Positions 1 to 64,000 of a DNA stretch of 64,000 bases are shown here, one piece after another; position 1 is the first letter of the stretch, and every line of letters begins with the position of its first letter. Source of the stretch: an uncultured Acidobacteriota bacterium (lineage in GTDB: Bacteria; Acidobacteriota; Vicinamibacteria; Fen-336); the NCBI GenBank assembly GCA_963720545.1, contig OY970399.1, positions 2,688,001 through 2,752,000 on the forward strand, given 5' to 3'. Below the pieces are notes generated by a model. It was not told where the DNA came from, searched no databases, and was given only the letters and a program-made list of their open reading frames with translations. The translations under genes and the position numbers were made by a program.

Positions 1-1538
1 CCCCAGTCGCGCGCCGGGATCCAGGCGCCGCTCTTGTTGGCCGGCGGCGGGACGTAGTCGCTCTGGTCCCACTTCGTGCCCTTGCCTGTGAGCACGCGGT
101 CTTCGCTGCCCGAGGCGTACGCCTTGGTGCGGCCGCCGCCGGTGTCGTCCACCACGTCAGCGCCGTCACCGCCCACCGCGCGCACCAGGATGCCGCCGGT
201 GTCGCCCTTGGTGACCACCTTGTCGTTGCCGCCGAACAGCAGCAGCCGGATCTCGTCGGTCTCGTTCTTGTGGAACGTGCGCTTGAAGTACGGATCCTGG
301 CCTTCCGCGCCCAGTGTCACGGTGACGTCGCCCGAAGGCGCGCGCTCGACGTTCGCCACCTCCGCTGCGTCGGTCGCGTAGATGTCCACCTTCTGCGAGA
401 GGAACTTGTAGAACTTCATCGCCTGGTGGTCCACTTCGTCGCGGCGCTGGCGCAGCCCCTTGATGGTGAAGGCGCCGTTTTTCACGAAATATTCGGGCGG
501 CATGCGGCGCGCCGCCTCCTCGATCACCGCATCGGTGATCGAGGCCTTCACCTTCGCCGCCTCTTCGACGAACGCCTCGCGCTCGAGGTCGGCGAGCAGG
601 CGGCGATCCACGTCCCAGCCGTCGAAGGTGAGCCCGTCCATGCTCGAGAAGTCGTCGCTGAAGTTGACGAGCAGCGGCAGCCCCTGGCGGAAGATGCCGA
701 TGACGAAGCCGTCGAACTTCACGTAGGCCTGGTCGCGGTCTTCAGGGATGGGGATGAAACGGTCGTTGCCCGCGATCTTGGCCCAACGCCACTGGTTGCG
801 GTGGCGGTCCCAGTCGCCGATCATCATGTCCACGAGCCGCGCGCGCAGGTAGGCGCGCGAATCGACGCGCACCGCCGGGCTCTCGCGCAGCCGCTGCCAG
901 AGCTCCTCGCCGTCGATATTTTCCTCGGCCGCGACGATGCCCTTGCTGCCGCCGAACTCCTCGATGTCGCCCAGCTGGCCGGCGAATTCCTTCTGGTACT
1001 CGCCGAGCGCCTCGTCGTCGGGCACGATCACGAGGTGCGGATCGTTGTGCACCACGTCCACCGCCTTCAGCAGCGGCGCCACCATGGTGTGGCCGGCGGG
1101 ATGCCCGGACGCCATCTGGTCGGTGACGAACTTGCGGGCAAAGGTTTCGCGCAACTCAACCGGTAGCAGGCCGCTCGGGTCCTTGAGAATCGGGCGGAAA
1201 GTGTAGAGCCGGCCGTCGCCGCCCTTGAACGCGAGGCCGCGGCTCTGGCCGTGGCCGACGATGCGCGTCGGCTTGAGGCCGCCGGCGTAAGTCTGCAGGT
1301 TCAGGACGTCGGCCTTGAAAGGCGTCAGCCACAAGTCGCGGTAGTTGCTGCCGAAGAGGAAGCGGTAGAGGCCGCCCTTCTTGTAGCGAGCACCAGCCAC
1401 CACCGTGCGCGTCTCGCCGCCGGGCGCTGGCGATGCCGCCGCTTCGGGTGCCTGCGGCGCCGCAAAGGCTGCGGTGCCGGCAGGGATGAACGTGACGAAC
1501 GTAAGGACGGCAAGGACGGCCGGAATGATGCGCTTCAT
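1..1538 (-). CDS. Exported protein with N-terminal atypical (PI3/PI4-kinase-like) kinase-fold domain; probably the N-terminal part of a BamA/TamA(Omp85)-family outer-membrane protein; truncated at window edge
   Basis: Not in the ORF track (its stop lies outside the window). Translated by hand from ATG 1538, with GAGG upstream. Signal peptide MKRIIPAVLAVLTFVTFIPAGTAAFA; FGSNYRDLW; Gly-rich GHGQSRGLAF; ARLVDMMIGDWDRHRNQWRW...PEDRDQAYVKFDG. The barrel assignment rests on family recall only. Confidence 0.75.
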   Translation of the reverse strand, partial: MKRIIPAVLAVLTFVTFIPAGTAAFAAPQAPEAAASPAPGGETRTVVAGARYKKGGLYRFLFGSNYRDLWLTPFKADVLNLQTYAGGLKPTRIVGHGQSRGLAFKGGDGRLYTFRPILKDPSGLLPVELRETFARKFVTDQMASGHPAGHTMVAPLLKAVDVVHNDPHLVIVPDDEALGEYQKEFAGQLGDIEEFGGSKGIVAAEENIDGEELWQRLRESPAVRVDSRAYLRARLVDMMIGDWDRHRNQWRWAKIAGNDRFIPIPEDRDQAYVKFDGFVIGIFRQGLPLLVNFSDDFSSMDGLTFDGWDVDRRLLADLEREAFVEEAAKVKASITDAVIEEAARRMPPEYFVKNGAFTIKGLRQRRDEVDHQAMKFYKFLSQKVDIYATDAAEVANVERAPSGDVTVTLGAEGQDPYFKRTFHKNETDEIRLLLFGGNDKVVTKGDTGGILVRAVGGDGADVVDDTGGGRTKAYASGSEDRVLTGKGTKWDQSDYVPPPANKSGAWIPARDW

Positions 1539-1554
1539 AGTGGGCAACCTCTAA

Positions 1555-2727
1555 TCAGTCGATTCGTTCGGCATAGCGTTCGACAGCCTGGCCATCGGCC
1601 TCGACGACGACAGCAGCCAGGCGTCCCCGCCCGTTGCGGGCCATGTCGAGGCGAACATACCCCGGTTCGCCCGAAGCGAAGTGCGTGGCCGGCAGCCGGG
1701 TGGGAATTCGTGTGTGGTGGAAGGCGCCGGCGCCGCTCACGATCAGCCACCTTGCGAGGCCGCCGCCCTCGAGCAGCTGGATGCCGTGCTCGTGGCCGGC
1801 GGCCCAGGCGAACGGCGGATGCTCGCGCAGCACCGGGTTCAGGACCGACAGCATGTGCTCGTAGACGGCTGCCGGCGCGTCCTGCGGATACCAGCCGAGG
1901 GAGCGGCCCGCCGGGATGAGGGAGCCGACGACCGGCAGCGGCAGCCACAGCCAGCCCTTCCAGGCGCGCAGGGGAAAGAGATGATCGCGCATGGTGAAGT
2001 GGCCGCCGTGGCCGCCGCCCGAAACCGGCGGATGATGCGACACCAGGATCACCGGTCGGCGATCCGCGGGAGCGAGTGCCACGCGCAGCGCCGCCTGCAC
2101 CTCGCTGTCATTTGCCGCCGCGCAGGACGATCCGGGATTGCGCGGCTTCTCGCCCTGCTCGATCCACCACTGGGTGTCCAGGGCGACAATGCGCGCGCCA
2201 GGCATGAGATCGTCCTCGACCGTGGGGCCCGGGCACGCGTCTCGCGGCCGGAATCGCACCTGCGGGCGGCCGATCTCCTCGACGTAGTCGGCCTGACGCT
2301 TGACCGTCTGCCAGCCCGGCTCGCGGTCCTCGCCCCAGTCATGGTTCCCCGGGATGAACATGCTGCGGGCGCCCGAAGCCTTGAGCGGCGCCAACTGCGC
2401 GGTGAGGCGGGCGACGGCTTCGGCCCGCGTTGCATCGCCTTCCGGGGGCAGGCCCGCATCGTAGACGTTGTCGCCCAGCACCAGCACCGCGGTTGAAGCA
2501 GGGTTGGCGCGGGCCTCGCGGGCGATCGCGGCGAAGATCGGCGCGACGTTGCGCACCGGCTCGCCGGCATCGCCGACGAAGAGCAGCGTGAACAGGCGCT
2601 CGCCCGCGCCGAGCTGCGGCACGGCGCGGGCAGCGGCCAGCTCGGCGTCGTTGCGGGAATTCTCGGAGCACGCACAGCACGCGGCCAGCGCGAAAGCCAT
2701 GGCAAAGGCGCGAAGCGACGCACGCAC
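1555..2727 (-). CDS. Exported calcineurin-like metallophosphoesterase (purple acid phosphatase-type), probable lipoprotein
   Basis: C-terminal part of ORF 1555..4305. Motifs GDAG, GDNVY, GNHD, VSHH, GHEH. N-terminus ...FALAACCAC is lipobox-like. Start is GTG 2727 or ATG 2700. Confidence 0.85.
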   Translation of the reverse strand: MRASLRAFAMAFALAACCACSENSRNDAELAAARAVPQLGAGERLFTLLFVGDAGEPVRNVAPIFAAIAREARANPASTAVLVLGDNVYDAGLPPEGDATRAEAVARLTAQLAPLKASGARSMFIPGNHDWGEDREPGWQTVKRQADYVEEIGRPQVRFRPRDACPGPTVEDDLMPGARIVALDTQWWIEQGEKPRNPGSSCAAANDSEVQAALRVALAPADRRPVILVSHHPPVSGGGHGGHFTMRDHLFPLRAWKGWLWLPLPVVGSLIPAGRSLGWYPQDAPAAVYEHMLSVLNPVLREHPPFAWAAGHEHGIQLLEGGGLARWLIVSGAGAFHHTRIPTRLPATHFASGEPGYVRLDMARNGRGRLAAVVVEADGQAVERYAERID

Positions 2728-2732
2728 GACCG

Positions 2733-4046
2733 CTAGGCCGCGGCCTTGCTCGTCTCCGCTGCGTTCAGCTTCAGCACCCTGAACGCTAGAAACAGCCACA
2801 GCGCCACGAGCGCGAGGTTCACCACCGCGAAACCGCGGATGCCGAGCCCGAGCTGTGTCGTGCCGACGAACACCAGCACCGCCGCCAACACGTCGCCGGA
2901 ACGCACGAAGAAGGTGTCGATCGCCTGCTTGGCCTTGTACTTTTCCTCGCGGCTCGTCGGCAGCCACAGCAACTGCTTGGCGGTGTTCATCAAGGAATAA
3001 TCGGTGCCGTTCTCGGCGATCTTCGCGAGGCGCACCAGCATCAGGCCGGCGCCCGCCGCCATGATCGAATAGCTGCCGAGCGCCACGATCGGCAGCGCCA
3101 GCAGCACGCCGCGCAGGCCCATGGCCTTGACGAGGCGCGAGGCGACGAACGCCTGCAGCAGTGCCGCGAGCACCGAAGTCCAGAACAGGTAGTCGCCGTA
3201 GAAGCCGCCGATGAAGGCCTTCTTGTCGGCAAGGCTCGCCGCTGCCTCGGTAACCTTGGTGCTCAGCAGGAACTCTCCGGCGGTGTTCACCAGGTTCGTC
3301 ATGATGAGCAGCACGCCTATCGCCAGCAGGTAGGAGCTCTTGAAGACGAGGGCGAACCCGTCGCCCTTCGCGAGCACCGGCTCGGCGGCCGGGGTGCGCT
3401 GCCGCGCCTTCGCCAGGTGGTTCATGAGGTAGTAGAGGCCGAGCGAGACCAGCAGGATCGCGCCGCTCAGCCGCAGCATGAAGTGCAGCGGCTGGCCCAT
3501 CTTGAACAGCTGGCCGGCGATCTTCGCGCCGATCGGGCTGCCGAGCGTGGCGCCGATGGCGATGACGGGGAACAGCCGCTCGCCCATTTCCTTCGTATAG
3601 ATGTCGTTCGCGTAGCTCCAGAACTGCGCGATGATCGAGAGGTTGAAGATCCCGACCCAGATATAGAACACGACGCCGACGAAGCGCACGTCGAGCCTGA
3701 TCGCCACCTCGAACAGGATGATGCAGGCGACGAAGAACAGGTTGAGGGCGACGATGAGGCTGGAGCGCTTCAGGCGCGCGGCAAGCCAGCTGTAGATGGG
3801 GATGAAGGCGATTAGGGCGAGCGCCTGTCCGGCAGAGGCGTAGGTCTTCACCGCGGCGCCGCCGCCGGTGAGGATGAGCGGCTCGCGCACGGTCTTGATG
3901 ATGTAGTAGCCGAGCAGGATGAGGAAGACGTTCGCGAACATCAGCAGCACGCCGACGCCCTCGCCCCCGCGGACGTCGCTGAAGAGGCGCAGGAAACGGT
4001 CGAGGGGGGTGAGCGGGGCCGAGGAGCTTTGATCCTGGTTCGCCAT
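2733..4046 (-). CDS. NTT/TLC (Npt1/Npt2, ATP/ADP translocase) family nucleotide transporter
   Basis: 437 aa, about 12 TM segments; YYIIKTVRE, QFWSYANDIY, RLFPVIAIG, EEKYKAKQAIDTFFVRSGD. Confidence 0.88.
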   Translation of the reverse strand: MANQDQSSSAPLTPLDRFLRLFSDVRGGEGVGVLLMFANVFLILLGYYIIKTVREPLILTGGGAAVKTYASAGQALALIAFIPIYSWLAARLKRSSLIVALNLFFVACIILFEVAIRLDVRFVGVVFYIWVGIFNLSIIAQFWSYANDIYTKEMGERLFPVIAIGATLGSPIGAKIAGQLFKMGQPLHFMLRLSGAILLVSLGLYYLMNHLAKARQRTPAAEPVLAKGDGFALVFKSSYLLAIGVLLIMTNLVNTAGEFLLSTKVTEAAASLADKKAFIGGFYGDYLFWTSVLAALLQAFVASRLVKAMGLRGVLLALPIVALGSYSIMAAGAGLMLVRLAKIAENGTDYSLMNTAKQLLWLPTSREEKYKAKQAIDTFFVRSGDVLAAVLVFVGTTQLGLGIRGFAVVNLALVALWLFLAFRVLKLNAAETSKAAA

Positions 4047-4161
4047 GCGGGTTTTGGTGGCCGGACGATATCACACCCGTCCGGCGCCGCCCGAGACTGC
4101 CTGCAGGTTGGGGGCTACAATCGGCGCCGATATCCCCCCTTGAAAGGGAAGGTCGGCACCC

Positions 4162-5256
4162 ATGAAGGCTTTTCGGGCGCACCTCTTTGTACCCCTTCTT
4201 TTCGTTGCCACCGGCGTCGCTTGTGGCGCCTGTGCCCACCGGGAGCTGAAGCCCGGCGAGGCCTTGACCGAGGAGGCGCGCCTCGAGGCCATCCGGCGGG
4301 CGCACGTCTGGTCGCCTGTGGTCGTCCGCAACGTCAACTTCAGGGTCGGGCCAAGCGACAAGAACAGGCCTGCGCCTGGCCAGTGGATCACCTGCGATTA
4401 CAAGCCCACCGAATCCGGCGGCAAGTCGCCCAAGTTCACCTGCGTCGGCAGCCGCGGCCAGGAGTACAAGGTCAAGTACGGCGACGACAACGCCGAGGTG
4501 ATCGGTGAGGTGCTCGCCTCACGGCTCTTGTGGGGGCTCGGCTTCGGCGCCGACCGCATGTATCCCGTGCGGGTGCGCTGCCGCGGGTGTTCCGCGGACC
4601 CGGCGGAGCACAAGGAACGCGCCGCCGGCACGGCGGTCTTCGACCCGGCGGCGATCGAGTGGCGACTGCCGGGGCGGACGCTCGAGACGCGGCCCGATTC
4701 CGGGTGGAAATGGGACGAGCTCGACGAGATCGGCCCGGGCGCGCCGCCCGGCGAGCGCGCGCACCGCGAAGGCCTCAAGCTGCTGGCGGCGTTCATCCAG
4801 CACACCGACAGCAAGTCCGACAACCAGCGCCTCAGTTGTCCGCCCGGCGCCTCTGTCGGGCGCACCGGCTGCCGCGCGCCTTTGATGATGATCCACGACC
4901 TCGGCCTGACGTTCGGCCGCAGCTCGCTGCTGAACAAGAACGAAAACAGCGTCAGGCTTGCCAGGTGGGCGACGCTGCCGGTGTGGAAGAACCCGGCGAC
5001 CTGCGAGGCCCAGCTCGGCGGATCGCTCACCGGGACCCTGAGCAACCCCGTGATCCGCGAGGAAGGCCGCGCGTTCCTGGCCGGCCTGCTGGCACAGCTG
5101 AGCGACGCGCAGCTTCGCGACCTGTTCGAAATCTCCGGCGTGAAGCATCGACCGGCCGACAGCAAGGATGAGACGGCACCCGCCTCGGTCGAACAGTGGG
5201 TGGCCGCGTTCAAGGACAAGCGGGCCCAGGTGGTGGACCACCGCTGCCCGAACTAG
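4162..5256 (+). CDS. Putative lipoprotein with atypical kinase fold
   Basis: Signal peptide/lipobox (VACGAC); GGKSPKF, YKVKYG, EVIGEV; catalytic-like HTDSKSDNQ; MIHDLG (DFG-like); many Cys residues. Confidence 0.7.
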   Translation: MKAFRAHLFVPLLFVATGVACGACAHRELKPGEALTEEARLEAIRRAHVWSPVVVRNVNFRVGPSDKNRPAPGQWITCDYKPTESGGKSPKFTCVGSRGQEYKVKYGDDNAEVIGEVLASRLLWGLGFGADRMYPVRVRCRGCSADPAEHKERAAGTAVFDPAAIEWRLPGRTLETRPDSGWKWDELDEIGPGAPPGERAHREGLKLLAAFIQHTDSKSDNQRLSCPPGASVGRTGCRAPLMMIHDLGLTFGRSSLLNKNENSVRLARWATLPVWKNPATCEAQLGGSLTGTLSNPVIREEGRAFLAGLLAQLSDAQLRDLFEISGVKHRPADSKDETAPASVEQWVAAFKDKRAQVVDHRCPN

Positions 5257-6384
5257 GACGGCGTCGGCGTCGGTGAGGGCTTCGGCGTCGGCTTCGCCGC
5301 CGGCGGCTTTGCAGTCGATTTCGGTGAGGCCGTCGGAGTCGGCTTCGGGGTCGGCTTCGGCGGTCGGCGGCCCTGGTCCCTCGGGCGTCGAGCGGCCCGG
5401 CGTCCCGACCTTGGGCACCGCCACCTCGACCGGCTTCGCTTCCGGCGACGCGGGCTTGGCCTCGGCGGGCGCGCCCGGCCGATGGATCTCGCCCGAGTCG
5501 ATCGTCTGGCCGGCGCGGTTGATCGTCTGGTAGTAGAGGTCGTTGCCGGCGATTTCCACGAGCATGAAGTGGTAGTCGGCGTCGTACTCCTTCGCCGTGA
5601 TGCCGGAGGCGCGGTTGCCGCTGCGCAGCGAGCCGCCGGCGCCCGAGACGAAGTAAGTGATGTCGCCCTTCTGCGGCTTGGTGCGCTCGTAGAAATGGTC
5701 GTGGCCTGAGAACACCACGCTGACGCTGTTCTTGACGAACAGCGGCTCGAGCACCGCGCGCGACTCGAGCGAGGAGCCGTGCAGCGCGCCCGACGAGTAG
5801 AGCGGATGATGGAAGTAGGCGACCTTCCATTCCGAGTCCGACTCGGCGAGCGTCTTGTCCACCCAGGTGAGCTGCTCCTTGTCGAGGTAGTTGCTGTCTA
5901 GCGCGTAGAAGCGCACGCTGCCCTCGCCCTTCCCTGGCCCGCTCGGTCCGCGGAACGTGTAAAAGCGCTGGCCGTCCATGTTGAACGGCTTGTAGAAGCG
6001 CTGGTTCGGGTTGTCGTGGTTGCCGAGGCTCGCGTAGAACTTCACGCCCTTGTCGAGGAGAGCCTTGTACGGGTCCTCGAACTTGAGCTTCATGTCGGCG
6101 GGACTGTCGGCGCCGTAGATGTTGTCGCCCAGCATGATGACGAACTCAAACGGGAACACCTCGTGGAAGGCGGCCATCTGCGCGCCCACCTCGTACTGCT
6201 CGCGGCGGCCGCGGCCGCTGTCGCCGATCACGCCGAAGCGCACCGAGCCGTCCTTGCGCGGCAGCTTCAGCGCGGTCTTGGCGCTGTCGTTCGACGCCTG
6301 CGAGACCTCGCGCGGCGCCTGCGAGGCAGGGCACTGGCCGAGGCCGAGCGCCAGCAGCAGGGTTAGGAACGCGGCGCCTCTCAA
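5253..6384 (-). CDS. Exported metallophosphoesterase (purple acid phosphatase-type) with Pro/Lys/Thr-rich tail; apparent 1-nt frameshift near 5360
   Basis: TTG start and signal peptide; GDSG, GDNIY, GNHD, YFHH, GHDH. The tail PKPTPKPTPTASPKSTAKPPAAKPTPKPSPTPTPS* lies in a shifted frame and ends at 5253, overlapping the convergent stop (CTAG). Confidence 0.85.
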
Positions 6385-6388
6385 GATC

Positions 6389-7036
6389 TCACTTCGCCGG
6401 CAGCGGGGGAGTGCCGGCCGGCAGGAAGTCGACGATGAGGCTCGTGACCGAATCGAACAGGATCAGGTCGCGCCCGACGAAGCGGTACTGCAGCGGCGCC
6501 GGCAGCACCGGCAGCGTGGCGAGGACGCTTGCCGGCACGGTCGAGAGCGCTGCGCCCGATGGATACTCCGTATTGACGCGTGGCTTCACCGGCACCGACT
6601 CCCCGTCTTTCTGCGGGTTGCCTTCGACCACGGCGCTGCGGGCCGCACCGGTGTCCGGGCCCTGCAGCTCCTTCGCCAGCAGCCGCCTGAACACCGGCTG
6701 CACGGCTGGCGTGAAGATGTCGCCCTGCTTTGCCTGCTGGCGGGCTGCGACGATTGCGGCGGCGAGCGACGTCGTCTTCGCGTCGGCGCCCGCCGCGCTG
6801 TCGGCCCTGGGCGTGCCGAGCTTCGCAGCCTCGCGCGCATGGAGCGCAGCGTACTGCGCGACCGCGTCGCGAAACGCCTTCAGCGCCGCCTGTTCGGCCG
6901 GGCTCATCGGCACCTGCGGGCCCGCCTCGGCCTTTTTCACCTTGTTCGCCACCTTGGCGGCGGTGTCGGGCGGCGGCTGTTGCGCGAGACTACCGGCGAG
7001 AACGGCGAGGCCTAGACAACCTGCGAAGAACCCCAT
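6389..7036 (-). CDS. Exported hypothetical protein
   Basis: Signal peptide; C-terminal LPVLPAPLQYRFVGRDLILFDSVTSLIVDFLP is reminiscent of RcnB/DUF1236-type small periplasmic domains; operonic spacing. Confidence 0.7.
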   Translation of the reverse strand: MGFFAGCLGLAVLAGSLAQQPPPDTAAKVANKVKKAEAGPQVPMSPAEQAALKAFRDAVAQYAALHAREAAKLGTPRADSAAGADAKTTSLAAAIVAARQQAKQGDIFTPAVQPVFRRLLAKELQGPDTGAARSAVVEGNPQKDGESVPVKPRVNTEYPSGAALSTVPASVLATLPVLPAPLQYRFVGRDLILFDSVTSLIVDFLPAGTPPLPAK

Positions 7037-7049
7037 GGCGCTGCTCCAG

Positions 7050-7961
7050 TCATTTGCCGCTTGCCGGCTTTGCTTTCACCTTACGCCGCGGCTTGCCCTT
7101 TTTGCCAGCGACCGCCACCCCGTGCATGGCGCCGAGCGCCGCCGCCCAGTCCTCCTCGAAAATCGCCGCCATCTTCGCCACCACCTTGCGGTCCTTGACG
7201 ATGACGCCGACCTCGCGACGGTGGTCGAGCTCCAGCTTGCGCAGGCCCTGGCTGCCCATGAACGCCTGCTTGCCGTCGCGGATCACGGCGCGCAGGTGCA
7301 GCCGCACGCCGGGAATCTTGAGTGCCGTGAGTCCGCCGCCCGCCTTGCCCAGGATGCGCACGCTGACGCCGGCAGCGATGCGCTCCTTGATGATGCGGAT
7401 CATGCGCGTGTCGGTGAGCTTGGGGACGTGATAGATGAGCAGCTCCTTGCGCGCGCCCTTCAGGTACTCGGCCAGCCGCTCGCGCGAGTTGACCGGGCTC
7501 ACGAGGAACGACTTGGAGCCGGCCGCGTAGTCCTGGCGCAGCGAATCGGCCTCGAACAGCTTGAGCGCCTCTGCCACCAGCTCGCGCTTCTTGGAAACGA
7601 CCGCGAAGCTGCGGCTCTTCAGGTCGAGCGCCGTGTAGTTGAAGGCCAGGATGTACACGCTCTTGCGGTCCACCACCATCACCTTGCTGTGGTAGCGGAC
7701 CAGGTCGGTGTCGGTGCGGCGCACGCCGGCGCCGGTCTTGAGCAGCGCCTGCTCGAGGCGGCGCAGCTTCTTCTCGCCGCCGCGGTTGGTGTGCGCGATC
7801 AGGGTGCGCACCGCGACACCGCGGCCGGCGGCAACGGCGAGCAACTCGGCGATGTCGCGGCGGTCGAGGCGGAAGATGCCGACGTCGAGACTGGTCTTCG
7901 CCTTGCGGATCGCGCTCAGGATTGGCTCGATGCCGTCGTCGGGCTGGATGATGAGCTTCAT
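7050..7961 (-). CDS. Phospholipase D-superfamily protein (two HKD-type repeats, second one variant)
   Basis: Starts MKLIIQPDDG, with ATGA overlap to the upstream gene; YHSKVMVVD and LHLRAVIRD...GSQGL...RREVG. Confidence 0.85.
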   Translation of the reverse strand: MKLIIQPDDGIEPILSAIRKAKTSLDVGIFRLDRRDIAELLAVAAGRGVAVRTLIAHTNRGGEKKLRRLEQALLKTGAGVRRTDTDLVRYHSKVMVVDRKSVYILAFNYTALDLKSRSFAVVSKKRELVAEALKLFEADSLRQDYAAGSKSFLVSPVNSRERLAEYLKGARKELLIYHVPKLTDTRMIRIIKERIAAGVSVRILGKAGGGLTALKIPGVRLHLRAVIRDGKQAFMGSQGLRKLELDHRREVGVIVKDRKVVAKMAAIFEEDWAAALGAMHGVAVAGKKGKPRRKVKAKPASGK

Positions 7962-8671
7962 TTGCCTGGCTTCTTTTCCGCCCAGGCCACTTCCACGGCT
8001 TCGCCCTGGCGCAGCGCCACAATCATCTCGGAGAGCTGGTCCGTGCCCTTGCCCTGCGGCACTTCGGCGGAGTACGTCATCTCCTTTTCGGTGGAGGCGC
8101 GCAACTCGAACTTCACGCCGTGCTTCTTCAGCAGCGACTCGAGCGCCGGCTTGAGCGCCGCAGGGTCGCGGGCTGCGATCTTCAGGTCGAAGGAAGCCGT
8201 CGGCCACGGCGCACGCCACTCGAGGATGCGCAGCACGCCGATGATGAAGAGGGTGCCGGCCGTGGCGAGATAGATGAGCCCGACGCCGGAGGCGAGGCCG
8301 ACGGCGAGGCAGGCGAGCAGCACGCTGGCGTCCTTCGGGTCGTCGATCTTGGCGCGGTAACGCACCAGCCCGGCGACGCCGGCGATCGCGAAGGCGCGCG
8401 CCAGGCTGGCGCCGACGATCAGCATCACCAGCGAGCCGACGATCGCCAGCATGATCTGCGTCTGGATGACGGTCGCGCCGCGCGGCGGACCGCCGGCCGG
8501 CCGAGGCCGGAAGGCGAGCACCGCCCCCAGCGCTCCCGCCACCAGCAGGCACAGGAGCGAGTGGCCGAGGTCGGCAAACGTGAAATCGGCGATCTGGTTG
8601 ATCGCCGTCAGCGAGCGCGGCGTCTCCTCGCCCGCGGGCGCAACCGCCAGCAGCACGAGCAAAGAATCCAT
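7958..8671 (-). CDS. DUF4956 / MgtC-SapB-like membrane protein
   Basis: About 4-5 TM segments; SLARAFAIAGVAGLVRYRAKIDDPKDA is the typical DUF4956 motif. Confidence 0.8.
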   Translation of the reverse strand: MDSLLVLLAVAPAGEETPRSLTAINQIADFTFADLGHSLLCLLVAGALGAVLAFRPRPAGGPPRGATVIQTQIMLAIVGSLVMLIVGASLARAFAIAGVAGLVRYRAKIDDPKDASVLLACLAVGLASGVGLIYLATAGTLFIIGVLRILEWRAPWPTASFDLKIAARDPAALKPALESLLKKHGVKFELRASTEKEMTYSAEVPQGKGTDQLSEMIVALRQGEAVEVAWAEKKPGK

Positions 8672-8749
8672 GTTCTAGAGGCCCTCCGCGGCCAGTCCGG
8701 CAGGCCGAGAATCTATCACTCAGTCTGCCGCCTACCGAGGGGGGCCGCC

Positions 8750-9760
8750 TCAGCCGGCTTTCGACATGCCGGCTATGGATACCGCGCCGCTCGCGCGCTC
8801 CACCCCGGCGCGCATCTTGGAGATGCGGATGACGTCGGTCGCGATCACCTGCAGGTAGTCGCTCGCCATCTCGAAATTGTCCTCGAACACGTCGAGCAAC
8901 GTCTCCGCCACGGTGTGCAGCGCCGTCACCTCGGTGCGCGCCGTGGCGTCGTAGAAGCGCGGCGTCTCGGAGATGCTCTCGATCGAGCCGAGCGGGCCGC
9001 CGGGGCCGAGGGTGAAGTCGATCGCATCCTCGTCGGAGCGGCAGCGCACAGCGCCGTCGATGATGACGAAGATGCCGCCCGAGGCGTCGCCCTTCTTCCA
9101 GATCTCGGTGCCGGCATCGAAGCGCACCTCGTTCATGCCGCGCGACAGCTCGGCAAGCGCGTTGATGCTGCTGCGCTTGAAGATCGGCGCCTTGCGCAGG
9201 AACGCGATGCGCTCGACGAAGTCCATCTCCTTGCGCGGCGCCGGCATGTCGAAGCTGCTGAGGTCGGTGAACACCCAGGGGTTCTCGATGAGCAGCGCGA
9301 GCAGTCGCTTCGAGCTGCCCTTGATCATCCCGTAGGTGAGGTTGAAACGGTCCTCGAGCACCTCCATGAGCGCCTCGGCGTCGATGTCGAGGCAGTGCAC
9401 GTCGGTGGCGGCGATCGCCTCGAGTCCCTGCGGGTCCTTGGCCATGTATTGCAGCCAGCCGACGGCGTCGCCAGGCCCAAGACTGGCGAGCTGCAGGTCC
9501 TCGGTGCGGATCTCGACCTGGCCTTCGATGATGAGGTGGATGGTGTCCACCATCTCGCCCATGTGCCGCATGACGGCGCCCTTGGGGAAGTAGCGCTCGC
9601 TGCACAGCTCGGCGATCACCGCGAGGTCGGTGGAGCGCGCACCGCCGGTGGCGTCGAACATCCGCAGGTACAGCACCCGCTCCAGGAGCGACGTGGAACG
9701 CACGCCGTCGACGGTTTCCCTGCGGCGAGAGCGCAGCCTCGGCTTCGACTTACCCGGCAC
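8750..9760 (-). CDS. Tandem cyclic-nucleotide-binding-domain protein (no HTH)
   Basis: Two repeats (LERVLYLR..F...FPKGAV; VERIAFLRKAPIF...FDAGTEIWKKGD...PRFYDATA). GTG 9760 has AAGGA upstream; the alternative start is ATG 9802. Confidence 0.85.
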   Translation of the reverse strand: MPGKSKPRLRSRRRETVDGVRSTSLLERVLYLRMFDATGGARSTDLAVIAELCSERYFPKGAVMRHMGEMVDTIHLIIEGQVEIRTEDLQLASLGPGDAVGWLQYMAKDPQGLEAIAATDVHCLDIDAEALMEVLEDRFNLTYGMIKGSSKRLLALLIENPWVFTDLSSFDMPAPRKEMDFVERIAFLRKAPIFKRSSINALAELSRGMNEVRFDAGTEIWKKGDASGGIFVIIDGAVRCRSDEDAIDFTLGPGGPLGSIESISETPRFYDATARTEVTALHTVAETLLDVFEDNFEMASDYLQVIATDVIRISKMRAGVERASGAVSIAGMSKAG

Positions 9761-12503
9761 CGGCGGTCCTTTCGGCACCGGGGATGCTGCCGGCGGCCGC
9801 ATCCAGCGCGCGCAGCGCCCGCTCGAACACCTGGCGGACGAAGAAACCGGTCTTGTGCCGGTCGAAGGCGCGCAGGCGTTCGGCGAACTGTACGAGGCCC
9901 AGCTCGCCGATATGGCCGGCGGCCAGCGAGCGGATGGTTTCGCCGGGCTGCTCCAGCAGCTCGCCGAGCAGCTGCTCGTAAGTCGGCGGTGTCCGCGTCA
10001 CCGGCCCCTGCACCGCCAGCCGCTCCGCATCCGGCACGTCGTCGATGAGGCCGATGACCAGGTCGCGCAGCGGTGGCTGCAGCACGTTCGCGGTCAGCTC
10101 GCGCGAGGTGGCGCGGATCTTGGCGCTGGTGCTGCCGAGGCCTCGGTGGATGGGCTTGAAGTTCTCGCGCGTGAAGCGCAGCGACAGCAGGCGGAACAGG
10201 CGCTCGATGGCGTGCGTCTCCTTGTCGCGCAGCAGCGCCACCAGCAGCTCGTGGCCGGGAGTGAGGCGCGCCGGCACTTCGGCGGCGCCGTTCTCGAGGA
10301 TCGCGCGCCATTCGATGAGGCGGTAGGTGGCGGCGATGGTGCGCTCGATGGCCTGGTCGAGCACCGAGTCGTCGAAGTTGATGCCGGGGTTCTCGGTGGC
10401 GATACGGCCGAGGCCGCGGATGATCTTGAAGCGCACCAGGCCGTCGTTCTCGTCGAGCAGCCGCTCCTGCAGCACCTGCAGGGCCGCCTCCGGCTCGAAC
10501 AGCACCAGCGAACGCGGCACGTGGCGGCGGATCTCGTGCGGCAGGTGCTCGTCCTTCAGCGACTCGGCCAGGAAATGCAGCGCGCGCTCGCCCTGCGCCA
10601 CCAGCGCCGCGCGCGCCGCCGGCCGCACCTCGTGGCTCACCAGGAACGACATCAGCGGCGGCAGGAAGGCGTCGTCGCGCACCGCGCCCATGGCGCGCGC
10701 CACCTCGATCTGCACCTCTTCCTCGGAGGAGTCTCCGAGGAGCGTCAACGCCGGGACGAAATCGGGCGAGGGCTGGCGCGTGATGGCGCGCGCCAGCACC
10801 AGCCGGGTGCGCGCCGAGGCGGCGCAGGCGATGCCTTCGATCGCCTCGCGGTCCTCGTCGGTGCCGAGGCCGCGCGCCACCATCACCACCAGCGCCGTGG
10901 CCCGCACCAGCGGATCGACGTCGCCCGTGGAGGCGCGCAGCGAGGCTTCGTCGGGCGCCACCGCGTTGCGGGCGCGCAGCGCGGCGGCGCGCACCTCCGG
11001 GTCGGGGTGGCCGATGAGGCGGTCGGCGACCGGATAAAAGTCGTCGCGCTTCGACAGTTCGAAGAGCTCCAGGGTGCGCAGCACGATCGCGGACGAAGGA
11101 TGGAAGAGGAGCAGCGCCGGCACCAGCCGCACCCGGCCCTCTTCCGCCAGCAGGTCGAGGGCAGCGAGCACCTCGCTGTCCTCGGCGCTGTTGAGCGAGG
11201 AGAAGAGCGACTCCAGCGAGCCCAGGTCGAGCTCCGGCATGTCCACCGAGCTGTGCATCGAACCCTCGCGCAGCGCGTCGCGGAACAAGTTGAGGTAGTG
11301 CTTCTTGATGTCGGCGGCGAACGCGATCCAGACGATGCACAAGCCGCCGGCCGCCGAGGCCAGCACGTAGTCGCCGCGCCGCAGGCCGATGTCGCTGAGG
11401 ATCGCGAGCGAGGCGATCGCCTGGCCGGCGCGCTGCGTGACGCCGTCGATGAACGGCTTGACCCGCGAGCGCAGCGCGTCGGGGATGGGGACGAACAGCA
11501 GCTCCATCGCGGTCTTGTTGAGCGAGAAGCGGAAGGCGCCGTCGGCGCCCTTCATGATCAGCGCCGCCGCCAGGCCACCGCCGAACGCGACCCCGGCGGA
11601 CCCGAGCGCCAGCAGGCTCGGCAGCACCCACAGCGCGCGGTGCAACCCGAGCAGGCGCATGAGGATGCCGGCCAGCAGGAACTGGGTGAGGAGCCCCGCG
11701 ATGTTGAGCCCCATATAAAAGGTGGCGAAGAACTCGGCGAGGTTCTCCTTCGGGATGGCGCGCGCCACCTCGCTCTTGAAGACGTAGTCGGCGACCGTGA
11801 TGGCGACCGTCGAAACCAGCACCAGCACCGTAAGGTTCTTGAGGTAGGCGTTGCCCTGGATGAGGCGCAGCGGCTCGCGCAGAGCGGCCAGGCCGCGCCC
11901 GCCGGGAGCGTCGATGGTGGTGCGCTGCAGGTAGAGGCCCGGGCCGAGCGCCGTCAGCACCATCAACAGCGCGGAAGTCGGCAAGAGCGTGTCGGCGGGG
12001 AACGAGCCGGCGACGATGCGGGCAATGCCCGAGCCGGCGACGGCACCCATGACGCTGCCGGTCGCGACCACGCGGAACACGCGCTTCGCCTGCGTCACGG
12101 TGAAGCGGTCGGACATGATCACCCAGAACTCGACCGCGGCGAGCGTGCCGAAGACGCCGGTCCAGATGTAGAGGCCGTAGACGCGGAAGTGGCCCTGGTA
12201 GCCGACGCCGGCGAGATAGAACGCCAGGGTGACGGCGGCGGCGAACAGCAGCAGGAAGCTGAGGCTGAACTTCACCGCGATCCGGCCGAGGCGCTTCAGC
12301 GGCGAGTCGGAGATGAGCATCGCGATGCCGGCGATCGCGAGGTACATGAACGGTAGCTGCGAAGCCGGCAGCCGCGACAGGAACAATGCGTCGCGCGCGG
12401 TCTCGAGGATCGTGTGGCTTGCGAGGATGCCGAACAGGCCGAAAAAGGACAAAAGCGCGGCGCTGCGCTCGTCGGCACGGATGTCGCCCAGAAAACGCGC
12501 CAT
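9750..12503 (-). CDS. NTT/MFS-type nucleotide transporter fused to HEAT repeats
   Basis: N-terminal domain of about 12 TM segments (ETARDALFLSRL, QAKRVF, RVKPFIDG), followed by HEAT-like repeats (DPEVRAAALRA, DPLVRATAL, EVRPAARAAL). Confidence 0.85.
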   Translation of the reverse strand: MARFLGDIRADERSAALLSFFGLFGILASHTILETARDALFLSRLPASQLPFMYLAIAGIAMLISDSPLKRLGRIAVKFSLSFLLLFAAAVTLAFYLAGVGYQGHFRVYGLYIWTGVFGTLAAVEFWVIMSDRFTVTQAKRVFRVVATGSVMGAVAGSGIARIVAGSFPADTLLPTSALLMVLTALGPGLYLQRTTIDAPGGRGLAALREPLRLIQGNAYLKNLTVLVLVSTVAITVADYVFKSEVARAIPKENLAEFFATFYMGLNIAGLLTQFLLAGILMRLLGLHRALWVLPSLLALGSAGVAFGGGLAAALIMKGADGAFRFSLNKTAMELLFVPIPDALRSRVKPFIDGVTQRAGQAIASLAILSDIGLRRGDYVLASAAGGLCIVWIAFAADIKKHYLNLFRDALREGSMHSSVDMPELDLGSLESLFSSLNSAEDSEVLAALDLLAEEGRVRLVPALLLFHPSSAIVLRTLELFELSKRDDFYPVADRLIGHPDPEVRAAALRARNAVAPDEASLRASTGDVDPLVRATALVVMVARGLGTDEDREAIEGIACAASARTRLVLARAITRQPSPDFVPALTLLGDSSEEEVQIEVARAMGAVRDDAFLPPLMSFLVSHEVRPAARAALVAQGERALHFLAESLKDEHLPHEIRRHVPRSLVLFEPEAALQVLQERLLDENDGLVRFKIIRGLGRIATENPGINFDDSVLDQAIERTIAATYRLIEWRAILENGAAEVPARLTPGHELLVALLRDKETHAIERLFRLLSLRFTRENFKPIHRGLGSTSAKIRATSRELTANVLQPPLRDLVIGLIDDVPDAERLAVQGPVTRTPPTYEQLLGELLEQPGETIRSLAAGHIGELGLVQFAERLRAFDRHKTGFFVRQVFERALRALDAAAGSIPGAERTAGAG

Positions 12504-12521
12504 GGAAAGGTGATCTTCCCA

Positions 12522-12545
12522 CGGAGTTAACGCCGAATTAACCGG
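12522..12545 (+). promoter_or_regulatory. Putative Pho-box-like direct repeat (TTAAC x2, 11-bp period) between the divergent NTT-HEAT and porin genes
   Basis: cggagTTAACgccgaaTTAACcgg, with TTAAC at 12527 and 12538; a near-identical motif precedes pstS. Confidence 0.55.
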
Positions 12546-12607
12546 GCCGCCGCCGCGCCGTTACTTTGGGCCGATAGCTTGCCGCTCGAGAAAATCCCAA
12601 GGAGGGA

Positions 12608-14033
12608 ATGAGTGAAGCTCATCCGCCTCACCGCTTCTTCGCCGGAATCTTGTTGTTCGCCGCAGTTGTGCTGCCTGCGCCGGCGCGGCGCAAGGCATGT
12701 ACTACAGGAGGTAGAGAAGGATGGGCGGATCTACGTGTTCGACATGACGGCCAGCCGAGGCGAGCCTTCCAGAAAACCGGCGGGGCCGAGCTTGGTGTCG
12801 CGATCACCCGCCCGGGCGCTCGGTCCGGACGGCGAGACGGTGGTCTTCGACAGCGAGCAGGCGATCAACTACTACAACTTCAAGCACGGCATCGCCGAAG
12901 TGGTTGAAAAGCCGAAAACGCCCAAGGTCGACATCGTCTACCGCGACGGCCGCACCACGGTCGACTTCGACAACGGCCAGATCCAGTTCCAGAACCGCCT
13001 GCAACTGCGCTATACGCACCAGTTGCCGCCGTCGGAGACACAGCTTCCGGGCACCTCGAACAAGGGTGACTCGAAGGGCTCGTTCCGCATCCGCCGCTAC
13101 GAGCCGCAGTTCCAGGGCTGGATCTACAAGAAGTGGATCGGCTACAAGCTCGAGTTCGCCTTCCAGGACCTGCAGAACGACGCGGTCGCCGGCGGCGCCA
13201 TCAACGACGCCTACTTCACCTACGACTTCGGCAAGGGCACGCGCAGCTTCCGCGCGCAGTTCGGCCAGTTCAAGGTGCCGTTCGGGCGCCAGGAACTGAC
13301 CTCGTCCTTCAACCAGCAGTTCGTCGACCGCTCGATCATCGCCGGCGAGTATGAGCGCGGCCGCGACCTGGGCCTGCAGCTCGACGGTCTCCTCGGCGGC
13401 GGCAAGCTCGAGTGGCGCGTCGGCCTCTTCAACGGCAACCAGCGCAACAAGACCCTGAACGACAACAACAAGTTCCAATACGACGCGCGGGTCACCTGGC
13501 TGCCCTGGGGCGAGCCCGGCTACTCCGAGAGCGACTTCGAATCCACCGACAAGCCGCTGTTCGCACTGGCCGGCCAGTGGGAGCTGAACGACTTCGCGAA
13601 CACCGTGGCGCCGGTGGTGCCGACGGGCGCTCCCGCGGGCACGCCGGCGGTGATTCCCTCGGTCACGTCCTGCCCGTGCGGCAGCGGCGCGCTGAAGCGG
13701 ACCACTTACGGCGTCGATGCCGTCCTCAAGTACAAGCGGCTGTTCCTGATGGGCGCCTTCTACAACCGCAAGATCGACCCCATTGTCAGCACCATCGAGA
13801 ACTTCAAGTCGAACGGCTACCACACACAGGCGGGCTACCTGCTCGACTCGGCGCGTCACTGGGAAGTGGCCGTGCGCTACGCGAGCTTCGACCCGACCGA
13901 CAAGACCTCGAGCAACGACCGCACCGAACTGGGCTTTGGCCTCAACTACTTCTACAACAAGCACAACGCCAAGATTCAGTCCGACTACCGGATCCTCGAG
14001 AACAAGTCGACGAAGCTGAAGGACAATTCGTGA
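12608..14033 (+). CDS. Phosphate-selective porin (OprO/OprP family); 5' and 3' ends disturbed by apparent indels
   Basis: GGAGG RBS before ATG 12608; QLRY, FRIRR, GQFKVPFGRQELTSS, FVDRS, GRDLG, GLNYFYNKHNAKIQSDY; directly upstream of pstS. The signal peptide is in a different frame from the body. Confidence 0.8.
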
Positions 14034-14077
14034 AGTGCGCGCTTCAAACTCTAGTCTGGATCTGCGTAGGACGCCGT

Positions 14078-14114
14078 CGGAGTTAACACGGATTTAACAG
14101 CACGCATTAACCGG
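14078..14114 (+). promoter_or_regulatory. Putative Pho-box-like repeats upstream of pstS
   Basis: cggagTTAACacggatTTAACagcacgcaTTAACcgg; TTAAC at 14083, 14094 and 14107. Confidence 0.6.
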
Positions 14115-14168
14115 CCCGTTCCTTCGGGCCGGTACCTTTTGATCAAAGACATGGAAAGAGGCAAGCAC

Positions 14169-15132
14169 ATGAAGAGCACCGCAGCGGCGCTCCTGGCATT
14201 CGCATCCCTGGCGGGCCTGGCGCTCGCCCAGGCGGTCAAGGTGGAAGACAGCGATCACCGGGTACGCGAAGACCTCGGGCGTCTCCGGCAACATCAACAG
14301 CGTCGGCTCCGACACGATGAACAACCTGATGACGCTGTGGGCCGAGTCGTTCCTCAAGATGTACCCGAACGTCAAGATCCAGGTGGAGGGCAAGGGCTCG
14401 TCGACGGCGCCGCCGGCGCTCATCACCGGCACCGCGCAGTTCGGCCCGATGTCGCGCGCGATGCGCGCCACCGAGATCGACCAGTTCGAGAAGAAGTACG
14501 GTTACAAGCCGACGCAGATCCGCGCCTGCTACGACGCGCTCGCGGTCTACGTGAACAAGGACAACCCGCTCGAGAAGCTCGACCTCGCGCAGGTGGACGC
14601 GGTGTTCTCGAAGAGCCACCGCCGCGGCGGCAAGGCGGTCGCGACCTGGGGCCAGCTGGGGCTCACCGGCGACTGGGCCAACCGCCCCATCAGCCTCTAC
14701 GGCCGCAACTCGGCGTCCGGCACCTACGGCTTCTTCAAGGAGCACGTGCTGCAGAACGGCGACTACAAGGACCAGGTGAAGGAGCAGCCGGGTTCGGCAT
14801 CGGTCGTCCAGGGCGTCACCGAGGACCGCTTCGGCATGGGCTACAGCGGCATCGGCTACAAGACCTCGGGCGTCAAGGCCGTGCCGCTCGCGGAAAAGGC
14901 CGGCGGCTACTACTCGTCGGGCAGCTACGAGGACGTGAAGACCGACAAGTACCCGCTGCACCGCTTCCTCTACATCTACGTCAACCGCGCGCCCGGCAAG
15001 CCGCTCGATCCGGTGGTGCGCGAGTACCTGAAGCTGGTGCTCTCGAAGGAAGGCCAGGAGGTCGTCGTGAAGGACGGCTACCTGCCCCTGCCCGCCGAGA
15101 TCGTGACGCAGGAACTGGCGAAGATCGAGTAG
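14169..15132 (+). CDS. pstS: Phosphate ABC transporter substrate-binding protein (frameshift near 14245)
   Basis: Signal peptide from ATG 14169. The body (GSDTMNNL, EGKGSSTAPPAL, GRNSASGTYGFF) is in the frame of ORF 14317..15132. Confidence 0.9.
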
Positions 15133-15213
15133 GCGCCGAGACCGAAATAGCAACCAAGACCGTGGCCAGCACTGGCGACGACGCCGCGAACCTTTGCAAG
15201 ATCCGCCGCGCGC

Positions 15214-17466
15214 GTGCGGCGGGTCAAGCTCGTCGACCGCCTGGCCACGCTCGTCATCACCCTCGGCGGCCTGTTCATCATCGCCGCCGTGTTGTTCATC
15301 TTCATCTTCATCCTGGCCGAGGCGCTGCCGCTCTTCCGCAGCGCCCGCGGCGAGGCACTGGCACCGCTGGCACTCCCGGCGCTGCCACCGAATCCGACAG
15401 CACCCGCAGCAGCAGCGGCGCCTGCTCCTGCAGGACTGCCGCCCGCCGCTGCGGCGGCGACCGGCGCCCCGGCGCTGCTGGTGAGCGGTGTTGACGAATA
15501 CCAGAAGTACGCGTACGAGCTGCTGAGCGATGGCCGCATCGTGACGCGCTCGCTCGGTGACGGCACCGTCGCGAAGAGCTTTCCGCTTGCCTCGCTCGGT
15601 ACGGCCACGATCACCTCGGCCTTCCGCTCGACCCTGCACCAGACGATCGTCGCCGGCACGTCCGACGGGCGCGTGCTGGTGGAGCAGGTCGCGTTCCAGC
15701 CGCGCTTCGAGAACGAAAAACTGGCGGATGTCGATGCGGTGGTGACGGAGACCGCGGTGATCGTGGTCGACCCCGCGGGTACGGCAAAGGTCGGCCTGCT
15801 GGGGCTGCACGAAGGCGACGAAGGCCCGACGATCGCGGCGGCGGTGGCGCCCGGCACGCTGGTGCTGGTGAAGCCCGGCGGCGAGGGCGAACCGAGCCGT
15901 GTGCAGCTCTCCTCGCGCGCCGGCGAGACGTTCACGCACGTGGCACTCGGCGCCGGCGATGCCCTGTTCGCCGCAACCGACAAGGGCGACGTCTACCACT
16001 GGGACATCGGCGCCGCCGAGCCGCGCCTGCTCGAGGTGCGCAAGCTGTCGAACGCGCCGGTCACGGCGCTCTCTTTCTCACTCGGCGAGATCAGCCTGCT
16101 GGTGGGCGACAACTCGGGCGAACTGAGCTCCTGGATCAGCGTCCGGCAGAGCGAGGACGACGCGGATCCGTCCCTGGCGCGCTCCCACGTCTACGAATCG
16201 CAGGGTGCTGCGATCACGCACATCGCCTCGTCGCCGCGCGACAAGAGCTTCGTCACCGCCGCCGCCGACGGCTCGCTGGTGCTGCGCCACCTGACCTCGG
16301 AGCGGACGCTGCTGCGCTTCCCGGGCCACGGCCAGCCGGTCACCGACCTGCTCGTGACCCCGAAGATGGACGGCATCATCACCACCACGGCGGGTCAGCT
16401 GCAGCGCTACACCGTCTCGAGCCCGCATCCCGAGGTGTCGTGGCGCGCGCTCTTCGGCAAGGTCTGGTACGAGGGCTATCCGCGGCCCGACTATGTCTGG
16501 CAGTCCACCGGCGGCAGCGACGACTTCGAGGCGAAGTTCAGCCTGATCCCGCTGGTGTTCGGCACCATCAAGGGCACGCTCTACGCCATGTTGTTCGCGG
16601 TGCCGATCGCGATCATGGGCGCCCTCTACACCTCGCAGTTCATGCACCCCTCGATCCGCGGCAAGGTGAAGCCGACGGTCGAGATCATGGCGGCGCTGCC
16701 GAGCGTCGTGGTCGGCTTCCTGGCAGGGCTGTGGCTCGCCTCGCGGGTGGAGAGATCGCTGGTGCCGGTCCTGCTCATGACCGTGCTGCTGCCGGCGTTC
16801 GGCACCGCCGGGTTCCTGCTCTGGAGCCGCCTGCCGCACGGCCTCGCGCGCCGCATCAAGCCCGGCATGGAAGTGATGCTGATCCTGCCGCTGCTGCTCC
16901 TCGGCGCGCTGTTCGCAACCTACGCCGGCCCGATCGTCGAGTCGTCCTTCTTCGGCGGCGACCTGCGGCTGTGGCTCAACTCCGCGATGAACCTCGTCTA
17001 CGACCAGCGCAACGCCCTGGTGGTCGGCCTCGCCATGGGCTTCGCGGTGATCCCGATCATCTTCACGATCGCCGAAGACTCGTTCTCGAGCGTGCCCTCG
17101 CACCTCACCGCGGCGTCGCTCGCGATGGGCGCGAGCCGCTGGCAGACGGCGACCCGCGTGGTGCTGCCGACCGCGAGCCCGGGCATCTTCTCCGCCGTCA
17201 TGATCGGCTTCGGTCGCGCCGTCGGCGAGACCATGATCGTGCTGATGGCGACCGGCAACACTCCGGTGCTCGACTGGTCGCTGTTCAACGGCATGCGCAC
17301 GCTGTCGGCGAACATCGCGGTCGAAATTCCCGAAGCGCCCTACGGCGGCACGTTGTACCGGGTGCTGTTCCTCGCCGGCCTCGCCCTGTTCATGCTCACC
17401 TTCGCAGTCAACACCGCCGCCGAGCTGGTGCGCCAGCGCCTGCGCGAGCGTTACAAGGTCATCTGA
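15214..17466 (+). CDS. pstC: Phosphate ABC permease, long form with large soluble beta-rich domain
   Basis: KPTVEIMAALPSVVVG, GFGRAVGETMIV, RTLSANIA. The true start may be GTG 15162 with an indel. Confidence 0.92.
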   Translation: MRRVKLVDRLATLVITLGGLFIIAAVLFIFIFILAEALPLFRSARGEALAPLALPALPPNPTAPAAAAAPAPAGLPPAAAAATGAPALLVSGVDEYQKYAYELLSDGRIVTRSLGDGTVAKSFPLASLGTATITSAFRSTLHQTIVAGTSDGRVLVEQVAFQPRFENEKLADVDAVVTETAVIVVDPAGTAKVGLLGLHEGDEGPTIAAAVAPGTLVLVKPGGEGEPSRVQLSSRAGETFTHVALGAGDALFAATDKGDVYHWDIGAAEPRLLEVRKLSNAPVTALSFSLGEISLLVGDNSGELSSWISVRQSEDDADPSLARSHVYESQGAAITHIASSPRDKSFVTAAADGSLVLRHLTSERTLLRFPGHGQPVTDLLVTPKMDGIITTTAGQLQRYTVSSPHPEVSWRALFGKVWYEGYPRPDYVWQSTGGSDDFEAKFSLIPLVFGTIKGTLYAMLFAVPIAIMGALYTSQFMHPSIRGKVKPTVEIMAALPSVVVGFLAGLWLASRVERSLVPVLLMTVLLPAFGTAGFLLWSRLPHGLARRIKPGMEVMLILPLLLLGALFATYAGPIVESSFFGGDLRLWLNSAMNLVYDQRNALVVGLAMGFAVIPIIFTIAEDSFSSVPSHLTAASLAMGASRWQTATRVVLPTASPGIFSAVMIGFGRAVGETMIVLMATGNTPVLDWSLFNGMRTLSANIAVEIPEAPYGGTLYRVLFLAGLALFMLTFAVNTAAELVRQRLRERYKVI

Positions 17467-19103
17467 TGAAGATCATGACGCTGGTCCGCCGCGGTGAACC
17501 GATGATCTGGTTCACCGGCAGCGCCCTCGGCATCGCCTTGCTGATGATCGCCGGGCTGATCGTCGTGATCCTCACCAACGGACTCGGCTTCTTCTGGCCG
17601 CAGCCGCTCGAGCGCATCACGCTGAAGGACGGCACCGTGGTGCTCGGCGACGTCGTGAACCGCGAGGAAGTGCCGCAGCCGGGAGAGAAGGGCGTGCCGG
17701 TGCACCGCATCCAGGTGCGCGTCGGCAACCGCGACATCGGCGGGGCCGACTTCCGCTGGATCGACGAGGCGCAGATCGCCTCTCGCGACAAGCCGCGCGA
17801 CGCGTTCTTCGTCGAGCGCCGCGAGTACGGGCCGCTCATCGGCACGCCGGTGGCCATCCGGCGCGGCGACACCGTCGTGGCCGACGGCCCGGCCGCGGTC
17901 GAAGCCGCACTGCCGGCGCTGCTGCGGCAGGCGCACCAGGATCGCCGCGCGATCCGCGCGCTCGAAAAGGACGAGATCGGCGCCATCAACATGCAGATCG
18001 AGGCGATCCGCATGAAGGGCCTGGCGCTCGACCTCGAGCACCGCAAGAACCCGGGCCTCGACCTCACCGCAAGGCGCGACGCGCTGGCGCGCGCCGACCA
18101 CACCGAACACGCGCGCTACGAGGCGAAGCAGGAGGAGCTCGCCTCGGTGATGGCGAAGGCCGGGGAGTCGCGGGTGACGTTCGCGGCCGCCGACGGCGCC
18201 ACCAAGGAGATCGCTGCGCTCGACATCTTCCGCGCCTACCCGGCGAACCAGCTGGGCCTCGGCGCGAAGGCCGCGGTCTACGCGAGCCGGCTGTGGACCT
18301 TCGTCAGCGACGATCCGCGCGAATCGAACACCGAAGGCGGCATCTTCCCGGCGATCTTCGGCACCGTGATGATGGTGTTCCTGATGAGCCTGATGGTGGT
18401 GCCGCTCGGCGTGCTCGCCGCGTTGTACCTGCGCGAGTACGCGCGCCAGGGTCCGCTGGTGCGCTTGGTGCGCATCGCGGTCAACAACCTCGCCGGCGTG
18501 CCCTCGATCGTCTTCGGCGTCTTCGGCCTCGGCTTCTTCGTCTACTTCGTCGGCGGCTCGATCGACCGCCTGTTCTTCCCGGAATCGCTGCCGACGCCGA
18601 CCTTCGGCACCGGCGGCATCCTGTGGGCGTCCCTGACCCTGGCGCTGCTGACGGTGCCGGTGGTGATCGTCTCGGCCGAGGAGGCGCTCGCGTCGGTGCC
18701 GCGCTCGATGCGCGAAGCTTCGCTCGCGATGGGCGCGACCAAGTTCCAGACGATCCTGCGCGTGGTCCTGCCGGCGGCCGCGCCGGGCATTCTTACCGGC
18801 CTGATCCTCGCCATGGCGCGCGGCGCCGGCGAGGTGGCGCCGCTGATGCTCACCGGCGTCGTCAAGCTGGCGCCCGAGATGCCACTCGACTCGGTGTTTC
18901 CGTTCTTCCACCTCGACCGCAAGTTCATGCACCTCGGCTTCCACATTTACGACGTCGGTTTCCAGAGCCCGAACGTGGAGGCGGCGAAGCCGATGGTATA
19001 CACCACCGCGATCCTGCTGCTGCTGATCGTGGTGGCCCTCAACATGACGGCGATCCTGGTGCGCAACCGCCTGCGCAGGAAGTACCAGACCTCGGCGTTC
19101 TAA
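17466..19103 (+). CDS. pstA: Phosphate ABC permease, long form
   Basis: TGATG overlap with pstC; DDPRESNTEGGIFPAIFGT, NLAGVPSIVFG, ARGAGEVAPL. Confidence 0.93.
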   Translation: MKIMTLVRRGEPMIWFTGSALGIALLMIAGLIVVILTNGLGFFWPQPLERITLKDGTVVLGDVVNREEVPQPGEKGVPVHRIQVRVGNRDIGGADFRWIDEAQIASRDKPRDAFFVERREYGPLIGTPVAIRRGDTVVADGPAAVEAALPALLRQAHQDRRAIRALEKDEIGAINMQIEAIRMKGLALDLEHRKNPGLDLTARRDALARADHTEHARYEAKQEELASVMAKAGESRVTFAAADGATKEIAALDIFRAYPANQLGLGAKAAVYASRLWTFVSDDPRESNTEGGIFPAIFGTVMMVFLMSLMVVPLGVLAALYLREYARQGPLVRLVRIAVNNLAGVPSIVFGVFGLGFFVYFVGGSIDRLFFPESLPTPTFGTGGILWASLTLALLTVPVVIVSAEEALASVPRSMREASLAMGATKFQTILRVVLPAAAPGILTGLILAMARGAGEVAPLMLTGVVKLAPEMPLDSVFPFFHLDRKFMHLGFHIYDVGFQSPNVEAAKPMVYTTAILLLLIVVALNMTAILVRNRLRRKYQTSAF

Positions 19104-19127
19104 CGGCGTTTTTTGGTGAGATGTCGG

Positions 19128-19997
<870 letters not shown>

Positions 19998-20030
19998 TAT
20001 CACAATAGCGCGCCAGGGGAAGAAGAGAAG

Positions 20031-20711
20031 ATGGAACGACAGCACTTCGAAGAAGAGCTCGAGAAGCTGAAGCAGACGCTCCTGCACATGGGCGCGATCG
20101 TCGAGGACCACGTGCAGCGCTCGGTGCTGGCACTCATGGAGCGGCGCGAGGACCTGGCGACGGTGGTCATCGACACCGACAGGGAAATCAACGAGCTGCA
20201 CATCGAGGTCGACGACCGCTGCCTGAAGCTGCTGGCGCTGCAGCAGCCGATCGCCAAGGACCTGCGGCTCATCACCTCGGCGATGAAGATCAACTCCGAC
20301 CTGGAGCGCATCGGCGACCAGGCGGTGAACATCGCCGAGAACGTGCTCAAGATCCTGCCGCACCCGCCGCTGCGGCCGGTGATCGACATCCCGCGCATGG
20401 CGAGCCTGGCGCAGGGCATGACCCGCGACGCGCTCGACTCGTTCGTCGACCGCGACGTGGTGCTGGCGCGCAAGGTGCTGGCGCAGGACGACGAGGTCGA
20501 CCAGCTGAAGGACCAGGTGTTCCGGGTGCTGCTCACGCACATGATGGCCGACCCCGGCACCATCCAGCGAGCGCTGCCGCTGATCCTCATCAGCCGCAAC
20601 CTCGAGCGCATCGCCGACCACGCTACCAACATCGCCGAAGACGTGATCTTCTTCGTCGACGCGCGCGACGTGCGCCACCATCACGACGAAGCGCCGGCGG
20701 GTGAACGGTGA
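20031..20711 (+). CDS. phoU: Phosphate signalling complex protein
   Basis: QQPIAKDLR, DLERIGDQA, LERIADHATNIAE. Confidence 0.95.
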   Translation: MERQHFEEELEKLKQTLLHMGAIVEDHVQRSVLALMERREDLATVVIDTDREINELHIEVDDRCLKLLALQQPIAKDLRLITSAMKINSDLERIGDQAVNIAENVLKILPHPPLRPVIDIPRMASLAQGMTRDALDSFVDRDVVLARKVLAQDDEVDQLKDQVFRVLLTHMMADPGTIQRALPLILISRNLERIADHATNIAEDVIFFVDARDVRHHHDEAPAGER

Positions 20712-21445
20712 GCACCACCTCCGCACCGGCCTGGGCCCAGCCGTCCGAGCCGCGGCGGCGCGTCCTCATCATCGAGGACGACGCCGACATCGCCGAAGCC
20801 ATTGCCCACCAGCTCGAGAAGGTGTCGCTGCAGCCGATCGTGGCGCGCACCGGCGAGGAAGGGCTGCAGCTGGTGCAGCGCGGCACCGACCTGGTGGTGC
20901 TCGACCTCAACCTGCCCGGCATGGACGGCCTCGAGGTGTGCCGCACCATCCGCCGCCAGCCGCTCGGCGCGCGGCTGCCGATCGTGATGGTGTCGGCGCG
21001 CGCCGACGAGAGCGACCGCATCCTCGGCCTCGAGATGGGCGCCGACGACTACGTCGTCAAGCCGTTCAGCCTCAAGGAACTGGCGGCGCGCTGCCGTGCC
21101 GCGCTGCGCAAGACCGAGGCCGCGCGCGGCGACGCCCCCGGCTATCGCGACGCCAACTTCGACGTCGACTACGAGTCGTACATCGCGCGCCACCGCGGCC
21201 GCGAGCTGCGGCTCACGCACAAGGAGTTCGCACTCTTCCGCTGCCTGCTCGAGCGCCCCGGCAAGATCCTCACTCGCGAACGCCTGCTCGACCGGGTCTG
21301 GGGCTGCGCCAGCGACGTCGAGACGCGCAGCGTCGACGCCCACATCCGCCGGCTGCGCATCAAGCTCGGCGATGCGCGCGACCACGTCGAGACCATCGTC
21401 GGCATCGGCTACCGCTTCATCGTCGCGCCGACACCCGGCGCATAG
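20708..21445 (+). CDS. OmpR/PhoB-family response regulator (no adjacent kinase)
   Basis: IIEDD, LDLNLPGMDG, GADDYVVKPF, wHTH TRSVDAHIRRLR; GTGA overlap with phoU. Confidence 0.9.
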   Translation: MSTTSAPAWAQPSEPRRRVLIIEDDADIAEAIAHQLEKVSLQPIVARTGEEGLQLVQRGTDLVVLDLNLPGMDGLEVCRTIRRQPLGARLPIVMVSARADESDRILGLEMGADDYVVKPFSLKELAARCRAALRKTEAARGDAPGYRDANFDVDYESYIARHRGRELRLTHKEFALFRCLLERPGKILTRERLLDRVWGCASDVETRSVDAHIRRLRIKLGDARDHVETIVGIGYRFIVAPTPGA

Positions 21446-22075
21446 CTACGGCTTCCTGAGGTTCCTCAGGATGCCCATGTGCATGTTGCGGGTCGCCTCG
21501 GCGTCGCGCCGCGCCGCGCGCACTTCCTCGTAGAACGCGAGATCGGTGTGCGCGGCATCCACCGCGCTCAGCACGTACTGGCCGCAGAGATGGCGGATGT
21601 GGCCGGTGCCCGACACCTTCTGGTAAGAGGCGACGATGCGCCGCGGCTCGGCCTCGGTGCCTTCGGTGAGCACGAAACCCCATGCCTCGCGCCACTCGAT
21701 CGTCATGCGCACCAGCAGCGCGCGCACCCGCACCGCCACGTCCACGTACTGGAACGCAAGGTACCCGGGCTTTGGCTCGGGCGTGCGCTTGAGCGTCGTC
21801 TTGCTCATGTCCTTGAGGCTCTCGTGCTCGAGGATGCGCGCGTAGACGCGGGCGATGGGCGCCGCGATCAACGCGCGTCCGGCGGCCCAGTCGGTGCCGT
21901 CGGCGCGCCGCGCGAACTCGTGCACGTCCGCACCGCCCGCGGCTGCCGCCGGCGGCGGGCGCAGCAGTGCGCTCACCGGCCGCGCGAAGTCGAAGCAGGT
22001 GGCGGGGTCGGCTGCCCCTGCCGCGGGCACGGCGCCAAGCGCCAGCAGGGTGGCAAGCGCGGCGGCCGCCCTCAT
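21446..22075 (-). CDS. Exported hypothetical protein, possibly START/SRPBCC-like fold
   Basis: Signal peptide MRAAAALATLLALGAVPAAGA; ATGA overlap with the upstream gene. The fold guess comes from ALIAAPIARVY and beta-strand patterning. Confidence 0.6.
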   Translation of the reverse strand: MRAAAALATLLALGAVPAAGAADPATCFDFARPVSALLRPPPAAAAGGADVHEFARRADGTDWAAGRALIAAPIARVYARILEHESLKDMSKTTLKRTPEPKPGYLAFQYVDVAVRVRALLVRMTIEWREAWGFVLTEGTEAEPRRIVASYQKVSGTGHIRHLCGQYVLSAVDAAHTDLAFYEEVRAARRDAEATRNMHMGILRNLRKP

Positions 22076-23451
22076 TCCTGGTCGCCGTCCACGTAGCCGA
22101 GTGAGCGCAGGCGTTCGAGCTCCTCGGCGTCCACGGGCGCACGCGGTCCCGGCGCCACGCCGCGGATCGAAGCCTCGGCGCGCGCCAGTTCGCGGCGCAG
22201 CTCCTCGCGGCTCACGGCATCGACATCGAGCGCCTCGCCCGACCACACGTCGCGGTCGCGCGGCATGAACGCCTCGCGGCGCGGCGGCGTGTCCCACGCC
22301 AGGTAGCGGCTGTCCTTGTAGAGGACGCCGCGCGAGCTCCAGGGCGGCTGCTGCAGCGTGTTGAAGTAAAGAACCCGGTTGCGCGGCGTCGCGCCGCGCA
22401 GGAGATCCTCGCCGCGCAGCCCGGCCGGCGGCTGCGCGCCGACCAGCGCCGCTATCGTCGGGAACAGGTCGAGCAGGCTCGCGGTGTCGGCGCGCCGCGC
22501 CGGCGCGCGGCCCGGCACCTTGACGAGGAGCGGCACGCGCACCAGCGGCAGGTGGATGGCGTCGGAGTGCGCGAACCACTGGCCGTCCTCGCCCAGGCTC
22601 TCGCCGTGGTCGGCGGTGACGATGACTACGCTGCGCTCGGCCAGGCCGCCGCGCGCCATGCGCCGCAACAACTCGCCGATGCTGTGGTCCACGAACGCCA
22701 CTTCGCCTGCGTAGCCGGCGCGGTAGTACGCCGGCTCGCGATGGCCCTCCTGGTACTGGTAGGTCGGGATCGCGTCCTGCCCGTGATGATCCCTGGAGAT
22801 CGGCAGCTGCAGCAGGGCATCCGGCGCCTTCAGCATCCGCGGCAGGTAGCGCGCGCGCAGCTCGTCGGGGGGCAGGTACGGGCCGTGCGGGTCCATGTAG
22901 TGGATCCACAGGAATACCGGTTTCTCCGGCGTTGGCTGCAGGGAATCCAGGAGCGCCGCGGCATCGCTGGTGGTGGCGCGGCTGCGGCGCTCGGCGCCGC
23001 CCGTAAAGCGCACCGGATGCGCGTCGTCATAGGTGTCGAAGCCGGCGTCGAGGCCGCTGGCGCGGCGCACGATGTAGCTGCTGACGACCGCCGCCGTGCG
23101 AAAGCCGCGCGCCTTGAGCCAGCGCGCCAGCGTCATCGCCTGCGGTGCCATCGGCGCGGTGTTGCCGGTGACCCCGACCTCGGCGGGGTAGTGTGAGGTC
23201 ATGATCGCCGCGAGCGACGGCCGCGTCGTGGAGGTGGGCGCGAATGCCGCGTCGAACACCGTCGACTCCGCCGCCAGCTTGTCGAGTGCCGGCGTGATCG
23301 GCGCCTCGAACCCGTACGCGCCGAGGTGATCGGCGCGCAGCGTGTCTACGGTGATGAGCAGGATCAGCGCCGGCCGGGCATGCCTCGCGCCGCAGGCAGC
23401 CAGGCCGAGCGCGGCGAGCATCGCGCCGGCGGCGGCCGGGCGCAGCCTCAA
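22072..23451 (-). CDS. Sulfatase-like hydrolase (alkaline phosphatase superfamily), probable lipoprotein
   Basis: LITVDTLRADHLG, TTRPSLAAIMT, WIHYMDPHGPY, TADHGESLGE, RLRSLGYV; lipobox LAAC. Start is TTG 23451 or ATG 23421. Confidence 0.85.
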   Translation of the reverse strand: MRLRPAAAGAMLAALGLAACGARHARPALILLITVDTLRADHLGAYGFEAPITPALDKLAAESTVFDAAFAPTSTTRPSLAAIMTSHYPAEVGVTGNTAPMAPQAMTLARWLKARGFRTAAVVSSYIVRRASGLDAGFDTYDDAHPVRFTGGAERRSRATTSDAAALLDSLQPTPEKPVFLWIHYMDPHGPYLPPDELRARYLPRMLKAPDALLQLPISRDHHGQDAIPTYQYQEGHREPAYYRAGYAGEVAFVDHSIGELLRRMARGGLAERSVVIVTADHGESLGEDGQWFAHSDAIHLPLVRVPLLVKVPGRAPARRADTASLLDLFPTIAALVGAQPPAGLRGEDLLRGATPRNRVLYFNTLQQPPWSSRGVLYKDSRYLAWDTPPRREAFMPRDRDVWSGEALDVDAVSREELRRELARAEASIRGVAPGPRAPVDAEELERLRSLGYVDGDQE

Positions 23452-23939
23452 TCGGCGATCTCCCGCAACACTCGCGGCGGCAGGAACCAGACGAGCCGTC
23501 CACCCTCGCCGAGCGGCCCGGGGACGTCGACGAGGGCGGCACCGCCCTTGCGGAAGGCGAGCGCCGCATAGCGCTTCGTGCCCACGAGGCGCGCCAGCAG
23601 CTCCGACATGTGCGGCTCGTGGCCCACCAGCACGATGCCGTCCTTTTCGCCCTCGGCGTCGAGCGCCTTCGCGAGCGGCGCGAACTCGCCGCTCGACAGG
23701 CACTCGAGCAGCTGCGGCTTCGGCCCGCCCCACGCCTCGCGCGCGATCTGCGCCGTCTGGCGGGCGCGCAGCAGCGGGCTCGTGAACAGGGCGTCCGGGG
23801 CGTCGACGAGCCGCGCGAGGCCGCGCGCGGCCTCGGCAAACCGCTCGCGCCCTTCGCGCGTCAGGGGCCGTTCGTCGTCGGCGATGCCCGCCGTGCCTGA
23901 GTCGACGGCGATGGCGTGGCGGATGAGGAGCAGTCGCAT
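23448..23939 (-). CDS. sixA: SixA-type phosphohistidine phosphatase
   Basis: MRLLLIRHAIA, RPLT, TSPLLRARQTA, LVGHEP. Confidence 0.88.
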   Translation of the reverse strand: MRLLLIRHAIAVDSGTAGIADDERPLTREGRERFAEAARGLARLVDAPDALFTSPLLRARQTAQIAREAWGGPKPQLLECLSSGEFAPLAKALDAEGEKDGIVLVGHEPHMSELLARLVGTKRYAALAFRKGGAALVDVPGPLGEGGRLVWFLPPRVLREIAD

Positions 23940-24016
23940 CGTTCTCTTGCGAGCGTACACCGCCCGCCCGCGTTTTGGCCGTTGACCTGGCGGCGGTTGC
24001 CGGCGCATAGTGCGCG

Positions 24017-26791
<2,775 letters not shown>

Positions 26792-26881
26792 TGGCCGTAG
26801 TCGTCTCCCTTTGCGGCCGCGCCGCGTCACGGGATTGTCACGGGTAGAATCGAGACTCACCGGCACATCTCGTGACCCCCT

Positions 26882-28477
26882 ATGGCCAAGCCCCGGCGTC
26901 GGACAATCACCCGCAAGCCGGCCTCGGAGCCGCCCCCCGAACCGGCGCGCGCCGTTGCCGTTGTCGACATCGGCGCGAGCGCCATCCGCCTGGTCGTGGC
27001 GGAGGCACAGCCGCTGCGCGTGCTCGACGGCGCGACGCGCGCGGTGCAGCTCGGCAAGGACACCTTCACCCATGGCCGGCTCGGCGGCGCCACCATGGAA
27101 GCGGCGCTGAAGGCGCTCGAGGGGTTCCGGCGCATCCTCGACACCTACGGAGTCGTGCGCTACCGCGCGGTCGCGACCAGCGCCGTCCGCGAAGCCTCTA
27201 ACCGCGACACCTTTCTCGACCGCATCCGGCTGCGCACCGGCCTCGACGTCGAGGTCATCGACGGCTCGGAGGAGAACCGGCTCACCTACGTGGCGGTGCG
27301 CGATCAGCTGCGCAGCCACGAAGCGTGGTCGGCCGCGGGCACGCTGCTGGCGGCGGTCGGCGGCGGCAGCGCCGACTTGTCGTTTCTGCGCAAGGGCCAG
27401 CCGCTGCACTCCGGAACCTACGCGCTCGGCTCGATCCGCATGCGCCAGAGCCTGGCGTCGTGGAACGGCAGCCACGAACAGCGGGTGCGCCTGTTGCGCC
27501 GCCACATCCACAACGTGGTCGAGGACATCCGCCGCGCGCTGCCGCTGCGCGAGGTCACGCACCTGGTGGCGCTCGGCGGCGACGCGCGCTTCGCGGCCAC
27601 GCACCTGCTGAAGGAGGAGGCCGAGAGCCACGACGGCGAACTGCTGAGCGTGTCGCGCGACGCCTTCCTCGCCTTCGCCGACCAGCTCGCGGCCGAGGAC
27701 GTCGAGACGCTGGTGGAGCAGCGCCACCTGCCGCTCGCCGAGGCCGAGACGCTGGTGCCGGCGCTGCTCGCCTACCGCGAGCTCCTGACCGAGACCCAGG
27801 CGCAGGCCGTGCTGGTGCCCGACGCGTCGCTGCGCAGCGGCCTGCTCATCGACCTGCTCAACCCGGGGGAAGGCGAAGGCGAAGACTTCGGCGCGCAGGT
27901 GATCGCGGGCGCCACCAGCATCGGCGGCCGCTACGGCTTCGACGCGGCGCACGCGAAGAACGTGGCGGCGCTGGCGGTGCGGGTCTTCGACGAGCTGCGC
28001 ACCGAGCACGGGCTGTCCAACCGCGACCGCCTGCTGCTCGAGGTGGCGGCGCTGCTGCACGACATCGGCATCTTCGTGAACGTGCGCGGCCACCACAAGC
28101 ACTCGCACTACCTGATCTCGGTTTCCGAGATCTTCGGCCTGACGCGCGAGGACCTGGCGGTGGTCGCGAACGTCGCGCGCTACCACCGCCGTGCGCTGCC
28201 GCAGCGCTCGCACGTCGCCTACATGGCGCTCGACAGCGACTCGCGCATCGTCGTCAACAAGCTCGGGGCGATCCTGCGCTTCGCCAATGCCCTGGACGCC
28301 GACCACCTGCAGAAGGTCCGCGACCTGAAGGTGGCGTTCGAGGACGACGGCGTCGTGTTCGAACTCGACGGCTCGGGCGACCTCACCATGGAGCGCCTCG
28401 CCGCCGCCTCGCGCTCCGACCTGATGAGCGAGGTCTTCGGCCGGCGGGTGACCCTGCGCGAGGGAGCACGCGGATGA
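26882..28477 (+). CDS. ppx: Ppx/GppA exopolyphosphatase with HD domain
   Basis: VDIGASAIRL, ATSAVREASN, GGGS, LLHDIG, HHKHSHY. Confidence 0.9.
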   Translation: MAKPRRRTITRKPASEPPPEPARAVAVVDIGASAIRLVVAEAQPLRVLDGATRAVQLGKDTFTHGRLGGATMEAALKALEGFRRILDTYGVVRYRAVATSAVREASNRDTFLDRIRLRTGLDVEVIDGSEENRLTYVAVRDQLRSHEAWSAAGTLLAAVGGGSADLSFLRKGQPLHSGTYALGSIRMRQSLASWNGSHEQRVRLLRRHIHNVVEDIRRALPLREVTHLVALGGDARFAATHLLKEEAESHDGELLSVSRDAFLAFADQLAAEDVETLVEQRHLPLAEAETLVPALLAYRELLTETQAQAVLVPDASLRSGLLIDLLNPGEGEGEDFGAQVIAGATSIGGRYGFDAAHAKNVAALAVRVFDELRTEHGLSNRDRLLLEVAALLHDIGIFVNVRGHHKHSHYLISVSEIFGLTREDLAVVANVARYHRRALPQRSHVAYMALDSDSRIVVNKLGAILRFANALDADHLQKVRDLKVAFEDDGVVFELDGSGDLTMERLAAASRSDLMSEVFGRRVTLREGARG

Positions 28478-30630
28478 CACCGGCGAAGCCGCGGCGCCGC
28501 GAGGTCAAGCAGCCCGAGCTGTTCCTGAACCGCGAGCTCAGCTGGCTCGAGTTCAACCTGCGGGTGCTCGAGGAAGCGGCCGACCCGAGCGTGCCGCTCC
28601 TCGAGCGGCTGAAGTTCGCGACCATCGTCGCCTCGAACCTCGACGAGTTCTACATGGTCCGGGTCGCGGCGCTCAAGCACGCGATCGAGGAGAACGACAT
28701 CGGCCCCGACCCCGCGGGAATGACGCCGGCGCAGCAACTGGCGCAGATCCGTGAGCGGGTGCGCGAGATGCTGGCGCGCCTGCACGAGCAGGCGTTGCGG
28801 CCGGTGCTTGCCGGCCTGGTCGAACGCGGCATCCGCATCGAGAAGCCGGCCGACCTGCCGGCGGCCTCGCGCCAGGCGGTGACGCGCCTGTTCCGCAACG
28901 AGGTGCTGCCGACCCTGACGCCGCTCGCGATCGACTCCTCGCGCCCGTTCCCGATGCTCGCCGGCCTCAGCCTCAACATCGCGCTGCTGCTGGAACCGGC
29001 CGAGGACGACGCCGAGGCGGAGGTGCGCATGGCGGTGGTGCAGGTGCCGCTGCGCTCGTCGCGGCTGGTGCGCGCACCCGGCGCCGAGGGCGCGACCTAC
29101 GTGCTGCTCGAGGACCTGATCCGCGACGAGCTGGGCGCGCTCTTTCCCGGCCAGAAGGTGCGCGAGACGGCGGTGTTCCGCGTCTCGCGCGATGCCGAAC
29201 TCGAGCTCGACGACGAGGGCGGCCGCAGCTTCATGGCGGCGCTCGAGGAGGAGCTGCGCAACCGCCGCCGCAGCAGCGTCGTGCGCCTCGAGGTGCAGGC
29301 CGGGGCGGGCAAGGACATCCTCGAAAGGCTCACGGTGCTGGTGGGCGTCGATCCGGCGGACGTCTACCTCATCGAGGGCCTGCTCGACCCGCGCGTCTTG
29401 TGGCCGCTCACCGACCTGGCCGCGCTCGAAGACCTGCGCGACCCGCCGCTCAAGCCGCTGCCCGGCCTCGAGCCGGACGACCTCGAGGACATCTTCAAGG
29501 TGCTCGACGACCGCACGCTGGTGCTGTTCCACCCCTACGAGTCGTTCGACCCGGTGGTGGCGCTGGTGGCGCGCGCCGCCGAGGACCCCGACGTGCTCGC
29601 GATCAAGCAGACCCTCTACCGCACCGGCGGCGATTCGTCGATCGTCAAGGCGCTGGCGCGCGCGGCCGAGTGCGGCAAGCAGGTGACGGTGCTGGTCGAG
29701 CTGCTGGCGCGCTTCGACGAACAGTCGAACATCGTGTGGGCGCGCAGCCTGGAGGAGGCGGGCGCGCACGTCATCTACGGCATCCGCGGCTTCAAGACCC
29801 ACTCCAAGATCTGCCTGGTGGTGCGCCGCGGCCGCGACGGCATCCGCCGCTACGTGCACCTCGGCACCGGCAACTACAACGAGAAGACCGCGCGCATCTA
29901 CACCGACCTCGGCATGCTCACCTCCGACGATGCCATCGGCGCCGACGCCTCGGCCTTCTTCAACGCGCTCACCGGCTATTCCGACCCGCCGGAGATGCGC
30001 AAGCTGGTGATGGCGCCGACCCGCCTGCGCGACCGGGTGCTGCGGCTGATCGCGCGTGAGAGCGAGCGTGCGCGCTCCGGCCAGCCGGCCGAGATCCGCG
30101 CCAAGGTCAACGCGCTGGTCGACGAGGACATCATCCGCGCGCTCTACGACGCATCGGCTGCCGGCGTGCGCGTGCGCCTCAACGTGCGCGGCATCTGCTG
30201 CCTGCGTCCGTGCGTCAAGGGCGTGAGCGAGAACATCGAGGTGGTGTCGGTGGTCGACCGCTTCCTCGAGCACGCGCGCATCTACCATTTTCACAACGGC
30301 GGCGAAGACGAGGTGTACCTGGCGAGCGCCGACTGGATGCCGCGCAACCTCGACCGCCGCGTCGAGCTGATGTTCCCGGTGGAGGCGCCCGAAGGCCGCG
30401 CCAAGGTGTTGGCCGCACTCGACACGCTGCTGCGCGACAACGTCAAGGCGCGGGTGCTGCAGCCGGACGGCAGCTACAAGCGGCGCAAGCCCGGCAAGGG
30501 CGAGGAGGCGGTGCGGGCGCAGGTGCGCATCCCGCAGGACCTGCAACGCGCGTGGGAGCGGCAGCGGGCGAGCGCGCCGGTGACGCTCGAGCCGGTGACC
30601 GCATTGAAGGCCGCGGCTAAGGCGCGGTAG
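28474..30630 (+). CDS. ppk1: Polyphosphate kinase 1
   Basis: NRELSWLEFN, SNLDEFYMVRVA, HPYESF, IKQTLYRT, ARFDE, HLGTGNYN, SADWMPRNLDRRVE; ATGA overlap with ppx. Confidence 0.97.
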   Translation: MTPAKPRRREVKQPELFLNRELSWLEFNLRVLEEAADPSVPLLERLKFATIVASNLDEFYMVRVAALKHAIEENDIGPDPAGMTPAQQLAQIRERVREMLARLHEQALRPVLAGLVERGIRIEKPADLPAASRQAVTRLFRNEVLPTLTPLAIDSSRPFPMLAGLSLNIALLLEPAEDDAEAEVRMAVVQVPLRSSRLVRAPGAEGATYVLLEDLIRDELGALFPGQKVRETAVFRVSRDAELELDDEGGRSFMAALEEELRNRRRSSVVRLEVQAGAGKDILERLTVLVGVDPADVYLIEGLLDPRVLWPLTDLAALEDLRDPPLKPLPGLEPDDLEDIFKVLDDRTLVLFHPYESFDPVVALVARAAEDPDVLAIKQTLYRTGGDSSIVKALARAAECGKQVTVLVELLARFDEQSNIVWARSLEEAGAHVIYGIRGFKTHSKICLVVRRGRDGIRRYVHLGTGNYNEKTARIYTDLGMLTSDDAIGADASAFFNALTGYSDPPEMRKLVMAPTRLRDRVLRLIARESERARSGQPAEIRAKVNALVDEDIIRALYDASAAGVRVRLNVRGICCLRPCVKGVSENIEVVSVVDRFLEHARIYHFHNGGEDEVYLASADWMPRNLDRRVELMFPVEAPEGRAKVLAALDTLLRDNVKARVLQPDGSYKRRKPGKGEEAVRAQVRIPQDLQRAWERQRASAPVTLEPVTALKAAAKAR

Positions 30631-32011
30631 TCACGGCGCCGCCGGCCTTGCTCCAGGCCGCCATGCCGCCCTCGAGGTTGGTGAGGTCGGTGAAGCCGCG
30701 CGCGGCCAGGATGCTGCACGCGGTGCTGGCGCGATAGCCGCCGGCGCACACCACCACCACCGGGCGCGCCGGGTCGAGCGCCGGCATCTCGGAAGCGAGA
30801 CGGTCGAGCGGCAGGAACGAGGCGTCCGCGATGTGGCCGGCGTCCCACTCGGCGCGGCGGCGCACGTCGAGCACCTGCGGCTTCAGCGGCGCAGCCGCGC
30901 TCAGGCGCGCGGCCAGGGCGCCCGGTGCTGCCACCGCGAACGCGGCGAGCGGCCGGCCCGCGGCGCGCCACGCGTCCATGCCGCCCTCGAGATAGCCCGC
31001 GACGCGCTCGATGCCGACGCGCGCGAGCCGCAGCTGCGCCTGGCGCACCTCGTCCGCGGAGCCGGCCGCCAGCACCACCTGCGCGGTGAGCGGCAGCAGC
31101 GTGCCGGCCCACGACGCGAACTGGCCGTCGAGGCCGATGTTGATCGCGCCGGGCACGTGGCCGGCCGCGAACAGCGCGGCCGTGCGCACGTCGAGCGCCA
31201 CCGCGCCGTCGTCCATGAGGCGGGCGAACTCCGGAGGCGTGAGCGGTGCCGCCGCCGGCAGGTCGGCAAGCGCCACGGCGCCGCCGCGGTTCATCGCAAC
31301 ATCGTGGCCGAAGTAGGACGGCGCTTCGGGCAGGTCCTCCGTCATCAGGCGGACGAAGGCGTCGCGCGCCATCGGCTGCAGCGCGTGGTTGTTGCGGCGC
31401 TGTTCGCCGAGCGTCGACCAGGTTTCCTTCGATATGTTCTTGCCGCACAGCGAGCCGGCGCCGTGCCCGGGATAGACGACGAGGTCGTCGCGCAGCGGCA
31501 GGATCTTGCCGTGCAGCGAATCGAACAGCATGCCGGCCATCGCCTGCGACGAGATGCCGCGTGCGCCGGAGAGGTCGGGCCGGCCGACGTCGCCGATGAA
31601 GAGCGTGTCGCCGGTGAAGATCGCGGTGGGCGCCGCCGCGTCGGGCGCATCGTAGGCGAGCACGCAGATGCTGTCGGGCGTGTGCCCCGGGGTTGCGAGA
31701 AAGCGCAGGCGGGCGTTGCCGAGGGCGAGTTCGTCGCCGTCATCCAGCGCGCGGTGCGCGAACGTCGCCTGCGCCGCGCGGCTCATCAGGATCTGCGCGC
31801 CGGTGCGCGCGGCGAGCTCGCGATGCCCGCTGACGAAGTCGGCGTGCAGGTGCGTCTCGACGACGTACGCGATCTTCAGTCCCTCGCGCTCGGCGAGTGC
31901 GATGTAGTCGTCGACGTCGCGGCGCGGGTCGATCACCGCCGCCACGCCGGAATCGGCGACGAGATAGGACGCCTGCGCGAGGCAGCCCAGGTAGAGCTGT
32001 TCGATGAACAT
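30617..32011 (-). CDS. MBL-fold hydrolase (persulfide dioxygenase-like) fused to two rhodanese domains
   Basis: ETHLHADFVSGH, TPGHTP, FTGDTLFIGDVGRPDL, PGHGAGSLCG; the C-terminal rhodanese has VCAGGYRA. Confidence 0.9.
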   Translation of the reverse strand: MFIEQLYLGCLAQASYLVADSGVAAVIDPRRDVDDYIALAEREGLKIAYVVETHLHADFVSGHRELAARTGAQILMSRAAQATFAHRALDDGDELALGNARLRFLATPGHTPDSICVLAYDAPDAAAPTAIFTGDTLFIGDVGRPDLSGARGISSQAMAGMLFDSLHGKILPLRDDLVVYPGHGAGSLCGKNISKETWSTLGEQRRNNHALQPMARDAFVRLMTEDLPEAPSYFGHDVAMNRGGAVALADLPAAAPLTPPEFARLMDDGAVALDVRTAALFAAGHVPGAINIGLDGQFASWAGTLLPLTAQVVLAAGSADEVRQAQLRLARVGIERVAGYLEGGMDAWRAAGRPLAAFAVAAPGALAARLSAAAPLKPQVLDVRRRAEWDAGHIADASFLPLDRLASEMPALDPARPVVVVCAGGYRASTACSILAARGFTDLTNLEGGMAAWSKAGGAVTTAP

Positions 32012-32039
32012 TGGCTGGCCCCAGTCTAGACTCGCTGCG

Positions 32040-33593
32040 GTGAACCCCAACACGACCGTGCCCGCGGCGTCGGCGACGCGCTGGGCCAAGGTCATCGATC
32101 ACACCCGCTGCATCGGCTGCCACGCGTGCAGCACCGCCTGCAAGTCGGAAAACCTGGTGCCGCTCGGCGTCAACCGCACCTACGTGAAGTCCGTGGACGT
32201 CGGCGTCTTCCCGAGCACCAGGCGCGCCTTCCAGGTGACGCGCTGCAACCAGTGCGAGCACCCGCCGTGCGTGTTCGCCTGCCCGACCTCGGCCATGTTC
32301 CAGCGCCACGACGGCATCGTCGACTTCGACAAGTCGATCTGCATCGGCTGCAAGGCGTGCATCGCCGCGTGCCCGTACGACGCGATCTTCATCAACCCAC
32401 AGGACAACTCGGCCGAGAAGTGCAACTTCTGCGCACAGCGGCTCGACGTCGGCCTCGAACCGGCGTGCGTCGTCGTCTGCCCGACCCAGGCGATCGTCGT
32501 CGGCGACCTTGCCGATCCCGAGTCGCGCGTCGCGCAGTACGTCGGCCGCGACGTCGTGGCGGTGCGCCGGCCCGAGAAGAACACGGCGCCCAAGCTCTTC
32601 TACAAGGGCGCGCACGCGGCGACGCTCGACCCGCTCGCCGCGCGCCGCCCCGACGGCGGCCTGTTCATGTGGAGCGAGCAGGGAAGCGGGCCGCAGAACG
32701 TCACCTCCGGCTGGCCCGGCGGCGCCAACAGCGCGGCGGCGGCGCTCCTGTCCTACGACGTCCCGCACCGCGCGCCCTGGGACTATCGCGTCAGCCTCTA
32801 CACCTGGACGAAAGGCATCGCGGCCGGCGCTTACCTGGTGCCGCTGCTGCTGATCCTCGCCGGCGCGCTCGAACCGCAGAGCGTGCTGTGGGTGTGGGCC
32901 GCGCCGATCCTCGGCGGGACCTTCCTCGGCCTCACCGGCGCGCTCCTTCTCTGGGACCTGAAGCACCCTGAGCGCTTCTACCTGATCTTCACCCGCCCGC
33001 AGTGGCGCAGCTGGCTCACCAAGGGCGCCTTCATCATCACCGGCTACGGCATCGTGCTCGGCGTGCACTTTGCCGCGAGCCTCACGGCTCATCCCGAGCT
33101 GCGCGAGGCGCTGCGCTTTCCCGGGCTGGTGCTGGCGGCGCTGACCGCCGCGTACACAGCGTTCCTGTTCGCGCAGTCGAAGGCCCGCGACCTGTGGCAG
33201 AGCCCGCTGCTCTTTCCGCAGCTGCTGGTGCAGGCGACGCTGGCCGGCGCCTGCGCGCTGTCGCTCGTGCAGATTTTCCTCCCGGCGGACACGGGCGCGG
33301 CGGCGCCGGTGCAGGCCACGCTGCTGCGCGTCGCCGGCATCGCCGGCGGCATTCACCTGCTGCTGGTGCTCGGCGAGGTGCTCGTCGGCCACCCCACGGC
33401 GCACGCGCGGCTCGCGGCGCTCGAGATGACCAGGGGCCGCTACCGCACGTACTTCCGCGCCGGTGTCGCGTTGATGCTCGTCGGTGTGTTGACGCCGTGG
33501 CTCGGCCCCGTGGCCGCAGCGGCGGCGCTCCTCGGGCTGCTGGCCTACGAGCACGCCTACGTGCAGGCCGCGCAGGCGGTGCCGCTTGCCTGA
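32040..33593 (+). CDS. 4Fe-4S dicluster protein fused to NrfD/PsrC membrane anchor
   Basis: CIGCHACSTAC, CNQCEHPPCVFAC, CIGCKACIAAC, CNFC...CVVVC, then a TM region with DLKHPERF. Confidence 0.9.
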   Translation: MNPNTTVPAASATRWAKVIDHTRCIGCHACSTACKSENLVPLGVNRTYVKSVDVGVFPSTRRAFQVTRCNQCEHPPCVFACPTSAMFQRHDGIVDFDKSICIGCKACIAACPYDAIFINPQDNSAEKCNFCAQRLDVGLEPACVVVCPTQAIVVGDLADPESRVAQYVGRDVVAVRRPEKNTAPKLFYKGAHAATLDPLAARRPDGGLFMWSEQGSGPQNVTSGWPGGANSAAAALLSYDVPHRAPWDYRVSLYTWTKGIAAGAYLVPLLLILAGALEPQSVLWVWAAPILGGTFLGLTGALLLWDLKHPERFYLIFTRPQWRSWLTKGAFIITGYGIVLGVHFAASLTAHPELREALRFPGLVLAALTAAYTAFLFAQSKARDLWQSPLLFPQLLVQATLAGACALSLVQIFLPADTGAAAPVQATLLRVAGIAGGIHLLLVLGEVLVGHPTAHARLAALEMTRGRYRTYFRAGVALMLVGVLTPWLGPVAAAAALLGLLAYEHAYVQAAQAVPLA

Positions 33594-36405
33594 ACGCTCG
33601 CCGCTTCGGCCGTACCCGCCGACCGACCGCTGGGACGACTGGGTCGAGCTCGACTCGCAGGCGTGGCCGCGCCGCGTCGAGAAGCGCTACGCGCTCATCC
33701 CCACGACCTGCTTCAACTGCGAATCGGCGTGCGGGCTGCTTGCCTATGTGGACAAGGACACGGGCGAGATCCGCAAGCTCGAAGGCAACCCGGAACACCC
33801 CGGCTCGCGCGGACGCAATTGCGCGAAGGGCCCGGCCACCCTCAACCAGATCCAGGATCCCGACCGCATCCTGTACCCGCTGAAGCGGGTCGGCGAGCGC
33901 GGCGGCAACGGCTGGGAACGGGTTTCCTGGGACCAGGCGCTCGACGACATCGCGGCGCGCATCCGCAAGGCGATCGTCGCGGGCCGGCCGAACGACGTCA
34001 TGTACCACGTGGGCCGTCCGGGTGAAGACGGCTACACCGAGCGCGTGCTGGCGGCGTGGGGCGTCGACGGCCACAATTCGCACACCAACATCTGCTCGTC
34101 CTCGGGCCGCGCCGGCTACCAGTTCTGGATGGGCCTCGACCGGCCGAGCCCCGACCACGCGAACGCCGACGTCATCCTGCTGATCAGCGCGCACCTCGAG
34201 TCGGGCCACTACTTCAACCCGCACGCGCAGCGCGTGATGGAAGCCAAGGCGCGCGGCGCGAAGCTCATCGTCTTCGACGTGCGCCTCAGCAACACCGCGA
34301 CCCACGCCGATCATTGGCTCGCGCCCTATCCGGGCAGCGAGGCGGCGATGCTGCTTGCGATCGTGCGCCACCTGGTCGAGACCGGCGCGCACAACCGCGA
34401 GTTCGTGCGCCGCTGGTGGAACTGGAAGGAGTACCTGCGCAGCGAGCGGCCGGGCACCGCGGTCACCTTCGAGAATTTCGAGGCGGCGCTGCGCGAGACC
34501 TACGCGAGCTACACGTTCGAATACGCCGCGCAGGAGTCGGGCGTCGACGCGGCAGCCATCGAGGAAGTGGCGCGCGTGGTGGCCCGGGCCGGCACGCGCT
34601 TCTCGTCGCACAACTGGCGCAGCGCCGCCGCCGGCAACCTCGGCGGCTGGCAGGTGTCGCGGTGCCTGTTCCTCATCAATGCGCTGCTCGGCGCGGTCGC
34701 GACCGAAGGCGGCACTTTCCCGAACGCGTGGAACAAGTTCGTGCCGCGGCCGATCCACACGCCGCCGCATCCGCCGAAGTGGAACGAGCTGACCTGGCCG
34801 ATCGAGTTTCCGCTGGCGATGAACGAGCTGTCGTTCCTGCTGCCGCACCTGCTCGCCGACGGCCGCGGCACGCTCGACGTCTACTTCAGCCGCGTCTACA
34901 ACCCGGTGTGGACCAACCCCGACGGCATGAGCTGGATCGAGGCTTTCAAGGATCCCGGCAAGATCGGGCTGCACGTGGCGCTGACGCCGACGTGGAGCGA
35001 GTCGGCGCAGTTCGCCGACTACGTGCTGCCGATGGGCATGGGGCCGGAGCGCCACGACCTGCATTCCTACGAGACGCACGATTCGCAGTGGCTCGGCTTC
35101 CGCCAGCCGGTGAAGAAGGCGGCGAAGGAGCGGCTGGGCGGGACCGTGAGCGACACCCGCGAGGTCAACCCCGGCGCCGTCTGGGAAGAGAACGAGTTCT
35201 GGATCGCGCTCTCGTGGCGCATCGATCCCGACGGTTCGCTCGGCATCCGCAGGCACTTCGAGTCGCAGGAAAAGCCCGGCGAGAAGCTCGGCGTGGACGA
35301 GTACTACCGCTTCATCTTCGAGAAGTCGGTGCCCGGCCTGCCCGAGCGCGCCGCCGCGGAAGGATTGAAGCCGCTCGAGTTCATGCGCCGCTACGGCGTC
35401 TTCGAAGTGGCGGCGGGCGTTGGCCCGGTCCACGAGCAGCCGGTGCCCGCGGCGGAACTCGAGGACACGTCGAAGGACGACCTCGACCGCGTCTTCACGC
35501 GCGCGCCGAAGCCGGCGCCGGTCAACATCGTGCCGATCCCGACGCCCGACGGCGATGCTGCCGGCCGGCGGCTCGTGGGCATCGACGACGACGGCGTGGT
35601 GCGGCGCGGCTTCCCGACGCCTTCGGGCCGCCTCGAGTTCTTCTCGAAGACGCTCAAGGACTGGGGCTGGCCCGAGTACGCGCTGCCGACCTACATCAAG
35701 AGCCACATCCACGCCGAGAACCTGAAGGCCGGCGAAATGCCCCTGATCGCCACCTTCCGCCTGCCGATCCAGATCCACACCCGCAGCGCCAACGCCAAGT
35801 GGCTCGACGAGATCGCGCACACCAACCCGCTGTGGATCCACACCCACGACGCGGAGCGCCTCGACCTGAAGACGGGCGACCTGGTGCGCGTCGAGACGCG
35901 CCTCGGCTACTTCGTGGTGAAGGCGTGGGTGAGCGAGGGCATCCGCCCCGGCGTCGTCGCCTGCAGCCATCACATGGGGCGCTGGAAGACGGGCGACGCC
36001 GGACAGCGGCAGATGATGCCGACCGTGGCGCTCGAGAACAGCGGCCGCCACTGGTCGCTGCGCCGCCGCGCCGACATCGCGCCGTTCGCCTCCGAAGACG
36101 CGGATACCGCACGCATCTGGTGGGCCGACGGCGGCGTGCACCAGAACCTGACCTTCGCGGTCCAGCCCGATCCCATCTCCGGGATGCACTGCTGGCACCA
36201 GGCGGTGCGCGTGCGCAAGGCCGAGCCCGGCGACCGTTACGCCGACGTCTTCGTCGACACCGAGAAGTCGCGCGGCGCCTACAAGGAGTGGATGGAGCGC
36301 ACCCGTCCCGCCCAGAAAGTCTCGCCCGACGGCCTGCGCCGGCCCTACTGGCTGCTGCGACCGCTCAAGCCCGCCCGCGACGTGTACAAGATCCCCGGGA
36401 AGTAG
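33586..36405 (+). CDS. Molybdopterin (DMSO reductase family) oxidoreductase catalytic subunit, no Tat signal
   Basis: TCFNCESACG...NCAKG, RILYPLKR, SWDQALD, ADYVLP, TPSGRLEF; C-terminal molydop-binding domain. Confidence 0.92.
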   Translation: MPERSPLRPYPPTDRWDDWVELDSQAWPRRVEKRYALIPTTCFNCESACGLLAYVDKDTGEIRKLEGNPEHPGSRGRNCAKGPATLNQIQDPDRILYPLKRVGERGGNGWERVSWDQALDDIAARIRKAIVAGRPNDVMYHVGRPGEDGYTERVLAAWGVDGHNSHTNICSSSGRAGYQFWMGLDRPSPDHANADVILLISAHLESGHYFNPHAQRVMEAKARGAKLIVFDVRLSNTATHADHWLAPYPGSEAAMLLAIVRHLVETGAHNREFVRRWWNWKEYLRSERPGTAVTFENFEAALRETYASYTFEYAAQESGVDAAAIEEVARVVARAGTRFSSHNWRSAAAGNLGGWQVSRCLFLINALLGAVATEGGTFPNAWNKFVPRPIHTPPHPPKWNELTWPIEFPLAMNELSFLLPHLLADGRGTLDVYFSRVYNPVWTNPDGMSWIEAFKDPGKIGLHVALTPTWSESAQFADYVLPMGMGPERHDLHSYETHDSQWLGFRQPVKKAAKERLGGTVSDTREVNPGAVWEENEFWIALSWRIDPDGSLGIRRHFESQEKPGEKLGVDEYYRFIFEKSVPGLPERAAAEGLKPLEFMRRYGVFEVAAGVGPVHEQPVPAAELEDTSKDDLDRVFTRAPKPAPVNIVPIPTPDGDAAGRRLVGIDDDGVVRRGFPTPSGRLEFFSKTLKDWGWPEYALPTYIKSHIHAENLKAGEMPLIATFRLPIQIHTRSANAKWLDEIAHTNPLWIHTHDAERLDLKTGDLVRVETRLGYFVVKAWVSEGIRPGVVACSHHMGRWKTGDAGQRQMMPTVALENSGRHWSLRRRADIAPFASEDADTARIWWADGGVHQNLTFAVQPDPISGMHCWHQAVRVRKAEPGDRYADVFVDTEKSRGAYKEWMERTRPAQKVSPDGLRRPYWLLRPLKPARDVYKIPGK

Positions 36406-36443
36406 GGGAAGCGAGAGGCGGCAGACGGGTACGGGAGGACGCT

Positions 36444-36857
36444 ATGTGGATTGTCTGGGCGTTGGTCTCGGCGTTGACGGCGGCGCTGGTCACGATCCTC
36501 GCCAAGGCCGCTCTCGCCGAGGTGCCGTCGAACCTGGCCACGGCGCTGCGCACCGTCGTGATCGTGCCGTTCGCCTTCGCGCTCGCGGCGCTCACCGGCG
36601 AAACCGCCCGCTTCGGCTCGCTGTCAAAGCGCACGCTGCTTCTGCTCGCCGCCTCCGGCCTCGCCACCGGCGTGTCCTGGCTCGCCTACTTCCGCGCCCT
36701 GCAGATGGCACCTGCCTCGAAGGTGGCGCCGATCGACAAGCTGAGCCTGGTGTTCACCGTGCTGCTCGCTGCGCTGTGGCTCGCCGAACCCCTCAGCCCG
36801 CGCATCCTGGTCGGCGCGCTGCTCATCCTGGGCGGTACCTGGCTGATCGTTGGTTAG
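36444..36857 (+). CDS. EamA/DMT-family small membrane transporter
   Basis: GGAGG RBS; SGLATGVSWLAYFRAL, SKVAPIDKLSLV. Confidence 0.88.
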   Translation: MWIVWALVSALTAALVTILAKAALAEVPSNLATALRTVVIVPFAFALAALTGETARFGSLSKRTLLLLAASGLATGVSWLAYFRALQMAPASKVAPIDKLSLVFTVLLAALWLAEPLSPRILVGALLILGGTWLIVG

Positions 36858-36862
36858 GTTGA

Positions 36863-36931
36863 GGCCTGAGTTTCAGTGTTTGGGTTTCAGGCCCTGAGTT
36901 TCAAACGCGCTGAGGTTCACGCCCTGACTCT
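36863..36931. repeat. Short degenerate repeats (ctgagtttca-like) between convergent genes
   Basis: ctgagtttca, gggtttca, ctgagtttca, ctgaggttca and ctgactct within about 70 bp. Confidence 0.45.
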
Positions 36932-37396
36932 TTACGACCGAACGGCCGCCAGCACCTCGTCGGCGTGCCCGCCGACCTTGACGTTGTCCCAGCGCTTCTC
37001 CACCTTGCCGTCCCCGTCGATGAGGTACGTGGTGCGCGCGATGCCCATGAACTTGCGGCCATAGAGCGACTTTTCCTGCCACACGCCGTACTTCTCGGCG
37101 ACCGCATGGTCGGCATCGGCGAGCAGCGGGAAGTTGAGGCCGTGCTTCTCCGCGAAGCGCGCCTTGCTCTTCTCGTCGAGGATACTGATCCCGAAAACCA
37201 CGGCCTTGCTCTTCTTGAAGTTGGGCTGGAGGTCGCGGAAGTCGCACGACTCCTGCGTGCACCCCGGCGTGTCGTCCTTCGGATAGAAGTAGAGGATCAC
37301 CTGCTTGCCCGCGTAGTCGGACAGCTTGTGCGCCTTGCCGTCCTGGTCTTTCAGGTTGAACGCGGGCGCCTTCTTGCCGGGCTCGATCAGTGCCAT
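36932..37396 (-). CDS. bcp: Thioredoxin-dependent peroxiredoxin (BCP/PrxQ)
   Basis: YFYPKDDTPGCTQESCDF. Confidence 0.93.
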   Translation of the reverse strand: MALIEPGKKAPAFNLKDQDGKAHKLSDYAGKQVILYFYPKDDTPGCTQESCDFRDLQPNFKKSKAVVFGISILDEKSKARFAEKHGLNFPLLADADHAVAEKYGVWQEKSLYGRKFMGIARTTYLIDGDGKVEKRWDNVKVGGHADEVLAAVRS

Positions 37397-37442
37397 GTCG
37401 GTCGATGACTCCTCATGCTGCTTTGTCCACCTGTCATGTTCG

Positions 37443-37784
37443 TTAGCGCAGAGGTAGTCGCCGGCCGGTCAGAAGCATCTCGATACGGGCGAGACTCGCG
37501 CTTTGTTCCTTGTCGGATTGCTGCAGTTCGCCAAAAGCGGCCTTCAGCTCGCTCACATCCCTCTGAACAGCGCTCACTGTTTCCTGCAGGGCGCGCACGT
37601 CGCCATGCATCCCATAGAGCTGCGCCGCGCCAACGAACAACGTCGGGAGGAGGACGGCCGTGGCAACGCTGATCATCGCCTGCAGCCATTTTGGCGTTGA
37701 TTCAATGAACTTCTCTTCACGCAGCACGGGCCGCTCCTCGAGCTGGCGAACCTTGCGGTCCAGTTCGTCGAGTCGTGCCGCCAT
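37443..37784 (-). CDS. Orphan small protein: coiled coil - single TM - coiled coil
   Basis: From ORF 37443..37829. ATG 37784 is preferred because a TAGACT -10-like box abuts GTG 37829. Codon usage is less GC-skewed than in neighbours. Confidence 0.5.
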   Translation of the reverse strand: MAARLDELDRKVRQLEERPVLREEKFIESTPKWLQAMISVATAVLLPTLFVGAAQLYGMHGDVRALQETVSAVQRDVSELKAAFGELQQSDKEQSASLARIEMLLTGRRLPLR

Positions 37785-37937
37785 TCGTTCCGAGTCGCTG
37801 CTCGAACTGTTCGAAGTCACGCTGCCCACAGTCTAGCCTCCAGCCGGCCGGGCGCCAGACGGCGCCCCCTCCAGTGACCGTATGGTCTCTCGTCACGCTG
37901 CCGCACAAGGTCCGCACGGCCAGAAAACTTCGAGAGA

Positions 37938-38059
37938 GCGGGCGACACCTCAAGTAGTTTCTGAAGCTACTGTGTCCGGACACAGTGAAGGTGGCGCCCG
38001 CAGCAGGCCTGCGCGCGCAACAGACGCAGCAGAAGTGATGGACTGCGTCCGGACGCAGT
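37938..38059. other. Two related perfect 18-bp palindromes; the first is nested in a 13-bp inverted repeat
   Basis: ACTGTGTCCGGACACAGT (37969-37986); ACTGCGTCCGGACGCAGT (38042-38059); GCGGGCGACACCT (37938-37950) / AGGTGGCGCCCGC (37989-38001). Confidence 0.7.
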
Positions 38060-38159
38060 AGGTTCTTACAACGGAGATCCCTCGGTCGCAGCGCAAGCGT
38101 TGAGCTCCTCGGGAAAACGGCGAGGTAGCGCAAGCGATGGAGGCGCTTCGGAAAAACGG

Positions 38160-39152
38160 CTAGAAGAGCTGCGTCACCTTGTAGAGGAGGGCGGCGACCA
38201 AGGCTGAGAACGGGATGGTGAGCACCCAGGCCCAGACGATGCGGCCGGCGACGCCCCACTTCACAGCGCTGAGGCGCCTGGTGGCACCGACGCCGATGAT
38301 CGCGCCGGTGATCGTATGCGTGGTGGAGACCGGCACGCCCGCAAGCGTCGCGCCGACCAGGGTGATGGCGCCCGCGGTCTCGGCGCAGAAGCCGCCGAAC
38401 GGCTGCAGCTTGGTGATCTTGCTGCCCATCGTCTTGACGATGCGCCAGCCGCCGAACATCGTGCCGAATGCGATCGCCGCGTGCGCTGAAAGGATCACCC
38501 AGATGGGGATGCCGGTGTCGACCGGCAGGTGGTTGGAGGCGATCAGCAGCCCGGTGATGATGCCCATGGTCTTCTGCGCGTCGTTGCCGCCGTGGCCGAG
38601 GCTGTAGAGCCCCGCGGAGATGAGCTGCAGCTTGCGGAACAGCGTGTCGAGCCGGTACGGCTGCCACTTGCGGAAGATCCAGGTGACCGTGACCATCAGC
38701 GTGAACGCGAGCGTCATGCCGATGAGCGGCGCCAGCACGATGAAGATCAGCGTCTTGGTCCAGCCGGAGACGATGAGCGCGGCAAAGCCGGCTTTCGCCA
38801 CCGCCGCGCCGGCATAACCGCCGATGAGGGCGTGCGACGACGACACCGGCAGGCCCCACCACCAGGTGAGCAGGTCCCAGACGATCGCGCCGAGCAGGCC
38901 GGCGAGGATCACCTCGGGGGTCACGATGCTGATGTCGATGAGGCCCTTGCCGACGGTCTTGGCGACGCCGGTGCCCAGCACGAAGGCGGCGACGAAGTTG
39001 AAGAACGCGGCCCACACCACCGCGCGCTGCGGCGACATGACGCGCGTCGACACCACCGTCGCGATCGAGTTGGCGGCATCGTGGAAGCCGTTGATGAAGT
39101 CGAAGGCGAGGGCGACCACGATGATGGAGACGACCAGCAGGTCGGCGGGCAT
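38160..39152 (-). CDS. pit: PiT-family inorganic phosphate transporter
   Basis: NGFHDAANSIAT, GLPVSSSHALIGG, HGGNDAQKTMG, PVSTTH. Confidence 0.95.
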   Translation of the reverse strand: MPADLLVVSIIVVALAFDFINGFHDAANSIATVVSTRVMSPQRAVVWAAFFNFVAAFVLGTGVAKTVGKGLIDISIVTPEVILAGLLGAIVWDLLTWWWGLPVSSSHALIGGYAGAAVAKAGFAALIVSGWTKTLIFIVLAPLIGMTLAFTLMVTVTWIFRKWQPYRLDTLFRKLQLISAGLYSLGHGGNDAQKTMGIITGLLIASNHLPVDTGIPIWVILSAHAAIAFGTMFGGWRIVKTMGSKITKLQPFGGFCAETAGAITLVGATLAGVPVSTTHTITGAIIGVGATRRLSAVKWGVAGRIVWAWVLTIPFSALVAALLYKVTQLF

Positions 39153-39170
39153 CGGCTGCGCGGTCCGTTC

Positions 39171-39821
39171 TCAGGCGTTCTTGATGACGACGTTGCTCAG
39201 GATGTGCGTGTAGTCCTTGCACGCGTCGCACGCTTCCTCGAGCCCCTCATAGATGGTCTTCCACTTGAGGATCTCGACGGGATTGCGCGACTCGGCCTTG
39301 AACAAGTCGGCGATCACGGTGTTGAAGAGCGTGTCGGCCTGGTTCTCGAGCTCGGAGATGCGCACCGTCGCGCCGCGGATCTCCTTCTCGTTGGCCAGGT
39401 TCCAGATGAGGCCCGTGGCCTTGTGGATCTGCTCGGCCATCGCCGTGATGATGGCCGCGAACTGCTTCAGCGCTTCGGGCGAGTCGGGCAGGTCGAACAG
39501 GATCAGGTTCTGCGCCACGCCCTCGACGTGGTCGACGATGTCGTCGAGGTACGAGGCGATCGAGCGGATGTCCTCGCGGTCGAAGGGGGTGATGAAGGTG
39601 GTGTTGAGCGCGTCGAACACCTCGCGCGCGATCTGGTCGCCGTCGTGCTCGATGGCGCGCAGTTCCACCATCTTGACGCGCCGGTCCTCGAGGTTCTGGA
39701 TGTGGGCGAAGTCATTGAACAGCCGCGCGGCGCGCAGCACGTTCTGCGTGTCGCGATCCAGGAGGACATGGAACTTCTCCTCCTTGGGCATGAACCACTT
39801 GATGATGCGGTCGACCTTCAT
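39171..39821 (-). CDS. DUF47 (PhoU-like) Pit accessory protein
   Basis: EHDGD, TFITPFDREDI, LENQAD; directly upstream of pit. Confidence 0.92.
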   Translation of the reverse strand: MKVDRIIKWFMPKEEKFHVLLDRDTQNVLRAARLFNDFAHIQNLEDRRVKMVELRAIEHDGDQIAREVFDALNTTFITPFDREDIRSIASYLDDIVDHVEGVAQNLILFDLPDSPEALKQFAAIITAMAEQIHKATGLIWNLANEKEIRGATVRISELENQADTLFNTVIADLFKAESRNPVEILKWKTIYEGLEEACDACKDYTHILSNVVIKNA

Positions 39822-39901
39822 GACATTCCCATTGACAAAAGCGCGACATTTTGTCGACGCGCGCGGATGCTAGCACGCGTTCTGCGGAGATTCCTCGCGC
39901 C

Positions 39902-41674
<1,773 letters not shown>

Positions 41675-41688
41675 CGGCTGCGACGCTT

Positions 41689-42378
41689 CTACCGTTCGTC
41701 CGCGGCGTCGATTCGATAACCGAGCGACTTCACCGTGACGATCCCTTGCGCCAGGCCTGGCAGCTTCTCGCGCAGCCGCCGCACGTGCACGTCCACCGTG
41801 CGGGTGCCCTCGGCATACGAGTAGCCCCAGACGCTCTCCAGCAGGTGCGCCCGCGACAACACCCGCCCGTGCGCGCGCAGCAGCGCCACCAGCAGGGCGA
41901 ATTCCTTGGCGGTGAGGTGCACCGCCTTGCCCTGCCAGCGCACCACGTGGCTCGCGGTGTCCACTTCGAGTTCGCCCAGGGTGAGGGTGGAACGGCTGGC
42001 GTCGCGCTGGCTGCGGCGCACCACCGCGCGCACCCGCGCCAGCAGCTCCTTGGGGGAGAACGGCTTGACCACGTAGTCGTCGGCGCCCATCTCGAGCCCG
42101 ACGATGCGGTCCGATTCGGCGGCGCGCGCCGTCGCCATGATCACCGGCGTGTCCTTGCTGCGGTCGTCGCGGCGGATCTCGGCGCACAGCGACAGCCCGT
42201 CGCCGCCGCGCAGCTGCAGGTCGAGGATCACGAGGTCGAAGACGGTGGCGCGCAGCCGCGAGCGCGCCTCGCCCGAGTCGCCGGTCGCGTCCACCGTCCA
42301 GCCGTCCTGGCGGAGGTAATGGACGATCAGCTCGGCGATGTCCGAGTCGTCTTCCACGACCAGCGCGCGCCTGCTCAT
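41689..42378 (-). CDS. phoB: PhoB/PhoP-like response regulator
   Basis: VVEDD, GADDYVVKPF, TRTVDVHVRRLREK; upstream of phoR. Confidence 0.8.
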   Translation of the reverse strand: MSRRALVVEDDSDIAELIVHYLRQDGWTVDATGDSGEARSRLRATVFDLVILDLQLRGGDGLSLCAEIRRDDRSKDTPVIMATARAAESDRIVGLEMGADDYVVKPFSPKELLARVRAVVRRSQRDASRSTLTLGELEVDTASHVVRWQGKAVHLTAKEFALLVALLRAHGRVLSRAHLLESVWGYSYAEGTRTVDVHVRRLREKLPGLAQGIVTVKSLGYRIDAADER

Positions 42379-42433
42379 CCCTGCGCGCATCTTATCCGGC
42401 CCGTGCCGGAGGGAGCGCCTATACTCGCTGCGG

Positions 42434-43333
42434 ATGCGGGTGGTGGTCGCGGGCGGCACCGGTTTCATCGGCTCGCGGGTGGTGGACGAGCTGCTGCGCA
42501 CCGGCAGCGAAGCGGTGGCGATCGCGACGCGCGCTCCGGCGAAGGTGGACACGCGCGGCGGCCGCGTCACCGCGGTGCACGCGCCGGCCGGCGACGCGGC
42601 GGCCTTGCGCGCGGCGTTCGCAGGCGCCGCGGTGGTGGTGCAGGCCGTCCAGTTCCCGAATCACCCGGTGGAAAATCCGCGCCGCGGCCACACATATATG
42701 AAGGTGGATGCCGAGGGCACCGCCGCCGCGGCCGCCGCCGCGCGTGCCGCGGGGGTCTCGCGCTTCGTCTACTTGTCCGGGATCGGCGCCGGGCAGGGCC
42801 GCGAGCAGCCCTGGTTTCGCGCCAAGGACGCGGCCGAGGGCGCGATCCGCGCCGCAGGCCTGGAGCACGTCCTCATCCGGCCGAGCTGGATCTACGGCCC
42901 CGGCGATCGCAGCATGAGCCGCTTCATCGCGCTGTGCCAGCACCTGCCGGTGGTGCCGGTGATCGGCGACGGCGAGAACCGCGTCGCGCCGCTCTTCATC
43001 GACGACGTGGCGCGCTGTGTGGTCGCCGCGGTGCGCCGCCCCGATGCCCAAAACCGGGTGTTCGAGCTGGGTGGGCCGCAGGTGCTGAGCACCAACGAGA
43101 TCCTGCGCACGGTCCAGGACGTTCTCGGCAGGCGCCGGCCATTGCTCCACCAGCCGGCCGCCCTCGTGAAAGTGGGCGCCTGGCCGCTGCAGTTCCTGCC
43201 GAACGCCCCGCTTTCGCCGGCCGCCGTCGACTTCATCGTCCAGGAGGTGACGTTCGATCCGGTGCCGGCATGGGATTTCTTCGGCTTCCCGTTCACGTCG
43301 CTCGCCGAGGGGCTGCGTCGCTACGTTTCCTGA
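42434..43333 (+). CDS. NAD(P)-binding atypical SDR (NDUFA9-like)
   Basis: MRVVVAGGTGFIG, IRPSWIYGPGD, FELGGP. Confidence 0.85.
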   Translation: MRVVVAGGTGFIGSRVVDELLRTGSEAVAIATRAPAKVDTRGGRVTAVHAPAGDAAALRAAFAGAAVVVQAVQFPNHPVENPRRGHTYMKVDAEGTAAAAAAARAAGVSRFVYLSGIGAGQGREQPWFRAKDAAEGAIRAAGLEHVLIRPSWIYGPGDRSMSRFIALCQHLPVVPVIGDGENRVAPLFIDDVARCVVAAVRRPDAQNRVFELGGPQVLSTNEILRTVQDVLGRRRPLLHQPAALVKVGAWPLQFLPNAPLSPAAVDFIVQEVTFDPVPAWDFFGFPFTSLAEGLRRYVS

Positions 43334-43357
43334 GGCGTCCCCTATACTGAACTCTGG

Positions 43358-44566
43358 ATGAGCAGCACCTACTTCCAGAAGGGCTTCGGCCTCAAGGCCG
43401 CCGTCACGCCGATCCTCGCCGAGAGCTACGGCAGCGGCGTCGTGGAGCGGTTGAAGGCGCTCGGCTACAACGCCCGGGCGGGCGACCTGACGCTGAAGCT
43501 CGCGAAGGAATTCGGCTTCTGCTACGGCGTCGACCGCGCGGTCGAGTACGCCTACCAGACGCGCGAACGCTTTCCCGACAAGGCCGTCTACCTCTCGGGC
43601 GAGATCATCCACAACCCCGAGGTCAACGACCGCATGCGGCGCATGGGCATCCAGATCCTGCCCGAGTCGCACGACCCGGCCACGCGCTATGCCGGCGTCG
43701 GCGACGGCGACGTGGTCATCCTGCCGGCCTTCGGCGTGACCGTCTCCGAGATGGCCGACCTGCGCGCCCGCGGCTCGGTGCTCGTCGACACCACCTGCGG
43801 CAGCGTCCTCAACGTCTGGAAGAACGTCCACAAGTACGCGCGCGACGGCTTCACCGCGGTGATCCACGGCAAGCACTACCACGAGGAAACCAAGGCCACC
43901 GCGTCGCAGGCGCTGACACACGCGGGCGGGCAGTACCTCTGCATCCGCGACCTCGACGAAGCCGCGTTCGTCGCCGCGTTCATCCGTGGCCAGCATGACG
44001 ACCCCGCATTCCTCGAGCGCTTCGCGCACGCGGTGAGCCCCGGCTTTTCGCCGCGCCGCGACCTCGAGCGCATCGGCCTCGCCAACCAGACGACGATGCT
44101 GATGAGCGAGAGCCTGAGCGTGCAGGAGATGCTGCGCCAGGCGATGGCCGAGCGTTACGGGGAAGAGGGCCTGGCCGCGCGCTTCCGCGCCTTCGACACC
44201 ATCTGCTCCGCCACCCAGGAGCGCCAGGACGCGGTCTCCGACATGCTCCGAGCCGGCGGTCTCGACCTGATGATCGTGATCGGCGGCTACAACAGCAGCA
44301 ACACCCAGGCGCTCACGCGCATGTGCGCGTCGCAGCTGCCGACCTTTCACATCGACAGCGCCGCCTGCATCGAAGACGGCGGCGCGCTACGCCACCGCCT
44401 GGTGGGCGACAAGCAGGACACGCGCATCGAGTCGTTCCTGCCGGCCGCAATGGCGACGATCGGCCTCACCGCCGGCGCCTCCACACCCAACAACGTGGTG
44501 GGCGAGGTCCTGCAGCGGATCCTCGCCCTGCGCGGGCTCGACGCCTCTTCCCTGACCGCCTGCTAG
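43358..44566 (+). CDS. ispH: 4-hydroxy-3-methylbut-2-enyl diphosphate reductase
   Basis: FGFCYGVDRA, IIHNP, DTTC, DTICSATQERQ, GGYNSSNT, TAGASTP. Confidence 0.95.
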   Translation: MSSTYFQKGFGLKAAVTPILAESYGSGVVERLKALGYNARAGDLTLKLAKEFGFCYGVDRAVEYAYQTRERFPDKAVYLSGEIIHNPEVNDRMRRMGIQILPESHDPATRYAGVGDGDVVILPAFGVTVSEMADLRARGSVLVDTTCGSVLNVWKNVHKYARDGFTAVIHGKHYHEETKATASQALTHAGGQYLCIRDLDEAAFVAAFIRGQHDDPAFLERFAHAVSPGFSPRRDLERIGLANQTTMLMSESLSVQEMLRQAMAERYGEEGLAARFRAFDTICSATQERQDAVSDMLRAGGLDLMIVIGGYNSSNTQALTRMCASQLPTFHIDSAACIEDGGALRHRLVGDKQDTRIESFLPAAMATIGLTAGASTPNNVVGEVLQRILALRGLDASSLTAC

Positions 44567-44579
44567 GCGGCTTGCGCCC

Positions 44580-46061
44580 TCAACCCCGCGCGGGGTTGTT
44601 GACGTTGAGCTTGCTGTGGTTCCTTCCGTAGAAGAAGTACAGGAAGAAGCCGACGGCCATCCAGACGAACAGCCGGATCCAGGTGTCGAGCGGCAGCCCC
44701 AGCATCAGGCCGAAGGAAACCACGGCCGAAAGGATGGGAATGAACGGCACCATCGGCGTCTTGAACGGCCGCTCGAGGTTCGGGTGGTTCTTGCGCAGCG
44801 CGATGATGCCGAGGCTGACGATCACGAACGCGAGCAGCGTGCCGATGCTGACCAGCTCGCCGAGGATCTTGATCGGCACCAGGCCGGCGAACACCGCGAC
44901 GAACAGGCCGGTCGCGATGGTGGTGATGTAGGGCGTGCGGAAGCGCGGGTGGATGCGGCGCGCGAACTCGGGCAGCAGGCCGTCGTTCGACATCGAGAAC
45001 AGCACCCGCGTCTGGCCCAGCATCATCACCAGCATCACCGAGCTGAGGCCGGCGATGGCGCCGATCTTCACCAGGAACGGCAGGACGTTCAGCAGGCCGG
45101 CCCAGGCCGAGCCCTGCGCCGCCACCTTGGCCGCGTCGATCGCGACCGCCATCGGCGCCGGCGAGCCCAGCTGCGTGTAGGAGACGAGGCCGACCATCAC
45201 GAACGCCAGCAGGACGTAGAGCAGGGTGCACACCGTCAGCGAGCCGAGGATGCCGACCGGCATGTCCTTCTGGGGGTTCCTGGCTTCCTGGGCGGCGGTC
45301 GAAACCGCGTCGAATCCTATGTAGGCGAAGAAGATCTGGCCCGCGCCGCGCAGGATGCCGCTCCAGCCGAACTCGCCGAACTTCCCTGTGTTCGCCGGGA
45401 TGAACGGATGCAGGTTGGCCGTGCTGACGAACCAGATGCCGCTGACGATGACGAGCAGCACCACCGCCACCTTGACGATGACGATGGCCGAGTTCACGTT
45501 CGCCGATTCCTGGATGCCGACGACCAGCAGCCAGGTGACGAGCAGCGTGATGAGCGCCGCCGGCAGGTTGAACATGCCGGCGCTGCCGTCCGGCAGCGTG
45601 TTCCAGGGGCCGACGGTCAACGCCTGCGGAATGTCGATGCCGATCTCGTGGTGCAGGAAGCTCACCACGTATCCCGACCAGCCGACCGCGACGGTGGCGG
45701 CGCCGAACGCGTATTCGAGAACCAGGTCCCAGCCGATGATCCAGGCGACGAACTCACCGAGGGTCGCATAGCCGTAGGTGTAGGCGGAACCCGCGATCGG
45801 CACCGTGGAGGCGAACTCCGCGTAGCACAAGCCGGCGAGCGCGCTGGCGAAGCCGGCGAGCACCATCGAGAGGATGATGGCCGGACCGGCGTGCGCCGCG
45901 GCGGCGTTGCCGGTGAGCACGAAGATGCCGGCGCCGATGATCGCGCCGATGCCGAGAGTGACCAGGTTGACCGGGCCGAGCGCGCGCTTGAGCGTGTGCT
46001 CGCCGGTGGCTTCCGATTCAGCCCTGATCTGCTCGATCGACTTGGTTCTGAACAGCGACAT
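44580..46061 (-). CDS. APC-family amino acid permease
   Basis: GAIIGAGIF, CYAEFAS, GSAYTY, FFAYIGFDAVST. Confidence 0.93.
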   Translation of the reverse strand: MSLFRTKSIEQIRAESEATGEHTLKRALGPVNLVTLGIGAIIGAGIFVLTGNAAAAHAGPAIILSMVLAGFASALAGLCYAEFASTVPIAGSAYTYGYATLGEFVAWIIGWDLVLEYAFGAATVAVGWSGYVVSFLHHEIGIDIPQALTVGPWNTLPDGSAGMFNLPAALITLLVTWLLVVGIQESANVNSAIVIVKVAVVLLVIVSGIWFVSTANLHPFIPANTGKFGEFGWSGILRGAGQIFFAYIGFDAVSTAAQEARNPQKDMPVGILGSLTVCTLLYVLLAFVMVGLVSYTQLGSPAPMAVAIDAAKVAAQGSAWAGLLNVLPFLVKIGAIAGLSSVMLVMMLGQTRVLFSMSNDGLLPEFARRIHPRFRTPYITTIATGLFVAVFAGLVPIKILGELVSIGTLLAFVIVSLGIIALRKNHPNLERPFKTPMVPFIPILSAVVSFGLMLGLPLDTWIRLFVWMAVGFFLYFFYGRNHSKLNVNNPARG

Positions 46062-46164
46062 TGATCCTCCGTGGGGACGTTTGGCGGCTCGCGTGGCGCG
46101 CTTTCAGACACGCGGAGCATAGGTCCCGGTTGTGGTCAGCGCAACCGGCAGCGGCTACATCGGC

Positions 46165-47088
46165 CTATTGAAGGCGACGCGCCGGTAGCGGCACGTTGCA
46201 CAGGTCGATCCGGCCTGCGGCGCGGCTGAACCATTCCTCGCGGCGGTTGCGCCGCGATTCGACCAGCGCCGCGAAGGTTGCCGTATCGGTGCGCAGCACC
46301 TCGTAGCGGGTGCGCTCGCCTTGCGGCACGTCCGCTTCCAGGCGCATCCCGGTGAGCGGGATGCGCTGTTCGGGCTTGTCGTAGAAGCCCATCGGCGCGC
46401 TGCCGCGCGGCAGCGACGACAGGAGTTCCATGCCGGCGATCACGCGGCCGAAGAGCGTGACGTTGCGGTCGAGCTGCCGCGGGTGATGGCCGATGACGAC
46501 GTACAGTTCGCGCCCGCCGCCGCTGTCGGGATCGGGGTTGCGGCCGGCGCCCACCATGCCGTAGCAGTGCGCGAGCCACGCGGCCTTCGCCTGCGGATCG
46601 CGCGCCGCGGGCATGCCGAAGGCGAAGCCGACCTCGGGCGCGTACACGTCGCCGTCCGGCAGCGCGGTCCACTGCGTCAGCCCTGCAGCCGGCCGCTCGA
46701 ACTCGGCCTTGGTGTTCGCGTTTGCGGCCTTCACCGCCTTGGCTTTCGCGGGCGTGTCCGAGTCGGGGTCGCCCCACTGGGTGACATAGTTGTCCTGGAC
46801 GCGGTTGATGGTGAGGCCGTCGTAGAACCTCTCCGCCATCAGCGCCTTGATGTCGCGGACGTGATCTGGTGCGAAGGCCGGGGCCAGCTCGATGACGACG
46901 CGGCCTGCGCCGCGTATCTCCATGTAGACGGTGTTCTGCGGGTCGAGCGCCCGCCAGTCGCCGGGCTGCGAAGCGTCCAGGACCTGCTGCATGGTCGTCG
47001 CCGGGGCTTTCGCCGCCTGCGCCGGCTGCGCTGCGGCGGCGAAGCCGGGGGTGAGGATCGCGGCAAACGCGAGGCAAGCCTTGTTCAT
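46165..47088 (-). CDS. Exported cyclophilin-type peptidyl-prolyl isomerase
   Basis: Signal peptide; [44 protein letters not shown]. Confidence 0.85.
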
Positions 47089-48071
47089 AACGCTCCCGGG
47101 AGTTCCCGCGCGCACGCGCCGGCGCCCAGCAGCGCCAGCTTGTCGTTGAGGATGATGCGCACCGGCATGGATTGCAGCAGGCCGCGCATCCGGCCCTTGG
47201 CGAGGAAGCCCTCGAGGAAGGTGCCATCCGTCATCTTCGCCATGTTCTTCGGCGCGACCCCGCCGCCGATGTAGAGGCCGCCTCGCGCCATCGTCTTGAG
47301 GGCGAGGTTGCCGGCCTCCGAACCGTAGAGCGAAATGAACAGCGAAAGCGCCGCGACCGAGAGCGCGTCGCCGCCGCGTAGCCCTTCGGCGGAGATGACG
47401 GCCGAGGGATCGCCGCTCGCCATGCGCGCTGCGACCCCGGGCGACTCGGCGCCGCGGCCGGTGTCGCGCAGGAAGCGATAGACGTTGAGGAGGCCAGGGC
47501 CGGAGACGACGCGCTCCCAGCTGACGTGCTCGGTGAACTCGCGCGCGAGGAAGCGCAGCAACTCGATCTCGACCTCGTTGCGCGGCGAAAAGTCGGTGTG
47601 GCCGCCTTCAGCGGCCCACGGCCGGTGGCGCTTGCCGTCGAAGTAGAGCCCGGCTTCGCCGAGGCCGGTGCCCGCGGAGATGATCGCCTGGTTGCCGGCG
47701 GCGCCGCGTTCGCCCGGCTGCAGCTCCACCATGTCCTCGGGCCGCAGCAGGGTGAGCCCGTAGGCGTTCGCCTCGAGGTCGTTGATCAGGAGGGTCGCCG
47801 CCTTGCCAAGCAACGGGCGCAGCACGGCGGAGTCGATGGTCCACGGCAGGTTGGTGGCTGTGCACTTGCCGTCGCGGATCGGGCCGGCGATGCCGAAGCA
47901 GGCGGCGCGCACTTCGGGTCGGTGCTTGTCGAGGAACAGCCGCACGATCTCCTCGAAGGCCGCATGCTTGCGGCTCGGGTAGATCTCGATTGCCTCCGGG
48001 TCGCGCTGCTGCGGGTCGGTCCAGAGGGCGAGGATCGTCTTGGTGCCGCCGACGTCCCCCGCCAGGATCAT
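47085..48071 (-). CDS. glk: Glucokinase
   Basis: [29 protein letters not shown]. Confidence 0.95.
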
Positions 48072-48781
48072 GTGCGAAGACTACTCGCGGCGGCATCCAG
48101 GAGAAACACGCATTCGCGCGCCTCGCGGCCGACGCGCGCCACCGGCAGCGCCGACTCGGGATCGTCGAGCGCCGCGGCCATGACCGTGGCCTTGGCGGCG
48201 CCCATCGCCACGATGACGACGAGGCGTGCGGCGACGATGAACGGCAGGCTCAGCGTCAGGCGGCGCGGCGGGGCTTTCGGCGCATTGCGCACCGCCGCGA
48301 CGCGCGGGCCGGCCTGGTCGAGCACCGGGTGCCCCGGGAACAGCGACGCCACGTGGCCATCCGGGCCGACGCCGAGCAGCACGCAGTCGAGCGTGCCCTT
48401 CGCGCCGAGCACCGATGCGAGCGTCGCGTCGTAAGCACGCGCGGCGGCATCCAGGTCCTTCGGGTCGCCGGTCACCATGCCGTGAACCCGGCCGCGCCGC
48501 GCGCCGACCGGATCGAGCAGCAGCTGGCGGGCGAGGCCGTAGTTCGACTCCGGGTCGTGCGCGGGCACCGCGCGCTCGTCGCACCAGAAGAACTCGACCG
48601 CCGACCATGGGATGTCGCTGGCCGCGAGCATCGGGAAGAAGGTGGTCGCAACCGACCCGCCCGGCAGCGCCAGCGAACCGCGGCCGGTGTCGACGATGCC
48701 GCGGCTCAGCGCGCCACGCACCTGGCCGATGAGGGCGTGTGACATTTCCTGTACGGAGCCGATGATGACTTGCGGGGCCAT
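48068..48781 (-). CDS. pgl: 6-phosphogluconolactonase
   Basis: GGS, DERAVP, ESNY, LLGVGPDGHVASLFP. Confidence 0.92.
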   Translation of the reverse strand: MAPQVIIGSVQEMSHALIGQVRGALSRGIVDTGRGSLALPGGSVATTFFPMLAASDIPWSAVEFFWCDERAVPAHDPESNYGLARQLLLDPVGARRGRVHGMVTGDPKDLDAAARAYDATLASVLGAKGTLDCVLLGVGPDGHVASLFPGHPVLDQAGPRVAAVRNAPKAPPRRLTLSLPFIVAARLVVIVAMGAAKATVMAAALDDPESALPVARVGREARECVFLLDAAASSLRT

Positions 48782-48800
48782 GGCGCGGTAAGTTTCTCAC

Positions 48801-50864
48801 TTGACCACCACCAACGATATCGACGCCCTCAGCATCAACACCATCCGCACCCTGTCGATGGACGCGGTGCAGCAGGCGAACTCCGGACACCCCGGGACGC
48901 CGATGGCCATGGCGCCCGTCGCCTACACTTTGTGGCAGCGCCACCTGCGCTTCGATCCCGACAATCCGGTCTGGCAGAACCGCGACCGCTTCGTGCTGTC
49001 CATGGGGCACGCGTCGATGCTGCTCTATTCGCTGCTGCACCTGGCGGGGGTCAAGGCGGTGAACCCGAAGTACGAGGCGCTCGGCGAGCCGGCGGTGACG
49101 CTCGACGACATCAAGCACTTCCGCCAGCTCGACAGCAAGACGCCGGGCCATCCCGAGTACCGCTGGACGTCGGGCGTCGAAACCACCACCGGCCCGCTCG
49201 GCCAGGGGCTCGCGAACAGCGTCGGCATGGCGATGGCATCGCGCTTCCTCGCGGCCACCTACAACAGGCCGGGCTTCACGATGTTCGACTTCGACGTCTA
49301 CGCGATGGGCGGCGACGGCTGCTTCATGGAAGGGCTCTCGTCCGAGGCGGCGTCGCTCGCCGGCCACCTCAAGCTCGCGAACCTCTGCTGGATCTACGAC
49401 AACAACCACATCACGATCGAGGGCCACACCGAGCTCGCGTTCTCCGAGGACGTCGGCACGCGCTTCCAGGCCTACGGCTGGAACGTGGTGCGCGTCAGCG
49501 ACGCCAACGACACCGACCGCCTCGACCTCGCCCTCACCACCTTCAAGGAAACCGCCGACCGGCCGACGCTGATCATCGTCGACAGCCACATCGGCTACGG
49601 CGCGCCCACCAAGCAGGACACCCATACGGCCCACGGCGAGCCGCTGGGCGACGAGGAGATTCGCCTGGCGAAGACGTTCTACGGCTGGCCGCCCGACGCG
49701 AAGTTCCTGGTGCCGGACGGCGTGCGCGAGCGTTTTGCCGAAGGTGTGGGCGCGCGCGGGGCCAGGGCGCGCAAGGAATGGATGGCGCGCCTCGAGAGCT
49801 ACCGCCAGCAGTTTCCGGCGGAGGCCGAAGCGCTCGACCGCATGCAGCGCCGCAACCTGCCCGACGGCTGGGACAAGGACATCCCGACCTTCCCGGCCGA
49901 CGTCAAGGGCATCGCGAGTCGCGACTCGTCCGCGAAGGTGCTGAACGCCATCGCGCCGAACCTGCCGTGGCTTTTAGGCGGCTCGGCCGACCTGGCGCCG
50001 TCCACCAAGACGCGCCTCACGTTTCCGGGCGCCGGCGACTTCGAGGCCGGCAGCTACAGCGGACGCAACCTGCACTTCGGCATCCGCGAACACGCGATGG
50101 GCGCCATCCTCAACGGCATGTCGCTCTCCAAGGTGCGGCCCTACGGCTCGGGCTTCCTCATCTTCAGCGACTACGGCCGCGGCTCGCTGCGCCTCGGCGC
50201 GATCATGGAGCTGCCGGTCATCTACGTCTTCACCCACGACTCGATCGGCGTGGGCGAGGACGGTCCGACCCACCAGCCGGTGGAGCACCTTGCCTCGCTG
50301 CGCGCCATCCCGGGCCTGCTCACCATCCGCCCCGGCGACGCGAACGAAGTGGCCGAAGCCTGGCGCCTCATCCTGCAGCTGCGCCACGAGCCGGCGGCCC
50401 TCATCCTCAGCCGCCAGGCGCTGCCGACGCTCGACCGCTCGCGCTACGCGCCGGCCGCGGGCCTGCAGCGCGGCGCGTACGTGCTGGGGGACGCGCCGGG
50501 CGCGGCGCCCGAGGTGCTGCTGCTCGGCACCGGCAGCGAGGTGTCGTTGTGCGTCGCCGCGCACGAAGATCTGCTGGCGCGCGGGGTGCGCAGCCGCGTC
50601 GTCAGCATGCCGAGCTGGGAGATCTTCGAAAAGCAGCCGCAGGACTATCGCGACGCCGTGCTGCCGCCGCAGGTAACGGCACGCGTCTCGGTGGAGCAGG
50701 CCTCGACATTCGGCTGGGAGCGCTACGTCGGCAGCGGCGGGCGCAAGATCGGGATGCACACCTTCGGCGCCTCGGCGCCGCTGAAGGCGCTGCAGGGCAA
50801 GTTCGGGTTCGAGCCTGCCCGGGTCGTGGCCGCGGCGCTTGAGGTGCTCGGAAGAAAGGCGTAG
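48801..50864 (+). CDS. tkt: Transketolase
   Basis: [46 protein letters not shown]. Confidence 0.97.
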
Positions 50865-50872
50865 CAGGAACC

Positions 50873-51319
50873 ATGCGACTCGCGATGAGCGCCGACCATG
50901 CGGGCTATGAAATGAAGGACGCGCTGGCGGCGCAGCTGCGCACCGCCGGCTACGACGTCTCGGACCTCGGCACCAACTCGGCGGCCGCCGTGGACTATCC
51001 CGACTTCGCGGCGGCGGTGGCGCGCGCGGTGGCCGGCGGCGACGCCGACCGCGGCATCGTCATCTGCGGCAGCGGGGTTGGGGCCTCGATCGCGGCCAAC
51101 AAGGTGCGCGGCGCGCGCGCCGGCTTGTGCCACGACTGCTATTCGGCGAAGCAGGGGGTCGAGCACGACGACATGAACATCCTGGTTCTGGGCGCCCGCG
51201 TCGTCGGCCCCGCGCTCGCGACCGAACTGGTGCGCGCGTTCCTCGCGGGAAATTTCAGCAACGAAGAGCGGCACGTGCGGCGGCTGGCGAAAGTCGCCGC
51301 CCTGGAGGAAGCACCATGA
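50873..51319 (+). CDS. rpiB: Ribose-5-phosphate isomerase B
   Basis: [24 protein letters not shown]. Confidence 0.95.
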
Positions 51320-54153
51320 ATCCGGTTGCAGACCTGCGCAATTTCGGCCAGGCCGTCTGGCTCGACTACATCCGCCGCAACATCATCAAGAACGGCGACC
51401 TGCGGCGCTACGTCGAGTCGGACGGGCTGCGCGGCGTCACCTCGAACCCCGCCATCTTCGAGAAGGCGATCGACGGCAGCAACGACTACGCCGAGCAGAT
51501 CGCCGAACTGAGCGCCGACGCGCGGCTCGCGCCGAAGGACATCTTCGAGGCGGTGGCGGTCAAGGACATCCAGGACGCTGCCGACGTGCTGCGGCCGGTG
51601 TACGACGAACTGGACGGCAAGGACGGCTACGTCAGCATCGAGGTGTCGCCCGATCTCGCGAACGACACCCAGGCGACGCTCGAGGAGGCGCGCCGGCTGT
51701 GGGCCAGGGTGGCGCGGCCCAACGTGATGGTGAAGGTTCCGGCCACCCACGCCGGCATCCCCGCGATCCAGGCGCTGATCACCGAGGGCATAAACGTCAA
51801 CATCACGCTGCTGTTCGGCCGCGACTTCTACGAAGCCGTGGCACACGCGTACGTCGCCGGCCTGCAGGCGCGCGCCGCCGCCGGCCACGACATCGCGCGC
51901 GTCGCGAGCGTTGCGAGCTTCTTCGTCAGCCGCATCGACACCGCTGTCGACAACGACCTGGCGGAGCGCGCCAAGGCGGCGAAGGGTGCCGACCGGGAAA
52001 AGCTCGAGCGGCTCATGGGCAAGGTGGCGGTCGCGAACGCCAAGCTGGCCTACGTGAGCTACAAGGAAATCTTCGCCGGCGCGGCGTGGCAGGCACTCGC
52101 GGCGAAGGGCGCGCGCGTGCAGCGGCTGCTCTGGGCTTCGACCGGCACCAAGAACCCGAACTACAGCGACGTCCTGTACGTCGAGGAGCTGATCGGCGCC
52201 GACACCGTCAACACCATGCCGCCGGAGACGCTCGCCGCGTTCCGCGACCACGGCAAGCTGGCCGCGACGCTCGAGGCGGATGTCGCGGGCGCGCGCGCGG
52301 TGCTCGCCGACCTCGAGGGCGTTGGCATCTCGCTGCAGAAGGTCACCGACGACCTCATCGAGGACGGGCTCAAGAAGTTCGTCGAACCGTTCACCAAGCT
52401 GCTGAAGGCGGTGGCGCGCAGGGCGCGCGAAGCCAACAAGGCGCACCTCAACACCCAGTCGCGCTCGCTGCCCGCGGCGCTCGAGGAGGCGGTGGCCGAG
52501 CGCCTGCGCCAGTTCGACGCGGACGGCGGCACGCGCCGCCTGTTCGCCGCCGATGCGTCCTTCTGGACCGGCAAGGACGAAGCCAGCTGGCTGGGCTGGC
52601 TCGGCGTCGCCGAGCAGCAGCTGGACGCTGCCGCGCAGTTTGCGGCGCTGCGCGAGGAGGCGCGGCGCGAAGGCTTCGACCACATCCTGCTCATGGGCAT
52701 GGGCGGTTCGAGCCTCTGCCCCGAGGTGCTGCGCAAGACCTTCGGCGTGATCCCGGGCTCGCCCGAGCTGCACGTCCTCGACTCGACCGACCCCGCGCAG
52801 ATCCAGGCGACCGAGGCCAAGCTCGACCTGAAGAAGACCCTCTTCATCGTCTCGAGCAAGTCGGGCTCGACGCTCGAGCCCAACATCTTCAAGGCGTACT
52901 TCTTCGACCGCGTGAACCTGGCGCTCGGCAACGGCAAGGCCGGCAGCCGCTTCGTCGCCATCACCGATCCCGGCTCGGCGCTGCAGAAGGAGGCCGAAGC
53001 CGATTCGTTCCGCCACGTCTACCCGGGCCTCAAGAACGTCGGCGGCCGCTATTCGGCGCTCACCAACTTCGGCATGGTGCCGGCCGCGGCGATGGGCCTC
53101 GACGTCGAGGCGCTGCTCGACGAAGCCATGCGCATGCTGCAGGCGTGCGCGCCCGGCGTGCCGGCAGCGGAAAATCCCGGCCTGGTGCTCGGCACGGTCA
53201 TGGGTGTGGCCGCGCAGCACGGCATCGACAAGCTGACGATCGCGGCCTCGCCCGGGCTTTCCGACCTCGGCGCCTGGCTCGAGCAGCTGGTGGCCGAGTC
53301 GACCGGCAAGAACGGCAAGGGCATCGTCCCGGTGGACCGCGAACAGCTCGCCGATGCCGCCGCCTACCACTCCGACCGGCTGTTCGTGTACGTGCGCCTC
53401 GATGCGGCGCCCGACGCGAAACAGGAAGCCGCGATCACGAGCCTCGAAGCCGCCGGCCATCCGGTGGTGCGCATCGGCGTCGCCACTCGCCAGGACCTGG
53501 CGGAGGAGTTCATCCGCTGGGAGATCGCGACCGCAGTGGCCGGCGCCATCCTGGGGATCAACCCGTTCGACCAGCCCGACGTCGAGGCAAGCAAGATCGC
53601 GACCCGCGCTCTCACCAACGAGTACGAAAAGACCGGACAGCTGCCGGCGGAGAAGCCGTTCTTCACCGACAACGGCATCAGCCTGTTCGCGGATGCGGCG
53701 AACGCCTCGGCGCTCGAGAAGCTGGTGGCGAAGCCTTCGCTCGCGGCCTTCCTCGAGGCGCACGTCGGCCGCGCCGGCAGCAGCGACTACTTCGCCCTCC
53801 TCGCCTACATCGAGATGAACGCGGCGCACGAGGCCGAGCTGCAGGCGATGCGCCACAAGGTGCGCGACGACCGCAAGGTCGCCACCTGCGTCGGCTTCGG
53901 GCCGCGCTTCCTGCACTCGACCGGCCAGGCGTACAAGGGCGGCCCCAACAGCGGCGTGTTCCTGCAGCTCACCTGCGACGACGCGAAGGACGTGGCGGTG
54001 CCGGGCAAGGGCTACACGTTCGGCGTCGTCAAGGCGGCGCAGGCGCGCGGCGACTTCCAGGTGCTCGCCGAGCGCGGGCGCCGGGCGCTGCGCGTGCACA
54101 TGAACGACGTGGCGAGCGGCCTGAAGACGCTGCGCAAGGCACTGGGGGCGTAG
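51316..54153 (+). CDS. Bifunctional transaldolase / glucose-6-phosphate isomerase
   Basis: [24 protein letters not shown], then [30 protein letters not shown]. Confidence 0.94.
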
Positions 54154-54156
54154 GCA

Positions 54157-55170
54157 ATGCAATTCGGCATGATCGGACTCGGCCGCATGGGCGCGAACAT
54201 GGTGCGGCGGCTGATGCGCGCCGGGCACGATTGCGTCGTCTGGGACCGTGCGTCGGCCGCGGTCGAGGCGCTCGCGAAGGACGGCGCCATCGGCGCCACC
54301 TCGCTCGCCGACTTCGTCGCGAAGCTGCAGGCGCCGCGCGCCATCTGCCTGATGGTGCCCGCGGCCTACGTGGACGCGTCGCTCGCCGAACTCGAGAAGC
54401 TGGTGGCGCCGGGCGACATCCTCATCGACGGCGGCAACTCGCACTATCACGACGACATCGCGCGCTCGAAGCGGCTCGGCGCCAAGGGCCTCCACTACGT
54501 GGACATGGGCACGAGCGGCGGCGTCTGGGGGCTGGAGCGCGGCTACTGCCTGATGATCGGCGGCGAGGACGACGTGGTGAAGCGCCTCGATCCGGTCTTC
54601 GCGACGCTGGCGCCCGGCGCCGGCGACATCGAGAAAACACCGGGCCGCGAGGGCCGGCAGAGCACCGCCGAGCGCGGCTACCTGCATTGCGGCCCCGCGG
54701 GCGCCGGCCATTTCGTGAAGATGGTCCACAACGGCATCGAGTACGGCCTGATGGCCGCGTACGCCGAGGGCTTCAACATCCTCAGCAAGGCGAACATCGG
54801 CAAGGCCGAGGCGCAGGCGCACGACGCCGAGACCACACCGCTGCGCCAGCCCGAGCACTTCCAGTACGACCTCAACCTCGCCGACGTCGCCGAGGTGTGG
54901 CGGCGCGGCAGCGTCGTCACGTCCTGGCTTCTCGACCTCACCGCGAGCGCCCTCGCCGCGAGCCCGAAGCTCGACAAGTTCGGCGGCAAGGTGTCGGACT
55001 CCGGCGAGGGGCGCTGGACGGTGGCGGCCGCCAACGACCTGGCGGTGCCGGCGCACGTGCTGACCGCGGCGCTGTTCGAGCGCTTCGCCTCGCGCGGCGA
55101 GGACGATTTCCAGAACCGGGTGCTGTCGGCGATGCGCTTCGGCTTCGGCGGGCACCTGGAGAAGAAGTGA
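54157..55170 (+). CDS. gnd: 6-phosphogluconate dehydrogenase (short, decarboxylating)
   Basis: [32 protein letters not shown]. Confidence 0.95.
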
Positions 55171-56558
55171 AGCCGTCGCTGCCGCCGAGCGACGCGCTGG
55201 TCTTCTTCGGCGCCACCGGCGACCTCGCGTACAAGAAGATCTTTCCGGCGCTCCTCGGCCTCGTCGGCCGCGGCCGGCTCACGGTGCCGGTGATCGGCGT
55301 GGCGCGCTCCAGCTGGAGCCGCGAGCAGCTCATCGAGCGGGCAAAGGCGAGCGTCACCGAAGCGGGCGTGTACGACGCGGCGAACTTCGCGAAGTTCGTG
55401 GCGCTGCTGCGCTACGTGGACGGCGACTACTCCGACGCCGCGACGTTCGTGAAGTTGAAGAACGAGCTGGGCGGCGCCGCGCGTCCGACGCATTACCTCG
55501 CGATCCCGCCGAGCATGTTCCCGACCGTGGTGCAGCTGCTGGCCGAGGCGAAGTGCACCGAGGGCGCGCGCGTCATCGTCGAGAAGCCGTTCGGCCGCGA
55601 CCTCGCGTCCGCGGTCGCGCTCAACAAGACGCTGCACCAGGCGTTCGCGGAAAAGGCGATCTTCCGCATCGACCACTACCTCGGCAAGGAGGCGGTGCAG
55701 AACATCCTCTACTTCCGCTTCGCCAACTCGTTCCTCGAGCCGGTCTGGAACCGCAACTACGTCGAGAACGTGCAGATCACGATGGCGGAGAATTTCGGCG
55801 TCGCCGGCCGCGGCAAGTTCTACGAGGAGACGGGCGTGGTCCGCGACGTCGTCCAGAACCACCTGCTGCAGGTGATCGGCTTTCTCGCCATGGAGTCGCC
55901 GTCGTCGTCCACCCCCGACGCGATCCGCTCCGAACAGTCGAAGGTGCTGCGCACCGTGCGGCCGCTCGACGCCGCGAACCTGGTGCTCGGGCAGTTCAAG
56001 GGCTACCGCGACGAGCCCGGCGTCGCGCCGGAGTCGCAGGTGCCGACCTACGCGGCGGTGCGCCTTTTCGTCGATTCGTGGCGCTGGCACGGCGTGCCGT
56101 TCTACATCCGTGCCGGCAAGTCGCTTCGGGCGAGCGTCACCGAGGTGATGGTGGAGCTGAAGGCGCCGCCGCCGGTGGTGTTCGACGAAGCGGCGCCGGC
56201 CGAGGGCAATTATGTCCGCTTCCGGCTTTCGCCCCAGGTGGTGATCGCCGTGGGCGCGCGGGCGAAGAAGCCGGGCGAGGGCATGGTGGGCGAGCCGGTG
56301 GAGCTGTCGGTCGTCGATGACGACACCGAGGCGGACGGAGGACATCGCGTCGATGCGTACGAACGGCTGCTGGGCGACGCCATGATGGGCGACCCGACAC
56401 TGTTCGCGCGCCAGGACACCGTCGAAGCCGCGTGGGCCGTGGTCGATCCGGTGCTGGCGGCGCCGCTGCCCGCATATCAATACGACCCGGGTTCGTGGGG
56501 ACCGCGCGAAGCCGACGCGCTCGCACGGGACGTCGGCGGCTGGAACACCCCGGCATGA
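55167..56558 (+). CDS. zwf: Glucose-6-phosphate 1-dehydrogenase
   Basis: [32 protein letters not shown] overlap with gnd. Confidence 0.95.
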
Positions 56559-57241
56559 GCGCGGCCGCGCCCTTCACCCGGCTCTATCTCGTCCGCCACG
56601 GTGCCACGTCCCTCTCGGCCGAGAACCGCTTCGCCGGCGCCATCGGCGTCGATCTCTCCGACGAAGGCCGGGGCCAGGTCGAGCGCCTCGCCGCGCGTCT
56701 CACGGACCACTCGTTCGCGGCGGTCTACACGAGCCCGCTCGACCGTACCGTCGAGACGGCGCGGATCCTGGCGCGCCCGCACGCGCTCGAGTTGCAGAAG
56801 CGCGACGGCTTGCGCGAAATCAGCCACGGCCACTGGGAAGGACTGACGCGCGGCGAGGTCGAGAAGCAGTTCTGCGACGAATACACGGCGTGGGAAGAGG
56901 ATCCCTTCACCTTCGCTCCGGAGGGCGGCGAGTCGGGGGTGGCGGTTTTGGCGCGCGCCCTGCCGGTGATCCGCGAGATCGTGGTGGCCCATCCCGGCGA
57001 ACGGGTGCTGGTGGTCTCGCACAAGGCGACGCTGCGCCTGCTGATCTCGAGCCTCCTCGGCTTCGACGTGCGCGGCTACCGCGACCGCCTCGACCAGTCG
57101 CCGGCCTGCCTCAACGTGCTCGACTTCAAGGACGCGACGCGCGCCCGCCTGATGCTCTTCAACGATGTCTCCCACTACGCCTCGGTTCCGCGCCAGGCGA
57201 CGACGAACCTGTCGAAGTGGTGGGACAATCCTGTGCTCTGA
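56555..57241 (+). CDS. Histidine phosphatase (phosphoglycerate mutase-like) family protein
   Basis: [31 protein letters not shown] overlap with zwf. Confidence 0.88.
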
Positions 57242-57262
57242 CCGAAGTTTCCTGGAGGAACC

Positions 57263-58060
57263 ATGCTTCTCGAGGGCAAGTGCGGCCTCGTCCTGGGTGT
57301 TGCGAACAAGCGCTCGATCGCGTGGGGAATCGCGCAGGCCGCGACCCGCGAAGGTGCGCGCCTGGCGCTCACCTTCCAGGGCGAGCGCCTGAAGGAGAAC
57401 GTCGAAACGCTGGCCGCCGGCCTCAAGGATCCGCTGGTGCTGCCGTGCGACGTCACCAGCGACAACGACCTCGACGCGCTCGCGGCAGCGGTCAAGGACG
57501 GCTTCGGCGGCGTCGACTTCGTGGTGCACGCCGTCGCCTTCGCGCTGCGCGAGGAGCTCGACGGCCTGTTCCTCGACACCTCGCGCGAGGGCTACCGCAT
57601 GGCGCAGGACATCTCCTCGTACTCGCTCACGGCGCTGGCAAGGCGCAGCGTGCCGCTCATGGAAGGGCGCGGCGGCAGCATCTTGACGCTCTCCTACCTG
57701 GGCGGTGAGCGGGTCGTGCCGCACTACAACGTCATGGGCGTCGCCAAGGCGGCGCTCGAGATGTCGGTGCGCTACCTCGCCGCCGACCTCGGGCCGAAGG
57801 GCATCCGCGTCAACGCGATCTCGGCCGGACCGATCCGCACGCTCGCGGCCTCGGGAGTGCACGGCTTCGGCAAGATGCTCGAGCACCACCGCAACCAGGC
57901 GCCACTGCGCAAGAACACCGAGCTCGACGAGGTCGGCGACGCCGGCCTGTTCCTGATCTCGCCGCTGTCGCGCGGCATCACCGGCGAAGTGCTCCACGTG
58001 GACGGCGGCTTCCACGTCATGGGCCTGTCGGCCGACCTGTTCCCGGCGCCGCAAGCTTAG
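57263..58060 (+). CDS. fabI: Enoyl-ACP reductase
   Basis: GVANKRSIAWGIA, YNVMGVAKAALE, SAGPIRTLAA. Confidence 0.95.
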   Translation: MLLEGKCGLVLGVANKRSIAWGIAQAATREGARLALTFQGERLKENVETLAAGLKDPLVLPCDVTSDNDLDALAAAVKDGFGGVDFVVHAVAFALREELDGLFLDTSREGYRMAQDISSYSLTALARRSVPLMEGRGGSILTLSYLGGERVVPHYNVMGVAKAALEMSVRYLAADLGPKGIRVNAISAGPIRTLAASGVHGFGKMLEHHRNQAPLRKNTELDEVGDAGLFLISPLSRGITGEVLHVDGGFHVMGLSADLFPAPQA

Positions 58061-58068
58061 GCAGCGCG

Positions 58069-58605
58069 CTGCGCCTCCTCGGCGTTTCCGGCAGCCTGCG
58101 GGCGCGTTCGTCGAACACCGCGGCGCTCAACGCCGCGGTGCGCCTGGCGCCCGCCGGCGTGACCGTCTCGGTCTACGACGCTCTCGGCACGCTGCCGCAC
58201 TTCAACCCTGACCTCGACGTCGAGGGCATGGCGCCGCCGAGCGCGGTCGGGGAACTGCGGGCGCGGATCCTGGAGGCTGGCGGCGTGCTGTTCTCGACGC
58301 CGGAATACGCGCACGGCCTGCCGGGCTCGCTGAAGAACGCGCTCGACTGGCTGGTCAGCGATCCCGGCTTCTACGGCAAGGCGATCGGCATCGTCAACAC
58401 TTCGCCGCACTCGCGCCATGCGCACGCAGCGCTCCTCGAGACGCTTGCGACCATGGGCACGCGGCTGGTCCCAGCGGCGGTGGTGGAACTGCCGATACGC
58501 GGCCGCCACCTGGACGCGGACGAGATTGCGGCCGATGCCGAGCTGTCGGCTGTGTTGCGCGCCGGCCTCGCCGCGCTGGTAGACGCGGCCAGTGGCCAGT
58601 CGTAG
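58069..58605 (+). CDS. NADPH-dependent FMN reductase; start codon uncertain
   Basis: In-frame LRLLGVSGSLRARSSN lies upstream of the called start (58138); TPEYAHGLPGSLKNALDW. Confidence 0.8.
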   Translation: MRLLGVSGSLRARSSNTAALNAAVRLAPAGVTVSVYDALGTLPHFNPDLDVEGMAPPSAVGELRARILEAGGVLFSTPEYAHGLPGSLKNALDWLVSDPGFYGKAIGIVNTSPHSRHAHAALLETLATMGTRLVPAAVVELPIRGRHLDADEIAADAELSAVLRAGLAALVDAASGQS

Positions 58606-58656
58606 CGCCGTCTTCGCTACCGGCCGCTGCGCGGCCGCTGCTAACCTCGGACCAGA

Positions 58657-61176
58657 GTGAAGCGTTTCCTGGGAGCGGCGGTCCTCGCCGTGTCGATGAC
58701 GGCCGCCGGCATGGCGCGTGTGTCCGCGCAGGAGCCCGCACCGCAGGCAACACCATCGCCGCAAGTGTCGCCGCCACCATCGCCTGAGGCTTCGCCGTCG
58801 CCGGTTCCCGAGCAATCGCCATCGCCTTCGCCGTCTCCCGGCGAATCGCCCTCGCCATTGCCATCTCCGGGGGAGTCGCCATCGCCAGCGCCGTCTCCCG
58901 GCCAATCGCCGTCGCCCGCGCCCGCGCCCACGCCGACACCGCTGCCGGCAGTGGCGCCGCCGCCCGCGCTCGAGGCGGGCAACCTCCGCGTGAAGGCGGA
59001 CCAACAGGACCACGAGGAAGGCCATTCCTGGTTCCGCGGCTCCTGTGACCTGCAGTTCGGCGACATGCGCATCAACGCCGACCAGTTCGACTTCTACATT
59101 CAGGCGCAACCCGACGGCACCGAGACGCGGCGCCTGGTGGCGACCGGCAACGTGGTCTTCATGCAGGGCGACGAACGCCTTGCCGGCACCGCGCTCGACA
59201 TGGACCTGAACACCGGCAAGGGCACGTTCGACCATCCGTACGGTTACGTAACGCCCGGGCTCCTCATCGAAGGCAAGACGCTGAAGCGCCTCGACCCGAT
59301 GACCTACTGGGTCGACGACCCGACCTTCACGTCCTGCTTCCAGCCGAACCCGCGCTGGTCGTTCCGCGCGTCCTCGGCGAAGATCAAGGTCGGCAAGAAG
59401 ATCACCGCGTTCAACACGCTGATGCGCGTCAAGTCGGTGCCGACGCCGGTGTTCTTCCCGTACTTCTCCTATCCGATCAGCCGCGACGGGCGCGGCACCG
59501 GCCTGCTGTTCCCGAAGTTCGGCTTCGGCGCCAACAAGGGCTTCGAGGTGGGCCTCGGCTTCTTCTGGGCGATGGGCAGAAGCGTCGACCAGACGTTCCT
59601 GTTCGACAACTACTCGGCGATCGGCTACGGCTTCGGCCACGAGTTCCGTTACGTCGGCCAGTCGGCGTCGCGCGGCGTGTTCAACACCTACTTCTTCAAC
59701 CAGAAGCAGGACTACCTGAACCGCCCGGCGCCGGGGAAGTGGGACTACGACATCGAGGCGAACGCGAACCAGCTGCTGCCGGGCAACGTCCGCTTCAACC
59801 TGCGCAGCCGCGAATACAGCAGCCTCGGCTTCCAGCAGCGCTTCCAGGAAAGCGTCAACATCGCGACCAACCGCAACCGCTATACGCAGCTGACGCTGTC
59901 GCGCGGCTTCGGCGGGGCGAACCTGAGCGCGGTGTACGACCGCAGCCAGACGTTCTACGGCGAGACCCGCTACGTGATCCGCCGCCACGTGCCGACCGTC
60001 CGGCTGCGCCAGGGCAACATCAAGTTCGGCAAGACCGGCATCGTCGGCAACTACGAGGTGAAGGGCGAGGGCCTCGAGAACGGCGAAATCTCGCAGCGCA
60101 TCGACACCGTGGTCGACTACAACCGCTTCGACGTCAACCCGGAGATCTCGCGCCCGACGAGCCTGTCGTTCCTGCAGCTGACGCCGCGCTTCCGCTATCG
60201 CGCCACCCGCTACAGCGCCAGCTACGGCGACGACCCCGCCACCGAGGACGTCGAGACCGACTTCTTCCTCAGGAACACGCCGATCGACCGCCGCTACTGG
60301 GAGTTCTCGACCGAGCTGCGCGGCCCCAACTTCTCCAGGGTGTTTGGCGGCATCGGCTCGTACAGCGACAAGATCAAGCACGTGATCGGTCCGGAGTTCA
60401 CTTACCAGTACCGGCCCGGCGGCGACATCGACCCGGTCGCGATCCCGCGCTTCGACGGCGACGACTACACCGTCGGCACCAACCAGATCACCTACGGCAT
60501 CTACCAGACGCTGCTCGCCAAGCGGCCAAGCCCGAGCGGCAAGCGCGTGCCCTACGAGTTCCTGTCGTGGCGCCTCCTGCAGACCTACTACGGCGACATC
60601 AGCCAGGGCGCGCAGAACAACGACCCGAGCTACGTGTCGAGCCCCTATGGCACGACGCCCGAGGGCAAGGTCATCCATACCTCGCCGATCCAGTCGCGCA
60701 TCCGCTTCCGGCCGGTGCCCTCGACCTCGACCGACTTCAGCGTCGAGTACGATCCCAACTTCAAGGCCTACAAGAGCATCCGCCTGTCGCAGTCGTTCGG
60801 CATCAACCGCTTCAACTTCGACGTCGGCTTCTACAAGAACAGCAACCTCAGGCTGATCGCCGAAGACCCCACCTCGGGCATCGGCGTCTATCGCAGCGGC
60901 ACCGCGCGCGCCTCGCTCACGCTCATTCCCAACAAGCTGGTGGTAGACGCGCGCGCCGACTACGACTTCCAGCAGAAGCGCCTGTTCAACGCCATCGCCA
61001 ACTTCAAGTACAACGTCCAGTGCTGCGGCATCGGCGTGCAGATGTACCAGAAGGGCCTGCTCGGCCCCGACGGCCAGGAAACCTGGGGCTTCAAGTTCAA
61101 CATCGAGCTCGCGAACATCTCCGGCCTCGGCGGCAACGGCGACCGCGGCGGCTCGCTGACGCGCCGCAACTACTGA
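58657..61176 (+). CDS. lptD: LptD-like LPS-assembly outer-membrane protein with Pro/Ser-rich N-terminal linker
   Basis: Signal peptide; OstA-like region (ATGNVVF), FTSC..P.PRW, GLLFP; beta-barrel; C-terminal QCCG. Confidence 0.8.
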   Translation: MKRFLGAAVLAVSMTAAGMARVSAQEPAPQATPSPQVSPPPSPEASPSPVPEQSPSPSPSPGESPSPLPSPGESPSPAPSPGQSPSPAPAPTPTPLPAVAPPPALEAGNLRVKADQQDHEEGHSWFRGSCDLQFGDMRINADQFDFYIQAQPDGTETRRLVATGNVVFMQGDERLAGTALDMDLNTGKGTFDHPYGYVTPGLLIEGKTLKRLDPMTYWVDDPTFTSCFQPNPRWSFRASSAKIKVGKKITAFNTLMRVKSVPTPVFFPYFSYPISRDGRGTGLLFPKFGFGANKGFEVGLGFFWAMGRSVDQTFLFDNYSAIGYGFGHEFRYVGQSASRGVFNTYFFNQKQDYLNRPAPGKWDYDIEANANQLLPGNVRFNLRSREYSSLGFQQRFQESVNIATNRNRYTQLTLSRGFGGANLSAVYDRSQTFYGETRYVIRRHVPTVRLRQGNIKFGKTGIVGNYEVKGEGLENGEISQRIDTVVDYNRFDVNPEISRPTSLSFLQLTPRFRYRATRYSASYGDDPATEDVETDFFLRNTPIDRRYWEFSTELRGPNFSRVFGGIGSYSDKIKHVIGPEFTYQYRPGGDIDPVAIPRFDGDDYTVGTNQITYGIYQTLLAKRPSPSGKRVPYEFLSWRLLQTYYGDISQGAQNNDPSYVSSPYGTTPEGKVIHTSPIQSRIRFRPVPSTSTDFSVEYDPNFKAYKSIRLSQSFGINRFNFDVGFYKNSNLRLIAEDPTSGIGVYRSGTARASLTLIPNKLVVDARADYDFQQKRLFNAIANFKYNVQCCGIGVQMYQKGLLGPDGQETWGFKFNIELANISGLGGNGDRGGSLTRRNY
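58735..58945 (+). repeat. Coding low-complexity repeat (PSPSPGES/QS)n
   Basis: Repeated tcgccgtc/tcgccatc units encoding SPSP. Confidence 0.7.
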
Positions 61177-61208
61177 CCAGGCGCAGCGTTAAGATCCCGG
61201 TCAACAAG

Positions 61209-62171
61209 ATGCGCGTATTGGTCACCGGCGCGTCCGGATTCGTCGGCCGGCACCTGGTCGAGACGCTGGCGCACGAGCGCGGCGAGGCGGCGGTCGCGGG
61301 CCTGGTGCGTCCGGGCACCGCGGCCGAGGGGCGCATCGAGACGATTCCCTGCGACCTCGACGACCAGTCGGCGGTGCTGCGCGCGCTGGAGCGCGCCCGC
61401 CCCGAACAGGTGGTGCATCTCGCGGCGCAATCGAGCCCGCGCCTCTCCTTCGAGGATCCCGAAGGCACGCTGCGCACCAACGTCTTCGGGCTGCTGCACA
61501 TTCTCGAAGCCGTGCGGCGGCTGGCGCTGCGGCCGCGCATCCTGGTGATCGGCAGCGCCGAGGAATACGGCGCCGTGGACGCGCAGGCCGGCCCGGTCGG
61601 CGAGGACGCGCCGCTTCGGCCGCGCTCTCCCTACGCCGCGAGCAAGGTGGCGCAGGCGGTGCTGGCGCGCCAGTATGCCGCGAGCCACGGCATCGACGTG
61701 GTCCTCACCCGCACCTTCAACCACACCGGCCCGGGCCGCGGCGAAGACTTCGCCGAGAGCTCGTTCGCGCGCCAGATCGCGCGCGTCGAGGCGGGCGCGC
61801 AGCCGCCGGTGCTGGCGGTCGGCAACCTCGACACCGTGCGCGACTTCACCGACGTGCGCGACGTCTGCCGCGCCTACGCGGCGCTGCTCGAGCGCGGCGT
61901 TTCAGGCGAGACCTACAACGTCTGCTCCGGGACCGGCGTGCGCATCGGCGCCATCCTCGACGAGCTGCTGAGCCTGGCGGCGGTGCGCCCCGACGTGCGC
62001 GTGGACGCGGCGCGCCTGCGCGCCTCCGACAATCCGGTGGTCGTCGGCAATCCGGCGAAGCTGCGCGCCGCGACCGCCTGGCAGCCGCAACTGCCGCTGC
62101 GCCGCACGCTCGCCGACCTGCTCGCTTACTGGCGCGAGCGCACCGGCTCGCCCGAGGCGGTTGCGCCTTGA
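61209..62171 (+). CDS. GDP-mannose dehydratase / GDP-4-keto-6-deoxymannose reductase (Rmd-like) SDR
   Basis: TGASGFVG, HLAAQS, SPYAASK, FNHTGPG, VGNLDTVRDFTDVRD. Confidence 0.85.
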   Translation: MRVLVTGASGFVGRHLVETLAHERGEAAVAGLVRPGTAAEGRIETIPCDLDDQSAVLRALERARPEQVVHLAAQSSPRLSFEDPEGTLRTNVFGLLHILEAVRRLALRPRILVIGSAEEYGAVDAQAGPVGEDAPLRPRSPYAASKVAQAVLARQYAASHGIDVVLTRTFNHTGPGRGEDFAESSFARQIARVEAGAQPPVLAVGNLDTVRDFTDVRDVCRAYAALLERGVSGETYNVCSGTGVRIGAILDELLSLAAVRPDVRVDAARLRASDNPVVVGNPAKLRAATAWQPQLPLRRTLADLLAYWRERTGSPEAVAP

Positions 62172-63154
62172 AGGTGCTGCTGACCGGCGGCACCGGCTTC
62201 CTCGGCAAGAACGTCGCGCGTGCCCTGGCCGCCGCCGGCTACGAACTGCGGCTGCTGGTGCGCGCCAACAGCAACCGCAGCCTGCTGCCGGAGAACGCCG
62301 AGTTCGTGAACGGCGACGTCACCGACGCCGGGTCGCTGCTGCGCGCGGCCCAGGGCTGCGGCGCGGTGCTGCACATGGCGGCGCTGGTGAAGATGTGGGA
62401 TCCGCAGCCGCGGCGCTTCGACGAGTGCAACATCGGCGGCTTGTGGAACGCCGTCGACGCGGCCCGCCAGGCCGGCGCGCGCCTCGTCTACACGTCGTCC
62501 TTCATCGCGGTCGGCCCCACCGGCACCGAGCCGGCCGACGAGTCTCAGGTGCATCCCGGCAGCGGCTACCGCAACGCATACGAACGCACCAAGGCGATCG
62601 CCGACAAGGTGGCGCGCGACGCGGCCAGCAGGGGCGCCGACATCGTCATGGTCTATCCCGGCGTCGTCTACGGACCAGGCGAAGTGACGGACGCCAACAT
62701 CGTGGTGAAGATGATCGTCGACCACATGCACGGCCGCTTCGCCGGCATCGTCGGCCCGGGCGACCGGTTGTGGTCCTACGCCTACGTCGACGACGTGGCC
62801 CGCGGCCACGTGCTGGCGCTCGAGAAGGGTCGCGCCGGCGAGCGCTACTTCCTGTGCGGCGAGAACGTCACCATGACCGGCCTGTTCGAAACGCTGCGCG
62901 AGCTGACCGGCGTGGCGCCGCCCACGCGCCACATCCCGTACGCGGTCGCGACGGCGCTGGGCGCTCTGCTCTACGGCTGGGCCGAGATGACCGGGCGTCC
63001 GCCGATCCTCACGCACGAAGTGGTCGGCGTCTTCAAGGAGCACTGGGCGTATGCCAGCGCCAAGGCCGGGCGCGAACTCGGCTACGCACCCGTGCCGCTG
63101 CGGGAAGGACTCGAACGCACGCTTGGGTGGCTCAGGCGCGAGGCGCTCGCCTGA
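62168..63154 (+). CDS. NAD-dependent epimerase/dehydratase (HpnA/DFR-like)
   Basis: TGGTGFLG, YERTK, PGVVYGPG, VDDVARGH. Confidence 0.85.
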   Translation: MKVLLTGGTGFLGKNVARALAAAGYELRLLVRANSNRSLLPENAEFVNGDVTDAGSLLRAAQGCGAVLHMAALVKMWDPQPRRFDECNIGGLWNAVDAARQAGARLVYTSSFIAVGPTGTEPADESQVHPGSGYRNAYERTKAIADKVARDAASRGADIVMVYPGVVYGPGEVTDANIVVKMIVDHMHGRFAGIVGPGDRLWSYAYVDDVARGHVLALEKGRAGERYFLCGENVTMTGLFETLRELTGVAPPTRHIPYAVATALGALLYGWAEMTGRPPILTHEVVGVFKEHWAYASAKAGRELGYAPVPLREGLERTLGWLRREALA

Positions 63155-64000
63155 GGGTCCCGCCCTCGGAAGCGGCCCGCAAGCTCATTCACATCGCGGC
63201 GGGCGGCTTCGCGTTCCTGCTGCGCGACCTCACCTGGGCACAGGCGATCGCACTGGGCGCCGCGGCCTGCGTGTTCAACGCCGCCGTCCTGCCGCGCATC
63301 GGCGGCAAGGGACTGTGGCGCGGCAGCGAGCTGGCGCGCGGCGCGGCGCCGGGAATCCTGTTCTATCCGCTCGCCGTGCTCGGGGTGGTGCTGCTGTTCC
63401 CCGACGAACCGTGGATTGCCGCCGCGGTGTGGGGGATCCTCGCGTTCGGCGACGGCACGGCATCGCTCCTCGGCCAGGCGCTTGGCGGCGCGAAGCTGCC
63501 GTGGAACGAACGCAAGAGCTGGTCGGGATTCCTTGCGTTCATCGTCTTCGGCACCCTCGGCTCGGCCTGCCTCGCGGCATGGACGCAGCGCCTGCCGCTC
63601 GTGGACGCCTGGCACACGGGGCTCGGCGTGCTGATGTTGCTGGTGGTCGTCGCCTGCGCCCTGGTCGAGACGCTGCCCACGACCCTCGACGACAACATCA
63701 CCGTGCCGGTCGTCGGCGCGTCGCTGCTGGCGCTCTTCGGCGGCGTTTCTTTCGAGGAGTACCTCGCGCAGCCCTACCTGCTGCCGCACCTCCTGCAGGG
63801 CCTGGTGGTGAACGGCGTGTTCGCGCTCGCGGCAAAGCGCGCCGGTTCGATCGACTGGCCGGGCGCTGTTTCGGCGGTGATCGTCGGCACGCTCATCACC
63901 ATCGGGCTCGGGCTCCCCGGCCTGCTGGTGATGATCGCGTTCTTCGTCATCGGCTCGGCGGTGACGCGGCTCGGCTACCGCATCAAGGCAGCGCGCGGCA
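63151..64000 (+). CDS. Membrane protein with a dolichol/phytol-kinase-like (SEC59/VTE5) domain, probably followed by DUF92; truncated
   Basis: Translated by hand: EAARKLIHI, ILAFGDGTASLLG, LPWNERKSWSG, ETLPTTLDDNITVP, FFVIGSAVTR. Only a CTG (CTGA overlap) is available as start. Confidence 0.75.
   Translation, partial: MRVPPSEAARKLIHIAAGGFAFLLRDLTWAQAIALGAAACVFNAAVLPRIGGKGLWRGSELARGAAPGILFYPLAVLGVVLLFPDEPWIAAAVWGILAFGDGTASLLGQALGGAKLPWNERKSWSGFLAFIVFGTLGSACLAAWTQRLPLVDAWHTGLGVLMLLVVVACALVETLPTTLDDNITVPVVGASLLALFGGVSFEEYLAQPYLLPHLLQGLVVNGVFALAAKRAGSIDWPGAVSAVIVGTLITIGLGLPGLLVMIAFFVIGSAVTRLGYRIKAARG

Follow-up and report, generated by a model that had tools for sequence, protein, structure and literature searches.

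A ten-gene block of two nested modules in an acidobacterium hints at dedicated powering of extracytoplasmic phosphorylation

Fam20C, a kinase of the secretory pathway, is fed by an ATP carrier of the ER/Golgi. Fusions of an NTT carrier with HEAT repeats, followed by a gene for a cNMP-binding-domain (cNBD) protein, are widespread in free-living bacteria and uncharacterized (Major, Embley, Williams 2017, PMC5381601); in its treatment of these fusions, that paper proposes ATP uptake or transfer and names no kinase or Omp85 neighbor. In the plastid carrier AtNTT1, the substitution K527E abolishes ATP binding (PMC3306366). CotH, a polyphosphate polymerase and DUF4956 form a published conserved gene group (10.1101/768473), and in the pel loci of Gram-positive bacteria CotH, a VTC-type polymerase and DUF4956 occur as accessory genes (10.1101/768473; 10.1101/2024.04.20.589940). 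Among Omp85 proteins, Heinz and Lithgow (2014, PMC4104836) call the PF00149 domain of the 'Metallo' subfamily a metalloprotease; the central kinase-fold domain goes unmentioned in the main text, which has 0 occurrences of 'kinase.'

We analyzed a window of 64,000 nucleotides from an uncultured soil bacterium of the Acidobacteriota, one end of which carries ten adjoining genes (Table 1). The genes are real and fall into the families of the original prediction: by Pfam, two Metallophos, two TLC/NTT, a tandem cNMP_binding, a PLDc_2, a DUF4956, and an unknown; for the two kinase-fold proteins, K1 and K2, AlphaFold2 models and a structure search gave a kinase fold in both cases. The ten genes had been read as a single system. 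Instead, the block consists of two separately conserved modules, with module B nested inside module A between the cNMP and NTT1 genes. Module A comprises the NTT-HEAT fusion (NTT2), the tandem cNMP protein, NTT1, MPP1, and K1; module B comprises DUF4956, a PLD-fold enzyme (PLD) whose catalytic motifs are of the PPK1 type, EXP, MPP2, and K2. Module B genes travel without NTT, and K1 pairs with DUF4956 where NTT was not found. The block had been described as divergent from porin-pstSCAB; it is not one co-directional unit, because K2 is on the plus strand.

Table 1. Features of the ten-gene block and the adjacent repeats (window positions)
Feature	Module	Position	Strand	Description
K1	A	1..1538	-	Signal peptide, predicted atypical kinase domain (residues ~33-381), beta-rich linker, Omp85 barrel
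MPP1	A	1555..2727	-	Putatively exported, probably lipoprotein, calcineurin-like phosphoesterase; Metallophos E 8.9e-8
NTT1	A	2733..4046	-	Single-domain NTT/TLC-family carrier, divergent binding site; TLC E 2.8e-16
K2	B	4162..5256	+	Predicted lipoprotein (C24) atypical kinase, CtkA/PI4KII/CotH/Fam20 fold
MPP2	B	5253..6384	-	Putatively exported purple-acid-phosphatase-like metallophosphoesterase, Pro-rich tail; Metallophos E 3.3e-15
EXP	B	6389..7036	-	Putatively exported protein
PLD-fold enzyme	B	7050..7961	-	Predicted cytoplasmic; two half-domains, HxK then HxR, and LDxRxE; PLDc_2
DUF4956	B	7958..8671	-	MgtC-like inner-membrane protein; Pfam profile
Tandem cNMP-binding-domain protein	A	8750..9750	-	cNMP_binding E 2.4e-25, two stretches
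NTT2	A	9750..12503	-	NTT-HEAT fusion; HEAT_2 E 5.6e-19, TLC E 3.9e-4 (below cut-off)
Pho-box-like repeat		12526..12542		Direct repeat with 11-bp spacing; the porin starts about 70 nt and NTT2 23 nt away
Second repeat copy		14082..14098		Before pstS

Independent contigs span the module junctions (3889-4239, 8515-8877, 2610-2914, and 9218-10092), therefore the gene arrangement is not chimeric; these contigs cover the junctions piecewise, none carrying the whole block. MPP2 seemingly runs through K2 because of a one-base assembly insertion at 5361, which contigs from two other runs lack; the stop of the shifted frame is at 5253-5255. Two starts are uncertain, that of MPP1 (about 2727, or ATG 2700) and that of the cNMP gene, whose open frame extends to 9802.

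To assess export, we applied a hydrophobicity/lipobox heuristic to homologues, with an internal control. N-termini were hydrophobic in 106/120 K1 homologues (5 in the control) and 116/120 K2 homologues (2/120 in the control), and a lipobox was present in 72/120 K2 homologues versus 0 in the control. By the same heuristic, export-type N-termini were found in 22/25 MPP2, 20/21 EXP, and 5/5 MPP1 homologues, compared to 0/20 for PLD and 0/7 for the cNMP protein. Judged by these sequence features, the kinases and phosphatases of both modules look exported.

The full-length K1 protein has 874 aa (G000:C1:2686914-2689538), the final 1086 nt of its gene lying outside the window, to the left; its C-terminal part is a 16-stranded Omp85 barrel (residues ~514-874; TamA Z 25) that matches NF047779 at E 4e-20, below that model's cut-off. 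Because the reading frame continues off the window into this barrel, a soluble kinase is ruled out. In the AlphaFold2 model (pLDDT 89), the best fold match of residues ~33-381 was PI4KIIa (Z 15.1, rmsd 4.2, 254 aligned), with CotH at Z 14.4. R115, K119, D244, and Q249 are conserved in 90/90 aligned homologues and D267 and D269 in 89/89. Counting against the explanation favored below, K1 has Arg at the beta-3 Lys position and Gln at the catalytic-loop Asn position, and none of its residues was identified as the alpha-C Glu. The K2 model (pLDDT 88.5) matched CtkA best (Z 12.3, rmsd 4.0, 224 aligned), followed by PI4KIIa (Z 11.4), CotH (Z 10.6), and Fam20C (Z 10.5). Among 150 distant representatives, K2 conserves K105 (132/140), E112 (128/140), D216 (144/147), N or Q221 (143/145), and D246 (138/138); it also carries several invariant Cys. 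Both proteins are thus modeled with an atypical PI4K/CotH/Fam20-type fold whose catalytic Asp residues are conserved.

MPP1 aligns with residues 31-352 of a 1226-aa Fulvitalea protein (32% identity, E 2e-54), forming the N-terminal third of a chain in which the MPP1 and K1 equivalents are joined. The pair represents a split version of the Omp85-'Metallo' protein of Bacteroidota, in which a PI4K/CotH-fold kinase lies concealed. K1 and K2 might face outward or be released, K1 through the barrel that it carries, to target other cells or draw on outside ATP, with the carriers as unrelated passengers. CtkA as top match of K2 and the translocation once proposed for enzyme-Omp85 domains (PMC4104836) point that way, but the enzyme domain of PlpD turned out to be periplasmic (PMC11116518), K2 has a lipobox, and carrier linkage is far beyond chance, which makes this reading highly improbable.

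That linkage centers on NTT1. In family f1, K1 lies ≤10 kb from NTT1 in at least 12/26 genomes with K1, versus ~3% expected by simulation. Counting against the link, NTT-like genes are common (79/121 class genomes). NTT1 was present in 10/40 genome K1 loci and 10/76 metagenome K1 loci (7/29 among loci ≥8 kb). The contiguous order NTT-HEAT, cNMP, NTT1, K1 recurs at four loci, three of them (L155, L162, and L164, but not L133) close kin. NTT-linked K1s are scattered over the K1 tree (22/61 rows, at least 7 changes forced), and 26/61 rows have neither NTT nor DUF4956 within the locus. At 11/20 NTT1 loci from genomes without K1, another exported kinase, K3 or K2, lies ≤10 kb away. K3, which is remotely homologous to K2 (HHalign 98%, E 1e-13), is encoded between a POTRA-less Omp85 and NTT1. 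K1, K2, and K3 were all absent at 23/40 NTT1 loci; among the second 20 of the 40, 18 had been chosen away from K1. NTT1 is repeatedly linked to three exported kinase families (K1-Omp85, K3, and rarely K2), far above chance. The predicted co-occurrence of NTT with exported kinases therefore stands, but that of NTT with module B genes does not: an NTT-like gene lies near K2 at 2/78 K2 loci and in 2/24 genomes with K2.

NTT1 matches 9j3n (chlamydial NTT1) and 9j3j (AtNTT1), and R54, R157, K342, K369, K373, R382, and D385 are invariant among 37 aligned sequences. Mapped by the single offset that fits all four AtNTT1 residues, it has Ser at K155, an invariant Gly at E245, and an invariant Asp at K527. 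Because these three residues needed by the plant carrier are replaced, the ATP/ADP exchange and ATP export originally proposed for the NTTs are doubtful, and ATP as the donor carried by NTT1 is a tentative idea at best.

In module B, the PLD start and the DUF4956 stop share 4 nt. DUF4956 scores 29.8 bits alone against a cut-off of 30.6, and 30.9 with its frame neighbors. It lies near PLD at 15/20 PLD loci, almost abutting at 12; of six PLD loci found without K2, three had no module gene. PLD is collinear with the core of the genome's own PPK1, sharing HxR and LDxRxE, which the other PLD of this genome lacks. By score, its profile nevertheless favors generic PLDs and nucleases over PPK1 (27.0 versus 20.4 bits in this genome; PDB 7e0m E 2e-16 versus PPK 9uuh E 3e-4), and its PPK Pfam matches are all below cut-off. 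VTC was not found in this genome (94.8% complete). EXP has no Pfam match and is fused to K2 in P0245. Among 78 K2 loci, partners in varying order and orientation were MPP2 (26), EXP (22), PLD (19), and DUF4956 (14), with all four at 12 loci and none at 49; K2 lies ≤10 kb from DUF4956 in 10/24 class genomes with K2.

Kinase-fold enzymes of the K1/K2 clade use nucleotide donors. A reading without ATP or polyphosphate crossing the membrane would have K1 and K2 phosphorylate envelope lipids from a lipid-borne donor, PLD handle phospholipids, and DUF4956/NTT transport lipid head groups or phosphate attached to lipids. It draws on PI4KIIa as the closest fold to K1, on phospholipases as the best PLD scores, on fusion of K2 to a membrane PAP2 in 4/13 long representatives scanned, on Hymenobacter plasmids in which K1 follows undecaprenyl-diphosphate phosphatase or sits amid PAP2 genes, and on PlpD, an Omp85 whose lipid-related enzyme domain is periplasmic (PMC11116518). 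Yet the clade's usual donor is a nucleotide, K2 retains the Lys/Glu/Asp set, and the second PLD motif is HxR, not HxK. We consider this reading quite improbable; a lipid substrate would fit our preferred explanation too, the donor being the only difference.

Exported kinases seem to have NTT or DUF4956 as alternative partners in the inner membrane. In family f4, K1 occurs in 12/24 genomes and DUF4956 in the same 12, always ≤10 kb apart, with NTT in 0/24 (TLC family 0/4); this pairing without NTT is why the two look like alternatives. Among 61 K1 rows, NTT and DUF4956 occur together only in that of the window. DUF4956-linked K1s are confined to one clade of the K1 tree (2 changes), therefore the alternation may reflect one or two events. 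No polymerase accompanies DUF4956-K1 in f4/f3 (VTC 0/5, PPK1 unlinked).

The window is a phosphate hub, with porin-pstSCAB-phoU-phoB-like, ppx, ppk1, and pit genes. Neighbors of K1 among 116 loci include PAP2 phosphatases (12), PPK2 (5), and phytase-like propellers (6), and PhoU adjoins MPP2-PLD-K2 in genome G142. This company would suit scavenging, in which phosphoesterases free phosphate from outside compounds, NTTs import nucleotides or breakdown products, and kinase-fold domains bind or hydrolyze nucleotides or run in reverse; so would the divergent NTT1 site and import by characterized NTTs (PMC5381601). However, phosphatases by themselves would be enough, leaving the company of NTT1 with three kinase families of conserved catalytic Asp unexplained, and pstS, porin, and PhoU were found in none of 194 K1/K2 loci. 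Scavenging is therefore unlikely, although less so than the other alternatives.

The Pho-box-like repeat has a third in-register half-site at 12559. TTAA-N7-TTAA has 4 occurrences across the 4.09 Mb genome, beyond chance; two of them, at 12527 and 14083, precede porin and pstS, and the pattern precedes pstS in 7/20 relatives. The strict repeat has 3 occurrences within module loci totaling 3.3 Mb and 7 within pstS loci totaling 0.28 Mb. The repeat is real, but it belongs to porin-pstS rather than to the ten-gene block, and porin-pstS has module A genes as neighbors in 1/20 relatives; with the 194 loci above, this leaves the predicted phosphate-responsive control unsupported. A single phosphate-regulated circuit of ten genes, with NTTs exporting ATP to both kinases, is accordingly very unlikely. 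The modules do meet again in G117 (PLD-DUF4956-K2 8 kb from NTT-HEAT-cNMP-NTT1), K1 occurs with K2-DUF4956 in G050 and G041, MPP1..cNMP-NTT-HEAT and porin-pstS run in divergent directions in G047, and the repeat is close to the NTT2 start; against this stand the altered ATP residues of NTT1, the rarity of NTT near K2 and of NTT with DUF4956 near K1, and the distribution of the strict repeat.

In the explanation that we favor, to which we give an even chance, each module feeds a phosphoryl donor to a kinase facing the periplasm, and a phosphatase undoes the phosphorylation. The two gene sets would then follow a common plan, a donor-supply unit in the inner membrane plus two exported enzymes, a PI4K/CotH/Fam20-type kinase and a phosphoesterase, which suggests dedicated powering of extracytoplasmic phosphorylation. 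In module A, NTT1 would exchange cytoplasmic nucleotide against spent nucleotide, NTT-HEAT may be regulated via the cNMP protein, and the K1 kinase domain, hanging in the periplasm beneath its own barrel, would phosphorylate an outer-membrane lipid, glycan, or protein from which MPP1 takes the phosphate off. In module B, PLD would act at the cytoplasmic face of DUF4956, the place of the VTC polymerase in DUF4956-CotH sets, and a donor would pass to the putative lipoprotein kinase K2; polyphosphate is the likeliest candidate, though still a doubtful one. MPP2 would reverse K2 phosphorylation, with EXP as partner or substrate. Loose linkage counts against this explanation: there are K1/K2 loci without partners, and a second K1 (70% identical) and a second K2 in the same genome are orphans.

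Compared to known systems, the block resembles Fam20C in how it may work, with an extracytosolic kinase of the same fold clade (K2 Z 10.5) needing a donor carrier; the Fam20C system is eukaryotic, its carrier family is unrelated, and we claim no membership. NTT1 shares the TLC family and the basic residues in both halves with AtNTT1 and chlamydial NTT1, but it departs from AtNTT1 at K155, E245, and K527, its host is free-living, and export rather than import is proposed. NTT2 and the cNMP gene show exactly the arrangement described for NTT-HEAT fusions (PMC5381601), here linked to a second NTT and a kinase-Omp85. As in the pel-locus set, itself of putative function, a secreted CotH-clade kinase adjoins DUF4956 and an enzyme of the cytoplasm that has traits of polyphosphate enzymes; unlike that set, the enzyme coupled to DUF4956 is PLD/PPK1-core-like instead of VTC, K2 has no CotH Pfam match, EXP and an exported phosphatase come in addition, and no pel genes were seen here. 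PLD has the two PLD-like domains of PPK1 in C1-C2 order, with HxK, HxR, and LDxRxE in common, but at 303 aa it lacks the N-terminal and head domains, falls below Pfam cut-offs, and scores better with generic PLDs. Finally, MPP1 and K1 align end to end with a Bacteroidota protein of the Omp85 'Metallo' subfamily (PMC4104836), combining a PF00149 domain with an Omp85 barrel, except that here the phosphoesterase and the kinase-barrel are encoded by two genes.

The conservation of the window's gene set as two modules is real, and it is their mechanism that we infer. Module A comprises NTT2 (an NTT-HEAT protein), a tandem cNMP protein, NTT1, the phosphoesterase MPP1 and the kinase-Omp85 protein K1; module B comprises DUF4956, a PLD-fold enzyme, EXP (an exported protein without a Pfam family), the phosphoesterase MPP2 and the lipoprotein kinase K2. 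From 170 K2 relatives in genome contigs we kept 78 loci. MPP2 was present in 26, EXP in 22, PLD in 19 and DUF4956 in 14, with an arrangement that varied from locus to locus; 2 loci had an NTT-like gene, and the K1 kinase, MPP1, pstS and the porin were absent from all 78. All four module B genes occurred in 12 of these loci and none in 49 (29 of the 78 are shorter than 15 kb), and an EXP-K2 fusion exists. Within the class, 24 of 121 genomes besides the host carry K2, which lies ≤10 kb from DUF4956 in 10 and, among the NTT matches listed, ≤10 kb from an NTT in 2. The nearest K2 loci carry the labels Vicinamibacteria or Acidobacteriota, from which we take the host to be probably an acidobacterium. 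One contig labeled Bifidobacterium (L042), possibly mis-binned, holds module B genes at 35 to 57% identity to those of the window.

For K1, 440 relatives in metagenome contigs yielded 76 loci, with NTT1 in 10, NTT-HEAT in 6 to 7, MPP1 in 6 and cNMP in 3. Another 40 loci, picked from the 75 K1 matches listed, had NTT1 in 10 and DUF4956 in 8 to 9. In the host's family, at least 12 of the 26 genomes with K1 have NTT1 ≤10 kb from it (random placement gives 3%), and four loci carry NTT-HEAT, cNMP, NTT1 and K1 contiguously, which is the window's order minus module B. The original prediction had joined all ten genes in one Pho-linked circuit in which NTTs export ATP to periplasmic kinases. Across genomes, the expected co-occurrence was found for K1 with NTT1 and for K2 with MPP2, EXP, PLD and DUF4956, but with an NTT near only 2 of the 78 K2 loci and K1 in none, a single system is not supported. 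PstB-like ABC matches near K1 and K2 were dropped as generic ATPases. Recurrent neighbors in one series of K1 loci (L083 to L198) include Hanks-type Ser/Thr kinases (at least 14 loci), PAP2 (at least 12), a phytase/SdiA-like propeller (at least 6) and PPK2 (at least 5); some K1 and K2 neighbor counts are lower bounds, as antisense frames were taken as ORFs in places.

Arrangement and coordinates of the features discussed (L, locus cut round a match; G000, host genome; G101, a class genome)
Feature	Position	Strand	Arrangement or remark
NTT2 to MPP2	window, from 12503	minus	NTT2 (NTT-HEAT), tandem cNMP protein, DUF4956, PLD-fold enzyme, EXP, MPP2
K2		plus	between MPP2 and NTT1
NTT1, MPP1, K1		minus	in this order after K2
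Phosphate hub	window, 12612-21445		porin O/P, pstSCAB, phoU, PhoB-like regulator
Phosphate hub	window, 26882-30630		ppx-like gene, ppk1
Phosphate hub	window, 38163-39821		pit, PhoU/DUF47-like gene
K3 kinase	L211:7509-9245; also L209, L208, L215, L218 and others (18 loci)		between POTRA-less Omp85 and NTT1
Second K1-Omp85 (70% identical)	G000:C1:1199119-1201788		no module genes near
Second K2 (36% identical)	G000:C1:1733127-1734125		no module genes near
Three K2 genes in tandem	G101:C495:28060-31430		next to DUF4956
Fused MPP-kinase-Omp85	L277 (Fulvitalea plasmid):2730-10496		divergent from Pycsar-effector-family and adenylate/guanylate cyclase genes

The host genome is a single 4.09 Mb contig with a completeness of 94.8%. 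The K1 frame extends 1086 nt past the left end of the window, and its C-terminus is the Omp85 barrel. We detected one-base indels at window positions 5361 (MPP2), 14253 (pstS) and about 12640 to 12720 (probably the porin N-terminus or start). Those at 5361 and 14253 are extra bases that do not appear in contigs of other runs, and all three indels are likely assembly errors. Open frames at 4519-6384 and 1555-4305 were rejected as read-through artifacts.

Both kinase folds of the original prediction were borne out by AlphaFold2 models and structure searches. The K2 model (pLDDT 88.5) has a two-lobe kinase fold, with matches to CtkA (Z 12.3), PI4KIIa (11.4), CotH (10.6) and Fam20C (10.5), and all 50 structure matches listed are kinase-fold proteins. 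Across 150 distant representatives, K2 conserves K105, E112, D216, N/Q221 and D246, which by motif position rather than superposition would be the beta-3 Lys, alpha-C Glu, catalytic Asp, +5 Asn and metal-binding Asp. In the K1 model (pLDDT 89), a kinase fold at residues ~33 to 381 (PI4KIIa Z 15.1, CotH 14.4, CtkA 13.1) is followed by a beta-rich linker and an Omp85 barrel of 16 strands at about 514 to 871 (TamA Z 25.2, rmsd 2.9, 288 residues aligned). D244, D267 and D269 of K1 are invariant, with Arg at beta-3, Gln at +5 and no alpha-C Glu identified. Neither kinase matched the CotH Pfam family (PF08757) at E 0.1. A sequence relative in the PDB was found for none of DUF4956, K2 and the kinase domain of K1. 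Because HHalign of their profiles gave only 0.1%, we treat K1 and K2 as separate families and reject recent paralogy.

Under a hydrophobicity and lipobox heuristic, distinct from SignalP and run with controls both internal and cytoplasmic, the two kinases, the two phosphoesterases and EXP fall outside the cytoplasm, and PLD and cNMP fall inside it, which is consistent with the predicted export of kinases and phosphatases. The kinases might instead act outward as effectors, a reading that we consider highly improbable. A lipid target for envelope kinases is plausible, given that PI4KIIa is the top K1 match, that four (P0246, P0253, P0256 and P0382) of the 13 long K2 representatives that we scanned are fused to membrane PAP2, and that the enzyme domain of PlpD is periplasmic (PMC11116518). 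That a lipid would carry the donor, in place of a nucleotide or polyphosphate, seems quite unlikely. In two further representatives (P0304 and P0328), K2 is fused to a subtilase in one and to a hydrophobic N-terminal domain without a family in the other.

We then considered the donors. NTT1 matches the TLC family at 59.8 bits (cutoff 21); NTT2 scores below it (19.8 bits) and is 28% identical to NTT1 (E 8e-24). Residues K71, E161, E301 and K443 of the 9j3j chain correspond, by a single offset of 84, to K155, E245, E385 and K527 of AtNTT1, of which we take E385 to be the fourth key residue. Canonical ATP/ADP+Pi exchangers carry this set, whereas NTT1 has Ser71, an invariant Gly132, Asn254 or Glu258 (the alignment is ambiguous) and an invariant Asp385. 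The residues K155, E245 and K527 are important in AtNTT1, where K527E abolishes the binding of ATP and mutants at K155 no longer bind ADP (PMC3306366). The residues at K155, E245 and K527 thus argue against the canonical ATP/ADP exchange originally proposed. Other basic residues of NTT1 are invariant (R54, R157, K342, K369, K373 and R382), so its substrate is likely anionic and probably a nucleotide. Scavenging of substrates, as opposed to supply of a donor, would be another use for such a carrier, but we think it unlikely. NTT2 immediately precedes the cNBD gene, as in the known NTT-HEAT and cNBD pair, described in print as uncharacterized (PMC5381601).

We also approached the linkage from NTT1. 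Among 20 NTT1 copies from K1-free genomes, K3 or K2 lay within the locus in 11; among 20 taken within the family and order of the host, 18 of them chosen at a distance from K1, K1 or K3 did so in 6. The remaining 23 of the 40 loci lack any such kinase. K3 is an exported-type kinase family of ~550 aa, a remote homolog of K2 (HHalign 98%) that was not found in the host genome; in one locus (L214) it is fused to a barrel frame. Its position beside a separate Omp85 indicates that NTT1 accompanies a kinase plus Omp85, fused or split.

In module B, the DUF4956 gene scores at the PF16316 cutoff and its stop overlaps the PLD start. DUF4956 lies near PLD in 15 of 20 PLD loci, nearly abutting in 12; six PLD loci found without K2 showed DUF4956 in 2, PhoU-MPP2-PLD-K2 in 1 and nothing in 3. 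PLD is collinear with the core of the genome's PPK1, and its R31, H91/K93, H222/R224 and LDxRxE, all invariant or almost invariant among 19 sequences, match the C1-C2 motifs of that protein. HxR and LDxRxE are common to both and missing in the genome's ordinary PLD. Unlike PPK1, the window protein (303 aa) lacks the N-terminal and head domains; it scores 21.7 bits against PF13090 (cutoff 25.8), with PPK Pfam matches below cutoff, and generic PLDs outscore PPK1 against its profile. ESM Atlas clusters give PLDc_2, with PPK C-terminal families on 14 to 86% of members, which we treat as a lead only. PLD is a candidate for an enzyme functionally like a polyphosphate enzyme, though not one to be filed as PPK1. 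For EXP, we did not accept the ESM Atlas cluster name "chorismate mutase family", as its clusters lack a common Pfam family.

In one family of the class (f4), 12 of 24 genomes carry K1 and the same 12 carry DUF4956, within about 3 kb in 11 and at 9.5 kb in one; no NTT was found in 24 genomes with the NTT1 query or in 4 with the TLC family. Four f4 loci (L186, L187, L195 and L196) have K1-Omp85, DUF4956, a propeller protein and a metallophosphoesterase in a row, without a polymerase gene. We built a K1 tree of 61 rows, leaving out 48 of 109 (unlabeled loci <12 kb). Its 12 DUF4956-linked rows form one supported clade (2 changes), and the NTT link appears in 22 rows spread across the tree (at least 7 changes); 26 rows have neither partner, and the window alone has both. 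The alternation of NTT and DUF4956 may thus come down to one or two events and cannot serve as a statistic. Because the window's K1 lies outside the DUF4956 clade, the window's DUF4956 belongs with K2.

TTAA-N7-TTAA occurs at four sites in the genome, two of them in the window, before the porin and before pstS. The Pho-box-like repeat is real and lies 23 nt from the NTT2 start, but it is kept only with pstS: it precedes pstS in 7 of 20 relatives, versus 3 occurrences across 3.3 Mb of module loci. The label rests on 11-bp spacing and position, and the Pho box consensus differs from the repeat. Hub gene names beyond porin, pstS and ppk1 were taken from sequence. Of 20 relatives, one (G047) has module A genes in divergent orientation to porin-pstS, with about half of the loci short of upstream DNA. 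A search for RNA data sets covering window positions 2700 to 12500 listed none. Phosphate control of the block is possible, and one Pho-driven ATP circuit seems very unlikely.

The most likely reading, which we hold at about even odds, is that each module would combine a donor supply with a kinase and a phosphatase that are both exported and act on the envelope. Tentatively, the donor of module A may be ATP via NTT1; that of module B could possibly be polyphosphate via DUF4956. Rather doubtful is the broader idea of a widespread, undescribed class of diderm envelope phosphorylation with interchangeable power supplies, in which outward NTTs would feed nucleotide triphosphate to Omp85-anchored periplasmic kinases and DUF4956 plus VTC or a stripped-down PPK1 core would feed polyphosphate to the same kinase clade. 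If true, both supplies stand together at one locus in the host genome. The route of ATP to the periplasm is posed as an open question in a review (PMC7432876), NTTs of free-living bacteria are treated as uncharacterized (PMC5381601), and the literature covered does not name the donor of secreted CotH-like kinases of non-sporulating bacteria. For these three questions the locus offers expressible proteins, namely one carrier, two kinases along with their phosphatases, and a candidate polyphosphate enzyme paired with a membrane protein. We found no open-access literature joining these families; supplements of PMC5381601 and PMC4104836 could list neighbors.

Gene sets that combine CotH, a polymerase and DUF4956 are already known (10.1101/768473; 10.1101/2024.04.20.589940). 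The window shares DUF4956 with the CotH-VTC-DUF4956 set, but the VTC polymerase (PF09359) was not found in the host genome (94.8% complete; the control was positive in 3 of 14) or in five K1-DUF4956 genomes. The Omp85 "Metallo" subfamily has PF00149 and the barrel in a single chain, whereas the window has two genes, MPP1 and K1. One 1226-aa Fulvitalea protein covers MPP1 (32%) and K1 (31%) end to end, and MPP1 plus K1 correspond, as judged from sequence, to a split form of the "Metallo" architecture. In the main text describing that subfamily (PMC4104836), the word "kinase" is absent, and the kinase-fold domain that this locus reveals within the subfamily goes unmentioned. Riemerella MPPE/OMP85 (PMC13595192) was rejected as a parallel, these being separate proteins. 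In Bacteroidota, of six plasmid matches, four were inspected and three of these were annotated; the 8 kb around these three included neither an NTT nor a DUF4956 annotation. Each part of the window's set belongs to a known family; the points that appear new are the PLD/PPK1-core variant and the alternation of NTT and DUF4956.
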